This document shows positions 1 through 64,000 of a stretch of DNA of 64,000 nucleotides, piece after piece (the stretch's first letter is position 1; every line of letters begins with the position of its first letter). This DNA comes from Naegleria gruberi (Eukaryota): the NCBI GenBank assembly GCA_000004985.1, contig GG738925.1; one strand, given 5' to 3'. A program made the translations under genes and the position numbers. The notes below the pieces were generated by a model, which was not told where the DNA came from, searched no databases, and worked only from the letters and a program-made list of their open reading frames with translations.

Positions 1-308
1 TTTTGGGTGATTTTGTAATTCAAGGAAAGAGTGGTTTGGTAACTTGTGCAGCTTGTGGTTTGTTTGGACTTGTGAAGGCCTTTAGAAAGGAAGTGGAAGA
101 AAGAGAGTGGAAAGTCTTATTGAACGAGTTGAGAATTGCTGCCTATATAAAGAAACCAAGTGAAGTGGATGCAAATAACCCAATGGAATTCTCGAGTGAT
201 ATAATAGGAGATTACATTGTAAAAATTTTACAATCCAACAGAGGAGGAATTATTTATACATTCAGAGATGAAAGTGATTGCATTGAAATGACAAACAATC
301 ATGTGTAA
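1..308 (+). CDS. 3' end of an unidentified protein-coding gene (partial; reading frame open at window start)
   Basis: ORF open from base 3 to TAA at 306..308. No recognisable domain. Its stop lies 3 nt from the stop of the convergent FolD gene. Confidence 0.35.
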   Translation, partial: LGDFVIQGKSGLVTCAACGLFGLVKAFRKEVEEREWKVLLNELRIAAYIKKPSEVDANNPMEFSSDIIGDYIVKILQSNRGGIIYTFRDESDCIEMTNNHV

Positions 309-311
309 TAT

Positions 312-1589
312 TTACAAGTGTAAATCTGGGTTTTTGCTTAAGAAACTGTGATAGGTATTCTTCATCAGTGATGCAATAGTGACTGGTCCTACGCCTCCAG
401 GAACTGAATATGAAATATATCAACAAATGCGTAAATAAAACTTACCTGGTGTAGCAGCACTTGCTCTCTTTTTGAGATTATCATCAAAGAGAACATCACC
501 TACCAATCTGAATCCTCGTTCTTGTGTCTTGTCTTCAACTGGTGTCAATCCTACATCAATTACAATAGCTCCCTTTTTGATCCATTCAGGTTTAATGATT
601 TCAGCACATCCACAACATACTACCAGAATGTCAGCCTTGGAAATCTTTTCTGGAATGTTTTGTGATTTGATGTGAAGCAGCTGTACAGAGGTCTGAAGTT
701 GATTCAATAGTACCAAAGCTGTTGGAATACCAACAATATTCGAAGCTCCAACAACCACAGAATCTAACCCTTCCAAATTCATGTTCAATTTTTGGGCAGT
801 TCTTCTAATCATTTCCATTATTCCAAGTGGTGTGCAAGGAACAAAATTGATACCATCAACTAATTTTCTTCCCTTCATTGAAATTAATCCAAAACTAAAT
901 TGTGTCAAACCATCTACATCTTTAGCTGGAGAAATACTTTCCAAAATCTTTTCCTCATTCAAATGTGATGGAAGTGGTAATTGCACAAGTATTCCGTGCA
1001 CTCTATCATCAGCATTGTACTGTTGAATAGTTTTAATCACATCCTCATCAGTAACTGATTGATCATCTTCAAAATGTGTTTTAAAACTTTCAATTCCCAG
1101 CTCGGCACACGCTTCCTGCTTTCTCTGTACATAGGTCAATGAATCCTTTCTCGATCCCACCATAACCACGGCCAATCCTGGTCTTCTCACTTGTCCACCT
1201 TTTTGTTTTTCAACAATTCTTTCAATATCTCTTTTAATTTCCTCTTTAATTTCCGCAGCAATTTCCAATCCATTAATTAATACAAATTTATGAGGCTGAT
1301 TTTCTTCATCCATAACAATACTTTCCTCAAGTCCTCTCTCGCTATATCGTTGGTGACGTTCTTCGTGATGATGATTCATCAAACTGTGCGAATATTCGGC
1401 ACTCATTTTTCTTATTGTTGAGGAAATTAATTCCAAAGCCTTGCTCGAGTTGATGTAATTGATGCTATTAATATTATTATTTGATGAGGTTGTTTTGAAG
1501 GATGAGGATGACAGACCCGACATTTTCATGAAAGAAAAAGTGCGGAATAAGCTTTTTCTTTGTATTAATCTTTGCATTTTTTTTATCAT
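312..1589 (-). CDS. Bifunctional methylenetetrahydrofolate dehydrogenase/cyclohydrolase (FolD/MTHFD-like), with N-terminal presequence-like extension. Exons complement(join(312..403,446..1589)).
   Basis: Conserved FolD motifs GLAVVMVG, YVQRK, VHGILVQLPLP, KDVDG. The ORF breaks after ...AATPG at a GTAAGT donor. The 42-nt intron ends TTCAG, and the second exon restores the canonical FolD C-terminus TPVPGGVGPVTIASLMKNT and ends at TAA 312..314. The N-terminal 90 aa are R/S/F-rich (possible mitochondrial targeting). Confidence 0.85.
404..445 (-). other. intron (42 nt) of the FolD-like gene
   Basis: GTAAGT...TTCAG. Splicing restores the conserved C-terminal FolD motif in frame. Confidence 0.8.
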
Positions 1590-1855
1590 GTGAATAAGTA
1601 TCTAAGTATTTAATTATTTATTCTTGTACTATTATTATTTAATATGAAATTTGGATGTCTCCGAGTTGATGAAGAATGAATAACCACTAAAGATTAAAAT
1701 TGTTTCATTGTTTATTAAGTTAATTTCCAAAGTAAAATAACAACTACCTTAACCTTACATGAAGATGAGGACCATCTCTAATTGAGAACTTCAGAGAGAC
1801 ATTGAAGAAGGATCCTGAACTAGAACCTTTGTTTTGTAACACAACAACATAAAAA

Positions 1856-3904
1856 ATGAATGGAAATGGTCTTGGTGGCAGGGGTTTCTCTCAGAAAAAA
1901 CGAAAGTTTTTGGATCATTATTCATCAAACTTTATTAAACCGAGTAAATATTTAATTCTCTCTCAAGAAAATCTTTGCTCTGATAAACAGCAGGATGACA
2001 AAAATTCACACTTTCGAGAAACAAGAATTATTCCAGAGAGAAATAATTACAATATTCATTCCCATAGCCAAATAGTTGATGATTGTTGGCAGATTATTTT
2101 TGATTTTGTGGAAAAGATTGAAGATAGGAAGAGTATGATTCTTGTGTGTAAACATTGGGCCAACATGTTTATGCAACCATTTATTGGATATTGTTATGAG
2201 ATTTATGATGAAAATAGACATTTGAATGGATTGACAGAATATGTCGAAGAGAATGGAGAAGATGGATTTGTTTGTGAGGGAGGAATGTTTTTTACTGAAA
2301 TGGCAACTTGGAAGGAACCTCTTTGCTATGATAGTCTGGAAGAGGAGGAATACTCTGGATTTAATTGGGATAGAATTCCAGAAAATCAAGTGGAATTTGA
2401 AGGATCTTCTTATAGACAACGAATTCTTCCATTTGGGGTTCCTCTATGTAAGGAAACAATATCAGATCAATATGAATTGGTTTCTAGTGAAATTGATTCA
2501 AGTACTTATAGGAATATGGTAGAAAAATTTATGGGAATTCCAAAATCTGAACAGGGAGCATTATCTCTAAAACCTTTCGAATTGTACGAACAAATTGAAC
2601 ATGAAAAACAAATGGTTTACTCATACATTCATGAAATTCAAAAATCCCTAGATTTTGATGCTGGCAATGCAATTTATGCAGAAGGTAAGGTGATGTATAA
2701 TGATGATGATTTTTATGATTCTTCACAGAATGATCCAGAGTTTATATTTTACGCACTTCGATCTGGAATTCAAAGATTGGCCAGAAAAGCAGGTGTCAAA
2801 TACTTTGAACCTGCTGTGATTGAGGATTATCTTTATGAATTGAAGAGGGTAATTCATTTGGTGCTTGAGAATGCATACGAGAGAAAGTTTTCAAGAAAGA
2901 CTGCGAATTTGGTATTTGAGGAGTCATCTGAACAATATGAACAGTGTTATATCGATCCATGTGATGCCTATCTGCCAACATGTGATGACAATCTTGATAC
3001 AGATCTAAAATTGGATCATACGGAAATATTGGAATCATTTGAGAGAATTACTGGAATGAAAATGTTTTATCAACCAATCAAAGATCCTTATAACTTGAAC
3101 GATACAGATCTCAAGCAATACTTTGCATTAGAGAATGGTACTGAAACAGTTTCTGAATTGCAACCAAAAGAAGAGTTTAAATTTAAAGAGCCAACCATTT
3201 TCAGCAATGAATCTATCCCCGATATTCTGAATGAATCTCAAATAGATGAAGATCTCACTTCAGAGGAGAGTGAAGATGATTCAACTTTACAAACAATTGC
3301 AAATGACAACTTTATAGATGACAGCGAACTATACCATGTCGATTTGGATAATTTAGGAGATTCCCTTCAAGATCAATTACTGAAAGTGTCAATTCGTGTC
3401 CATGAAGAAGTCTACGGAAAGGAAAGAGCTCACAAAGAAAAGCTCTATCTCAAAAATTGGTACGGCTGTAGTGAATTGTTTTACGAGAATTGTTCCAAGG
3501 AATTGGATAATCCACCTTCCATGCAATTCACCCCAATTGAAGAAGATGCAATTTCTGAATCAAATGAAGATGGTATTGATGAAGAGGAAGAGGAAGAGAA
3601 ACGAACACGAGGAATACAAACTAAATTTTCTTCATTGGATTTTGAAGAGGAATCTGAAGTTTCTATTGATGGAGAGTTTGATGTTAAAGAACAAGATACT
3701 ATTGAAAGAGTTAATGAGGAAGATTTGGAATATTTTGGCTATGCTCTCTATGAAGATGATTTCGATGAATTTCCAATATTCAGTGACCAAGATGATTCAG
3801 AAGAAACTTTGGAACAGTCCTCTGAGGAGGAATCTCTTCGATATCATTTAAGAAGAATGCTAAGGGAACAATCTTATGAATGCATTGTTAATTATAACCA
3901 ATGA
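1856..3904 (+). CDS. F-box domain protein with long acidic C-terminal region
   Basis: 682-aa ORF with an A-rich ATG context. F-box-like segment IVDDCWQIIFDFVEKIEDRKSMILVCKHWANMF. D/E-rich C-terminus. Antisense ORFs inside it are short and low-complexity. Confidence 0.6.
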   Translation: MNGNGLGGRGFSQKKRKFLDHYSSNFIKPSKYLILSQENLCSDKQQDDKNSHFRETRIIPERNNYNIHSHSQIVDDCWQIIFDFVEKIEDRKSMILVCKHWANMFMQPFIGYCYEIYDENRHLNGLTEYVEENGEDGFVCEGGMFFTEMATWKEPLCYDSLEEEEYSGFNWDRIPENQVEFEGSSYRQRILPFGVPLCKETISDQYELVSSEIDSSTYRNMVEKFMGIPKSEQGALSLKPFELYEQIEHEKQMVYSYIHEIQKSLDFDAGNAIYAEGKVMYNDDDFYDSSQNDPEFIFYALRSGIQRLARKAGVKYFEPAVIEDYLYELKRVIHLVLENAYERKFSRKTANLVFEESSEQYEQCYIDPCDAYLPTCDDNLDTDLKLDHTEILESFERITGMKMFYQPIKDPYNLNDTDLKQYFALENGTETVSELQPKEEFKFKEPTIFSNESIPDILNESQIDEDLTSEESEDDSTLQTIANDNFIDDSELYHVDLDNLGDSLQDQLLKVSIRVHEEVYGKERAHKEKLYLKNWYGCSELFYENCSKELDNPPSMQFTPIEEDAISESNEDGIDEEEEEEKRTRGIQTKFSSLDFEEESEVSIDGEFDVKEQDTIERVNEEDLEYFGYALYEDDFDEFPIFSDQDDSEETLEQSSEEESLRYHLRRMLREQSYECIVNYNQ

Positions 3905-4089
3905 TTCCGTTTCAGATCTGAAATTTGATTAATCTCCATATTTAAAACTGGAGCACAAATTTAGCAACTTTTTAGCTCCAAACCAATAAATCACTTCTCA
4001 CAACACTTTACAAGTGCACTCTGGAATACAACACTGTTCACTAACACCATTCATCAGGTTCATCAACAAAAAAAAACAAGGCTAAAACA

Positions 4090-5508
4090 ATGACCCTTAC
4101 TACCACTTCATGTCTCTACATTGATTCCGAAGGGAATTGGGTAGATAATAATCATCCAAAGAGAACAGCTCCCAAGGTTGGAGATTACATCACTCACAGA
4201 GTTAGACTTTCGTTTTTCGATCTCTGCTTGTACTATGCAAATATTGTTGATTATTTGCGAATTGTGATGGTTGTGGTGGCATTGATAGCACTCATTGTGA
4301 ATGATGAGATGAATTTGGGATGTAATTGGTCTTCGATTAGTATTTCTGTTTTGGTATTTGGAAGTGTTTTATTGGATTGGGTGGATGGTCCATTGGCAAG
4401 AAATTTTGGTCAATCTTCAGTGATGGGATGTGGATGGGATTGGTTGGCTGATATTCTTACTCAATTGTGTTTGGCTATTTGGTGTATGTCATTAAGTAGT
4501 GATTACAAGATTTTCAAGTTGTTTACCGTCTTATTGACAGCTGTTGAGATTAGTACAGGAATTTTCGATTTTGCTGTGAGTGCACAAGGAGTTTATCCAT
4601 CAATGCACAATACTGAGAACCTACCTTGGTATGCTATTGTTGAGCATTGGCTTACTCCTAATCATAGCTATAACAATTTGGGAATTATTTGTTGGTTGGT
4701 GAATACCTTGTATCCAATTACTGTATTTTTGCAACTTCCTTCCATTGTTTCTAATTCCCTAATTCCTTTTGCAATTCTCTATGCTTGGCATGAATGTACA
4801 CAATGTGTTTTTATTGTGGTTAATTGGAAGGAAACTGCAGTAACACTTCATCAAGAAGGAATCGAACATGTTAGAAAGTGTAATGATACTGAAATTGAAA
4901 TGCTGAAAACAGCTCACGAAGCAACCCTTAATACTCCAGTGGAACTTGATGACGAAGCTACAAAAATTAATGAAATCACATGGGTGAACTTGTACAATAA
5001 TGGGAAAATTTCACCAGTATTCGAAAATCATCCACTGCAAAAGGAATTCCACGATTGGGTTAAGAGTTTGGTTAAATCAAATTGGTTAGACGAACAGGAT
5101 CGTATTATTCTCTCATATGGCTTCATCACTGCACCAAAGAATGGAAATGTCACTCAAGATTGGCACTTTGATTATGGTGAAAATGTCAGCAATTTATTCA
5201 TTCCTCTCTGTGATGTGACAGAAAAGAATGGAACTCAATTTATTCGTGGACCTCTCAGACAAGATATGCCACCAGGTGAATATTTCCCTAGACCATTTGA
5301 AATTATGACTGAAGAAAAGTCAGAATGTCTACAAGTTTGTCAAGTGGTTTGTAAGGCATTTAATTTATTGAAATTGCACCCAGGTGTATGCCATAGAGGA
5401 ATAGCTAATGGCGAAAATTATGACCGAGTAATGTTCTTCTTGAGCACTAATCCAACTCCTTTAGATATTGGAGAAGAAGGATATTTGAATAAGGCAACCT
5501 ATGATTAA
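4090..5508 (+). CDS. CDP-alcohol phosphatidyltransferase (membrane domain) fused to a C-terminal PhyH-like (phytanoyl-CoA dioxygenase family) 2OG-Fe(II) oxygenase-like domain
   Basis: Exact PROSITE-type motif DGPLARNFGQSSVMGCGWDWLAD (DG-x2-AR-x8-G-x3-D-x3-D) followed by several hydrophobic helices. The C-terminal roughly 230 aa carry WHFDYGEN (HxD) and LCDVTEKNGTQFIRGP, which resemble the PhyH WHQD...LDDATEENG...PGSH block, plus a later His (LHPGVCHRG). A-rich ATG context. Confidence 0.75.
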   Translation: MTLTTTSCLYIDSEGNWVDNNHPKRTAPKVGDYITHRVRLSFFDLCLYYANIVDYLRIVMVVVALIALIVNDEMNLGCNWSSISISVLVFGSVLLDWVDGPLARNFGQSSVMGCGWDWLADILTQLCLAIWCMSLSSDYKIFKLFTVLLTAVEISTGIFDFAVSAQGVYPSMHNTENLPWYAIVEHWLTPNHSYNNLGIICWLVNTLYPITVFLQLPSIVSNSLIPFAILYAWHECTQCVFIVVNWKETAVTLHQEGIEHVRKCNDTEIEMLKTAHEATLNTPVELDDEATKINEITWVNLYNNGKISPVFENHPLQKEFHDWVKSLVKSNWLDEQDRIILSYGFITAPKNGNVTQDWHFDYGENVSNLFIPLCDVTEKNGTQFIRGPLRQDMPPGEYFPRPFEIMTEEKSECLQVCQVVCKAFNLLKLHPGVCHRGIANGENYDRVMFFLSTNPTPLDIGEEGYLNKATYD

Positions 5509-5608
5509 ACCAAAATAAATATTATAATTGGAAATAACAAATGGAACGTTGCTTTTAATTAAAATTGCCAAACCCCATTTTATCAAAATTTCATGGCTCG
5601 CCACGTTA

Positions 5609-5679
5609 CCGTCTCGGGAGGAATCGAACCTCCGTCAATGGATTCAAAGTCCACTATGCTACCATTACACCACGAGACG
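5609..5679 (-). tRNA. tRNA-Gln: tRNA-Gln (anticodon UUG)
   Basis: Minus-strand sequence CGTCTCG-TG-GTGTAATGGTAGCAT-A-GTGGA-CTTTGAA-TCCAT-TGAC-GGAGG-TTCGATT-CCTCC-CGAGACG-G folds as a cloverleaf. It has a 7-bp acceptor stem, a TTCGATT T-loop and the anticodon loop CTTTGAA. It closely resembles eukaryotic tRNA-Gln(UUG). Confidence 0.85.
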
Positions 5680-6755
5680 AGCACATTCATGAAAAATGAT
5701 AAATACATAGATTAAGTATAATTAGATTTAAGGTTTTTAACTAACTATCATTAACACTAAGCAATATTACTAGCTTCTTTCCCAACACAAAATGTCAGCA
5801 AACTCGGTAGACCCCTTGGAAAAACAACACATGTAGAACAAGAACAACCCAGTAAAGAACCCAAATTAGATACAACAACAATAGACTCTTTCACGTGGGT
5901 AATGGGAAGTGATTCTTCAGAATTGTTCGATCATTTCGACGCAATAGAAAACGAGTTAATGCATTTGAACTCTTTTTCTTCTGATATTGTTGTAGTTCCC
6001 TATCAATTCTATTTCTTGGAAAGAATGTTTGATATTTCAACAATTCTACCCTAGATCAAACTCTAAATCATTTTTGGCTCTGCTTATATCTAACTTGTGG
6101 TTTCTACTGACAATATAATCAATGTTTTTCCAAAGCAAGCTCTAGTTGTATCATTTGGACTGTGTGTATTAGAAGCTTGAATTTTTTGTAACCTGTAAAT
6201 TCGAGTAATATCAACACCTCCAGTTTCTCCTGCTCCAACGTGGAATGCTCTAAATTTAATCATTCATTCCTTTTATATCAAGAATAGTAACTCTCTTCTT
6301 TTGACACCAATGGGAAAGAAGAGCCAAAATGTTGTCTAAACGAGTCTCTTTTGTCAATAGCGTTGCCTTACTCAACAAATCATAAACAATTCGGAAAATA
6401 ATAATAGTATCTAATGGAGAGATAGGTGCCCTTACATTTAGAATGATTCTTGACCTGCTTAACCCAAAAGTTGACTGTACAATTCTTAATGATTGAAATT
6501 CCTTGAGTACCCAAATCAATATTGTGGAGAGTTTAATAGATTTTATTAAGATCAGATTGATAAAATATTATGATCTTAAAGATTATCAGGAATGGTTGCA
6601 TCATTAACCTTTAGACCTAAATCAAAATTAGCAAGAAATTCATAAAAATTAACATTGTTAGCAATAATCAGATGCAAATTTTAGTTATCTTTACAAATTC
6701 CCAATACCTACTAGAATCGGTAAACCAATTTTTATAATATTTATTTTAAAAAAAA

Positions 6756-7049
6756 ATGAAAAGAGCAAGTTCTTCTTCGGAGCAAGCTTCATCATCACAA
6801 TTAAATCAATATCGGATAGGTTATATTACAGAATTACTTATGGATATTCATCATCAATACAAAGATTCCGATACGCATGGAAAAAAGACAATCATCAATA
6901 CATTTATTAATCCCTTTCGGCAGGAAGAGTTGCAGGAAATATGTAAAGGATTTATGAGCGATATTGCTACATTGAAGAAAATTAGTGATGGAAATAGTAC
7001 ATCAAGTAAAATTGTTGATCCTCCACAAAATAAGAAGGCAAAAAATTAA
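6756..7049 (+). CDS. small hypothetical protein (97 aa)
   Basis: ORF preceded by a poly-A tract directly upstream of the ATG, as at other starts in this window. No known domain. Confidence 0.3.
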   Translation: MKRASSSSEQASSSQLNQYRIGYITELLMDIHHQYKDSDTHGKKTIINTFINPFRQEELQEICKGFMSDIATLKKISDGNSTSSKIVDPPQNKKAKN

Positions 7050-7220
7050 ATTCTCCAAAGGATGATAACCTTGTATTTAATTTAATTAGGATTTGGTATA
7101 AGAGAGACCAGACCATATTTGTAATTTGATTTGATTGGAAATCCGAAAATCTGACATATCTCTACAGAATATTTATATGGAAATATTGCAATAAACAACA
7201 CGTTGCAAATATTCTAATAT

Positions 7221-9654
7221 TTACAAGACGGAATCATTTATTAGAGATACTTTCAATGAGTCATGATGCTCAAATCTATAAATTGAACAGAATTGGTCAT
7301 CAATTTCAACAAAATTATTTTCATCCTTTTTTAGCATGATATTTCCAATCGACATTTCATCTCCAAGTTGGAGCACATTACTTTCCTCTTCTCTATTCTT
7401 TTGCAATCTTTTTTGAATGACATCTTTCAATTGATTCAATCCAATACTTTTTGGAATGGAAAGTCTAGTAGTTGGTGATTGCGTGCCAGTTGTTGTTACA
7501 AATGTCAAGAATACATTCACGGTTGGCTCTATGAATAATTCCTTCAAAATGTTTTTATCCTCTTCCTTAACTTGTTCAAATGTAGCAACAAGCGCTGTAT
7601 TATTCTCGTAATCTGATTTTTCCAAAGTTTCTGTTTCCATTTTAACTTCAAATTTTGGAATAATTTCATTTTCCTCTTTTTTCACAATAGGAGGTGGAAC
7701 ATTCATGTTAGGAAGAGACGTTTTTGCATCCTCTCTACTAGTACTGGTTACCATTGGTGGTGAATATGCTTGAGGAATACCAGATGCTACATGTACATTT
7801 CCAGGCAATGCTGGACCTGTTGCCACAATGGATGCCACACGAATTGGGGAAGGATTTGGAGAGTTTTGCAAATGTTCTTGAGTGTAAATCCTAGGTGAAT
7901 GTATCACATCTTCTCTGCCTGATGAACTAGTTCTATGTACATTACTACCATTACTGCTGTTGCTGTATGGATGATATCTGTGTGAAGAAAGTGGAGGTGC
8001 ACCATTTTCAACTCTTGCTGCGTTTTCATGCTTATTTTGACCATTGTTGAATGCATGCAATGGACTATTAGAATAATTTCTATTAACATTATTTGAAGTA
8101 TTATTTACAGTCTGCATTGCATTATTGGAAGGATTTGATCCAATCGCATAGGATGGAGGTGCAGTTCCCATCATTTCCATAATGGATGGAACAGATGTAT
8201 TAGTACCAGTGCCATTTCTAGGAGATTTTGGAGAAGTGGTTGCATGGGGATGTTGCATTGGTGAAGATCTCACAAATGGGTCATGCAAAGATGGTTGCAC
8301 CATACCTCCCCTGCTAGCAGCTCCTACATTATTACTCCCTCCACTACTTGTACTATTCGGTCCATTTAAATATTGAGAATTTTCATTGGATGCATATGGA
8401 TGGTAGTGATGAGATTTTCTATATGAAGATGATGAAGAATTTACATGTGTTGGTGATACAGGAGGTGAACGAGAATGACTTTGATAATGAGGAGGTGGTG
8501 GAGGTGCATTATGATGTGGAGAATAAGATGATGAATAATGTGCATGCATTGATGATCCATCATGTACAACATATGTATAATGTGGTGATGGTGGAGGAGG
8601 AGGTTGACTTTGCATGTCGTTATGATAGTACTTTACTCTGCCACTACTACCATTACTGTATTCTGCTTCATACTGTTTAGCATGATGCATGTCGACATGA
8701 TGATGATGTGAATGAACATGCATTCTAGATCCATCATGGTGATGGATGTTTCCTGCAGATGATGAAGGATAACCATGATGATGAGATGCATATTGTGCAT
8801 GATGCATGGTGCTGATAGTATTAGTATTACTAGTAGGATTAGTATTGAGTGATGGCAACACCCGAGATGCATGCGACACATGTGTATCACCAACACTACC
8901 TAGATGTCCATGAGGTGAAGGTGGAAGAGGTTGAGAAAGTGGACTATTCTCTTGTGTTGTTGTTGTTGCTCCCTTAGTTGTTGTTACATTATTCTTCCTT
9001 TTAACCTTGTTGATAGATAAACCAGTGACCTGAACATGTTCACATGTAATGAAAATGAAAATAATGAGAGATAGCAAGTTGACATGCAATTAATTTGATG
9101 TGCATTGTTGGAATACTTTTTTAGCAATTAAAACTTACATATTTGTATTTCTATTTAAAATCATGATTAGTTTTTGATATTAAAATTAAAAACTTACCTT
9201 TGCATAACAATTCTTACAAACACCATCTCCAATTCTAATTTCTGGTACATGTCTAAAGCATCCCTTATACTGTTCAATATTTGATTCGTTGATTGTATAG
9301 CTGATGTACTTATTTCCTGTTCACAATGTTCATTAGATCAGTGACACATGTCAAAGTATTAAAAGAGGTGATCCTGTCAGAAAATTAAGCGCTGTAAAAA
9401 CTTACCCGTGTCAGCTTTACCACAAATGATGCATGACTTGTGTTCTACCTGCTTGGCTTGAGTTTTTGCCATATGGTTCTTCATGGGATTTCTTTCTTGT
9501 GGTGTTGAATAAATATTCTGTTCCATAGTATTTTGTTGTGTTTCCATTGTGGGCCTTGAGATGGTATCAACCTCATTCAAATGTCTATGATACGAAGGAA
9601 CTGGACGAGTGGAGTTGGACAAAGTATTAGGATAGGAAGCAACACTGAATGATG
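7221..9654 (-). CDS. Multi-exon gene: Cys-rich zinc-finger-like N-terminal exons, a long His/Pro/Ser/Asn-rich low-complexity region and a C-terminal PB1/ubiquitin-like-looking domain. Exons complement(join(7221..9029,9198..9316,9406..>9654)); the 5' end runs into the assembly gap.
   Basis: Exon ending ...HKSCIICGKADTG|GTAAGT (donor at 9405). An 89-nt intron leads to a 119-nt exon encoding NKYISYTINESNIEQYKGCFRHVPEIRIGDGVCKNCYAK|GTAAGT. A 168-nt intron ending CATGTTCAG then joins in frame to VTGLSINKVKRK... (the body of ORF 7221..9089, whose annotated N-terminus is intronic). Motif C-x2-C-x24-C-x2-H-x10-C-x2-C. Confidence 0.55.
9030..9197 (-). other. intron (168 nt; may contain a micro-exon)
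   Basis: GTAAGT donor after ...CYAK. Acceptor CATGTTCAG|GTCACTGG. Phase 0 on both sides. A second GTAAGT at about 9131..9136 sits inside the interval. Confidence 0.45.
9317..9405 (-). other. intron (89 nt)
   Basis: GTAAGT donor after ACG G. Acceptor ...GTGAACAG. Frame preserved (G|GA = Gly). Confidence 0.55.
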
Positions 9655-9900
9655 NNNNNNNNNNNNNNNNNNNNNNNNNNNNNNNNNNNNNNNNNNNNNN
9701 NNNNNNNNNNNNNNNNNNNNNNNNNNNNNNNNNNNNNNNNNNNNNNNNNNNNNNNNNNNNNNNNNNNNNNNNNNNNNNNNNNNNNNNNNNNNNNNNNNNN
9801 NNNNNNNNNNNNNNNNNNNNNNNNNNNNNNNNNNNNNNNNNNNNNNNNNNNNNNNNNNNNNNNNNNNNNNNNNNNNNNNNNNNNNNNNNNNNNNNNNNNN
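9655..9900. other. assembly gap (246 N)
   Basis: Run of N characters. It interrupts the 5' part of the minus-strand zinc-finger gene and the body of a plus-strand gene. Confidence 0.99.
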
Positions 9901-10023
9901 AAATATGGAATTAATTCTGTAACTTTGACAGCTGTTGGAACAGCTGCATTAATTTATGAAAAGAAATTTGGTTTTGTTGAATGTGGAAGAGTAGTTTATA
10001 TCAATAGACATGAGCAGTTATAA
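9901..10023 (+). CDS. 3' terminal fragment of an unidentified gene downstream of the gap
   Basis: Open frame KYGINSVTLTAVGTAALIYEKKFGFVECGRVVYINRHEQL ending at TAA 10021..10023. It overlaps the last 23 nt of the convergent kinase gene. The X-run in the track ORF is an artifact of translating N. Confidence 0.3.
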   Translation, partial: KYGINSVTLTAVGTAALIYEKKFGFVECGRVVYINRHEQL

Positions 10024-12217
10024 TTTCCAAAGCTTCCTTTGAGGATACTCTCTCTTCTGGGAGAAATTTGAGTGTTCCCTTCAAGAGAGTTTCCAGTTTT
10101 GCCATGGATGGCTTTCCAACTTTATCTGAATATATTCTCTCAATTTCACACTGAATGCATGCAAGTGTTTTTTCCTCTCCTTTTTGTATCATTTCCAAGA
10201 AGATATTCTTCCTCTCATTTCTTGTTAATAATTGATAGAGAACAATACCAGCGGACCATACATCGGCTTTTAGTCCATATCCTTGATTGAGTTGAAGCTC
10301 TGGGCTTTGGAATCCCATTGTTCCACTCACACTAAAAGCTCTACTTTCAACAATATGCTTGGAGAGACCAAAATCACCAACAAGAACATGCACTTTGGAG
10401 ATTTGATTTCTTTCATTCTTTTCAATGGAACCAATGAGAATATTTTGTGGTTTGATATCACGATGAATAACTTTTTTGGAGTGGAGCTCAACTAGAGCTG
10501 AGAATATTTGTTGCATGATTGAAATTATTGTTTTGAGTGGTAATATTGCAGCATCGGAAGTTCTAATGAGAGAGGACAAATCACCATATGGATAGTAGTG
10601 CATGACAATACACAGTACTGCACAGTCACTATTCGTATCGCTCTCCAAAGAAATTGGGTTGTAGTAATGTTGAAAGACATCTAAAACTTTAACAATATTT
10701 GGGTGATTGAACATAAGCATTTGGAGTGCCTCCTTCATAGCATCATTGAATGATTGATTAGAATTACTATGATCCATATCAACTGGGAGTAATTTGAGAG
10801 CTACTTGCTTTGTCTGTGAGGAAGATCCAAAATGATCTTCACACAAATAGACTGAGGAAAATCCACCACTTTGAATTTTTCTAAGAGGCAAGTATCTTTC
10901 ATTCCATAGTTGACTCTTTGGTTCTTGTGGAGAGGGAATAGATAAAGAAGATGCTGTATATGAAATATTGAAGGAGCTAAAACTCAATTTGGTGGAAGGA
11001 TTGGAAATTGGAGTAACTGGAGGAGAGTTGGTGGAAATTCTAATTTGATTAACATGTGGAGATTCCACAAGAAGGTCCAAATCATCCAACTCTATATAGT
11101 CATCACACTCTCTATCAAGGATTTCAATAAAGGAAATTCTTTGATTGCCCCTCAATATGGTTTCACACTTGTCCTTGATGAACTCTTCCACTGAATGAAT
11201 TGAAGGGAAAGGACTCTTTTGAGTGAGTTTCTTCTTTCTTGAACCGTGTTGAATCATCATGATATACCTGGGTTTATCATTCTTTTGAGAATTGTTTACA
11301 GTTGTTGTGGTCAAGTTTGGATTCACAGTATTTTCAACATGTTTCATTATCCAAGGATGATGAGTGAGATTCTTAATCAAAGATCGGGTGTAGGAATGAT
11401 TCTTGAAACACAGATTGAGGAAATCAATTACTGACTCTGAACATGACTCAGATTTAGGATAGTACTTTCTAATCATTTCTTCCATATTCTTTCCACTCGA
11501 TAACAGCTCAAATAAGGAATTCCAATCATAATCATAGAAGGGTCTTCTCTCAGTCATGAGCTCAATAACCAAACATCCAACACTCCAAATATCTGCCAAT
11601 GCTTGTTTTGTCCACTCACAACTCTTATTACATTTGAACAATGAAGGTGAGCTATAATTGATACATGGTTGATATTTAATATACTCATCTCTGGATAACA
11701 CAAATCCAATATCACACAATTTGATTTGTCCATTCCTGGATAACATGGTATTATTGGGAGTCAAATTCAGGTGTGCCATTTTGAGTTTCTGATGCATGAA
11801 CATAATACCCTGCAATACCTGATCAATATACTTGGCAATTACCTTCTCACTTGGTTTATATCCTTTCTGGGAGAGCATGGATAAGGAACCATTTTCTAGG
11901 AATTCCTCAACAACCACATAGAATTCCTCACCCTCCAAAATATTACCACTATCATTCATGATTGGAAGGGTGACACTGGCAAAGGTATGAGCCAGATATG
12001 GACTATATTCATTACTCAATTGTTTTGCTTTGAGGGTTTCAATTCGTTCTCTCAATTTTGGAACTACATCTTGATTGTAAACATGCTTGATTACTACAAA
12101 GTTTCCAGTTTGGATGTGATAGCCTTTGTAGATTTTATAGTACCAATTCTTTCCTAAACAATCAGATTCTCTATTTACTTGCTGTTCCTTCTTTGAGTAT
12201 TTTGAACTTTCTAACAA
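10001..12217 (-). CDS. Tandem protein kinase: N-terminal degenerate (pseudo)kinase domain plus C-terminal active Ser/Thr kinase domain. N-terminal extent unresolved (possibly continues to 12486).
   Basis: Domain 1 has VVIK and MAHLNLTPNNTML/CDIGF in place of HRD/DFG. Domain 2 has VALK, HRDIKPQNIL, DFGLSK and a SPE motif. The ORF has no ATG near its 5' end; its annotated M is a TTG. Confidence 0.8.
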   Translation of the reverse strand: MLESSKYSKKEQQVNRESDCLGKNWYYKIYKGYHIQTGNFVVIKHVYNQDVVPKLRERIETLKAKQLSNEYSPYLAHTFASVTLPIMNDSGNILEGEEFYVVVEEFLENGSLSMLSQKGYKPSEKVIAKYIDQVLQGIMFMHQKLKMAHLNLTPNNTMLSRNGQIKLCDIGFVLSRDEYIKYQPCINYSSPSLFKCNKSCEWTKQALADIWSVGCLVIELMTERRPFYDYDWNSLFELLSSGKNMEEMIRKYYPKSESCSESVIDFLNLCFKNHSYTRSLIKNLTHHPWIMKHVENTVNPNLTTTTVNNSQKNDKPRYIMMIQHGSRKKKLTQKSPFPSIHSVEEFIKDKCETILRGNQRISFIEILDRECDDYIELDDLDLLVESPHVNQIRISTNSPPVTPISNPSTKLSFSSFNISYTASSLSIPSPQEPKSQLWNERYLPLRKIQSGGFSSVYLCEDHFGSSSQTKQVALKLLPVDMDHSNSNQSFNDAMKEALQMLMFNHPNIVKVLDVFQHYYNPISLESDTNSDCAVLCIVMHYYPYGDLSSLIRTSDAAILPLKTIISIMQQIFSALVELHSKKVIHRDIKPQNILIGSIEKNERNQISKVHVLVGDFGLSKHIVESRAFSVSGTMGFQSPELQLNQGYGLKADVWSAGIVLYQLLTRNERKNIFLEMIQKGEEKTLACIQCEIERIYSDKVGKPSMAKLETLLKGTLKFLPEERVSSKEALEIITAHVY

Positions 12218-12486
12218 CTTACATAGTTTCCAATATTTAACAAGGAATTTCCTGGATTGATTGCATGGCTTTCACTCGAAATACTACAACGTCTAAAGTT
12301 TTGATCATAGAATAGGAGAGGTCGTTTCCAATTCTCTTCCTCATCATCCACCAACAGATTATTTCCCAGCAATTGATTATTGTCATTAATTATTTGACAC
12401 GTAGCAGGTTCTAAATTTTCAGGATTTGCTGCTGCTTGTTCAAAACCTCGATCAGAGGAGTTTTTAGGAGAAGCAACTTGTTGCAT
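12211..12486 (-). CDS. possible first coding exon of the tandem-kinase gene (91-aa ORF with ATG in A-rich context)
   Basis: ATAAAAATGCAACAAG start context. The ORF ends ...NIGNY then GTAAGT. A 32-nt GTAAGT..CAAAG interval (12191..12222) would join in frame to KEQQVNRESDCLGKNWYYKIYKG of the kinase ORF. That intron would be unusually short, so this is tentative. Confidence 0.3.
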   Translation of the reverse strand: MQQVASPKNSSDRGFEQAAANPENLEPATCQIINDNNQLLGNNLLVDDEEENWKRPLLFYDQNFRRCSISSESHAINPGNSLLNIGNYVSC

Positions 12487-12933
12487 TTTTATTTGTATTG
12501 CAATTGGTAATTTCCCAACTATGTACTACCATATTTGGAAATTTGTGATATCTATATCACAAGAGAATCTTTGAAGGATATCTATCTCTATTATCCTTAA
12601 ATCTGTTGTTGACTGTGCAACAAATCTTCAAGAACTTGTTACATGTTTGCCTTAATATTTAACAGAATGCTACAAAGATGTTATTGTGGACCAAATTTTC
12701 CTCAATCCCAAGCAATATTACTACTTCATGAACAACGTTCCATATTAAACTGCTCCACCGAGCATGTGCTGGTATAGGAAAAACTCAGGTCATGAAACCT
12801 GAAAACAATTCGCTCAATATTAACATCACCTCGATTTATTTGGAACGGTGAGAGAAGAACTTTGGACTAGAAGAAGAACAAGGAGAGAAAAAATTGTCCA
12901 CACACACATTTCAATAGAACCGCATACACACAC

Positions 12934-15082
12934 GTGATGACCATGAGTGAAGAAAATCAACCTCAATCATCATCACGCTGCTCTTCCCCGACTTGTTCCC
13001 TTAATGATTCAGCATCCTCCTCAATAACAATGGCAACAGTATCATCGGTGGTGACTAAGAGTGATCTGATTTTGAATATTGCTGTTGGGAATAATTTTGG
13101 AGAAGAAGAAGAAGAGCGAGCAAGTGTTGTACAGAATAACTATTATTCAACTCCCTTACATACACATCGAGAAAGTGGGTTGATATCGAGTGCAGTTCCC
13201 TTCACTACTTCACCTCAACATTGTTCATCATCAACATCGATTAAGAGAATGGTTCAGATCAATATTAGTTCGGAGGTTACATTGGGACAAATGAAGAGGT
13301 GTCTCACGAATGTTATGGCTTGTGATATTCATGCTGTATTTGTGAGAGTCCTGTGTTCGAGATGTGAAAATTCATATACACTTCTTGGTGAGACCAATAA
13401 GCTCTATCTTACTGATCAATATTCGGAAAAAACAAAACTCTCATTCAGTAAGGGAGTTGAAATTGAATATAATTTTGAAATGTTGAATTCTATAAGATTG
13501 GAGTTGTATGGTTTTGCAGCAGTTACTTTGAGATCATCCATTGATTATAGTGCATCATATAGTGAGGACGCCAAGTTTATTGGTTTTTCAAGAGATATTG
13601 AACTGATTCATATTGTGAATGGTAAACAATCAAAAATTGAACTGTACTCTGGGAGAGAGACACTGATATCGAGTTTAAATTTACAAAGCGATCTCTACTA
13701 TGAGATTGGTAACAATCAAGAATTGAGAGATTTGATAGAATCAACCAAACGATGTGACCTTGCCGAGTTGGAGACATTATTGACAGAAGTGCCACCAACC
13801 ATTTTCACGGAAACAAACATGATCACTTTCAAATGTAGAGCTATGGGATTGGATAGGAAAGATATATTCGCTCTCAGTGACCCTTTTATTGTGATTTTGA
13901 ATGATGAAAAGGAAATTTTCAGGAGTGAAGTTATTAAGGTAAGTTATTTCTAAAGTTTATTATGTGAAATAATTTCTATTTTTTAAAATTTATAATATTT
14001 AGAATATGCTCGATCCTGAATGGAATAGTTTTTCGATATCTTCATCCAAGCTTTGTGAAAATGACTATAACAAACAATTGAAAGTGAGATGCTATGATTG
14101 GGATTTAATATCTAGTAATGACCTCATTGGAGAGTTTTACTTTACTATTCTCCAAGTACTCAATGGAAATAAGCTCTATGAAATTATAGAGCCAAACCTT
14201 GCCAGAAAGAAAAAGGGATACAAACACTCTGGCATCTTTCAATTTTTACATGTGACAGAGTTTATGGGCAATGAGGAGAGTAAAAATCCAGAAAGAATAA
14301 TCTATGAAAAGATGATATGTTTAAAGAAGAATAAGGAGCTACTCTTCATGGATTATATAGAAGATGGATTCAATCTCTCTCTACACTTTGCAATTAGTTT
14401 CAGTAAGGAAAATTCTTCATTACATTTTCAAGGTAACAAGAATACCTATGAAAGAGTTTTGAAAACCTTTGGAAGAGTATGCGAGTGTTATTGTGATACT
14501 GAATTTTCCATGTATGGATATTCAGCAATCCAAAGAACAGCAAGTTCTCCTCAACAACAGCCATTCTTTACCTTAGACGACATGTATATAAATTCAATGA
14601 AATTTACAGGATACGAGAGAGCAATTAATACCTACCGAACAGGTTTGCAAAATATTGATTTTGATGAATTATCAAATGTGAGAAATCCAAAAACTAATCT
14701 CAATTTTAGAAATGATGATTTCTATCACTTGATTAATCATGTTTCGAACAATGTGGAAGAAAATGAGAAAACCTACAAGGTTCTTGTTATCATGATTAAT
14801 GGAGATGATATTGAGCTACAAAGAACTGTTGATGCACTTGTCGATTGCAGTTCTAAACCCATATCAATAATAATACTAGGAGTTGGATCCTGTTCCTTCT
14901 CCTCCTGTAAAATTCTATTCAGCAATAACCAATTTCAACATGGCTCAACTGGAAAGAAACCAATTCGGTGCAATGTTAAATTTGTTAGACTTCAAGATGT
15001 AAATGAGAATGCCTATTCGAAAATACTTGCAGATATTCCAAAGCAATTTGTAGAATATTATCAAATTAATAAAGTTTTCTGA
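12934..15082 (+). CDS. Copine-like protein (C2 domain(s) plus vWA-like domain). Exons join(12934..13938,14003..15082).
   Basis: C2B-like segment LSDPFIVILNDEKEIFRSEVIK|NMLDPEWNSF...LKVRCYDWDLISSNDLIGEF spans the junction. Donor AAG|GTAAGT at 13939 and acceptor ...ATATTTAG at 14002 give a 64-nt, phase-0 intron. The C-terminal vWA-like region is KVLVIMINGDDIELQRTVDALVDCSSKPISIIILGVG. Confidence 0.8.
13939..14002 (+). other. intron (64 nt) of copine-like gene
   Basis: GTAAGT...TTTAG. Joins two long ORFs in frame within a C2 domain. Confidence 0.8.
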
Positions 15083-15166
15083 AAGGCTCGATTGCTTATT
15101 CGAAACATTTCACTCTCACATCCAATAAAGGCTTTGCTAATTGGCGCCAAAATAACGATTAAAAAA

Positions 15167-18096
15167 ATGTCGCAAGAACAAACTCTCGAACAACAAGAAA
15201 CAGTGGAGGAAGATTCTCATCTTGTGGTCGATTTGGATTCGATAGAGCATACTGTCATTGGTTTGGCATTGGAAGGTAGAGAGGAACATCCACTTGCTAA
15301 ATTCCAAACACTCTCTGTTGAGGAATTATATAAACAACACTTTCAATTGAATGGAAGTAATACAACATCAATGAAGGCTATTTTCGACAATGGTCTCGAT
15401 GATGAACAAGTTAAACAACAACGACAAAAATTCGGGGAGAATGATATTTATACAAAATTAGTGGAAAAGTCTAGTTCGAAAATTTCATTCTGGAAGGTTT
15501 TCATTTCCGAAGTGAGAGAACCAATGATTTTAATGTTGTTTGTGGTTGGAATATTATATTTCATTTGGGATTCATTGTGGAATGCTATTGTTGTGTTTTC
15601 CTGCATTATCTTGATGGTTTTGGTCGAGGTTGGAAATGAATACAGATCAAAGAGAGGCGTGATGGAGCTCAAGTCTTCTTATTTCATGTCAAAGACTTGT
15701 ACTGTAAGGAGAAATGGTATTCTTTCTAATATTTCAGTTTCTGATCTTGTTCCAGGAGATGTTATTAACTTTAATGGAGGACAAATTCTTCCAGCTGATG
15801 TGAGACTTTATAATTATGAAAATAGACAGATTAGTGTTCAAGTGGATGAATCTATTTTGACTGGTGAATCAATGGTTTGCAATAAGCATGGTAACAACAT
15901 CTCTTCGAATGAAGACATGTCAAAGTGTGAAAACATTCTACTGACAGGAACCTCAATCAAGAAAGGAAAAGGTTTCGGTATAGTAGTTAATGTTGGTTGT
16001 GAAAATACTGGACTCGGTAATATTCTCAAGCTATTAGGTAAAAGTATGGAAAAGGATAAGAAAACTGAACTCCAAAAAACTATGAAAGAACTTGCCAAGT
16101 ATTTGACAATCATATCTATTGTGATGGCTTCCATTATTGTCATTGTAGGTTGGATTAGAGGATTTGACTGGAAAAAGATGCTACTTTCAGGACTCAGTAT
16201 TATGTTTGCCACTATTCCTGAGGAATTACCAATCATCATTAAGAGCGTTCTTGCTTTGGGCTCTCTTAATCTCTCAAAAAGAGTCTTCTCATTAAGAAAC
16301 TTCATGTTCCAGAATCTTTGGCCAATATTACACATATAATAACAGATAAGACAGGTACAATTACTAAAAATTGTCTCCAACTCATTCAAGTCAATCAGGT
16401 TGATAAGGATGGAAATGTAGATCTTGTCTACGATACAAAGAAACAAATGGAAAAGAATAATTGGATTATAGAATGGTTGCTTTCTGGTTATACTGAAGTT
16501 GGTGCGGATTTAGCTGATCCATTTGAAAAGAGTGTTTCTGAAGAGTTAGAAAGATGTTCTAACCAATCGTGGAAAGGATTTTTGAAAAACAGAACTGAAA
16601 ACTCTTACAGCATTGTAGATGAGATGCCATTCGATCATACCAAAGGGTTTGCTACCCTTATTCTTTCTTCTGGAGAATCTAAGTTTGTTACTCATAAGGG
16701 AATTCCAGAGAGAATGATCACTAATTGTTTGTTCTACCAAGTATCTAATGAATCAGAACAAGTACCAATGACTGAAGAGGTAAGAGAACGTATCCTATCG
16801 TTTTTGGAGGTTGAAACAACGAAAGGAATGAGAGTAATTTGTCTATGCAAAGACAATGAACAATCACAGATGGTTTTTGTGTCATTGCTTTCATTCACAG
16901 ACCCTCTTAGAAGTGGTGTCAAGGAAGCAATTTCTGATTGCAAAAATGCAGGAATTAAGGTAATAATTGTGAGTGGTGATCACACAAACACAGTAATATC
17001 AGCAGCTAGGGAATGTGGACTATTGAGCAGTGTAAAACAAGATTTATTAGTTGAAGAGCATGAGCATTCAGAAGATGAAGACATTGAATTAGAAGCTTCC
17101 CTTCTCTCCAATAGACAATCTGTATGTATTGAAGGAAAGGATGTCAACGATAAAATGGATGTTGACTCTGTTTGTGCCATTTCGAGAGCAACACCTCAAA
17201 ATAAGTACGACTTGGTTGAAATGTTAAAAGAACAGAAGGGATATAAGGTTCTCGTCTCAGGTGATGGTATGAATGATGTTCCAGCAATTTCCAATGCAAC
17301 TGTTGGAATTGCTATGAGATCTGGAGTTGATTTGGCGAAAGAGGCAGCTGAAATCATCATAATGGATGATAATTTTGCTACCATTGTGGCTGGCATTAGA
17401 GAAGGAAGAAGATTGTATGCAAATTTGAGAAAATCTTTGCAATTCTACTTGTCATGCAAAGTCACCCTTGTTGTATTGTTTGTTACAAACATGATTGTTG
17501 GTGGTTCGAGTGCTATTCCATTTATTCCTCTCGAGCCAATGCAAATTATTCTTCTAGAACTATTTAGTGATATTGGAGCAGCCACTACCTTTGTGTTGGA
17601 AGAGGAAGAGGAAACCTTAATGAAAAATCCACCAAGGACCGAGAAGAATTTTGTTGACAAATCCTTTATTTATCACATAATAATTGGCTCCATATCTCTC
17701 TTTGCTACAGTATTCTCATCTTACATGTTAGGAGTGTTTGTGCTATCTCCAATGTATGGTCTTGAAGGTTCCTCTCACCAAGAATATGCTCAAAGTATGA
17801 CAATGATTGCTTGGCTGATTGGTCACGTCTTTTTAGGTTACAATTTCAGAACTATATCTACCCCTCTAACGATTCACGGTATTTTCTCAAACACTATGAT
17901 GAATGTTTGGTTTGCTGTTGTGTTGATTTCAGTTTTGCTACTCCAATTTGTTCCAATCCTCTACACTGCTCTGAGGTTGCAACCTTTGGGATTTATTGGG
18001 CATATTTCTATTTGGCTCCTCATTCTCATATTTATTGGATGGCAGGAAGCACTGAAATGGATAACAAGGTTATTGAAAATTAAACAAACTCTTTAA
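15167..18096 (+). CDS. P-type cation-transporting ATPase (type II, Ca-ATPase-like). The reading frame is broken by an apparent 1-nt deletion in an A5 run at 16276..16280.
   Basis: N-terminal cation-ATPase region, TGES, PADVRL, DKTGTIT, DPLR, VSGDGMNDVPA and a C-terminal TM bundle. The frame-1 ORF (to 16339) and the frame-2 ORF (from 16270) together read LALGSLNLSK / KSLLIKKLHVPESLANITHIITDKTGT. This aligns gap-free to SERCA [37 protein letters not shown] if one extra A is present. ATG at 15167 in an A-rich context. Confidence 0.8.
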
Positions 18097-18488
18097 ACCG
18101 AATATATCTATTTAAGGAAGCCTAGTTATGCAAAATAATCCAATCACCACAGCTTTTCGATATTCAGTCACAGATTCTGAAACGGTCCTAATAAGAGAAC
18201 AATATTAATTATTTGTGTTAATGAAGACGATTACTGTAAAGTTGGGAGATACTGATATAATGCAGCCTTAAAACCACACGAACAAAAATGTCAGCAACTG
18301 GGCCCTATTATTCATCTACAACGGATGAAGGCACTAATATTAATTTTCCTCACCTTCATAGTTGCTCTTTTCTTTCACATTATGAGGTAGAAGTGTTTTC
18401 AAACACAAAATTACTCAAATGAACTCTCATGCATTTTAAATATTTAACAATAATTGAATATTGAATATTGTAAACACTAAAAAAATTC

Positions 18489-19052
18489 ATGATGAGGAAA
18501 TCAACAATCAAAACATCCACACCATCAGCTCTGAAACGTAATAATCTCTCCTCGCTCACACTCTCCTCTCTATATATTTGTTTCAACATTCGTCTATTAG
18601 ATTGGTTTGGTATGCATGGAATTGTCTTGTATCCTTTTGTATTATTTGCTCTCCCAAAGGATTGTCTGTACAAGGAATTAATTCAACACGAATTGATCCA
18701 TGCAAGGCAGATTAAACGAGAAGGCTTCTTCTCCTTCTACTTTTCCTATGCGAAGGAATTGATGATGAATATTGGAAGGGAATTATTGAAAGCCTTTGCA
18801 AAACAAGAACCAAAGAAGAGAAAGTCATCAAGATCAACAGCTGTTAGTATTGAAAGTAGTGGTGGTGGATTTTCTCTTGGGAAGATGATGAGAAATATTT
18901 CCTATGAAGATGAAGCCTACGGCTTGGAACATGTATCATTGTATGATGAAGAGAAGAAATATTTGAAGGATAGATTTGATATTGATATGGATGATTTGAT
19001 GACAGAGGAGGAATATAATTCGGGCGATGTTTATAGTAGTTGTGATGAATAA
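18489..19052 (+). CDS. Small protein with HExxH zinc-metallopeptidase-like motif resembling bacterial DUF4157 (the real start is probably at an internal Met)
   Basis: GMHGIVLYPFVLFALPKDCLYKELIQHELIHARQ. A hydrophobic stretch followed by HELxHxxQ matches the DUF4157 signature (LLAHELTHVVQQ). Acidic C-terminal tail. Confidence 0.45.
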   Translation: MMRKSTIKTSTPSALKRNNLSSLTLSSLYICFNIRLLDWFGMHGIVLYPFVLFALPKDCLYKELIQHELIHARQIKREGFFSFYFSYAKELMMNIGRELLKAFAKQEPKKRKSSRSTAVSIESSGGGFSLGKMMRNISYEDEAYGLEHVSLYDEEKKYLKDRFDIDMDDLMTEEEYNSGDVYSSCDE

Positions 19053-19310
19053 TTTTCGATTTTGTGAGATTATGAAATTAATTTTGAAATTTAATATTGT
19101 TTGGTTGATGATAAGACTACTCAACTACAACAAAAGTTGATAATCTTCATCAGTAGACTAGATTGAAAGCAAGAAATCCATTGCTTGCCAAATTGCCGCA
19201 GATATTTAAACTTATTACCGTTACACTTTTATAAATTAATAAATTAATTCAATAAAATTCATTTATTATTAATAGCCTAAACCACAACCTCTCCCAACTA
19301 ACTATTATCT

Positions 19311-20030
19311 ATGATATGCCATCAAAACCTTTCAAAAGATGAAAATATAAATACTGGAAAATCAACCAACAAAAAAACCATAGAAATGGACCATCATACA
19401 AATCATCATCATTATTCGGGACAAGGCTTTAATCATAATGAAGGGAATAATCATCCCTACTATCAACCTAGAAATCCAATGAATAGAGCTAAAAGTCATG
19501 AAGATGTTTGTTTGCAGAGAATGGTTGGATTGAGAGAACAACATTCCAAGTCAACTCAACAATTAATGACTCAACTCAATTTGGCTAAGGAATTGGTTAA
19601 GGAAAGAGTGGTTATAAAAGAAAGTGCTAAGAGAAGAGAATCATCATCAGATGAGAATGTCACCCAAAACTATTCAGCCTCAGCTGATGAAGTTCAGCAA
19701 ATGAGAAGACAAAATCGATTGGGAAAAACATCATTGACAGCTATGAAATATCTCAGTAGTGTCGATCACAGGAGAAGCAGTAGTTTATTGGGAGTGAATA
19801 CAATTATTCACAAAAAGAAACCAGTCAACTGCTCTGAAAATATCCAATATTGTCAAAATGTTGAAGAGGACATCCATGGAGTGCCATTAGAAGATGAATC
19901 TAGTCAACCACCCACACAAAAAACAATTGTGGTAAACATTAATGAAAAGCTAAAAACTGGAGCAAAAAGAAGTGCAACTCAATCCAATCTCCTACACCAA
20001 CATTCATCGTCTGAATTGAAAAAGATTTAA
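19311..20030 (+). CDS. hypothetical basic/His-rich protein (239 aa)
   Basis: ORF with ATG start. No recognised domain. Confidence 0.35.
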   Translation: MICHQNLSKDENINTGKSTNKKTIEMDHHTNHHHYSGQGFNHNEGNNHPYYQPRNPMNRAKSHEDVCLQRMVGLREQHSKSTQQLMTQLNLAKELVKERVVIKESAKRRESSSDENVTQNYSASADEVQQMRRQNRLGKTSLTAMKYLSSVDHRRSSSLLGVNTIIHKKKPVNCSENIQYCQNVEEDIHGVPLEDESSQPPTQKTIVVNINEKLKTGAKRSATQSNLLHQHSSSELKKI

Positions 20031-20509
20031 TCTCAATTTTTCATAATTAGAACACAATTGTACTAATTTGCTCACAAATTCTGTAAATATTCGCAATAAC
20101 ACATCATTGACAATTACTATTTATTAATTTAGAGTTCTCTACATATTATACAACAAACAAGATTAATTTAGGTTTACAAAAATACAATTTTGAAATCCAA
20201 TTGCCTTCACTCAAGGAAAGATAAATTATAAAGAGTAGTCAACCACGAAATGTTGCATTCAATAATACTTTCAATTTCCGTGAAAGTTAAACACATCCCA
20301 CAATCAGCGTACTCATTCTCCTTTTCGAGCGTAAAATTCCACATTAACTTTCAACTAAGCCCAAGTTTAAAATGATTCTGAAAACATGAGCGGGAAGCTG
20401 CTCGAAAACTCCCAGCTGGCATCATCGATAGAAAAAATCACACAAAGAGCCCTTGTTGTATTTCGTCTCTTTTCGAATAGTTTCAGATTTTCGCAAAAGC
20501 TTCTTGAAA

Positions 20510-21886
20510 ATGAAGAGACAGTTCGAGAGCATTGAAGATTCCAGCAGTGATTCTTCTTCATATGAATCCTCTACTACTCCTACAACAAATGCTTCATCAT
20601 CCTCCACAACTATTCGAAACAATTCTAATAACAGATCGAGAAGATATATCGATAATATTGTGCATCCCCAACCATCCTCTACTACAACACCAAGTCCTCA
20701 ACTCCATAATAACAATTCCAATAGAAACAACATAACAATTACTTCACAACAAGATTCGTATCCTTTCGTCACCTCTTCTACAAAAGTTCCAACCAACAGA
20801 AGGCATTTAAAGTTGAGAAAACAATTGAAAACATGTTCTAACTTTTCATCAAGCTACTTTGTATTGGACGTGAATGCTCCTGCTGCTAATACCATAGGAT
20901 TTATGGGATCAACGAGAGGTAATGATATTCCAGTGCTGTTGACTGATACAGTTTCGAATAGTAATCAAAGCGTAAATCATTTTCTGCCATCCTCCTCCAA
21001 TACTCCAAATACTCCATGTAAGAAGAAAACCAAAAGAGCACAAACTGGTTCAATTAACTTTGTTTCGAATAATAAGAAGGGAACTAATAAGAAATGGATT
21101 GCTTCTGTGAATACTACTGTCAGCAGTTCATCTTCAAGCCCAACCAATCCTCTTAATACCACAACTACTACAACAACTACTACTACTAACTCTACTCAAC
21201 CAACAGCTGAACAATCTTTCCTCCAACAATTAATCAATCCAATGAGTTCAATGATTCGTCCAAACACAAATAATGTACTTGTTCAAAATGTTCTTCCAAT
21301 TGGTCAAATTCAACCAACACAAAATAATCATTCACATAATCACCTTGTATCATCCATGAATCCATTCCAACATCAACAACACAATATGAATACTATCCAA
21401 TCGATGCTTCATCCACTTTCTAATAATATTTATCAATCAAATGTACAAAATACAGCTCCACAAAATCATATTTTCCCATCACTTGATACTATACTGAACT
21501 GTTATGCCAATCCTCTCTTGAATTCTCCTCCACTTGGTCAAATGACAAACTATTCCAATAACAGTCTTGATTCAAGTCCAATCACAACAACTCCATCTAC
21601 TCCTTCCAATACCACTAATAATAATGGTATTGCTTCTCCTATTTTTGGATCCTTGATCAATATGCCACAAGTTAATTCATTGACAAGTGGTAGTTCAACA
21701 GGTAATTCTTTTGGAATGCCAAATCAAAACTATAACATGGTCAATTACAATTCAGCTGCTTCAAATTCTGAAATGGTCAACCACAATCAACAAATTACTT
21801 TGGAAGATCTGCTCACTCACGATGAAGCTAGAATTTTGCTTAATACAGTTAGTTCTTACTTTAATCAACAAAACAACCAATTCTAG
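20510..21886 (+). CDS. hypothetical Ser/Thr/Asn-rich low-complexity protein
   Basis: ORF 20453..21886. First ATG (MKRQF) at 20510 in context TTGAAAATGAAG. Poly-T/N/S tracts. Confidence 0.4.
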   Translation: MKRQFESIEDSSSDSSSYESSTTPTTNASSSSTTIRNNSNNRSRRYIDNIVHPQPSSTTTPSPQLHNNNSNRNNITITSQQDSYPFVTSSTKVPTNRRHLKLRKQLKTCSNFSSSYFVLDVNAPAANTIGFMGSTRGNDIPVLLTDTVSNSNQSVNHFLPSSSNTPNTPCKKKTKRAQTGSINFVSNNKKGTNKKWIASVNTTVSSSSSSPTNPLNTTTTTTTTTTNSTQPTAEQSFLQQLINPMSSMIRPNTNNVLVQNVLPIGQIQPTQNNHSHNHLVSSMNPFQHQQHNMNTIQSMLHPLSNNIYQSNVQNTAPQNHIFPSLDTILNCYANPLLNSPPLGQMTNYSNNSLDSSPITTTPSTPSNTTNNNGIASPIFGSLINMPQVNSLTSGSSTGNSFGMPNQNYNMVNYNSAASNSEMVNHNQQITLEDLLTHDEARILLNTVSSYFNQQNNQF

Positions 21887-21963
21887 AACACTATATTAAA
21901 CAATATATAGAACAACAAAATCACTTACAAATCACATTTTTACAATAAATTACAAAAAACTTG

Positions 21964-22653
21964 TTAATTTGCTACTTGTTCAAGTGAGGAAATCTTTTCA
22001 AAATGAACAAGTCCCAAGCCACTGACAATGAGTTGATATAAACTCTTATTGACAACCATATGAATTGAATATTCGTATTCAGTTTCGAATTGTCTTGTTG
22101 CTCCTTTGGTTGGAGAAGTTATACTTCCTCCACATTCTGAATAACTTGGAGTTGGAATTGCAGATCGACACTCAATTAGATCAATAGCTTCAATCTTGGA
22201 ATGTTGTGGATCCTTATTAACAATCTTAACACCAACCACATACCAACACTGTTCATGGTTGTAATAATAGACAATTATTTGAAAGTTATCGAATTCCTGA
22301 TCACAAAATCTTCCCTCTCCCTTCTTGATTCCCAATTCAAGATTGCTCTTTTCATGACAAGCTCGTTGAGTGATTTCATGTTGCACATCGTGTTCATCTT
22401 TGAATTTGAGTAAGAGTTGTTTGATAACTTCCTTCTCGTGCTGCTCAGTTGTGGGTATAATTGAGAGGAAGGTTGCAGGCATTAACCAAGTAGTTTCATG
22501 ATTGAGAGTGGAAGTTTGATTACTTGGATTAAATACTTTGCAAAATCCTGATGTATTCTCTGTTTCTTGATTACTGACTGTGGGTGGTTGATAAATGTTA
22601 GAGGTTGCAGTTTGTTGTGTTTTTTCTTGAGGTTGGGATAATTGTGTGCTCAT
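21964..22653 (-). CDS. hypothetical protein (about 230 aa)
   Basis: ORF 21964..22674. First ATG (MSTQLSQ) at 22653. The annotated start is TTG. No recognised domain. Confidence 0.4.
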   Translation of the reverse strand: MSTQLSQPQEKTQQTATSNIYQPPTVSNQETENTSGFCKVFNPSNQTSTLNHETTWLMPATFLSIIPTTEQHEKEVIKQLLLKFKDEHDVQHEITQRACHEKSNLELGIKKGEGRFCDQEFDNFQIIVYYYNHEQCWYVVGVKIVNKDPQHSKIEAIDLIECRSAIPTPSYSECGGSITSPTKGATRQFETEYEYSIHMVVNKSLYQLIVSGLGLVHFEKISSLEQVAN

Positions 22654-22910
22654 CTTTAAAACTGTTTTCTTCAATTTTTATTCTTTTTTATTCAGAAAGA
22701 TTTGAATTTGTTGCCCTAATACTTGGAATGGTCAAATCAATAAAAGGATTCTTGGCATTTGGGGATTGTGCGTGATTTTGTAAACTTACCGAAAGAAATG
22801 TGAAATCCAATCTAGTGATCTTGTAGTAGAGCTTACAAAAGAAGAAATTTCTTTGTTGTAAAGATTAGTTGAATTAATTTACAAAAGAGGAAGTCCATGG
22901 ATCTCGTGCC

Positions 22911-24470
22911 CTACCTTAGGCAAATAATGGACACATCTTTGGGGCATTTGACACTTATTTCAAGAGCATTTTGAGAATTGATTTTGTAAAATTTACACCA
23001 ACCCAACCCGAAATGACTCAAATCCAATTGAATAAATCCAAGAATCGTATCAATGAAAAAGCTACTTTCACACAGCAGCGTTTCACCATTCGAAAGGAAT
23101 TGTAAAGTGCCCTCAAAATGTCCAGTAATCACAAGTGGATTCACATAACTTAGTCTGTACATAATTTTTGGCCGTGTTTTAGTGAGCTTCAAAGCATCTC
23201 GACTAAATTCATAAATTTTGGAGAGAAATTTCAATTTCACTTTCTTAACGAGATGGATTTCTTTTTTGTGGAAGGGAGTAATGGCGCCAAATCCTTCAAG
23301 TGGCAGATAATCATTCCTTGGCATTTTCGAATAGGATTCGTAGACAGCTGTTTCAAATCGGTAAATGAATCTTTTTTCATCAAAGATTGATTTCTTTTTC
23401 TTTGCTCTTCCAATCCAAGTATTTTTCTTCACTTCCAATCCAATTGTTGCATTTCCTCTGCAATTAGTTACCATATTGTGATAGTTTAGAGCTAGCGATG
23501 GATGGAATTTGGACACTAGCTGACATGCCGAATAGAATGAAATGTTACTGAGACGTATTCTTTGAGCTTTCAGAGGGGGTTTAAGATAATTGTTGAAATC
23601 CACATAATACCTCATTGCATCAATCTTTTCATAATTCACATTTTCAACATTGTAAATGGCATTTCCAAATATTACTTTGAAAAACATGAATAATATCTTG
23701 GAATTTGATAGAATGGCACCTCTTCCAGTCTTGATTGAGTAGGAAATCTTTTTCTCTTTCCAATATTTAAATAACTTATCAGTTCCACCATAAATTTCAA
23801 AAACTCCATTCAGCAATCCATTAGAAACCTTTTCATCTGAAAATGTAATCAATTCTGTTAGAAATCCTTGCTTAAACCTCGTTGATATGTTATCTGGTTT
23901 GTCATATTTCCACTCAAGTGAACTATTCTCATTCCATCCTTTCAAATCAGATTTACAAATCAATTTCATTCTCAGAACAGCTTGTTTAGAAATCCAAATT
24001 TCCAATCTGTGAATTAACATATTTGTCTTGATTGGTTCCCAACACATTACCTCACATTCCACTGGCATTTGAATTACAAATTCTGCTTCAATAGTCAACC
24101 CCAGAGACTCCTCAATTTTAACTCTTTTCAATTGTGAATCCAAAATTTCATTTCTAAATTCCTTCTTTAATTTGCCGACAAGATTTTCGACATTTTCAAT
24201 TTGTGGTGGATGTCTCTTGATGAATAGCAATATTTCATCCAGTGTTATTAATTTGGATCGGGTGATGCTATTCCACAATGAACCAAGAAAGGAATCTTGA
24301 AATTGTTTCTTTAATTCAATCGTGAATGTGTCATAATCGATAATTTGATTTTTAGCATCTTTGCTAATTGATGATGATGCCTCCGATAGTGCAAATTTGC
24401 TAATAACTGATGTGAATATTATTGTAAACAATTCTACAAGTCTATTGTGATTACAACAGAAGAAACCCAT
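22911..24470 (-). CDS. hypothetical protein (about 520 aa)
   Basis: Long ORF. First ATG (MGFFCC) at 24470; the track start is GTG. No recognised domain. Confidence 0.5.
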   Translation of the reverse strand: MGFFCCNHNRLVELFTIIFTSVISKFALSEASSSISKDAKNQIIDYDTFTIELKKQFQDSFLGSLWNSITRSKLITLDEILLFIKRHPPQIENVENLVGKLKKEFRNEILDSQLKRVKIEESLGLTIEAEFVIQMPVECEVMCWEPIKTNMLIHRLEIWISKQAVLRMKLICKSDLKGWNENSSLEWKYDKPDNISTRFKQGFLTELITFSDEKVSNGLLNGVFEIYGGTDKLFKYWKEKKISYSIKTGRGAILSNSKILFMFFKVIFGNAIYNVENVNYEKIDAMRYYVDFNNYLKPPLKAQRIRLSNISFYSACQLVSKFHPSLALNYHNMVTNCRGNATIGLEVKKNTWIGRAKKKKSIFDEKRFIYRFETAVYESYSKMPRNDYLPLEGFGAITPFHKKEIHLVKKVKLKFLSKIYEFSRDALKLTKTRPKIMYRLSYVNPLVITGHFEGTLQFLSNGETLLCESSFFIDTILGFIQLDLSHFGLGWCKFYKINSQNALEISVKCPKDVSIICLR

Positions 24471-24633
24471 CACTAACGATGAACACTTCGGCACTTATTT
24501 CAGGATGCAACACAAAATGCTGAAACTTCCAGCAATTTCTGGTTTGGCGCCATAATTATGAAAGATGATGAAAATCTCACACGTCCTAACCATATCTTCA
24601 CACAAAACAAAAAAACCACACAACAACCACACA

Positions 24634-25074
24634 ATGGCCACCAATTTTTTAACCATCACCAAGGAACAACTCCAAACTTCACCGAATGGCCGTGAATATT
24701 CAGCACAAGTTTCCGGAAGAGGCATTCCATTCCTCTTGAAAAAGGTTCATATTAACATTGAATTGGAAAATGATGAAGATCCATCCATTGTTGATTCACT
24801 CCTCACTATTGCTAATGACATGTTACAAAAATTGGATGTGTATGCTGCCAAGGCCACTGAAGAATTGTACGAACTTTTCAATGATGAGTGGAATGAGGAA
24901 GGAGAAGAAGTTTCCAAGGAAGATTTTGCAAAGAGATTAAAGTTGGAATCTTTAATCGTCAAAAGTTCATCAAGATTGGTCTATTTTGATGATGGAGAAC
25001 TTTTCTGTGGTCACGTTATTGAAGTCAATATTGATAATGAAGGAAATGTTGAAAGTGCTGACATTGCTGGATAA
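24634..25074 (+). CDS. hypothetical acidic protein (about 146 aa)
   Basis: ORF 24565..25074. The ATG at 24634 (MATNF) is in frame. Confidence 0.4.
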   Translation: MATNFLTITKEQLQTSPNGREYSAQVSGRGIPFLLKKVHINIELENDEDPSIVDSLLTIANDMLQKLDVYAAKATEELYELFNDEWNEEGEEVSKEDFAKRLKLESLIVKSSSRLVYFDDGELFCGHVIEVNIDNEGNVESADIAG

Positions 25075-25175
25075 ATTTCAAGAGATTGATTCCAAAACAC
25101 TTTCAAAGTGCATTACAAAGTACAATATTAAAGAAGATTTCTTATTTTACAAAGTATAAATACATTTGGTTCCAA

Positions 25176-25993
25176 TTATTCTTGTTGTTGTTTCTTGGCC
25201 AAAGCTACGATATTGTACAAATATTGTTCAGGATTCAAACTCATATAATTCTTGACAACCTTGATTGCATCCTTCAATAAATCACCAGAAGAAGCTCCTC
25301 TATTCATTGGGAACTTTCTTCTACCATCCAATTCAAATACATGGCCATTCTTTTCGACGAAACAAACAAAATGCAAATCTGTTACTTCCACAACTTCACT
25401 TTGATTTTGTTCGGAAAGGGCACTACTTTCGTGAGCTTCCTCAACTCTCTTATCACCTTCCAATGATTTGGCAATTTCTTCAGAACTCTTTCCTACATTT
25501 CCATTGATGAAATCTTGCAAAAAGCTTGAACTTGCAACTTGTAATGATTTGATATTGTTGGCCAAGGAGTGAATAATGGCAACAGTACCACATGCATTTC
25601 CTATTCATTGATTCTTAGATTAGACTTCTTCTTCAATAATTACTTACCAATAGTTTGCTTCATAAAGAATAATTCCTTTGGAATGGAGTCTTGATTCTTT
25701 TCCATTTCTTCATCTTCCTTTTGTTGGAGGTTTTGATTTTCCTTGGTCAAAGGAAACAACAACAAGACGGAAATCACAGGCTTTGGAACCATATCCAACA
25801 ATTCATCATCCAACCCGAAAACATCACAATATTCATAATCGCCTCCCAAGCCTAATTTATTAGCATAATTATTCATGAGCTCTGGATTTGACTCCAATGG
25901 AAACCAAGCTTTTAGATTTTAAGCACAAGAAGTAATAATTTAAGATCAAAATAAATAAATTTCATCAAGCCTCTTTGATAACATACTCTTCAT
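25176..25993 (-). CDS. Ubiquitin carboxyl-terminal hydrolase, UCH-L3-like (peptidase C12). Exons complement(join(25176..25600,25648..25908,25987..25993)).
   Basis: Exon 2 encodes WFPLESNPELMNNYANKLGL...FFMKQTIG|. Exon 3 encodes NACGTVAIIHSLAN...HFVCFVEKNGHVFELDGRRKFPMNRG. Together they contain the UCH active-site Cys region QTIGNACGT and the His region. The 47-nt intron is GTAAGT..GAATAG. The upstream region has no in-frame ATG before a TAA. An ATGAAGA|GTATGT micro-exon with A10 immediately upstream of its ATG splices over 78 nt to AAAAG|CTTGG, giving MKTWFPLESNPE, which parallels human MEGQRWLPLEANPE. Confidence 0.75.
25601..25647 (-). other. intron (47 nt) of UCH gene
   Basis: GTAAGT...AATAG. 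Phase 1. Restores the QTIG-NACGT catalytic motif. Confidence 0.75.
25909..25986 (-). other. intron (78 nt) following a 7-nt first coding exon of UCH gene
   Basis: ATGAAGA|GTATGT...CTAAAAG|CTTGG. Inferred because the conserved W-PLE-NPE N-terminus has no in-frame ATG. Confidence 0.45.
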
Positions 25994-26096
25994 TTTTTTT
26001 TTAATGATTTATTTTTAGAATTATTTTCCAGATTTGAATTGAACCAAACAAATTTTTTGTAACAAGTTCATACTGTATTGTAATTAATAATTTATT

Positions 26097-27149
26097 TTAG
26101 TTCAATAATTCACTAAGGGAAAGTCGTGTTCTACCTTTCCTCATGTTTTCTATTTTTTTTGGTTTTTCAATTTTCAATTTCTTGTAAGAGTTTCGTCCAT
26201 AGGTTTGTTTAATATCCGAAATGAGATCTTTCATTAAGGGAACTTGAAAAAAACTGTATTCTAATGTATCAATATCCGTTTTCAATTCATTTTTCACTGA
26301 GGTTGGCAAATAGGTTAAAATCTGTTGAAAGAATTCAACAAGAATAATTTCCAAAATAGAATCGTGATTGAATGTTTCGTCTATTCCACAATATCCAACT
26401 GGTTCATATTTGTAATTGAAAATAGATTCAATTATGTTAAACCGAGAATGGTGGGTCAATGATAGAGAGTATTTTTCCATTTCAAAGAATTGTAAATCAT
26501 TAATATAAATTCCATATTTATCAACTTTCACTAATAATGGATATCCACAAAATGTAAATAAAACAAACTCCCATTCCTTTTGTTCAGATCCAACGTCCTT
26601 GGTATAAACTATTCCTCTACAATTCTTAATCCTAAATAATATATCGTCCATATCTAAGAATGAAATTTCCATCTCTGGAATAATTTGGTTATGGCTATCA
26701 TATATTAAATTAATATCTTTCAATGTATTTTTCACATATTGCTCATTAACAAGCATTCTTTTATCCAAAGAATTTATAATCTTTTGAAATTTGTCAATAT
26801 TCTCATCGAAACCATAATAAACTAAACTCAATATTTCCAACACATGTTTGTACTTATTCACAAGTTTAAATTTCTTCCCAAAAGAACCACTATAATTTTT
26901 TGTAAATATATTAACAATCTCCTCGAATGACACAGGATTAGCAAATAAATATTCCAAATAGCCTTGTCCATACAAATCCAATTTAAAAAACAAGCAAATA
27001 TATTCCTTGCAAAAACTCTCTCGATTCAACACTTGCCTCCATATTTTACAGACTTGAGAGGAGTGAACAAAGGTATCGGGTGTCGTATACAATAGAATAC
27101 TATGCACCAGATCGGCATAGAGGTTATTGCCACTTCTTTGTGCTGACAT
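26097..27149 (-). CDS. F-box-like domain protein
   Basis: ORF 26097..27170. ATG at 27149 (MSAQRSG) in poly-A context. F-box-like segment LYADLVHSILLYTTPDTFVHSSQVCKIWRQVL. Confidence 0.55.
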   Translation of the reverse strand: MSAQRSGNNLYADLVHSILLYTTPDTFVHSSQVCKIWRQVLNRESFCKEYICLFFKLDLYGQGYLEYLFANPVSFEEIVNIFTKNYSGSFGKKFKLVNKYKHVLEILSLVYYGFDENIDKFQKIINSLDKRMLVNEQYVKNTLKDINLIYDSHNQIIPEMEISFLDMDDILFRIKNCRGIVYTKDVGSEQKEWEFVLFTFCGYPLLVKVDKYGIYINDLQFFEMEKYSLSLTHHSRFNIIESIFNYKYEPVGYCGIDETFNHDSILEIILVEFFQQILTYLPTSVKNELKTDIDTLEYSFFQVPLMKDLISDIKQTYGRNSYKKLKIEKPKKIENMRKGRTRLSLSELLN

Positions 27150-27289
27150 TTTTTTTTGTAACAAAGTCAATTAACAACAGGTTGATTCAAGACAACTAAA
27201 GTTATCCATTATGATTCAAATCTTGTTTAGAAACTTTGCCATCAATGTAGTCAACTCGTCAATCATAAATAGAATTTCATTGTAAAAAA

Positions 27290-28624
27290 ATGGCACAACA
27301 TGAAAATGTAATCCTTCTTCTCGATATCAGCATTTCATCATTTCTCTGGGTAGGAAAGTTTGTTATGCATCGGAAAATTCTAAAACTCATTCCAAACTAT
27401 CCGTGTCTAGCGTGTGTCTTTACTCCGAATGAAATTGCACTTCGGAAAGAAGCAATTAGAAGGATGATGGGAAAAGTTCCACCAATGCTCGTTCCCAAGT
27501 GTTTTTCTTTTGGAAAAAATGAAAAGGAAGAGGAAAATATATTAGAAATTATATTGGAAAGGGATATTTCAATATTTGATGGAACATTGATATTTTCATT
27601 AAGAAACAATGAAAGAATTTGTGAGGAAATTGTAAAGAAGGATGGATTGAAATTGGCCATGATGAGTTTGAATTTAAAAAGTAATGAAAATATTGTAAGA
27701 AATGCAGTTCAGCAAAATGGAATGGCTTTACAATTTGCTCATTACAAATTGAGGAGGAATAGAGAAATAGTTTGTTTAGCTCTAGATCAGAATGGAATGG
27801 CTTTACAATATGCTGCCAAAGAATTGAGACAGGAGTTGGAAATTGTATTGAGAGCTGTTTCACAAAATGGTAGTGCTTTTTCATACGCCATGTGTCACAG
27901 GACCAAAAAAACAAGAAGTAGACGAAAGGTTTCTCTTAAACTCGATCCTCAAGTGATTGAAACAGCTGTTAAAAGTGGAGCTGCACTATCAGGATACACC
28001 AAACAAGTCAGAGAGTTGAGAGAAAATCCAAATGTTGCCTTGCAATGCATAAGAAATGGTAATTCAATCTTTTCAGTTAGTGTCAGACTAAGGGAAGACC
28101 CAGAATTTAAAACACTTGCCGATCAAGCTCGTAATGAATTTGTTCAAAAGATTATACTTTCAAAAAGTTCTCAATTTTTGAATCATGTTTCTCCTCCACG
28201 AACTAAAACTCCATACGAATCCTTAAAGGAATTATATATCAATAGTGGATTCGATTACAGGAAAGATCCAGAAATGATTGCTTATGCTTCACGATTTTCA
28301 GGCTCAATAGACAGAGAACGAGTTCTAAAATCAATTAGGAAAATTCCACTGACATTAGTTTTCATGGATTATTATGCAGATGAAGACGAATTTCTTGAAA
28401 CAGCTTTGAAATATTTGGATGGTTCACATGTTTCATTGTTCGAAACGTTTTTTGCTAAAGTTTTTAATTCAAAGTCCAGAATGGATTTACTACTGAGATC
28501 AGTTGAGGAAAATATTGAGATTGTGAAATATCTCAGCACTACAAAGATTGTTGGACAATATGAATTTATGGAAAAGGTTATTCGAATCATACTGAAAAAG
28601 ATGACTAAGAAACCATACCATTGA
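27290..28624 (+). CDS. DUF4116-repeat protein
   Basis: Repeated motif NGMALQFAHYKLRRNREIVCLALDQNGMALQYAAKELRQELEIVLRAVSQNGSAFSYA, typical of DUF4116. A-rich ATG context. Confidence 0.6.
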   Translation: MAQHENVILLLDISISSFLWVGKFVMHRKILKLIPNYPCLACVFTPNEIALRKEAIRRMMGKVPPMLVPKCFSFGKNEKEEENILEIILERDISIFDGTLIFSLRNNERICEEIVKKDGLKLAMMSLNLKSNENIVRNAVQQNGMALQFAHYKLRRNREIVCLALDQNGMALQYAAKELRQELEIVLRAVSQNGSAFSYAMCHRTKKTRSRRKVSLKLDPQVIETAVKSGAALSGYTKQVRELRENPNVALQCIRNGNSIFSVSVRLREDPEFKTLADQARNEFVQKIILSKSSQFLNHVSPPRTKTPYESLKELYINSGFDYRKDPEMIAYASRFSGSIDRERVLKSIRKIPLTLVFMDYYADEDEFLETALKYLDGSHVSLFETFFAKVFNSKSRMDLLLRSVEENIEIVKYLSTTKIVGQYEFMEKVIRIILKKMTKKPYH

Positions 28625-28708
28625 ACAAAAGATATTAGAAAGGCAGTAGATAAAGAATATGAATATTAGTTCAAAGTTCCTGACATTCGAATAAAACACA
28701 TCAAAAAA

Positions 28709-31316
28709 ATGGGCAAAGTATTTGTATGGGGAGGCACCATTCTCACGAAACCAACTCTCGTTTCTTTTCTCTCACACATGAACGTGATTCAAGTGGGAAC
28801 AAATAATAGGGATCACTTTTATGTGTTAACAGATATCGGAGAAGTTTTAACATTTACAATTCATGATGTTTCTCGTGAGAGTAGTAAATTTACAAAGATT
28901 GATTTTGAATTGGGAGTAAAGGAAAAAATCATCATGATTGCACCATCTGATTATGGAGTTTTTGCCTTGACGAATTTTGGGAAAATTGTAACGTATTTGG
29001 CTAAGAATGGAAATTCATTCAATCGTTATGAAAAACAGATTTTCAATCCGATGGTTACATTGGATGCATCTAAAATTGTAAAGATTAGTTCAGGAGGACA
29101 TGATTCATTGATTTTGGAAAGAGGTTAGTTTAGTTTGAATAAGCTTTTAACGAAGAGATATCAGAAAGTGGAATGAAAACAGTTGTTTCAACTCGTAATA
29201 CTACATCCGATGAACCGTATTCCTCTGCACCTTTATTAGAAATGAAAGTTCCTTTTGTAACTTCATCGAATTATGCAACATATTACACAGATGGAAATGA
29301 TGATTCAGTGTTGCATCAGATGACTGATAATCAATATTCACTTTATTATTCGAGTAACAGAACTATAATAGATCATATTGGAATTAATAATTGGGTGGGA
29401 GGTTCTGCCAGACATCATCACTCCCTCTTTATTTCCTGTAAGTTTTAAATTTAGTGAAATTATGGAGTGATTGGAATTTCTGTATAATAGCTGATGGATT
29501 AGTTTATTCTTTGGGAAAAAATTACGAAACCTTACTGTGTGGAGAGACAATGATGGAAGATAAAAAGATTACCAAATTGAGTGTGCTAAGGAATGTGGAA
29601 AATGTCTATCAATGCAAAGACTATTTAGAAATTCATGGAAAGAATAAGCATTACTTTTCACTTGCTAGAACCAAGACAGGGCAATTGTTTTCATGGGGAG
29701 GAAATGCTGAAAAGCAATTAGGGATATCGTCAGATAGGAAATATGCGATATTCCCTTGTTTAATTACAGCTCTATATGGAATGAGTAAGTTTCATTTTTA
29801 TAGCAGACTTTTAATCTTTCGTATAGAAATTGCACAAGCAGACTGTGGATATAGTGTAGCTATTGCTCTGTCAGAGAATTACTCAACTGCCTTTTCAGAA
29901 CTGTTAAATAAGGAAACACTTAGTGATTTGAAAATTGAGCTCTATGCTAACAACACATCAGAAACAAAAGTAATTTATTTACACAAATGTATATTATTGG
30001 CTAGATGCCCTACCTTACTAAGTTTAATTTTGAGCGGTAAACTAAACTATTTCTTGAGGAAACTATTGATAGATTCACAAGCAAATTATGAAAATTACCA
30101 AAACAGAGAGAACCTTAAAAATTCAGAACAAGTCACTTCGAGAATAGATTGTACAGATCCTGAGGACAATGAGGATCATATTGCGAATGTTTACAATTCT
30201 TTTTTAGTTGTGCTACACTACCTATATGTTGATGATTTGGATTTTTTATCAATGGATTTAGATAAGAATAGAGAAAATGTGGCAATGGTACAAGAGCTCA
30301 TTAATTTTTTCTACTTCCTCGAGCTGAATTATTTCAATGATGAAACTTTTGTGAGTTATAGTATGGCACTGAGTTGTAATATTGATCATTCTCTTTTGAA
30401 ATCATTTAAGGAATGGAACTTTTCATCGAGGAAATTGGAAAATATGTCTCAAAACAATAGAATGATGAGAGCATTTGCTTTGGATAGTTCCAATTCAAAT
30501 ATTGATACAAAGTTTGCTGAGCAGAGAATTGGAGCTCACATGCTTTCAATTATGGGAAAAGAGGATACTTGTGATGATTACAAATTATCGCTTCAGAGCA
30601 AAGATGGTTCACTCAATGTTTCCCTACCACTTCACAAGGTCATTCTAACAAATTCCATTGAATTTTTCAAGGGAGTATTCGAATCCAATATGGAAGAGGA
30701 AAAGAGAGGTGAAATGCATTTGACCATGGATTCAAGTGAAGATTTATATCTATTCCAATTAGAAAATGTCATTCCTCTCCTTTATCATGCTTATTGTGGA
30801 TCCAATTCTGAGAATGTGCAATACCTATTCATGGATCAATTCGATGCCAACCTCACATTATCAAATGCATGTGAATGCTTGGCAGTGGCCAATTATTTTG
30901 CATCACGAGAGTTTAAAGCTTCATGTGAAACTTTCATTTCCAAATTTATAGCAGTTGAGAATGCAATTCCTCTTCTCCTTGTCTGTGAAACACACGAAGC
31001 ATACAGTCTCAAAGAGCTTGTCATTGATTTTGCAGCTTCACATTTCGAATCGATTCAATTAATTCAAGAGTTTCATGATGAAATTTCTGAGGAAATTCGA
31101 GAACATGTCAAGAAATTGGCTAGAAAGAGATCCAAGAAGATTTTGGACAGAAATATTTTGGAAAAGTATTGGAGGAATGAAATTAAGGAACAGGAGCTTT
31201 TTTATGAACCGAAACCTGCCACATCAAGTAGCTCATCTACAACTTCTACCACTCAATCCTCGAATAGAACAAGAAAACCTTCGATATTTTCCCGACTTTT
31301 CAAAGCATTCCAATAA
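28709..31316 (+). CDS. RCC1-like repeat plus double BTB/POZ domain protein (RCBTB/IBtk-like). Exons join(28709..29123,29183..29437,29491..31316), with an alternative acceptor at 29164/29165 for intron 1.
   Basis: Three ORFs in different frames are joined by GTTAGT..AG (phase 1) and GTAAGT..ATAATAG (53 nt, phase 1) introns. RCC1-type repeats VFVWGG, HFYVLTDIGEVLTF, GVFALTNFGKIVTY, KISSGGHDSLILE and IADGLVYSLGKN continue across the junctions. The C-terminal half has two BTB domains (LSDLKIELYANNTSETKVIYLHKCILLARCPTLLSLI and CDDYKLSLQSKDGSLNVSLPLHKVILTNSIEFF). Confidence 0.7.
29124..29182 (+). other. intron 1 of RCC1-BTB gene (59 nt; a 41-nt alternative ends at 29164)
   Basis: The GTTAGT donor is followed by two AG acceptors (CAG at 29164, ACAG at 29182). 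Both keep the downstream frame. Confidence 0.5.
29438..29490 (+). other. intron 2 of RCC1-BTB gene (53 nt)
   Basis: TCC T|GTAAGT...TATAATAG|CT. Restores IS-S-DGLVYSLGKN. Confidence 0.7.
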
Positions 31317-31546
31317 TTTTGTCACTTTGGAATTAGAAATAATTCGAAAGGAATCGAATGAGACCTTAGTTGATAATATTAATACTAATCTTCAATTAAC
31401 AAGAAAATTCAAAACTTTTTGAATCAATAATAGGCAAAGTTCTTTCACTTTCTACAGTCTTGAAAAGACTTTTGATTTAATATTTCATTAAAGATTGAAA
31501 ATTATGAAATTTTACTTTTTCAAAATTTTGAAAAATCTAAAAAAAA

Positions 31547-33131
31547 ATGTCAGCATCACAAATAGAAGCAAAAGAGGATCAGAGAGCACAAATCGTGATT
31601 CCTATTAATAAAAACTTGAGTAAACACGTTTGGATTAGAGGCTTTACCAATTACAACATCAGTAGACAGACAACAAATGCAGGAATGATTTTTCTTCCCT
31701 CTCCGATTTCATCAAGAAGGAAAACCAAAGTAGCCTTCGGATCAACAGATTATTTTGAGAAATTAAATGTTGAACGGTTATATTCATTCATGGGATATGA
31801 TACTTGGTATTCTAATATAGTAGAGGTTCCGTTTATTGAATTTTCAAGATTGTCATTGTTTGATGATTCGGAATCTTCAGAAGAAATGAATGATCAAGCA
31901 GTAGAGAATGTAGATAATGTAAAGAATGTAGAGAATGTAATGGTTGATGATCTTGTTGAGGATGAATATTTGAATGATGATGATGAATGGATGGACGATG
32001 ATGTTGATGATGAATCATCTGTAATAGAGATTGTGCCAGTTAATGTTGAAGCAAGTGTGGCTGAACAAGTTAAGGAAATGAGAGCCGAGCAAGAGAAAAT
32101 TAGATTTAGAAAATTAATACAGCCAAAACAATTGCTGTCGACAAATTTCAGTGGTACATATTATCCACCTGGAAGAATATTTCAATCAGTTTGTATTGAT
32201 GAAAGGAATAATAATGTTTATGTTTATGGAGGATTTTCAGGGAATAGATCTCCTTGTTCTCTCATTACAAGATTTTCAATTGAAGGTAACGAATTAAAAG
32301 TTGAGGATTTAACTGATTCTTTCCAATTAGTAGAAGCAACAGAAGCCAAAGACAAGCTTGGTAAAACACCTTTCAGAGAGGGACATACGGCAGTAATAAG
32401 GAAAGGAAAAATGTATGTTTTGGCAGGAAATGCTCAACGAACAGGAACTTTTGAAAAGGAATTGTTGGAATTTGATTTGGAAAAAGGAAATATCAAACCC
32501 TACCAGACAATTTGCCTAGGAAAACCATTCACACCAAGAGCTTATCACTCTGCTACATATATTGAAAAACGAGATGTCATGTGTGGTACGTTTTTTATTC
32601 CTTGTCAAGGTATATTAATTTTAATCTGGACAATATTCATCAATAGTTTATGGAGGTAAGATGAAGCCAGGATTACAGTCAGGGGTTTCGAATGAACTAT
32701 TCTTGTTTCATTTTCAAACTCATACTTGGGAAAATATTGAGCTTAGAGATTTCATTTTCCCACCTCTTTCAGGTCATTACATTTTCAAAATTAATAATGA
32801 TAATATAGGGATCATAGGAGGAGTGTCAAAACCATACTCGGAAGAAAAAGAAGATTTAAATTCAAATCTATTTGTTTACAACTTGGAGTATAATTCATTT
32901 TCGGCCATAGATTTGGGACCTTATGGATTCAATGGGAGATATAGCATGCCAGCAGCTTTCAGTGCATCAAATCAACTATTAGCTATTGGGGCTGGAAACA
33001 CCAGTTACAGAGAGGGTGATTTTACAGTCATTTATTTTGAAACTGTGGAAACCAATAGCGAACATTTTGTCAAACCATTGTTGTTGAATTCCTTTGACGA
33101 TGTATCAATAATTTGTCAAACTATGGAATAA
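31547..33131 (+). CDS. Kelch-repeat protein with acidic N-terminal region. Exons join(31547..32585,32647..33131).
   Basis: Kelch-type repeats NNVYVYGGFSG, HTAVIRKGKMYVLAGN, PRAYHSATYIEKRDVMC|VYGGKMKPG, FHFQTHTWENIEL and NNDNIGIIGG. The 61-nt intron TGT G|GTACGT...CAATAG|TT joins two ORFs within a Kelch blade. Confidence 0.7.
32586..32646 (+). other. intron (61 nt) of Kelch-repeat gene
   Basis: GTACGT...AATAG. Phase 1. Reconstitutes the Kelch motif DVMCVYGG. Confidence 0.7.
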
Positions 33132-33208
33132 ATTCATCTGTACAGTTTGGAATCAGTGACAATTTATGAAGGACAATTTACTTTAGACACTAGTTCATGC
33201 TGTAATTT

Positions 33209-34361
33209 CTAAATATCACTTTCTCCAGCAACGAGTTTAGTTAATTGTTTCATTTCGAGAATGTAATTGAGTCCTTCATCACGAAACTTATTTGCAGAAA
33301 TATCAAGATTCCTTAATTGTTTCATGAGACTAATATACTTAGCTCCCTCATTACCAATAGAATTAAAGGAAATATCAAGTTTTGTTAATTGGTTCATATC
33401 ACTAACATGCTTTGCTCCTTCATCACCAATATAATTATCACAAATGTTGAGATTAGTCAATTGTTTCATTTGTTGACTAATAACTCTTGCTCCTTCATCA
33501 CCAATATCATTCGTGAAACACGAAAGTTTGGTCAACTGTTTCATTCCACAAATGTATTCCATTCCATTCACCAAAATTATTGGCACCGATATTTAGAACA
33601 GTCAATTGTTTCATTTCACTAACGAGTTTCACTCCGTCATCATCAAATATATTTGCAGAAATATTGAGATTGGTCAATTGTTTCATACCACTAAGATGTA
33701 CCACTCCTTGATTACCAATCTTATTGATACAAACATTGAGTTTTGTTAATTGATCCAATTCAGAAATATATTTTGATCCCTTGTCACGAATATTATTTCC
33801 AGAAATATTGAGACTGGTTAATTGTTTCATTGTACTAATATATTCAGCTCCAAAATCATTAATTCTGTTATATGCAATTTTAAGCACTCTCAGTTGTTTC
33901 ATTTCACATATGGATTTAGCTCCCTGATCACATATATCATGATTACTAATATCTAGCATTGTTAATCCTTTCAAATTCTTAATGGAATAAGACAGTTTCT
34001 TATAAACTTTTTCATTATTAATGGAAGACCTTGCAACTTTTAATTTGTAAATATTTTGTAAAAATCTTCCCTCCATTTTCTTGATACAATCACTTTTACA
34101 AATTAATGAAAGTTTCATTCTTTCCAAAATAACAGTCAACCACTGTTTGGAAACGAGTGCACAATTCAACACTAGAAAATTAAAATCATGAAAAGAAAAT
34201 ATTTCACACAAAATATCGGCATAGAAAAGTGGAATATCTTCCTTCAGCTTTTTTGTTTCGGGTGATGATTGATTACAGTTTGATGGATCGAATACTTCTC
34301 TTGTTCGTTTGCTCATTTTTTTTTGATTGTAATTGATCAAACCTTTTTGTAATTGACTCAC
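33209..34361 (-). CDS. F-box plus leucine-rich-repeat (RNase-inhibitor-type LRR) protein. The reading frame is shifted once near 33556..33575.
   Basis: N-terminal F-box-like segment DIPLFYADILCEIFSFHDFNFLVLNCALVSKQW. Roughly 24-aa repeats of the form LxISxNxIGDEGAKYISxMKQLTxL continue across both ORFs (33507..34361 and 33209..33586). The frames switch inside the tandem GAATGGAATGGAATAC. Confidence 0.6.
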
Positions 34362-34817
34362 GAATAATCGTGTTAAATGACTGATGATAAAATTGCAAGA
34401 TCTAATGTTCTGTTCTTTGAGTTAAAGCTTCCGAATAAACAGAATTAACAGAGTATGGGTTGGAGGACCTCTCTAATTATGATGATAGTATTGGGAATTG
34501 TTGTTAGGTATTTAGCTTAGTATGTTGCGGAACTTCTCTTAATTCTTTTGCGACCAAAATCAGTAATTTGTCAATTTGGATTTGATTGGAAGATGCAAAC
34601 AACATTCAAGAAAATTGTGACTATTAATTCAACAATCTAATTGAATCTTAAATATTGTAAAAACAGATTGGATTGTTGAACAAGAAAAACAACATTAAAA
34701 AAATCACACAACTACGATCAAACCCTCTATCTGAACCAAAACTCAAAATCATCGAGTGCATTGTTTATACCATATTTGGAATATTACTATTCTTGCAAGT
34801 TAAAAGTTATTGTAAAA

Positions 34818-36725
34818 ATGTTATCTCATTACTCTAAATTAAGTATCATAACCTTCGTGGTCTTTCTCCGCCTTGTTATGATCACCAATGCTTACTTGCC
34901 TTACACTGAGACTCATCCAATGAAATTTGACACACAATTCTCCATTTCCCTTACTAGCTCAAACACTATACTAAAGCCAGGTCCAATTACTAGATATTCT
35001 GATGCATACGAAAAGGCAATTGCTTTCTTTAGAAATCAGTATGGTCTCGATATTGCTGGAAATGGCACTCGTTTGCCATCTGGTTGTGGGCTATTTACAG
35101 GAACCAATTCTGAATATGTTGTCAATTATGCCAAAGTTCGTGGTTTTCAAATTGTGGCTGGTAGTCAGGATGTTGGAGTCCATGAGGATTCGTTCAGAAT
35201 TGTGGTAAGTGGGCCGATTGTTTCGAATGGAAATTATGGAAAGAATGGCGCCTTAATTGATTCAAATTCAGTTTTACATTTTGGATTTTATACCTTCTTT
35301 TGGAGAAGTAATGGAACAGTTCTATTTCCAAGAGTAATTTACTCTGGAATGATGCCAATCAAGGTCAATTCTAATTCTTCCATGATTAATTTCCAATTGA
35401 CGTCCAGTTTATTTGGTCAAGGATATGCTCGTGGTTCTATTTTACAAAGAACTAATCCACAAAATGGAAAATTGTTTACAACCATTATCAGTTCTCATTC
35501 CTACCAAATGTCAATCACTGATTTCTCTCCAAAATGTTCAGTAATTACCTCTGAAAAGGATATCTTCAATGAGGATATTGTAATCAAGTGGAATAATGTG
35601 CTATTGAGTGTGATTCGTGATTTGAAGGTATCTGCTCCAATAGCTTCAAGACAATTGGCTATTCTTCACTCTGCTATTGATGATTCGCTGGTTGACTGTA
35701 AGAATTTCTCTTCAAATTGCTCTCGTTCCACTTTAGTGTCCATTATTTCACATGCTGCTAGTCGAGTATTGAAAAGTTTATACCCAACTCAAATAGATTG
35801 TTTCAATGCTGCTTTGAAAAGTGCTTTAGAATGCAATGAATGCAAAGAAGTATCCATTCCTTATTTGGAAAATATCGGAAAGCCAGGAATTTTGGCAGCT
35901 GACAGAATATTAAAAGAAAGACAAGATGATGGAAGTTTGGACTTTACAGAATATCATTTCTCTGATGGTTTTATGAATTATCAATCACATGCTCCAAACT
36001 TTGTAAGAATTCCACTACTTCCTCATTGGTCAACTGTAAAACCATTTGTCATTCAAAATGCTTCATTGTATGATCAAGGACCACCTCCACCAATTGACTC
36101 ACCAATATTTGAAAAAGATTACAATGAAACTCTTCATTTTGGAAGAGAAGATTCGAGTGTGAGAACTCAAGATCAAAGAAAAATTGCGTTATTTTGGGCT
36201 GATGGAGCTGGAACGAGTACTTCACTCGGACATTGGCTCATTATTTTACAAAACATTATTCGAAATCAGAATATTAAGGATACCTTTCGAATATCTACCT
36301 TATTTAAAGTATTGACAATTACAATGGCAGATGCTGCAATTGTTTGTTGGAATCACAAGTATAAGTACAATGCCTTTCGTCCAATCACAGTCATAACTGA
36401 AAGAGAAAGCAATGAATGGTCACCACTCTTGTCAACTCCTGCATTTCCTGAATATTCTTCAGGTCACTCAACTCTATCTGCTGCTGCTTCGACAGTATTG
36501 AGCTTATTATTTGGCTCTGACGAAATATCCTTTGAGAGCGTTTCTGAGGGTCTAATTCACACCATTCGAAAGTTCACTAAATTATCAGAGGCAGCCAAAG
36601 AAGCTGGCAAGTCAAGAATTTATGGTGGAATTCACTTTGAATATGCCAATCAAGCAGGGTTCGGTTCTGGCATTGCCATTGCTCAAACCGTCTTTCACAA
36701 ATTATGCAATTTTACCACGTGTTAA
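34818..36725 (+). CDS. Secreted PAP2-superfamily protein, vanadium-haloperoxidase/acid-phosphatase-like
   Basis: Signal-peptide-like MLSHYSKLSIITFVVFLRLVMITNA. C-terminal catalytic signature KYKYNAFRP (KxxxxxxRP), PEYSSGHS (PSGH) and SRIYGGIHFEYAN (SRxxxxxH). ATG in an A-rich context at 34818 within ORF 34761..36725. Confidence 0.7.
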   Translation: MLSHYSKLSIITFVVFLRLVMITNAYLPYTETHPMKFDTQFSISLTSSNTILKPGPITRYSDAYEKAIAFFRNQYGLDIAGNGTRLPSGCGLFTGTNSEYVVNYAKVRGFQIVAGSQDVGVHEDSFRIVVSGPIVSNGNYGKNGALIDSNSVLHFGFYTFFWRSNGTVLFPRVIYSGMMPIKVNSNSSMINFQLTSSLFGQGYARGSILQRTNPQNGKLFTTIISSHSYQMSITDFSPKCSVITSEKDIFNEDIVIKWNNVLLSVIRDLKVSAPIASRQLAILHSAIDDSLVDCKNFSSNCSRSTLVSIISHAASRVLKSLYPTQIDCFNAALKSALECNECKEVSIPYLENIGKPGILAADRILKERQDDGSLDFTEYHFSDGFMNYQSHAPNFVRIPLLPHWSTVKPFVIQNASLYDQGPPPPIDSPIFEKDYNETLHFGREDSSVRTQDQRKIALFWADGAGTSTSLGHWLIILQNIIRNQNIKDTFRISTLFKVLTITMADAAIVCWNHKYKYNAFRPITVITERESNEWSPLLSTPAFPEYSSGHSTLSAAASTVLSLLFGSDEISFESVSEGLIHTIRKFTKLSEAAKEAGKSRIYGGIHFEYANQAGFGSGIAIAQTVFHKLCNFTTC

Positions 36726-36872
36726 AAAAACGCATTGTAAAAACAATAACTCTGTTTTGTAACATTCTATTTTTTTCCAGCATTTTCTAGATTCCCGCCA
36801 AAACGGTGAACTTACAATTTTTTGTTCATCGGTATTGCGTTGTTTCTAACTCTCAACTTCACTTTTTAAAAA

Positions 36873-39800
36873 ATGTCTGCAACATCAGCTGCCTCAACAT
36901 CCGACAATACAAAGAAGAGAAAAACATCATTGATGATGGAAGCCTCGGAGGCTACTGAAATTTTTGAAAATGATCAGAATGAAAAGTTGATTGATGAAAT
37001 TTCTGATGCGTTGCATAGATTGTCCCTCCAGAAGCAAACTGAAGAAATGATCAAGAAATTGGTCGAGCAAAAAGATCAAACAAGTGGTGAGAGTAAGAAA
37101 TCATCCACTTTTGATAAACTTGCAATTCTTCAACAAATGCAACAGGAAGAGATGGTAGTGTTAAAAGTTGGTGGTATGTTGTGTGAAATTGTATTTTTAA
37201 CAATCAATTTATTATGATGATTGACAGGTAAATTCTTTTATACAACAATGAAAACTTTGATGGGTGAAAGAGGTAACTCTAAAGTTCAAACAAAGAAAAT
37301 TATTATTGCTGATAAAGTTGGTAAAGCAACTGCTGGTAAGAAGAGAGGTGAAGATGAAGAAGATGAAGAAATGGATGAAGGTGGCGATGAAGAAGGTGGT
37401 GATGAAATGGATGAAGATGGTGAAAGACCAAAAGAAGACGGTATCTCATCACTTGAATATGTTTGTGCTCAAGATAACTTGTTTAAAGTCATGTTTGATT
37501 CTGGTTTTGGTATTGAAAGAGATGAAGCAAACAAGTCTGCAATTTCATTCCCTGACAGAAATCCAGATTATTTCGAATATATTTTAGAACACTTAAGACA
37601 AGGTGGTAAAGTTAAATCTTTGGGTATTGAAAAGTTGAATGCTGACGAATTAGAAAATATTTTAGAAGAATCAAGATATTTTGCAACTGAAAAGTTATCA
37701 GAATATATCTTATTCTTACTTGACAAGTATCACAAATATGATTCAAATTTATCTAATTATGCTGAAATTGAAGAAATTTTGAATGATTCTGTACAAAATT
37801 TGAAAAAGGTTGAAATTCCACTCGAACAAATTCAACAAAGACTCAAATCATTTGAAGATTCAATCAACGAATCCAAGAAGAGTGTTGGTGAATATTCACG
37901 CAAATTGGTTGAACAATATCAAAACTTTATTTTAGGTACTGATTTAGAAAGTGATTTATCTGTAAAGATTGATGTTTCAGGTCAAATTTTCACAATTCCA
38001 TTCACAAGTTTGAGAAAGTATGAGAATTTCCTCCTTTCAAAATACATCTTATCACCAAACTTTGGTTTAAATGAAAATGGTTGTGTATTTATTGATAGAA
38101 ATCCAAAGTTATTTGCCCTTATTCATGGTTACATTATCAGTGGTGGTAAATTTAATCATTTCCCAAAGAATCTTTCACAAGAAAAGAAACTTCAATTGAA
38201 ACAAGAAGCTGAATTCTATGGTTTGACAACACTTGTTCAAGAATATCTTGATCCACTTCGTTATCCAGTTGAAAAGATTGGTAAAGATAATATTGAATTG
38301 AAAGAAAAGGAAGATAAATTGAGAGAAATCTTTGCAAAGGAAAGAGAATCACCATTATTGAATGATCCATATCTTTTATTATCACCCCTCTTCCAAAATT
38401 TAGAAGAAATTAAGAATCAAGAAAAGTATAGAATTGATATTGGTCACTGTCCAAAATTATTAGATTTAACAGATAAGACTAGATATTCTAGACAAGTTTC
38501 TAAACCAAGACTTGTTAATAATTTGAATGGTTTCAAATTGAATTGGCATAGATTCACTCAAGGTGCTTTGGATGGTCTTGATTGGAATAATGTTTTTGCT
38601 GCAGGTGGCGGTATTCTTGGTTGTTGTTTGAAAGATGATAATTTTGATAATAATACTGCAGTCTCAACAATTTATCCAACTTCTGTTAATGAAAGAACTG
38701 AAACAAATACTTCAAGAGCAGTATCAGTCATTGATGATGAAAATGATGAAAATGAAGCTGCTGATTTTGGTTTTTGGAGAAGATTTTCAAAGAAGGCAAC
38801 AACTAAATCTACAGGTGAAGAAGGAGATGAAGAAGAGGAAGAAGAAACAGAACAAAAACAAGAAGTTATTAGCAAGTATCCAATTGGTAGATTCCACAAT
38901 TTAGATTCTATGGGTAATTCTACTTTATACAGTCAATATAGCAGTCATTCCTATGCAAGTCTTGATCAAAGAAAGGCCCGTTCCTCTGAACTTGCTAAAA
39001 CTATTTCTGAATCCACTACCTCAAACAAGGAAAATGCTCGTTTTATCCCTGATGCCAACATTCCTGCTCCATTTAAAAAATCAGATATCGATCTTTTCTT
39101 ATATGCTTTGAGTGAAGAAGAAGCTGAAGAAAAGATTAAACATATTTATCAAACTATCAAGAAGAATATGAGTAGAAGATTATTAATGAATTATGCTGGA
39201 GATAAGATGGAACATAAGGGCTACTATTCTCATTTGAAGGATGAAGAGAAAGCTAAATGTATTTATCAAGATGGTATTATTAGAACTGAAGAAGGTACTT
39301 TGATCAATGATGACGTTTTGGTTGTTAGAACTAAATTTGCTGTCACATTCTATTGTTACAAACTCAGACCAATTCAAGTTGTTTTGAGAATTTACAAATC
39401 ACCTGCAGAAGTTTTGTTAGGTTTTGATATTGATTGTGCAACTATGGGTTTTGATGGAAATCAAGTTTGGTCAAGTGCAAGAGCAAGAAGAGCTTTAATG
39501 TATCATACTAATCTTGTTGATGTTGATAGACAATCTACAACTTATGAATATAGATTGTACAAGTATAGTAAGAGAGGTTTCTCTGTTTCAATTCCAGGTT
39601 ATGATACTGCTAAAGTTCAAAATCAATTGTTACAATATCCACGTAGATTCCCATTCACTTCAACTGAATATTTGTTGCACGGTTTAGCAAGACTTATTGC
39701 TTTTGATAATTCTTGTCGTGCTAAGAATCCAAAACATATTTTAGGTGTTTATGATGATCGTGATCCAAATGCAGCTCAATTAAGAGAAGAAAATAAGGCT

Positions 39801-40787
39801 CTCATCCTTTCTGGTGAATTGAATGTAAAGTCAGACTATCTTGATTTGAATATTATCAAATCATATAAGTATCCTCCAAGCTTTATCTTTACTACTTTAG
39901 AAAAGACTCGTCAGATTGTATCACTTATTAATTTGAAACCTGAAGAACAAAGAGACATTAAGAATTGGCGTGATAGAGAAAAGATTAGAAGAACTTTCAG
40001 AAAAGGAGAAAGTGTTAAATTTGATAGTAGATTGAAAAATAATACTAATATCAAAATGGAAAGAGATCCAGATTGGAAACCTCACTTTATTTATTCTTTG
40101 AATGATATTGATACTGTTCTCAATAGTGAAAAGTTTGATGCAAGAATCTCCAACAAGATTCAATTCCTTACCGTTGATCCAGGAACTCAGAAAATTGGTT
40201 CCTTCCATCCAAAGGATATTAACTTTTATAGAGATGCCTATCAACCAGTTCCATTCTCTAAATTACCAATTTTGAAGGAAGCCAAGATGAGAACTGTTTG
40301 GTTCAAGGCAATGACTGAACTCCCTCCTCAACATGTTATCGACGAAAGAGAAAAACATGTTAAGGAAAATACAAACCAATACGGTTTTTATAATGATAAT
40401 AAGGATTACACCAAGGATCCATTCGAAGAAAGATATCAAAAATTCTCAATGTCCAGACCAAATCCAAATTCACAAAACATCTATGACAAGTGGGTTCAAG
40501 AAGAAATTTGGTTTGAAGCATTCACACCAGAAGAAAGCAACAAGATTGAACAAGAGTTTAGAAAGTTTATTGTTTATGGAAATCCTGAAAGCTTTGCAAT
40601 TTCAGGATCTGAACTTATTGACTTCTCCTATTGGAGACTCTTCCTTGATAGTAACCATCCAACTCATCCAAACACTGCTGCTGCCTTGCATAGAAAGAAT
40701 TTCTGTGAATCTGGTCATTACTTTGGAGGAATTGATGAAGATCAAGTTGGTACTGTTACAACCCTCTCTTACAGATCTTTCTATTAA
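36873..40787 (+). CDS. Large protein with two T1/BTB (K-channel-tetramerisation-type) domains. Exons join(36873..37173,37228..40787).
   Basis: A 54-nt intron GGT G|GTATGT...TGACAG|GT joins ORFs 36873..37217 and 37221..40787 (the second starts at TTG in the track). T1/BTB-like segments FKVMFDSGFGIERDEANKSAISFPDRNPDYFEYILEHLRQGG and VKIDVSGQIFTIPFTSLRKYENFLLSKYIL...GCVFIDRNPKLFALIHGYIISGG. Acidic D/E tracts. The remaining roughly 800 aa are unassigned. Confidence 0.65.
37174..37227 (+). other. intron (54 nt)
   Basis: GTATGT...GACAG. Phase 1. Both sides encode Gly. Confidence 0.65.
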
Positions 40788-40879
40788 ACAACTCAATAAA
40801 TATTGATATTATCCAATATTATATAAATTATTTAAATATTAAATATTGTGCAGTCCAATTTTGATTGATTTATGTTAAA

Positions 40880-41518
40880 TTAGTCTAAAATATGGAACAC
40901 TTCAATTTCCTTAACCATAAAATCATCTCCGCTGAAATATCTCTGCTTCTTACCAGGTAATCTATTCTGAGGAAGAATGTGCAACTCAACATCCTCTTGA
41001 CTCGATGAATATTTCACATCTGACTGATCAGAAATCCAAAAACAATAAGCATATGAAAGTAACAATGTACTATCATAGGTAACAAGTGGACATTCTGCCT
41101 TATCCTCTTCTAAATGAAAGATATAACACTTGTCATTCTCTAATCTGAAAGTAAACGATTAATCATCCCTTATAAGAATTCCCTTCTCAAAATCATCACA
41201 ATTCGAAGCCAAATCTCTTGTAGCATAAAAACCAAATAAATCATCCTGGTCTGATTTGATGATTGTAACAGTTTTCAATTTTCCATCACAATGTCTATGA
41301 AAATCAGCACTTCGGAAACCATCTCTAGTGGCTCTGAAAAGAAGCTTTGGCATTAACATTGTACAATTATTTAATTCTGCAGACATGCGAAATAATTGTA
41401 AATATTGAGAATGAGTGATGATTTGACTATCTAGTTTTGTTTTTAAATGATCTTTCAAAAGGCTTGATTTAAAATTTGCGTCGAGAGAAAGGGAAACACT
41501 GCTGTCATTTAATTCCAT
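40880..41518 (-). pseudogene. TLDc-domain gene interrupted by a single in-frame TAA (stop codon 41159..41161). Either a pseudogene or a base-call error.
   Basis: ORF 41159..41518 (…LLFRATRDGFRSADFHRHCDGKLKTVTIIKSDQDDLFGFYATRD…GILIRDD*) and ORF 40880..41065 are in the same frame. The 93 nt between them are open and encode SFTFRLENDKCYIFHLEEDKAECPLVTYDST, which continues the TLDc fold. No GT donor is available for an intron spanning the stop. Confidence 0.45.
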
Positions 41519-41814
41519 TTTTTTTTAAAATTCCAATTGTTGAACTACAGTCTTCACCACCCCTTGAGAGATACTAAAGAAATGAGATAAAAAATTAGTG
41601 TGAAATATGTGCGAAAAGCTAAAGAGAATCATTTCCAAAAATCCTTGCTTAAGGTACAACAATTGGGATATATTAATAAATATGACTTCTCTAGTTTTTC
41701 ACCACACTAATCGCTTTCATACCTACCTAATTCGTACTGTTAGCACAATATTCGGTTGATTAAATCACCTGTGCACTTTTCTAAAATATCATTAACTGGC
41801 TCCAAAAGTCAACA

Positions 41815-43917
41815 ATGAAAGAAATACCTATTTCAAACGACAGGATGTCACTTCAAAAAAAAATGGTCAACAAGGTTTGCCTATTAATTCTGCTTGCTGT
41901 GTCTCTGTTGCTCTTTGCTTCAGTCACTTGTGAGAATATTGTCTATTCTACTACAACCTACATGGATGGAACGCTCGTTCCTTCATTCGAAACTAATGTT
42001 GAAACTAACCTATTCAACTCTACCAATCCAAACTCCAGATCCCTCCAAGAAGATTGTACATTGTGTCCAGTTGGTGGTGATTGCACATGTGCAGGTACTT
42101 GTCCAGTTTCTTCATATGATTACAAGGACTTTTTCATCAAGACAACTTGTCCAAATGGTTTCTACTTGACTTCCTTGAGTCTTCAATGTAGAACAAGTGT
42201 TATTGGTGATTCAAAAGTTTTTATTCTTTCTCCAAGTGAATTTGATATTTACAAGGCAGATGATACGAAACTTCCAGCTATTCGATTCAACACTAATAAT
42301 TGTATTGATTATCGTTTTAACATTACAGAAGATCAAACTCTTGTTTACTATTGGTTAGATTTAAGACCTGCTGTGTATACAGCAAAGTGGTGGTTTAAAT
42401 TTGTTGGAACTTGCAACAAAATTCAAGCTGGTCAACCTGTCAGAATGGATGTTCAGCCGTCAGTTGTTACCTTAACAAACACAACATTTTTTGACATTTC
42501 AACAACTCTATACGATAGAAACAATATCATCGCTGGTAATGCAGAAGGAGAAATGCGTCTTGTTGTTGATCCAGCTCAAAATCAAGGTTTCCAATTAACA
42601 AGTAGCTCACCAGTTTTGTGGGGAAACTCAACTTTTAAATTAATGAAATTCAAAACAGCTCTTCCACAAGTTGTGTACCAAGTGTTCTATACGAATGGTA
42701 ACTATTCCATTAACGAAACAAGAACCATGAATATGACAGGAGATCAAGTTACATTCATTTGTAACATTCCAAAATATATGATTATTAATCAAGTAGTGAA
42801 TGTTGATTTCGCTCTTGTGGATAGTCAAAATCAAGTAGTCCAATCTGTGAGTTCTAATTTTGCTAAACTTGGTTCTCCACAACTTGGTTCAGATTGCATG
42901 TATTATTTAACAACTGAAGGTATCTTTCGATATGTTTCACCAGCAGAAAGAGATATTCCATTAACAAGAGGAAGAGGCTCAATGACTTTGAGAGCTCCAA
43001 TGACTGTAAGAAGTAATAGTTTTTACATTGATCTCTATTACATGCTACGTACGAAAACTTATTTCACATTCGAAACAACTGGACCTCCATATGATGCACA
43101 AATCACTATTATTGATGGAGAGTTTGGAAGTGGAACAGATACTGCATTCTCAGTTTCAATTTATGATGGAAAAATGGAATATAGTCCCTCACTTGTTAAG
43201 GCATGTTCAGATGTTGTGAAAATTGTTTCAGATCCTCCATTAGAAGGGTTTCCAGTGGAAAGTAAGGCAGTGGAGGGAGTTGCTTTGTTTAATACCATGT
43301 TAATTAGTGATCCTAGAAATATCAAGTTGCAAATACTTGTCAATAATCAAGCATTGACAAGTAAGAATGTTAGAGTTGGAGATAATGTCAAGTTAGCTCT
43401 TTCAGTTGACAAGTATTTGATATCACCAGGTGATTCATTCTATGGAAATATCTCAATTTATGACATGTTTGATAACTTTTTAAACATGTCTACTGGAAAT
43501 GCATTCCTTAACATTACCTATAATGGAAATCAATTCATGAAAATTAATTCCAAAGTTGTTAATGGATTTTGCATGTTTTCACCAAGTTCAATTCCAAAAA
43601 TTTACACTTCTCGAGTTTACATTCAAGCTGGATTCTACAGTCAATTCAACCAATTATTCCTATCAGAAACATTTGAAATGCAAGTTTACAATTTGTCACC
43701 TTACCCTACTCCAAAACCAACCATTAGTCCAATGATGAGTAAAAAGGCAGAACACTCAAGTGGTGGTAATAATCCAACAAATCCATCTAAACCTTTGAAT
43801 TCTGTTCAAATTCCAGCCATCAAATCCAATAATCAAAGAATTAACAATGCCAATTCTGTTAACATTGGTTCTGTAATTCTTCTTGTGTTCTTCCTCTTTT
43901 TGATAAGCATGCATTAA
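41815..43917 (+). CDS. Ser/Thr/Asn-rich surface/secreted protein with N-terminal signal peptide, Cys-rich module and C-terminal hydrophobic anchor
   Basis: MVNKVCLLILLAVSLLLFASVTC signal-like segment. CTLCPVGGDCTCAGTCPVSSYDY Cys cluster. Many N-x-S/T sites. C-terminal IGSVILLVFFLFLISMH (GPI-like or TM). Confidence 0.55.
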   Translation: MKEIPISNDRMSLQKKMVNKVCLLILLAVSLLLFASVTCENIVYSTTTYMDGTLVPSFETNVETNLFNSTNPNSRSLQEDCTLCPVGGDCTCAGTCPVSSYDYKDFFIKTTCPNGFYLTSLSLQCRTSVIGDSKVFILSPSEFDIYKADDTKLPAIRFNTNNCIDYRFNITEDQTLVYYWLDLRPAVYTAKWWFKFVGTCNKIQAGQPVRMDVQPSVVTLTNTTFFDISTTLYDRNNIIAGNAEGEMRLVVDPAQNQGFQLTSSSPVLWGNSTFKLMKFKTALPQVVYQVFYTNGNYSINETRTMNMTGDQVTFICNIPKYMIINQVVNVDFALVDSQNQVVQSVSSNFAKLGSPQLGSDCMYYLTTEGIFRYVSPAERDIPLTRGRGSMTLRAPMTVRSNSFYIDLYYMLRTKTYFTFETTGPPYDAQITIIDGEFGSGTDTAFSVSIYDGKMEYSPSLVKACSDVVKIVSDPPLEGFPVESKAVEGVALFNTMLISDPRNIKLQILVNNQALTSKNVRVGDNVKLALSVDKYLISPGDSFYGNISIYDMFDNFLNMSTGNAFLNITYNGNQFMKINSKVVNGFCMFSPSSIPKIYTSRVYIQAGFYSQFNQLFLSETFEMQVYNLSPYPTPKPTISPMMSKKAEHSSGGNNPTNPSKPLNSVQIPAIKSNNQRINNANSVNIGSVILLVFFLFLISMH

Positions 43918-44055
43918 TAAACTTTATGAATTCGAATAATATTTCAATAGTTGCATTGTAATCATTTTCATTTTCCTTCGAATTAACGAAACTTTCTGTT
44001 TTTGGGATTATTGTTAATCACTAAAATACAAATTTACTAGAAATATATCAATAAA

Positions 44056-45233
44056 TTAAGGAGAAAGTAAATACTTGAGTAAGGCACAATACCAAATAAT
44101 ATTTTTAGGTTCTTCCAATTTAGTATTAGTAATATCCAAATGTAAACTTTCAAAATTATCATAGGCAAATTTATCAGCTTGCTTATTTGAAATTATTCTC
44201 TTTTCTTTCTTATCTTTCTTGGTTGAGATTAGAATAACTTCTGCCTTTGAAGCATGCTTCTTGATTGTTTCTGCTTTTTCTTTCATTGATTCAGATGCAA
44301 AATTATTAGAAGGATCGATCAGTAATAGAACAACTGATGCATTTCTGTAAAATGACAAAGAAACTCGACTATAACGCTCTGGTCCAGATTGATCCCACAA
44401 TTGCTATAATTGACTTGATTGATTTAAGAGCTAATGTTACTTACCATCTTGATTTTGGTAGTATCTCCAAATTGGAAATTCTTGATTCCAAAATCAACTC
44501 CAATTGTTGGGATGTGATGATTTCTTGAAGCATTCACTGGTATTTCATTCATTGCACAATTAAACAATGAAGTCTTTCCACTTGCATAATCACCATCCAA
44601 AACTACCTTTGTCAGAAAATCATACTCTGGTCTGGGTTTAGATTCAGCAGTTACCTTGGTCTCAGGAATACTATTAGTACTATTAGATATAGTAGTACTT
44701 GAACTACTTGCAGGATTCTTTGCAAACATTGATCCAATAAATGATAAGGCACCACTGAAAAATCCTCTTGATGATGAATTGCTCTCATCAACTTTCTGGA
44801 CTGGTTTTGGAGGTGGAATCATTGGTTGATCTGTCAAATCAGAGAATCTTTTAAAACATTCCTTCAAAACACTCAATTCCACATCAACCCACTTTTCTTT
44901 GATTGAACATGATCGAATATCTTCAGAAACTGATGAAATCTTTGCCAATTTACAAGCAAAATCATAAACCCCTTTACGTAATAAATATCTAATAAATTTC
45001 CTTCCTTGTTTTGAATGTAAAAATTGATCCAAATCAGCAAATTGTAATTTCGGATTTAAATTCGTTAATTGTAAAATTGATTTTTCATAATAATCCCAAA
45101 TTAATTCATAGCAAATTCGTTGCCAATATTTACAAACTCGAGAGAAGGTAACAAGCAATTCTACATGACTGATATGAGAGAGAATTTCTCCGATCAAATC
45201 GTTGGGTAAAACTTCAAAGATGTTTTGTGCCAT
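44056..45233 (-). CDS. F-box domain fused to a divergent Rab-like small GTPase domain (catalytic Gln replaced). Exons complement(join(44056..44403,44445..45233)).
   Basis: N-terminus MAQNIFEVLPNDLIGEILSHISHVELLVTFSRVCKYWQRI is a canonical F-box. The C-terminus aligns along its length with Rab: EYDFLTKVVLDGDYASGKTSLF (P-loop GxxxxGKT), TIGVDF (switch I), IKM|QLWDQSGPERY (DTAGQE has become DQSGPE) and ILISTKKD (NKxD has become TKKD). There are no C-terminal Cys prenylation motifs. A 41-nt intron ATG|GTAAGT...ATTATAG|CAA restores the switch II region. Confidence 0.7.
44404..44444 (-). other. intron (41 nt) of F-box/Rab-like gene
   Basis: GTAAGT...TTATAG. Phase 0. Joins ...TKIKM to QLWDQSGPERY. 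Confidence 0.7.
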
Positions 45234-45538
45234 TTTTTTTTTTTAGAAACTTTTTTGTAAAGTTTTATTAGGTCTTGATCGTTGAATATTCAAATAGTTG
45301 ACAATATTCAATACACAGTTGGGAAAAAACACAAAAACCTATAAAATAAAAATTGGTTTCCAGTGGAAACAAATGAGATTTGATTTTTGGAAATCGAACC
45401 GAACACCAAATAATGGAAGGAACATTTAAGAACATTTAAGCAATTGAAGAAATTGAATCAAAACAATGAAACATTTCAAAAAATCAATAAATTTGATAAG
45501 GCTGAGTTGCTCTCAATTTCACAATTTACAAAAAAAAA

Positions 45539-47497
45539 ATGCCGTGTGATACCAATAATGACGCCTCTGACACCGTTGCCTCCGCACCAGCATCATTCAT
45601 GTACGAAGAAATAACATGTAATGAGCTTCTACTGCTTCATTCATATAATTCACAAATTAAAAAGTGGATAAAAACTGACGCTCATGAAAATACTCATGAA
45701 TTTTATATGGAACGGGAAGATTCCGATGATGATGATGATGATGAAGATGATGAAGATTATGTAGAGGATAATCAAGTTGATGATGAAGAAAAGGTTGATA
45801 ATGAAAAGAATTTATTCGAAAGAAGAATGATATTTAATTCTGTGAGGGGTAGAACTACAGAACTTGGATATTTGGATCCGTGTGATGATTATCACATCAG
45901 AGAATATAATGATGATTGGGGACGTGTGGAGGAAGTTGAGGAAATTAATATTGGACTATTTTATAATCACCTTTCGAATGAAAATTTTGTAGAGGAGAGG
46001 GAAAAGTTTACCTATGAATGGAAAGATAACATTCTCTGTTTTAGAATAATGCCATATGATTTTGACTCTTTGGGAAAATATGACATGATGAAAGTTATTG
46101 GTGAGATTGAGAATGAAAATTATGCGAAACAATTTGTTGAGGAACAGATTGAATATACGAAATCACCAGAAACAAAGGTCAATTATATGGAATTTGTGAA
46201 TAATCATGCCATTGTTTCAGTATTTGATTATCTTGATACATGTTTCTTGTTGAAAACATGCTCAAAAGTTTCTTCGGAATGGCACAAAATGTTGTTTTAC
46301 AATTCACATATTCAAAATCATATTTTCAAAGGTAGATTACTGGATTTATTCGATGGACAATTTGACCATTTGAGTCGCTTGAATGAGTTTTATAATTTGA
46401 ATTGGTTGGAAACTTATCTGATGAGTGGTGCGTTCGTTTTTGAAATGTTTCAAGAGGGATTGTTAGGTCAATTGGAACACTTTGCTCATTTAAATGCAGT
46501 TGAAGTAGAGCAATTCTTTTACATTGTTCTCAAATTAGATCCTCTTCCTCATCTGGTTGATGATTTGAAGGATGATCATCCACTGATTAATAGATTGAAA
46601 CTCTTACCCCCAAAGAGAGTACTGTTCAGTGTTAATACTCTACCAGAGGTAAAGAGAATGGTATTCAAAAGAGGATTTTTAACACATCTTTTGAGTGTGG
46701 AAGATAATTGTGATCCTGAAGTAGTGATGGAAAAAATTCTTATGGCCAAATGTGTAATTCCAATTCAAGATTGCGAATTTTCAGTAGATTTCAAGAAGGG
46801 AATTTCTTTATATGACGAATTTTTGAAAGAACTTTCTTCAAAATTATTATCATTTAGAATACCATCAAAAAAGACAGATTCAGAATTGGATTGGGCTGCC
46901 AATTGTCTCTGTGAAATGAGAGAAAAGGCTAGCTATTTCATTCACAATATTATTCCCGCCCATCCATTTACCAAGCTTTGTGTGGATGATGATATTCTCA
47001 TTGGACTCCATCTACTCTTACTCGATAACATTTATTCTAAAATTGACTTTCTAACAAACATTCCAATCCTCAACTTTTTGGAATTATTGGAAAATAGAAA
47101 GAGGAATGAATTGACCAATATCAAATCCCTCCTTCCTGAAAAATTCCAATCCAACCTATTTGAAATGATGTTACAAGAACCATCACCATATCAATTTACA
47201 TCTGATTCTCTCACTCCATTTAATCAACCATCAAATTTATTAGAATTTTTAACAGAACATGTTATTGAACCGAGTGAAATTTATCAAGAAAATAGAAAAT
47301 TCTCTGAATGGATTGATAGGGATATTGAGGAATATTTGAAATTCATTAAAACATTCCACACCAAGTCAATTACACCACCTAAACATGTTGACATGTTATT
47401 TCACTTTCACATGTTACATCCAAACAATTACATGCCAGATTGTTTGAGAATTGCAAGATCAATCAAGAATCACAAATTTAACTTTATTAAAAATTAA
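45539..47497 (+). CDS. F-box-like domain protein with poly-Asp/Glu tract (652 aa)
   Basis: Poly-A ATG context. Internal F-box-like segment HAIVSVFDYLDTCFLLKTCSKVSSEWHKML. DDDDDDEDDED tract. Confidence 0.5.
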   Translation: MPCDTNNDASDTVASAPASFMYEEITCNELLLLHSYNSQIKKWIKTDAHENTHEFYMEREDSDDDDDDEDDEDYVEDNQVDDEEKVDNEKNLFERRMIFNSVRGRTTELGYLDPCDDYHIREYNDDWGRVEEVEEINIGLFYNHLSNENFVEEREKFTYEWKDNILCFRIMPYDFDSLGKYDMMKVIGEIENENYAKQFVEEQIEYTKSPETKVNYMEFVNNHAIVSVFDYLDTCFLLKTCSKVSSEWHKMLFYNSHIQNHIFKGRLLDLFDGQFDHLSRLNEFYNLNWLETYLMSGAFVFEMFQEGLLGQLEHFAHLNAVEVEQFFYIVLKLDPLPHLVDDLKDDHPLINRLKLLPPKRVLFSVNTLPEVKRMVFKRGFLTHLLSVEDNCDPEVVMEKILMAKCVIPIQDCEFSVDFKKGISLYDEFLKELSSKLLSFRIPSKKTDSELDWAANCLCEMREKASYFIHNIIPAHPFTKLCVDDDILIGLHLLLLDNIYSKIDFLTNIPILNFLELLENRKRNELTNIKSLLPEKFQSNLFEMMLQEPSPYQFTSDSLTPFNQPSNLLEFLTEHVIEPSEIYQENRKFSEWIDRDIEEYLKFIKTFHTKSITPPKHVDMLFHFHMLHPNNYMPDCLRIARSIKNHKFNFIKN

Positions 47498-47564
47498 ACT
47501 TACAATTATTGTAAAATGACGTTTACAAAAAAGTGCAAATTCAAAATTTCTCAAATTAAAAAAA

Positions 47565-48467
47565 ATGCCACAACAAGAACTCACCATTCCTTTGCCACTC
47601 ATTGCATTATACTTAGGCAGCGCCTCGGAAGTGAGTAAATTAATGTTCCTCTGTAGAAATTCTCGTAAAATTTTACAAGAATCGGAACAAGTTGATCTTG
47701 AAATCTTTCATCCAATCGTTGAAGATTTAATTATTCGAAAATTGGGAGGAAACAGCAAAGAATTACTCGAACACTCGCCAACTAAGAGTTGGTATGAAAT
47801 ATTGATGGAATTTTACAATTTTCCATTTAAATACTCGGAAGAAATTGATCTATTTAATCATGATGAATATTTAACATTTAAGAATTGTGGAGGAGTTACA
47901 ATGATTTTCATATACGAACCATGTGAATTGATGGAAATTGTGTTGAGAAAGGTGAATGAAAGTAAAATGATGGAATTTCACAAAATTCTATTCGCACTCT
48001 CAGTATTACAACAAGAAGACATTCCTGAACTAGCTCCATTGAGTGTGAAATTGAGTAGTAATGATTCGAATCAGCCAATTTCGTATGGAAAATTATTCCT
48101 CTTAATGATGAATGACAAATTGAAATATTGTGAAATTTCCAATACTTTTGAAACTATTCGATTTGATTCGTTTCCAAAATTCAAACCTCAAAAAACTAAA
48201 CTCTCTCCAGCCAATGATATTTTCAAATTATGTGAAAATCCTCCATACGGAATCAAAAATAAGAATTCACTCAATTTGACAAAAATAAGAAGTGACATTT
48301 ATGGAGATTACAAAAGTTTGGAATCGTATAATTGGGAATCTCATTTGGAAACTGAATGGAGTTCATTTTGGGAAGCAGGTAAAGAATGGTGGGGAACCTA
48401 TGCACATTCTTCCTACTTTCCTATTCGAAACCTTTTCATTATTGCATTTGCCTCAACCACTGACTAA
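47565..48467 (+). CDS. hypothetical protein (300 aa), possible degenerate F-box at N-terminus
   Basis: Poly-A ATG context. LPLIALYLGSASEVSKLMFLCRNSRKIL resembles an F-box. Confidence 0.45.
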   Translation: MPQQELTIPLPLIALYLGSASEVSKLMFLCRNSRKILQESEQVDLEIFHPIVEDLIIRKLGGNSKELLEHSPTKSWYEILMEFYNFPFKYSEEIDLFNHDEYLTFKNCGGVTMIFIYEPCELMEIVLRKVNESKMMEFHKILFALSVLQQEDIPELAPLSVKLSSNDSNQPISYGKLFLLMMNDKLKYCEISNTFETIRFDSFPKFKPQKTKLSPANDIFKLCENPPYGIKNKNSLNLTKIRSDIYGDYKSLESYNWESHLETEWSSFWEAGKEWWGTYAHSSYFPIRNLFIIAFASTTD

Positions 48468-48529
48468 ATTTTCACACACAGACTTTCAAACACAAATTAG
48501 AGAAGAAACTATTTAATATTTACAATTTT

Positions 48530-49886
48530 TTAACTTCTCTTTGGATTAAAATGAAAGAAAACCAAATTTTCTGATTGATTTCTCTTTCCCTCGCTATAAG
48601 TGTGAAATTGCCATGGAGATTCTTTTGAGAATGAATTTGAATTCGAAACATGACCTCTATAAATGGAAGTATTTGTGGAGTTTGATGAAGTGGTCTTTTT
48701 GGTTGGTGAATCTGAAACTGAATTGTTTCGATCTCTCTTTTTGGAAACCTTTTTGGTGTTTATGGGAGGTGGACCAAGTACTTTCGAATAATTATTATTG
48801 TGATTGGATTGTTGATGAGATGAAGTATTATTTTGCATCGTCATCATTGGTGTGGAATCTACAGAGGTGGACATAAGTGGTCGTTTCTTCCTTTTTGGTA
48901 GACGTGCTTGTTTTGGAAGGTGGAATGAGTTATTCGAAACAGCCGAAGATTCTTGAGATTTGCTTGGAGAGTTCCAGCACAGTGTTTGGTGGTTCATTGT
49001 TTGCACAGGTAACAAGTTATTAGAAACTTGACTTGATTGCATCTCGAGCTTTGGTTGGTTTCGAATAGAATTTCCCACAGCAGTAGCATGATCATCTGCT
49101 GCTGTTGAAGAATTAGCAGAAACTTTCTGATAAATTTGTTGTTGCTGGTCAACCTTCTCTTGTTTAATGTTCTGAGCAAGTTTCGAATAGAGTCCATTCA
49201 TAAATCTTTGTTCAATCATTTCCATTTCGTTCTCAGTGAACGACAACATTAAATTACATTCACTTTCGTCTAGATTAGTTTTCACACAATTCACACAACC
49301 ATCTTTCATTTCGAATAAATGTTGTAGCTGAGAAAGTGGTAACATTTGGCAATAATCGTCTTGGTTCTGTTTTTTCTGTGTGAAAATTAAATCTTCAGGG
49401 TCCTTTCGTACGGTTTCTTCCCCACAAATTTGGAAATTGTGTGAAGTTGACAAGGGCAAACTATGAGGGTGAATTGGAGTTGAGCAATGTTGTGATCTAT
49501 TCTCACCAATTGCTTCTTCTTCTTGTGATGGTAGTGATGGTGAGGAAGAAGAACTTTGCATTTGGTAGAAACTAGTTGGGTTTCCAATAGTATTATTCGA
49601 AAGTTGATGATTGGATTCTTGATGGCTTAACATTGATGCAAGAAACTCGTGGATTTTGTTATTAATCATGTATGAAATTTGGTCTTTGTAAAATTTCAGA
49701 TCGATATTATTCGAAACTTGATTACTTACCTTGTTGATGATCATCAGATTGAATATTAAACAATGTTGGTAGTGGTGGTGATGAATAATCCTGTTGTTGA
49801 TATTGTTGTTGATTATTTCTGTCAATTAATTCTGTCAAATGTTGTTGATAATTTTCCATGTCATCTTTGGGTAAGATTAGGTTCAT
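48530..49886 (-). CDS. Hypothetical Gln/Asn/Ser-rich nuclear-type protein with basic NLS-like C-terminus. Exons complement(join(48530..49683,49730..49886)).
   Basis: ORF 49722..49931 ends ...SDDHQQG at a GTAAGT donor. A 46-nt intron ...TTTACAAAG|AC joins in frame to ORF 48530..49825 (DQISYMINNKIHEF...). Start ATG uncertain (49886 or 49860). The Cys-containing segment GCVNCVKTNLDESECNL is unassigned. KRKKRP and KKVSKKRDR are basic clusters. Confidence 0.5.
49684..49729 (-). other. intron (46 nt)
   Basis: CAA CAA G|GTAAGT...ACAAAG|AC. Phase 1. Confidence 0.55.
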
Positions 49887-51398
49887 TGATTTGAAGAGTT
49901 TTTTTATGATTCTCCACAACGCAAACTCCAAATATTAAACAGTATTGAAGGTTAAATTATTGCAACAGTTACAAACGGTTGGTATTTACCTCAGTTTCGT
50001 ACAAGTTTCGTATAACAATTTTCACATGCTTGGAAGAGATTCTTTCCATTTCTTATCCACCTGTACCGAAATAACTCCTGCCACCGGCATTAGAATGATG
50101 ACATGTGGTGGACAACTAAACAATTCTGTTCAAAGTTTTCTATTTTTAATGTTCATGATTTGCCGAAACTAGAAACCAAAAGAAAACTTTGCCGAATTCT
50201 TCTAGAAATCATCATAAATGTCAAGTCAAGAGAATTTCATGACTGTTTGATTGCGGAGAGCTTGTTCTTTAAATGTTATTAGAACCTGCTGTCGATGTGT
50301 TTGAAACATTTCAAGAAAGTATTTGAAACGAATCATATTTCGAATAAAGAAGAAATAAAGTTACTTGTCTTTTTTATCGAGATTGAGTGGTTTTTTGATC
50401 AATCTACAATTAATTTGCAATATGTCTGGTTTCTTTCTTTTACAATTATTCCAAGAGATGAGAAAAAGATTGAGTGCACACTGCTACTACTGAAAATCTT
50501 ATTCGAAACCATTCTAACAAATCAAGATTGTTAATTATCTTAATTCTATTGGCAACCAAAGCACTAAAACAACAATCCATGAACACTTCACTGACTATTC
50601 TTCATTTCAAATATTTGCACTATCCAAATATATTAATTATAAAAGGAAAGTCAAAAACAAATCAGTTGAATTAGTTGAAAATCTCAAAGACCCTGGTTAC
50701 CTCTAAAATAAAGCTCAATGCTAAAATGAAGGAAAGCGATGAAGAGGGGTAAATTTAATCCTCATGGATGCAGAACTTTCGAATAAAAAAGATGTATGAG
50801 TTTCATCGCAAATTGTTCGTCATATTGGAAATTCAATATTGATTTAAGAAATTGATGATGAATGTGGAATAATTGACCAATTTTAAATGTTATAGTTGTT
50901 TATCCATTTGATTAGTTATTTTGGTTGTCCTTGAAAATTATTCTAAACGAAACTGATTTACTGTTTCAACTACAGCTTCTCAATTTTACAAGAAATTGAT
51001 AACGAGAAGGGAGGTTTATTCAATTTTCAAATAGGAAATAAAAAAATTAACAAATTGCAAATTTTTAAATATTTAAATAACTTTTCAAATATATTTATAA
51101 TTCTATATTGAAAATTCCTATTATTATTAATAGATGATAGATTATTTTTTACATGATTGAAATTTATTTGATTTGAATAAAATAAATTAAACAAAATTCA
51201 AACTTGTCAAATTAAAATATTTAACATAATTTTATCTGATTAAAAGTTTTTCAATTTACTACATTGGTCTCTTTTGAGTAGAGTAGTAAGAAAGAAAACA
51301 AATCAAATGGAAAGTGATGATTCTTTACAAGCTTCTATTTTCCAGTCAGTTGTCATCAATCTGTCAAACTGATTTTTCATCAACTTTAAAAAAAATAA

Positions 51399-53015
51399 AT
51401 GAATATTTTCAAATGTTCAATCTCCTCCGATAAATCAAACAATAACCAACAACAAGAACATTTAGCAAGAGAAGATCCTGTCACTCATCAATTAATTGTA
51501 AATCAAAAGAAAAAAAAGAAAAATCAAACTTTACCGCCAAACAGTTTTACTTTAATTGGAACGAATAATAAGAATTACATTTACAAACCATTAAAAAAAT
51601 TAAGTAGTGGAGCATCAAATACAAGTGACGTTTGGCAGATTGAATTAATTGAACCACATGATATAAAAGGAATTTATGCCTTAAAAAGAATTAAATTAGA
51701 TGATATAGATAATTATGATTATGGATCAAATTTATTACTAAAACAGACAATTGACATGAATATTGATAAGAATTGTGTCAATTCAACAACTCTTTCAGAT
51801 TTGGAACATTTAAATATTGTAAAATATTTTGATTCTTTCATTTCTCAAAATATTGGCGGGAAATATTTAAATATTTTACAAGAATTTTGCATTACTTCAT
51901 TACAAAAACTTTTTGATTTGAAACAGGACATTCCAATAAGTTATCAGATTCAATGGTCACTTCATATTGCACAAGCTTTGAAATATATTCATGACGAATG
52001 TAAAATAATTCACAGAGATGTTAAACCTGATAATATTTTATTGAAAAAAGTTATTTCTAATAATTTACCTAATTTGGCAAATTTAAATAATAATAATTTG
52101 AATAATAATTCGAATAATAATAGTGCGAATAATGATGGTGGTGCAAATAATGAGAAACAGAATAATTTATCAATTAATACAACAATTCAAGTGAATAATG
52201 GAAATTCCAATCAGAATTTTACAAATATTAATAATGAAAAGAGTCCTGCCTCTCCACAATCCAAACTCATTATCAAACTTGCTGATTTTGATTATGCAAA
52301 GAAGGTTGATTTGAGTAATGCCAAAACATTTGTTGGAAGTCAGGAATATTTTGCACCAGAAATTATTAACAGTTTAAATAATTACAATCTCTCAAAGAGT
52401 AATGGAATGTATCAGTCATGTGGTAATAATGGAGTTGGCAGTAGTAGTACTACTACTAGTAGTAATGGTTCTAATCATACAAATGATAGATATTACTATA
52501 CTCATAAGGTAGATATTTGGTCATTTGGAATTGTTGCCTTCCAGCTCATTAAACCAATTTATCGATTGAACATTCCCAAATTTAGAGAAGAATTGCAAAA
52601 GAATCCAAATTATGTGAAGGAATTATTGAAAGATCACTTGAATATTTCCTCTTCAAATTTTGAAACTCAAAGAAAACCTCAATCTCTTCCCAACTCTAAT
52701 AATCATCTCTATTTACAATGCCTGGCTCAGATCATTGTTGATTGTTTACAATTGGATCCAACAGCAAGACCAGAAGCTAAAGATATTGTAAGAAATATTG
52801 AAATTATATATTATAGTACCTATACCAAATTCAATTCCCCTGTAAAACCACCAAATCAACAACAACAAACTACTTTAGGTAGTTCAACAATTAATGAACC
52901 ACCTCCAAATAGTGTTCTGACTCGAACGAGTCTGAGCAGTGATAAATCCTCCTCATCAACACAAGAAGGAATCAATCATGATACAGCTTGTCTACTTAAT
53001 AAATCATTGATGTGA
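51399..53015 (+). CDS. Ser/Thr protein kinase with Asn-rich low-complexity insert
   Basis: IYALKRIK (VAIK-like), HRDVKPDNILL, LADFDYAKK (DFG variant DFD), GSQEYFAPE. About 70 aa of N/S-rich insert between subdomains VIb and VII. A-rich ATG context. Confidence 0.75.
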   Translation: MNIFKCSISSDKSNNNQQQEHLAREDPVTHQLIVNQKKKKKNQTLPPNSFTLIGTNNKNYIYKPLKKLSSGASNTSDVWQIELIEPHDIKGIYALKRIKLDDIDNYDYGSNLLLKQTIDMNIDKNCVNSTTLSDLEHLNIVKYFDSFISQNIGGKYLNILQEFCITSLQKLFDLKQDIPISYQIQWSLHIAQALKYIHDECKIIHRDVKPDNILLKKVISNNLPNLANLNNNNLNNNSNNNSANNDGGANNEKQNNLSINTTIQVNNGNSNQNFTNINNEKSPASPQSKLIIKLADFDYAKKVDLSNAKTFVGSQEYFAPEIINSLNNYNLSKSNGMYQSCGNNGVGSSSTTTSSNGSNHTNDRYYYTHKVDIWSFGIVAFQLIKPIYRLNIPKFREELQKNPNYVKELLKDHLNISSSNFETQRKPQSLPNSNNHLYLQCLAQIIVDCLQLDPTARPEAKDIVRNIEIIYYSTYTKFNSPVKPPNQQQQTTLGSSTINEPPPNSVLTRTSLSSDKSSSSTQEGINHDTACLLNKSLM

Positions 53016-53030
53016 ATAGTGTGTAAATTA

Positions 53031-53696
53031 TTATTTATTCATCTTTAATTTCAATTCATTCACTTGTTTAATCAGAGTTTCCTTAACACTTTGTGAACTT
53101 TCCAATTCAATTGCCTTTTCATAATTTCTAATTGCTTCTTCATATTTGTTAAGAGTTTCTTTCACTTTTGCCATTCTGGAATAAGCTTTGGAATAATTTG
53201 GATCTAACATGATTGCAAATGAACAAGCTTGTTCACTTTCTTCCACTCTCTTACAAAAGAACAATGCCGAAGCTAAATTACTATAATAAACAGCTTGTTC
53301 AGGAGCAATTAAACAAGCAGAAATATAAAGATCAACAGCTGTTGCAAATTTCTTATTCTTCAAATATTTGTTTCCTTCTTCCTTGTATAAATTAGCTAAT
53401 TGCTTATTAAATAATTCAACAGCTTGTCCTTGTTCCTTCTTTTTATATCCAGCTTGTTCCAATTTTTCCAAATATCTATAGACTTGATATTGAATATCCT
53501 GCTGACTCAGCAAGACTGTATGTCCAGTTAATTTAGAATTATATTCATATAATGAATAAATATAACGGGATGCTTGTGCCACTATAAATTCATTGGGTTT
53601 GTTTTTTTGAGTTGTTGTCGGTGTTGTTGGTGTTGTTGGAGTATTGCTGATGGCTTCTTGAATGGTTGGAGTTGATGGTTCTTGTTGTTGTTGCAT
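53031..53696 (-). CDS. TPR-repeat protein (Sgt/Hop-like TPR triplet)
   Basis: TPR-like helices GNKYLKNKKFATAVDLYISACLIAPEQAVYYSNLASALFFCKRVEESEQACSFAIMLDPNYSKAYSRMAKVKETLNKYEEAIRNYEKAIELE. Pro/Thr-rich N-terminus. ATG in an A-rich context. Confidence 0.7.
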   Translation of the reverse strand: MQQQQEPSTPTIQEAISNTPTTPTTPTTTQKNKPNEFIVAQASRYIYSLYEYNSKLTGHTVLLSQQDIQYQVYRYLEKLEQAGYKKKEQGQAVELFNKQLANLYKEEGNKYLKNKKFATAVDLYISACLIAPEQAVYYSNLASALFFCKRVEESEQACSFAIMLDPNYSKAYSRMAKVKETLNKYEEAIRNYEKAIELESSQSVKETLIKQVNELKLKMNK

Positions 53697-53931
53697 TTTT
53701 CTTATATTAAATTGTTATCTTCACAATCAATAATATTTTGATTGAATTAATTATTCGGATGGTAACATGAGGTAATTTAATATTATATTTAATATTATAT
53801 TTAATTGTTTTTCATCATGAATAGGATGAGGAAATTTAGATTTTATTATTCAAGCCTAATTAAAATGTTTTTATACATGTGTGTTGTTTGTTGATAAGAT
53901 GTGTAAATGTTATTGTTGGTAAGTTCAAAAT

Positions 53932-54504
53932 TTACTTTTGGAGAGCTTCTTCGTTTTGCTTCATGGCACTTTCCAGTATCCAATTATTGTATTCGGATTC
54001 AATTCTTTTAGTTTCATATTGTTCGAGTTGAACTTCAGAAATACCCTTCCACAAATCCTTCTTCAAAGCTCCGTGAATCTTTTCTGGTGTTTCCTTGGTT
54101 GGTTTTCCATTATAATAAAAGAGACCCCAAACTGAACCGTGTTTACCATCCTATTAGTATTATTAAATTATTATTATGAAGATGATGACATCCGCAATCA
54201 TTGTCCAAATATTAAATTCCAATATTAATTTTGTTAGTATAATTTCATCCACCATTAAATATAATATTCCAGTCAGCAATTCCTAAAAACTTTCGGAAAG
54301 AATACGTACAGCTGAGAGGTTAACTTTAGAAATTCTATAGTATGAATCAAACTTCCACGTCTTTCTCTTAAAGCACAAATCAATACCATTTCTAGGGGAT
54401 CTTGAGAGTAAATCATACAAGTTAGTACCCTTCTTGTTCAACTTTTCTGTTGTTTGAAGAGCGGCTTTGATATATTCAGTGGCTGGTTTAAGACTCTTGC
54501 TCAT
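53932..54504 (-). CDS. Small two-exon protein (137 aa), conserved-looking but unassigned. Exons complement(join(53932..54150,54310..54504)).
   Basis: Exon 1 MSKSLKPATEYIKAALQTTEKLNKKGTNLYDLLSRSPRNGIDLCFKRKTWKFDSYYRISKVNLSA|GTACGT. A 159-nt AT-rich intron ends TAATACTAATAG. Exon 2 DGKHGSVWGLFYYNGKPTKETPEKIHGALKKDLWKGISEVQLEQYETKRIESEYNNWILESAMKQNEEALQK*. Phase 0. Confidence 0.5.
54151..54309 (-). other. intron (159 nt)
   Basis: GCT|GTACGT...ACTAATAG|GAT. One of the two long introns supported here. Confidence 0.5.
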
Positions 54505-54816
54505 TTTTTATTAATTCATTTCTTTTCTTCATCATGATGAAAGAAGTGCTCTAGCGAAAATTTATCATTGCATAGAAAACAATTATTAGTAATAAGGATT
54601 CTAAACATGATGCCATTCAATAAATTAATTTATTCTTCAACATTTTCAAACCTTCCGATCACAGCATGAAAGATGTGAAGAATATTTAATTTTAGCCTTG
54701 TATTTTGCAAAAATTCAATCAATTTAAAAAATAAGACCTTGACTTGATTGGAAAATCATCATCAGCCTTTGAAGATTTATTAATCATTTTGAAAACAACA
54801 CAAACACAAACGGAAA

Positions 54817-55737
54817 ATGCAAGACTTTGATGCACAAAAATTTGCTAAACAAATAACACAATATATGAATAATAGAGGAAGTGGTGGAAGTGGAGGTAGA
54901 GCTTCAAAAGGATTCGGATTACTTGCATCAGGATTGGCCCTCATGGGTATTGCTGGTTTTTCTCTTTATAATTCAGTATTTGTTGTTGAAGGAGGTTTTA
55001 AAGCAATTAAATTTAATAGATTTACAGGAGTTGGTGATAGAGTTTATGGAGAAGGTTATCACTTACTTATTCCTGGTATTGAAAGACCAATTATTTATGA
55101 TCAAAGAGCAACACCAAAGGTTATTTCTTCAAATACTGGTTCTAAAGATTTGCAAACAGTCAATTTGAGTATTCGTGTTCTTTTTAAACCTGATGTTAAT
55201 AGATTGGATCAAATATATAGAAGTTTGGGAATGAATTATTCTGATAGAGTTATGCCAAGTATTGTCACTGAAGTTTTAAAGAGTGTTGTAGCTCAATTTA
55301 CTGCTGCTGAATTGCTTACAAAACGTCCAGATGTCAGTGCCAGAATTAGAGATTCATTAGTTGCTCGTGCCAGAGATTTCAATATTATCATTGATGATGT
55401 TGCTATTACTCATTTAAGATTTGGTGATGAATACAGTGCTGCTGTTGAAAGAAAACAAGTTGCTCAACAAGAAGCTGAACGTGCCAAGTTTATTGTTGAA
55501 AAGGCAAAGGAAGAAAAGAAATCAATGGTTTTGAAAGCTGAAGGTGAAAGTGAAGCTATTAGATTGGTTGGTGATGCTACCAAAAACAATACTGCCTTCT
55601 TGGATTTGAGAAAAATTGAAGCTGCTCAACAAATTGCTGACACAATTAGTCAATCACAAAACAGAATTTTCCTCTCATCTGACACTTTGCTCTTGAACTT
55701 GCAAAGTTTGGCTCAAACAACCAACATTGATAAATAA
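54817..55737 (+). CDS. PHB2: Prohibitin-2 (SPFH/band-7 family)
   Basis: 306-aa ORF. N-terminal TM segment GFGLLASGLALMGIAGFSLY, an SPFH domain and a coiled-coil match prohibitin-2 throughout, including QVAQQEAERAKFIVEKAKEEKKSMVLKAEGESEAIRLVGDA. Confidence 0.9.
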   Translation: MQDFDAQKFAKQITQYMNNRGSGGSGGRASKGFGLLASGLALMGIAGFSLYNSVFVVEGGFKAIKFNRFTGVGDRVYGEGYHLLIPGIERPIIYDQRATPKVISSNTGSKDLQTVNLSIRVLFKPDVNRLDQIYRSLGMNYSDRVMPSIVTEVLKSVVAQFTAAELLTKRPDVSARIRDSLVARARDFNIIIDDVAITHLRFGDEYSAAVERKQVAQQEAERAKFIVEKAKEEKKSMVLKAEGESEAIRLVGDATKNNTAFLDLRKIEAAQQIADTISQSQNRIFLSSDTLLLNLQSLAQTTNIDK

Positions 55738-55989
55738 ATTATTTCATTGACTCTCACTATTAAATCTTAATCCATTCAATCTATATACGATAGAATCCCT
55801 TAATTAGAGATGGAATTGCATTGGAGATTAAACTTTTAATCTTCGATCGCAGTAAAATGGCTAGTCCGCCAAAATCGGACAGGAACTTGCTTTTATTTTA
55901 AAATAAAAAAAAATTATCATCACAAGATTATAAATTGATTCCAATTTCATCATCTAACTAAATTCATAGTAAAATAATAATTAAATAGG

Positions 55990-56994
55990 ATGGTTGAATT
56001 TGCCACTCATACACCAGAAGCAGCGCTTCTCCATTTTTTGGAACCTTTTGATCGTGTATTATTCTCATGGTTGGAAAATTATGTTGATAATTTGGAGTTT
56101 GTGAAGGCTAATTTTCACTATTGCTACATGCATAATTATCCAAACGGAATTGTTGATGATGTTAATCATGGAAGACAACCATTCCCATTCCTTGTTGCTG
56201 GATTGTCATTATTCTCTTGTTTCCTTCTCTTTGTTTTATCTAAAGTGTTATCTCCACTCCTTTTTAAAGCCTACAGAAATTTAAGAGATGATTCCGATAG
56301 AGAAAAGTGGAATGTTAAATTTGTTAGTGCTCTTCATGCAGCATTTGTTTTCCAAGGAGCTTTTCGTTGTTTATTATATGGAGGAGGTTTATTCTTTAAT
56401 TCTGATCCCATCGATGATGGTTTGGTTGGTTTCCAAAAATTTTCTTGTGGATATTATACTGATTTGAGTAGATTTTACATGGCAATTACTTTTGGATATA
56501 TGTTTTATGATTTCTGGGTTTGTATTAGAGCTTACGGATTAACATTGGAAGGTATTTTCCCATCTCTTGTGATTCACCATTTCAATATTATCATTTCCTT
56601 CTTGTTGGCTCTCAAACTTGGAATGGGTCACTATTATTCTTTAAGTTTCATGACTAATGAAATCAGTCAACCATTCTTGCATTTGAGTTGGTTCTTAATT
56701 AAGAGTAAGGTTCCACAATTGCATCCTGTTTCAATTGTGAATGGTTTAATGTTGGTTCTCACATTCCTGGGAAGTAGATTCTTCTTTAATGCTTACATTT
56801 TCTATCACTTTATTGAAAAGACTTTTTCATTCCAACTTACTAACTGTTTGGGAATTGGTACATGGACTTGTTTGATCCATGTTGCTTGTAACTGGGATTG
56901 GTGTTGGTTGATGGTTAAGCAAATTAAGGGAATGATTGGAAAGAAGAAGGCACCACCAGCCAAAACTGAAGACGCAAAGGTTAAATCCGAATAA
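55990..56994 (+). CDS. Multi-pass membrane protein, TLC (TRAM/LAG1/CLN8)-domain-like
   Basis: Six to seven predicted TM helices. Conserved-looking His pair in FPSLVIHHFNIIISFLLAL. Lys-rich C-terminal tail. Confidence 0.5.
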   Translation: MVEFATHTPEAALLHFLEPFDRVLFSWLENYVDNLEFVKANFHYCYMHNYPNGIVDDVNHGRQPFPFLVAGLSLFSCFLLFVLSKVLSPLLFKAYRNLRDDSDREKWNVKFVSALHAAFVFQGAFRCLLYGGGLFFNSDPIDDGLVGFQKFSCGYYTDLSRFYMAITFGYMFYDFWVCIRAYGLTLEGIFPSLVIHHFNIIISFLLALKLGMGHYYSLSFMTNEISQPFLHLSWFLIKSKVPQLHPVSIVNGLMLVLTFLGSRFFFNAYIFYHFIEKTFSFQLTNCLGIGTWTCLIHVACNWDWCWLMVKQIKGMIGKKKAPPAKTEDAKVKSE

Positions 56995-57054
56995 ATTTAT
57001 GGCCATCTAAGTAAACAATCTTTTATTGCAGGGAGAATCAGTAATTTTCACTCA

Positions 57055-60000
57055 CTACTCGTTTAGTATTCTGTAGGAGAGCTTTGGGAAGAGAACAGTT
57101 TCCAAAAACCATGAGCTCAAAACAATTTCAATGAAAAGAATGGAGAAGAGAGAGAATGAAAGTAGAATGAGGGTTCCACACAGCAACGTTCCTACCATAC
57201 CAAAGATGTCTGAACCTCTGATAACTACCGATTTGAATTCACTCCTAGGGCACAAAATAACAGCATTATTAATACCTTTGGAAGGTTTGTCAAGGATTGG
57301 AATAACAAAGAAAGGTTTTGGAGCAGGAGTGATACGTTTGTTAGATTGTTGCACTTGTGAAATGTCATAATAATTTGAGGAAATGAAACATTTTGTTGAG
57401 GCGGATCCTAAGGCATAAAGACCATACTTATCAAATTCAGCTGAATATTCTGATGTTTGAGGATAATAATTGTTTTGATTGAATTGATAGATAACATCAC
57501 CTGCCTGTGAGCAACAAACCAAGTGATCACTATAACTCAATGCCAACACAAGGAAAGTTACAACCGATACAACAGCAATAAAGAGTAAAATTAGAGCTGG
57601 TATAAGAATTTGAAGTTGTCTTGCTCTTCTACTCTTGGTTCTGGATCCAAACAAGCTGAACCAAAATGTAAGTCCAAAACAAAATGGATCATTGTCTCGA
57701 AGTGTTTCAAATGTTGTGAGTTTCCTCTTCTTAATCTTTTCATAAAACTTGCAAGAAAATCCAATCATTAGAATGATGGCAACAAAACAAACCAAAGCAG
57801 TTATTGAAATAAGAGCATAGGTAGTAAATGGAAGGAATGTAAGCTCATTTGAAATTTTACCATCAGCCACAATAAAAGATATAATTTCGTGATGATAACT
57901 CTCATCTTGATTCCACACAGCCAAATACAAAGAGCTATTGACTGACTTTTGGTTTGCTGCCAATCCTGAAATATTGTTATAAGAAGAATAGTTATGAATA
58001 GAATTCAATGGGAATGTTAAGGAGTATTTGATCATAAAGAGTGAGGCAGACTCTGTGGCTGATTTAGAGTATTTGTATACTTCCTTTTCTAATTTTGAAT
58101 CTTTTGGTAGTATTTCATCAACATTCTCCACAGATAATTTTTCGAAAGCACATGTCAAAGAGAGATGGTCAAAGTTTGTTAAATTAGTTATATCCCAAAA
58201 GGTAAGTTCAATACGGAAGTTAGTTGTGGCCAAGTAATCATTTGGATTCAAAGTTGTTTCCTTAATTAAGCCTTCATTTTCTGCGGCTTTTTCACTAAAG
58301 TTCTTATAAAAAGCTCTCAAAATTTCATCAAGGTCAAAAGAGAAAAAGAATGGAATTCCTCTCTTTCTCTTTTTGGTTGAGCTTAAGGACTTGGAGATTT
58401 GTAATATTGAATCAGTAGTACCATTAACTCCTGTAGAATTATCGTTACCAACTAGCAAAACCGGATTTAATCCATCATAACGTTTGGTTAGACTAACTAC
58501 TGATGGGAAGGAGTTATATGAAACAACTGTGAGATCAATGTATGTTGAATTACATGTATTCCTGGTATTATTCCCTTCATAAATCGACTGATAAATAATT
58601 CTATCCAATGAACTAGTATAATAGTTATATTGAGGTACAGTGATAAGTAGATTGGAAAATGCATCGGCAACCAAATTACCTTCCTCAATGAAATTAATAG
58701 CTGTTTCATTGTATCCTACTATATTTGGAATAACATAAGGTTCCCTTCTATAAATTATGTGAGTTCCTCCATTATTCGTGCTGGCTACATAATTCAATGT
58801 AAGAAGCATGTCTGTATAGAATGTTGAATTGGGAAAATTGAAGGAATTGTCAAAGGATGTATCGTAGTCATCAGTATAGGGAGCTTCTCCAACTTTTGAA
58901 TAAAATAATAATGGATTATCTGAGGTGTTTCTAATCAAAACTACAGAAGTATGGATGACATGATATGGAAGAATATAATCTGAGCTTGATATTTTGGCTC
59001 CTGTGCTCAATAAATCAAAATCAGAAGAGTACATCTTTGAATTCAAGGTGTCAGTGTAGATTTGAGGGGTATCTATCCAGAAATCAACTTTGACACTTGA
59101 TGTATATTCTACATCATCTTTTTCAACTTTGTAAATAAATCCAAAATACCACTCATACTCATATATTGTGTTGACAAGCTCAATATGGCCACTAATCTCA
59201 TAACAGTCTCCTGTTTGCTTGAAATCATAGAGCTGGGTACTTGGAAATAAGCTCTTTCTAATATATACTTCCATGGAAGTAATTGGGACATGGTCGAGTA
59301 ATTTAAAGGAGTATCTTAAAAGATTGCCCAAAAATTTTGTACTATTGGAAGCTCTTTCAATTTTGAGTTTTGTTGAATAATGAATAGTGTTTGGCTCCTT
59401 CTTAACATATGTGACTGAATACTGTGTATTTCCATAACTTAAGAGAATTCTTTCATCATCAGTCAAATAGGATCTGACCTTGTAGTAACACTTAAATGGA
59501 CAAGCCTTTCCGTAGACAGCTATGTAGTAAGCTTGTTTTGTGTTCGACACATCCTTGTACAACCAAGCATTCTTCTTTTCTGTATCCAATTTAAAGGATG
59601 TAGGAAGTGTAAAATAGGATGAAGATGGTAATTTTGTCATTTGCCAATCATAAGGATAATTTGGTGTTTGAGAAGAGCTACTTTGGGCAGATGAAATCAA
59701 AATGTTGACAGAGTTTGCGTAAATGTCTGTAGTTTCAAATAAAACATTCAGAATGGCACTATCAGAATATGAAGTAACGTAATAATAACGCCATTGATAG
59801 AGCTGCAAATCTGAATCCACAATTTGGTCACTGTTAATGGCAGTGTTAATCATATTGGTAATCTTTGAATATACTGTGTAGGATATACTATCACTTGTCT
59901 GGGAAAAGGAGGTAAACACAATTGAGAATGTGTTAGATATACTCGATTCAAATTTAGAGGAGAAATATGGGATTGAAAGAGTATATTGGTATTGAGCTGA

Positions 60001-61518
60001 AACTACAATCAACTCCTCAGGTAATACCTTTCTACTATATAAATCTTGACCATTGTTTGATATCTTGATATTAAATCCTATCTTGTCTGAAAATAGATAG
60101 TTTATCATTACTATAGGATTTGAAAAAGTATCTACATCAGATGGTGATATTGTTATTTTGAACTTGTAACTATCTAGAGAGTAGTGGGATATTCTATCGG
60201 CAAGATTAGAACCAAGTGTTAATACTCTAGTAATAGCATTTGAAAAAATATTTAGAGAAACTGATCCAGATAATGAAGTAGAAGTATCAATAGACTGAGA
60301 AGCAGTGTGAGGGCTCAGTGAATAACTCAAAGTTGTTGAGGAAACAGTGGTATTATCAATTGTGAAATACATCCTCAAGTAAAGGTAACTCAAATATGAA
60401 GGAGAAACAGTAACATTAATAGTTCTATTATTATTATCGTCGTAATAAGAATCTATTATAATATTATCAAATGTGCATGAATAAACTAAATTGCTTTTAA
60501 TGCAATAAGTAGGATAAACAGGACATTTTAAAAACCCATTGTTATATGTACATGAGCTATTTGACAAAAATGTATATTCATAAGGAAATATAATTGAAAG
60601 ATTTTGTAATGTCAAATGAGATAATGAAGAAAATTGAAAATTAAAAGTAAAACTAGACGTAGAATCTGGTCCATTATTTGCTACTAGTAAATCAAAGAAA
60701 TATATATCCTTTGTGGCAAGTGTTACATCAATATTCCAATTACTACCATTTCTTGAAGATATGGCATAATTTGTTATATTTACATTATTACTAACATAAC
60801 AGTAATTCAATAATATTTCTGTTATACAAATATTACCTCCAGCACTAATGTAATTTGGTTTAAATATTGTTGTTGATGATTTTGTAAGTTGATTCAAAAT
60901 ATCATACTTTCTCGATAAAAATGAAAATTGTGAACATCCTCCACAAGAACATCCTCCTGATACAACGTTTGTGTCTGTCATATCGTAATTATTCAAACTA
61001 ATTGTCATATTTCCAGTTTGGGAAACATCATTCAGTTTGCATTTATCATACTGATAATAAACTACTCCATGCATGGAATAAAGCTTATTTGATGATTGAA
61101 TTGGATTTGAAAATGTAATTTCTCCATCATTCCAATTATTGCTGCCTGAACATGTGTATAAACTTTGATCACAAATCTTACAAGTTGATGGAAGTGCATT
61201 TGTATTAGAGTATGAAAGAAGAACGTAATATTGAGAAAATCCATTTGGGCATCTATATGTACTACCTTCAACACCATATGGGAATATAACACCACAAAGA
61301 AGGAAAATCAAACAAATCATAATACAATTTTTTAAATCCAATTTAGACTTTTTAAATATTTCCACACCATCAAAAAGAAATTCTGTAATATAATCAAACT
61401 CTCGCACCACTAAACTATTGTCAAATAATAATAAATGTTTGTTTTGAAGTCGGTGCTCCATTTCCGTTCGTTTTGTTAATGGTTGTAGTTGTGAGGCAAC
61501 AACACCATTCTCATGCAT
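57055..61518 (-). CDS. Giant (1487-aa) Ser/Thr/Asn/Tyr-rich membrane glycoprotein: N-terminal signal-anchor, very large extracellular region and three C-terminal TM helices
   Basis: ATG in a poly-A context. Hydrophobic IMICLIFLLCGVIFPYGV near the N-terminus. Dozens of N-x-S/T sites. C-terminal TM segments (YALISITALVCFVAIILMIGF, ILIPALILLFIAVVSVVTFLVLAL, MVGTLLCGTLILLSFSLFSILFIEIVL). No recognised domain. Confidence 0.55.
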   Translation of the reverse strand: MHENGVVASQLQPLTKRTEMEHRLQNKHLLLFDNSLVVREFDYITEFLFDGVEIFKKSKLDLKNCIMICLIFLLCGVIFPYGVEGSTYRCPNGFSQYYVLLSYSNTNALPSTCKICDQSLYTCSGSNNWNDGEITFSNPIQSSNKLYSMHGVVYYQYDKCKLNDVSQTGNMTISLNNYDMTDTNVVSGGCSCGGCSQFSFLSRKYDILNQLTKSSTTIFKPNYISAGGNICITEILLNYCYVSNNVNITNYAISSRNGSNWNIDVTLATKDIYFFDLLVANNGPDSTSSFTFNFQFSSLSHLTLQNLSIIFPYEYTFLSNSSCTYNNGFLKCPVYPTYCIKSNLVYSCTFDNIIIDSYYDDNNNRTINVTVSPSYLSYLYLRMYFTIDNTTVSSTTLSYSLSPHTASQSIDTSTSLSGSVSLNIFSNAITRVLTLGSNLADRISHYSLDSYKFKITISPSDVDTFSNPIVMINYLFSDKIGFNIKISNNGQDLYSRKVLPEELIVVSAQYQYTLSIPYFSSKFESSISNTFSIVFTSFSQTSDSISYTVYSKITNMINTAINSDQIVDSDLQLYQWRYYYVTSYSDSAILNVLFETTDIYANSVNILISSAQSSSSQTPNYPYDWQMTKLPSSSYFTLPTSFKLDTEKKNAWLYKDVSNTKQAYYIAVYGKACPFKCYYKVRSYLTDDERILLSYGNTQYSVTYVKKEPNTIHYSTKLKIERASNSTKFLGNLLRYSFKLLDHVPITSMEVYIRKSLFPSTQLYDFKQTGDCYEISGHIELVNTIYEYEWYFGFIYKVEKDDVEYTSSVKVDFWIDTPQIYTDTLNSKMYSSDFDLLSTGAKISSSDYILPYHVIHTSVVLIRNTSDNPLLFYSKVGEAPYTDDYDTSFDNSFNFPNSTFYTDMLLTLNYVASTNNGGTHIIYRREPYVIPNIVGYNETAINFIEEGNLVADAFSNLLITVPQYNYYTSSLDRIIYQSIYEGNNTRNTCNSTYIDLTVVSYNSFPSVVSLTKRYDGLNPVLLVGNDNSTGVNGTTDSILQISKSLSSTKKRKRGIPFFFSFDLDEILRAFYKNFSEKAAENEGLIKETTLNPNDYLATTNFRIELTFWDITNLTNFDHLSLTCAFEKLSVENVDEILPKDSKLEKEVYKYSKSATESASLFMIKYSLTFPLNSIHNYSSYNNISGLAANQKSVNSSLYLAVWNQDESYHHEIISFIVADGKISNELTFLPFTTYALISITALVCFVAIILMIGFSCKFYEKIKKRKLTTFETLRDNDPFCFGLTFWFSLFGSRTKSRRARQLQILIPALILLFIAVVSVVTFLVLALSYSDHLVCCSQAGDVIYQFNQNNYYPQTSEYSAEFDKYGLYALGSASTKCFISSNYYDISQVQQSNKRITPAPKPFFVIPILDKPSKGINNAVILCPRSEFKSVVIRGSDIFGMVGTLLCGTLILLSFSLFSILFIEIVLSSWFLETVLFPKLSYRILNE

Positions 61519-61758
61519 TTTTTTTTATTGTAGCAGCAAGGCTTGTTTTTAGTCCTACAGAATTGGAGCGAGGGTGATACGAACATCGTACAAAGGAGTC
61601 GTTGTTAGAAGTGAGTTCGGGGGAGAGAATTGTTTTCTAATTATTAATAGTCTATCTCTCAAATGTAAGATATGAACAATTTGATAAGGGTTTTTTATTT
61701 GTAATAATTTTATTCAATACCAAGATATTTTCATTTTACAATTTAAATATTTAAAAAA

Positions 61759-61947
61759 ATGGAAGGATGTTGTGGAGGTGGAATATTTAAAGAAGATATT
61801 ATTTTAAAGATGAAACAATTTGCTGCCTCGTCATCGGGATCGGAAAGTATGAGCATTATGGATATGATGCATTTTGTAGCATCTGTTATTTTCCCAGTTC
61901 TATTATTTGTGTTTTGTTTGTACATTGTTTTAAAGAGAAAAGATTAA
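61759..61947 (+). CDS. possible small tail-anchored membrane protein (62 aa)
   Basis: ATG after A7. Ends with the hydrophobic segment VASVIFPVLLFVFCLYIVL followed by KRKD. It overlaps the 3' end of the convergent gene by 4 nt. Weak support. Confidence 0.25.
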   Translation: MEGCCGGGIFKEDIILKMKQFAASSSGSESMSIMDMMHFVASVIFPVLLFVFCLYIVLKRKD

Positions 61948-64000
61948 TTGGCCTTCTCAACATCTTCTTGGATTCTTTTGTAGGCATTCATCCACTTAAT
62001 TTCAGCAAATATATATCCAATTGTTTTGCTTGAAAGACCTAACCCTGCCCTAGTCAAGTTGGTGATGAGTGTGAGAGTACTACTATTGTGTGGATTATTA
62101 GCTTCTTTAACTTCCGATTCCTTGAATCTCTTTTTCCAAATATCCTTATTTGAGTTTGGATCAATTTCTAGCATAAATGGAACAAATTCTTCTAATTGTA
62201 GTCTATCTTTCTCGAATTTAACGAGAACTTTACTTTCTCCCATTTCTGTCCAATATTCTGTTACATCTCTGAATGCAATAATGAAGAAAGTGTTCAATTT
62301 GGAAAGGAAATATTGATTGCTCTCAAAACAAACAGGATCGGCCATAATAATGTCATTAATAAGAGTTTCTCTTTCTTCTGTTGGAACTTCTTGATAGATA
62401 GATCCTAAAATTTCAATAACAGCTTCTCTCTTCAGAGGTGATTTGGAGTCCTTAGCATAATTGTTCCATTTTGCTCTTAATGCATGTAAGGCAAGTGAAA
62501 CACTTGCACCGAATGCTGGATCATTAAGACCCTCCATAGATTTACAAAATTCCAGAATATCCTTAGCATTGTTAGTAAACTTGTTTGAATGGAATTAAAT
62601 ACTTACAGCGTACTTGGCTCTAAACTCTTCGCAAGCAGTCAAAAACTCAAAGCTGACCTTATGTACAATCTCAGGTAATACAAACAATTGATCCAAAACA
62701 TCATACAGCAGATAATCAATGCTTTTTACCTCCTTTTGAGGCTGTCTATAATCTTTGTAGTGTTGTACATATGTATCTAAAATAATCTCTCTCACTTCCT
62801 TTAAGGTCATCTTTCTTGTTGTCACATCTGTAATAATCTTATTTCCATATCTCGATTTATAAACATCCCATATTTTGCTCATTGCTTGAGTATTTGGTGA
62901 AATACCAATTCTGCTTAGGGTTGGTTTGAGGAAAGTGAACTTCTCATCTTCTTCAAGAGGGTCTACAACTTCACATTCAAGAGGAAGAATAGGATCGAAA
63001 TTAGGATTGTTAATGGCGTCCTGCATATTTGGATGGTTTTTGTAATAATGCAATTGAGAGTGAATAAGTTTCATATGAGTAACACCATGGGGTACTTCAA
63101 CCACTTCTGGAGTGTACTGAGGTGTGATTGTTGAACGATGAGCAAGTTTGAATTTACCATCACTTTTAGAAAAGAATACTTCTATTGAAGATCTCAAACT
63201 CAAAGCATCCAGGCCCATCATTGGTGAAGTTGTATCATTACTCACACAAAATGCAAGTTTTGGCTTTTTCTTTTGTTGATCTTCGGCTTTTGTTTTGATT
63301 CTAAGAGTGTTTTCGTCCAACTTATTCACTTTTTCGTGAATTATCATCATTTCATTATTCAGTAACTGAGCATCAGAAACAAATTCTGTCTTTATGGTCG
63401 ATTTCTGTAAAATGGATTAGTTAGAATGGCCACACATTTCAACTTACATCTACTTGCTTAGCTTGATGGATTTCAAATGAGTAGTCTTCAATCCTTCTAT
63501 TTTCAAGCATTTCCAATTGCTCGTGTAACTTTGTGAGTACTGATAGATCTTCTTGTATATCATGCATATCTTTCTTATCTTTCATCTGGAAACGTTTCAT
63601 TACAAAGTATCTCTTCTTCTTTGTTTCGTTGTCTTCCTTATAGGATCTTAAAAACTTAATTTCAGTTCTTAATTTAGTATTGTTCTTTTCAGTTTCGTCG
63701 AGTTTTGCTCTTAATTCCTTATAGGATTGCTCAGTACTCTTTTTAAGATTTGAACACTCCTCTTTCAGTTTCTCATGAGCTGCAGTAAGCTTTTTTAATT
63801 CTTCTCTACAGTCGCTGTGTACTCGTTTTTCATTAGACAATTCTTTTACAAGCTTTCCCTTTTCAAGCTCACTCTCTGAAATGAGTTCATAATCTGCTGC
63901 AGCTTTTTTCATTTCATCCAGCAGTCCAATATCTCTGTCGTTCACTACTAACGAATAAAAAGGTACTTTAAATCTATCATCCACCTCTGATTTAACAAAT
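61944..64000 (-). CDS. Hypothetical protein with N-terminal coiled-coil. Exons complement(join(61944..62561,62608..63404,63448..>64000)). The 5' end lies beyond the window.
   Basis: Three ORFs are joined in frame. GAT|GTAAGT...TTTTACAG (43 nt) joins ...HQAKQVD to KSTIKTEFVSD... and GCT|GTAAGT..TTTACTAACAATGCTAAG (45 nt, with a TACTAAC branch site) joins ...EEFRAKYA to DILEFCKSMEGLNDPAF.... The frame is open to base 64000 upstream of the annotated GTG start. Confidence 0.6.
62562..62606 (-). other. intron (45 nt) with canonical TACTAAC branch-point
   Basis: GTAAGTATTTAATTCCATTCAAACAAGTTTACTAACAATGCTAAG. The alternative 27-nt AG (..AAACAAG) is too close to the donor. Confidence 0.6.
63405..63447 (-). 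other. intron (43 nt)
   Basis: GTAAGTTGAAATGTGTGGCCATTCTAACTAATCCATTTTACAG. Phase 0. Joins the coiled-coil exon to the downstream ORF. Confidence 0.6.

Follow-up and report, generated by a model that had tools for sequence, protein, structure and literature searches.

A gene on the (-) strand of the 64,000-nt stretch of Naegleria gruberi DNA that was analysed (the window) encodes, in two exons, a 378-aa protein with an N-terminal F-box and a C-terminal Rab-like G domain (44056..45233), in which a Pro occupies the position of the catalytic Gln. We propose, giving it about an even chance, that this protein is an SCF substrate receptor using its Rab-like domain as the binding module, and that this domain would bind GTP and hydrolyse it slowly. 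The architecture itself, which the earlier note on this DNA had described, is not new. Indeed, Naegleria-specific Rab-like clades with N-terminal F-boxes have been described (Herman et al. 2021, BMC Biol 19:142; PMC8296547, Supplementary Material 4), and the window gene is a new ortholog of this family catalogued in 2021. In practical terms, analysis of the window gives a correct gene model with two exons and assigns an ortholog to the gene. A clade-wide Gln-to-Pro change in switch II and a conserved amphipathic helix, which are unmentioned in the supplementary files of PMC8296547 that were searched, are small additions that provide concrete testable handles.

The gene extends from an ATG at 45233..45231 to a TAA at 44058..44056; here and below, all features of the gene are on the (-) strand. 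Exon 1 (44445..45233) encodes aa 1-263, and exon 2 (44056..44403) encodes aa 264-378 and contains the stop codon. Between them lies a 41-nt GT-AG intron (44404..44444, GTAAGT...TATAG), with the sequence GTAAGTAACATTAGCTCTTAAATCAATCAAGTCAATTATAG, which is in phase 0 at the Met263/Gln264 boundary. This intron has an in-frame stop and a length that is no multiple of 3; unspliced, the frame terminates after KIKMVSNISS, exactly as previously predicted. When compared to the family HMM, the stop-to-stop ORF of exon 1 corresponds to positions 1-250 (E 2.3e-89) and exon 2 to positions 251-366 (E 6.8e-51), i.e. the two ORFs abut at positions 250/251. The paralogs are ungapped across the Met263/Gln264 junction, and several of them are uninterrupted ORFs (metagenome ORFs). 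Because the HMM matches abut at the junction and intronless paralogs read through it, splicing of the 41-nt intron, which joins the two ORFs into one protein as had been suggested, is supported independently of RNA. Further GTAAGT introns of 41-64 nt occur elsewhere in the window, and the intron of an environmental variant (L001) shows no difference from that of the window copy. The intron is not exactly in switch II, where it had originally been placed, but at the end of strand beta-3 and directly ahead of switch II; the DxxG Asp follows three codons later. Contrary to what had been claimed, its removal is not needed to see all of the homology, part of which is already visible in the unspliced sequence, since the exon-2 ORF alone has Pfam Ras/Roc matches and the P-loop and switch I are in exon 1. 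No second copy of the gene was found in the window using the family HMM. A neighbouring ORF (45539..47497), which looks F-box-like by eye but is without a Pfam match, was set aside.

A corrected N. gruberi model, XP_002670359.1*, is listed as 'Rab ... F-box' in Table S8 of PMC8296547. The window protein displays 70% identity to it over 378 aa, and 56 and 53% identity to the paralogs XP_002677004.1 and XP_002671413.1, respectively; judged by sequence, XP_002670359.1* is its ortholog. These three proteins and the window protein share an N-terminal F-box, a conserved extension and a divergent Rab-like domain, and have in common a WDQ[CS]GPER sequence, a TKKD motif and no prenyl motif. The window protein differs from its catalogued relatives by a Ser instead of a Cys in WDQSGPER, and its gene has an intron, whereas those of the paralogs XP_002677004.1 and XP_002671413.1 have none. 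The named full-length profile matches are all from Naegleria (N. gruberi, N. fowleri, and N. lovaniensis). Several other long, high-scoring matches (P0007, P0009-P0011, P0017, and others) were rejected as tandem or merged Rab models without an F-box. A word-indexed protein search, in which two N. gruberi paralogs were matched, returned no identical full-length protein, and an ORF identical to that of exon 2 (114 aa) is present in metagenome ERR1078381. Relative to the environmental variant, which is 98.7% identical, the CDS shows seven differences, six of which are synonymous and one non-synonymous. With an intact ORF and a predominance of synonymous differences, the gene looks constrained.

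The F-box (aa 7-46, EVLPNDLIGEILSHISHVELLVTFSRVCKYWQRICYELIW; 45096..45215), which had been recognized by its stretch LPNDLIGEILSHI...VCKYWQRI (aa 9-40), scores above the cut-offs of two Pfam models over aa 7-46, with 29.3 bits for F-box-like PF12937 (cut-off 24.3) and 28.7 bits for F-box PF00646 (cut-off 20.5). Its predicted structure is a three-helix F-box fold that aligns to 2.0 A with that of an F-box bound to Skp1. The F-box is also the best-kept part of the protein: its identity to XP_002670359.1* is 94%, while the G domain reaches 74% and the linkers 25-35%. This argues for a docking function under selection. We may reasonably infer that the protein docks to SCF via its F-box.

What separates the F-box from the G domain is more than the Ser-rich linker described in the earlier note. 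Although variable low-complexity linkers are indeed present, they are accompanied by a helical region and an amphipathic helix that are both conserved. The helical region directly after the F-box (aa 47-135, GRKFIRYLLRK..., WVDVELSVLKECFKRFSD; 44829..45095) is ~90 aa long, conserved across the family (68% identity to XP_002670359.1*), predicted to be helical with a pLDDT of 80-90, and has no PDB match by Foldseek. It is followed by a variable Pro/Ser-rich linker 1 (aa 136-155; 44769..44828), the amphipathic helix (aa 156-172, RGFFSGALSFIGSMFAK; 44718..44768) and a variable Ser/Thr/Asn-rich linker 2 (aa 173-200; 44634..44717). With 76% identity to XP_002670359.1*, the amphipathic helix forms an island between linkers at 35 and 25%, respectively. 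Its pattern is kept across paralogs, with a hydrophobic moment of 0.35-0.59 and a polar face composed of Ser/Gly. In the structural model of paralog P0001, linker 1 has a pLDDT <50, linker 2 is disordered, and the amphipathic helix is predicted to be helical but not docked (pLDDT ~50). The pTM of this full-length model is 0.80 despite ~100 low-confidence residues, and our reading of that value alone is that the N-terminal helical domain may pack against the G domain.

The C-terminal domain (aa ~201-378; 44059..44633, interrupted by the intron) is a Rab-like GTPase domain, in agreement with the initial proposal. It matches Pfam Ras (E 2.7e-21, 76.3 bits for a cut-off of 21.6), and its best 60 PDB matches in a phmmer search are all Rab/Ypt/Sec4 (E ~1e-19), with Rab1, Rab8, and Rab11 as the best solved relatives. 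Comparison of the P0001 model with Rab8, Rab1, and Sec4 gave target-normalised TM values of 0.81-0.85. Three motifs are present as given previously, namely G1/P-loop GDYASGKT (aa 214-221; 44571..44594), the RabF1-like TIGVDF of switch I/G2 (aa 243-248; 44490..44507), and G4 TKKD (aa 324-327; 44212..44223). In the G3/switch II sequence WDQSGPER (aa 266-273; 44374..44397), Pro271 (codon 44380..44382) is at the position of the Rab catalytic Gln, confirming the replacement. The DxxGP sequence is found in 10 of the 17 family sequences that cover the switch II motif and is, as judged from these sequences, a hallmark of the Naegleria F-box Rab-like clade. The G5-equivalent ITNTK (aa 354-358; 44119..44133), which replaces Rab TSAK, is located after strand beta-6 and before helix alpha-5 in the P0001 model. 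The RabF motifs defined by Pereira-Leal & Seabra are IGVDF, KLQIW, RFRSIT, YYRGA, and LVYDIT. In the window protein, IGVDF is exact, KMQLW and FYRNA are close, RYSRVS is partial, and LLIDPS is weak, and paralog P0001 keeps RFRSIT. TKKD is not the defect that it had been taken for, because [TN]KxD is the norm in the family alignment; TKxD is also the usual G4 motif of Rac and Cdc42. Finally, a C-terminal CC, CXC, or CaaX is absent, as the earlier note had pointed out. The protein ends with ...YCALLKYLLSP, its last Cys (position 369) is within helix alpha-5, and none of the relatives in the alignment has a C-terminal prenylation motif.

The GxxxxGKT of G1, the Thr of switch I, and the Asp/Gly and Lys/Asp pairs of DxxG and [NT]KxD, respectively, have been preserved in the window protein and in most of its relatives, which argues for retained nucleotide binding. 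Plausibly, it is hydrolysis alone that is impaired. The suggestion that this is a pseudoGTPase is therefore justified only in part: the catalytic Gln is lost, but G1, DxxG and [TN]KxD, all undamaged here and in most of the family, speak against nucleotide independence. Nucleotide binding is not essential for every member of the family, as the P-loop or switch II is degenerate in some paralogs (P0024, P0030, P0045, and P0061). Moreover, considering that TNT replaces SAK in G5 and that the Pro in switch II possibly distorts effector binding, the domain could behave unlike any Rab towards nucleotides and partners.

In the receptor role that we favour, which predicts Skp1 binding, a nucleotide state, membrane binding and a substrate, the Rab-like G domain would occupy the place that WD40, LRR, or Kelch modules have in other F-box proteins. 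A Pfam search of the protein identified no other recognisable substrate-binding domain. The N-terminal F-box would dock on Skp1 and Cul1, leaving the Rab-like domain and the conserved helical region to bind partner or substrate proteins. Guanine nucleotide would be bound and, owing to the Pro at the position of the catalytic Gln, hydrolysed slowly, with the protein either mostly GTP-bound or dependent on a factor acting in trans. The amphipathic helix, between its flexible linkers, may provide a contact with membranes or partners without a prenyl anchor. That Rab effectors or GAPs are brought to the ligase in this way, as the earlier note imagined, is speculation. Fusions of a GTPase and an adaptor can act as ligase receptors, as is the case for Rab40/CRL5 and RhoBTB/Cul3 (PMC8129794, PMC10509765, PMC4931677). 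For the Naegleria fusions, Herman et al. proposed a 'GTPase-dependent ubiquitination', while considering that no specific functional prediction was possible (PMC8296547). If the mechanism outlined here is true, small-GTPase modules are wired directly into Naegleria SCF ligases. Nature would then have run an experiment in which ubiquitination is coupled to membrane identity or signalling, in parallel with animal Rab40 and RhoBTB.

Other functions have to be weighed against this one. The F-box might mainly limit the abundance of the protein that carries it, through auto-ubiquitination in SCF and rapid turnover, in which case the protein would be a short-lived signalling GTPase and no receptor, a scenario that we find unlikely. 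F-box proteins are commonly auto-ubiquitinated. In trypanosomal TbFRP, the F-box was tied by the authors to the protein's own turnover rather than to substrate targeting, and rapid proteolysis was observed (PMC3593210). RhoBTB proteins are substrates of their own Cul3 complexes (PMC4931677). Self-turnover alone, however, leaves the conserved ~90-aa helical region and the amphipathic helix unexplained, and it is not mutually exclusive with substrate targeting. We consider it distinctly less probable that the protein functions in membrane traffic within a non-SCF Skp1 complex, to which the Rab-like domain would provide targeting. A non-SCF Skp1 complex of this kind, acting in membrane traffic, is reported for yeast Rcy1. 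A G domain derived from Rabs, an intact F-box and a conserved amphipathic helix suggestive of membrane contact would be compatible with such a role, but this is an analogy, and nothing separates it from a role in SCF. Furthermore, Herman et al. reported F-boxes on Rho, Ran, and G-alpha, and BTB on Ras and Arf (PMC8296547). Fusions of F-box or BTB to so many types of GTPases suggest a general GTPase-ligase theme more than a traffic-specific one.

The least probable explanation in our view, and a very improbable one, is that the gene arose by lineage-specific expansion through birth and death and is now neutral or losing its function, encoding a dead, nucleotide-free scaffold or representing an incipient pseudogene. 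Disrupted members and rapid birth-and-death evolution have been reported in these clades (Herman et al., PMC8296547), the catalytic Gln is lost, and the P-loop or switch II has degenerated in the paralogs named above. Nevertheless, the window copy has an intact ORF, a canonical intron and conserved G1, G2, G3, and G4 motifs. It also retains 70% overall and 94% F-box identity to XP_002670359.1*, and six synonymous differences stand against one non-synonymous relative to the environmental variant.

Rab domains together with an F-box or a U-box are found in effectors of Legionella, bacteria that infect amoebae including Naegleria (bioRxiv 10.1101/350777). No relative was detected when 185,579 genomes of bacteria and archaea were scanned for the patterns of two clade-specific motifs, so there is no evidence of direct transfer of the clade, and an origin in Legionella is unsupported. 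Among eukaryotes, TbFRP (Tb927.7.3790), a protein with FYVE, F-box, and Ras/Rab-like GTPase domains from another Discoba lineage (Euglenozoa), has an F-box that precedes a Rab-related G domain at the C-terminus, as is the case here, and a link to ubiquitination was proposed (PMC3593210). It differs by an N-terminal FYVE that binds PI3P, whereas the window protein has no FYVE match at E <= 1, and its authors reported no ortholog in N. gruberi (PMC3593210).

In the proposed role, the window protein would be the Cullin-1 counterpart of Rab40 (SOCS box, Cullin-5) and RhoBTB (BTB, Cullin-3). Like the window protein, Rab40 combines a Rab-type G domain with a docking motif for a cullin adaptor, and substrate binding by the ligase falls to its GTPase (PMC8129794, PMC10509765). 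Docking of Rab40 occurs through a C-terminal SOCS box, Elongin B/C, and Cul5, whereas the window protein would use its N-terminal F-box, Skp1, and Cul1; it shows no Pfam match for a SOCS box and ends directly after helix alpha-5. Rab40 is moreover a prenylated protein that retains the catalytic Gln. Rab40 and the Naegleria F-box Rab-like fusions arose independently. RhoBTB likewise associates an atypical GTPase domain with a cullin-docking module, and an intramolecular contact between the GTPase and adaptor domains was proposed to be regulatory (PMC4931677). This parallels the packing suggested by the pTM of the P0001 model, although RhoBTB has a Rho-family G domain, two BTB domains that function with Cul3, and another domain order. 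Tentatively, and with some doubt, we put forward that the Naegleria proteins might be a third independent class of GTPase-type cullin-ligase receptors, acting with Cul1/Skp1, held in the GTP form by the clade-wide DxxGP and reaching membranes via an ALPS-like amphipathic helix instead of prenylation. If so, ubiquitination would occur at particular membranes and be scaled by expression level rather than by a GTPase cycle, and the expansion of these proteins in free-living Naegleria would correspond to a diversified specificity for substrates or compartments.

Long ORFs are dense on both strands of the AT-rich window (~33% G+C), and the F-box gene (44056..45233, minus strand) is represented among them by two minus-strand ORFs lying head to tail, of 269 aa (45233..44424) and 114 aa (44400..44056). 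The earlier note had proposed that these are joined by a 41-nt intron. This intron (44444..44404, minus strand; GTAAGTAACATTAGCTCTTAAATCAATCAAGTCAATTATAG) is bounded by GT-AG, includes an in-frame stop and has a length that is not divisible by three. Its removal fuses ...TTKIKM to QLWDQSGPER... and yields a 378-aa product, in which the coordinates of every motif were verified by translation. Four independent lines of sequence evidence agree on this predicted splice. On a family profile HMM built from relatives, the exon-1 ORF covers positions 1-250 (E 2.3e-89) and the exon-2 ORF positions 251-366 (E 6.8e-51), i.e. they abut exactly, with no residues lost or duplicated. When the spliced protein is aligned with two annotated N. 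gruberi proteins, the junction is ungapped. Splicing recovers a reading frame found uninterrupted elsewhere, since close paralog variants on metagenome contigs (P0003, P0004, P0159, and P0160) are single unbroken ORFs containing ...KIKLQLWDQCGPER.... The intron also matches the style of the genome, because other candidate introns of 41-64 nt (GTAAGT...AG) link long open frames in the window, at 12182..12222, 25601..25647, and 63405..63447 on the minus strand, and at 13939..14002 and 29438..29490 on the plus strand. In view of these further candidates, the list of ORFs falls short of the true gene models in the window. In one N. fowleri relative the split lies elsewhere, within the P-loop, so the 41-nt intron is specific to the lineage of the window gene. 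The HMM abutment, the ungapped alignment and the uninterrupted paralog ORFs bear out the proposed intron; the gene model is sound and the original observation correct.

The fusion of an F-box to a Rab-like domain is real. As assessed using Pfam, the F-box-like (aa 7-46, 29.3 bits versus a cut-off of 24.3), F-box (aa 9-41, 28.7 versus 20.5), and Ras (aa 209-346, E 2.7e-21, 76.3 versus 21.6) models all score above their cut-offs, which is the outcome of the HMM search that the earlier note had proposed as a check. The best 60 matches against all PDB sequences are exclusively Rab/Ypt/Sec4 proteins (Rab1B, Rab8A, Rab11A, etc.), with E values of about 1e-19. A structure model was generated from a 20-sequence family alignment for P0001, a full-length paralog 56% identical to the window protein (mean pLDDT 79, pTM 0.80). 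It displays an N-terminal helical domain (aa ~9-132), two disordered linkers, a lone helix of low confidence (aa 162-173), and a complete Ras-type α/β domain, for which Foldseek returned Rab8, Rab1, and Sec4 with target-normalised TM scores of 0.81-0.85. Considering that pTM reaches 0.80 despite about 100 low-confidence residues, this value suggests that the N-terminal helical domain may pack against the G domain.

A word-indexed protein search returned only two matches, both from N. gruberi: XP_002677004.1 (56% identity), named "rab family small GTPase" with an F-box Pfam match on record, and XP_002671413.1 (53% identity). Among 1.84 billion representative proteins, an exhaustive profile search picked out about a dozen that match over the full length; all those with names belong to N. 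gruberi, N. fowleri or N. lovaniensis, and the remainder are metagenome proteins. Long high-scoring matches in this search were rejected as relatives of the same architecture, being merged tandem Rabs. No bacterial or archaeal relatives were found when 185,579 genomes were scanned with two clade-specific motifs. On the search results, the window was assigned to a Naegleria species other than the N. gruberi reference strain. An identical copy of the exon-2 ORF occurs in metagenome run ERR1078381, on a 2.7-kb environmental contig (ENA ERZ929261, PRJEB11402) that is 98.7% identical to window 42293..45005; this Naegleria strain, or a sister strain, is therefore present in the sampled metagenome. 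Within the CDS there are seven differences, six of them synonymous and one changing Tyr204 to His. Outside the gene, the contig has a 4-bp intergenic indel just beyond the stop codon, and 14-bp and 3-bp indels within the neighboring ORF 41815..43917, the former of which would shift its frame. P0118 (487 aa), another protein from the exhaustive search, likewise fuses an E3-ligase domain to a Rab: a U-box lies at its N terminus (Pfam E 6.5e-7) and a canonical Rab domain at its C terminus.

The novelty of the architecture had been overstated. F-box Rab-like proteins are already catalogued in a re-annotation of Ras-superfamily genes from N. gruberi and N. fowleri (Herman et al., 2021, BMC Biol 19:142, PMC8296547). 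According to its authors, no other accessory domain is as frequent as the F-box, which they also report on Rho, Ran, and G-alpha domains, and they view this as pointing to "GTPase-dependent ubiquitination". Their Supplementary Material 4 describes a CaaX motif in one subgroup, and disrupted members that they attribute to birth-and-death evolution. Table S8 prints a corrected XP_002670359.1 model marked "Rab ... F-box", which starts with MAQNIFEVLPNDLIGEVLSHISHVELLVTFSQVCKYWQRICYELIW, contains WDQCGPERF and shares 70% full-length identity with the window protein, identifying it as the ortholog. On sequence comparison, the window gene is thus an ortholog within a catalogued, Naegleria-restricted family. 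None of these three N. gruberi accessions (XP_002677004.1, XP_002671413.1, and XP_002670359.1) is listed in the N. fowleri orthology sheet of that study, which fits a subgroup expansion on the N. gruberi side. Similar combinations occur in trypanosome TbFRP (FYVE, F-box, and GTPase), of which the authors did not find an N. gruberi ortholog (PMC3593210), and in a subset of Legionella Rab-domain effectors with F-box or U-box domains (bioRxiv 10.1101/350777). The searched supplementary files of PMC8296547 make no mention of switch II, catalytic glutamine, pseudoGTPase or GTP hydrolysis, so the hallmark replacement of Gln by Pro, like the amphipathic helix described below, appears to be unremarked there.

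The G domain is less degenerate than had been claimed. The P-loop is intact (GDYASGKT, against a canonical GxxxxGK[ST]), switch I (TIGVDF) has its conserved Thr, and switch II (DQSGP rather than DxxGQ) keeps Asp and Gly, with Pro271 replacing the catalytic Gln as originally noticed. G5 is altered (TNT instead of SAK), and G4 reads TKKD instead of NKxD. This last substitution is present as described but is not a defect, because Rac and Cdc42 normally carry TKxD as their G4. A prenylation motif (CC, CXC or CaaX) is indeed missing from the C terminus (...YCALLKYLLSP). Among the 17 relatives covering switch II, the residue following DxxG is Pro in ten, and Asn, Leu, and Gly in one each; one has a Gln with a shifted Gly, and switch II is degenerate in four. 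Most relatives keep the P-loop and [TN]KxD, although P0030 has GKN and P0061 GRT. In our reading of these motifs, nucleotide binding would be under selection in the window copy, and intrinsic GTP hydrolysis is probably slow. The Q61P substitution in Ras lowers GTPase activity. TBC-type RabGAPs bring in a Gln in trans, and absence of the cis residue is thus no proof of GTP-locking in the cell. The label "pseudoGTPase" therefore fits in part at most.

The region between the two domains, previously described as a Ser-rich linker, does contain low-complexity linkers but is not a linker throughout. The family alignment reveals a conserved helical region at aa 47-135 (GRKFIRYLLRK, WVDxELxxLKxxFxxFSD) and a conserved helix at aa 156-172 (RGFFSGALSFIGSMFAK; 44718..44768, minus strand). 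Identity to the N. gruberi ortholog is 94% in the F-box, 68% in the helical region, 35% in linker 1, 76% in the amphipathic helix, 25% in linker 2, and 74% in the G domain, the helix being a conserved island flanked by two fast-evolving low-complexity linkers. This hydrophobic helix has a polar face of Ser and Gly, in which it resembles a lipid-packing sensor (ALPS) motif, and its hydrophobic moment is 0.35-0.59 across paralogs. We suggest that this helix might replace the missing prenyl anchor, or contact a membrane or partner.

A divergently transcribed neighbor (45539..47497, plus strand, 652 aa), starting 305 bp upstream of the F-box gene, has an acidic N terminus, no Pfam match at E ≤ 0.001, and a stretch (VFDYLDTCFLLKTCSKVSSEWHKMLF) that by eye resembles an F-box. 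The convergent neighbor (41815..43917, plus strand, 700 aa), whose stop codon is 138 bp from that of the F-box gene, has no Pfam match; its product is hydrophobic in an N-terminal segment and in the C-terminal tail (VILLVFFLFLISMH) and is possibly a surface or secreted protein. A 1188-aa ORF (37221..40787, plus strand) has two BTB_2 (T1-type BTB/POZ) matches (E 7e-17), and a candidate 54-nt intron (37174..37227) links it to an upstream open frame. In a protein-kinase ORF (51399..53015, plus strand), the Pkinase model matches in three separate stretches, which suggests unannotated introns or insertions within the domain.

The fusion and the missing Gln and prenylation motif thus stand, whereas G-domain degeneracy and novelty had been overstated. 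Because the F-box is intact, is the most conserved part and is not followed by any WD40, LRR or Kelch module, partner binding in a predicted SCF receptor is the likely role of the Rab-like domain together with the helical region. Rival explanations are that the F-box would drive turnover of the GTPase itself, the proposal made for TbFRP, or that the protein would belong to a non-SCF Skp1 complex. A third, neutral decay, is disfavored, considering the intact ORF and the conservation pattern. For a putative SCF receptor of this kind, the closest functional parallels would be Rab40, in which a Rab is joined to a SOCS box and Cullin-5 is engaged (PMC8129794, PMC10509765), and RhoBTB, which pairs a Rho with BTB and Cullin-3 and in which the GTPase domain contacts the adaptor domain in an autoinhibitory manner (PMC4931677).
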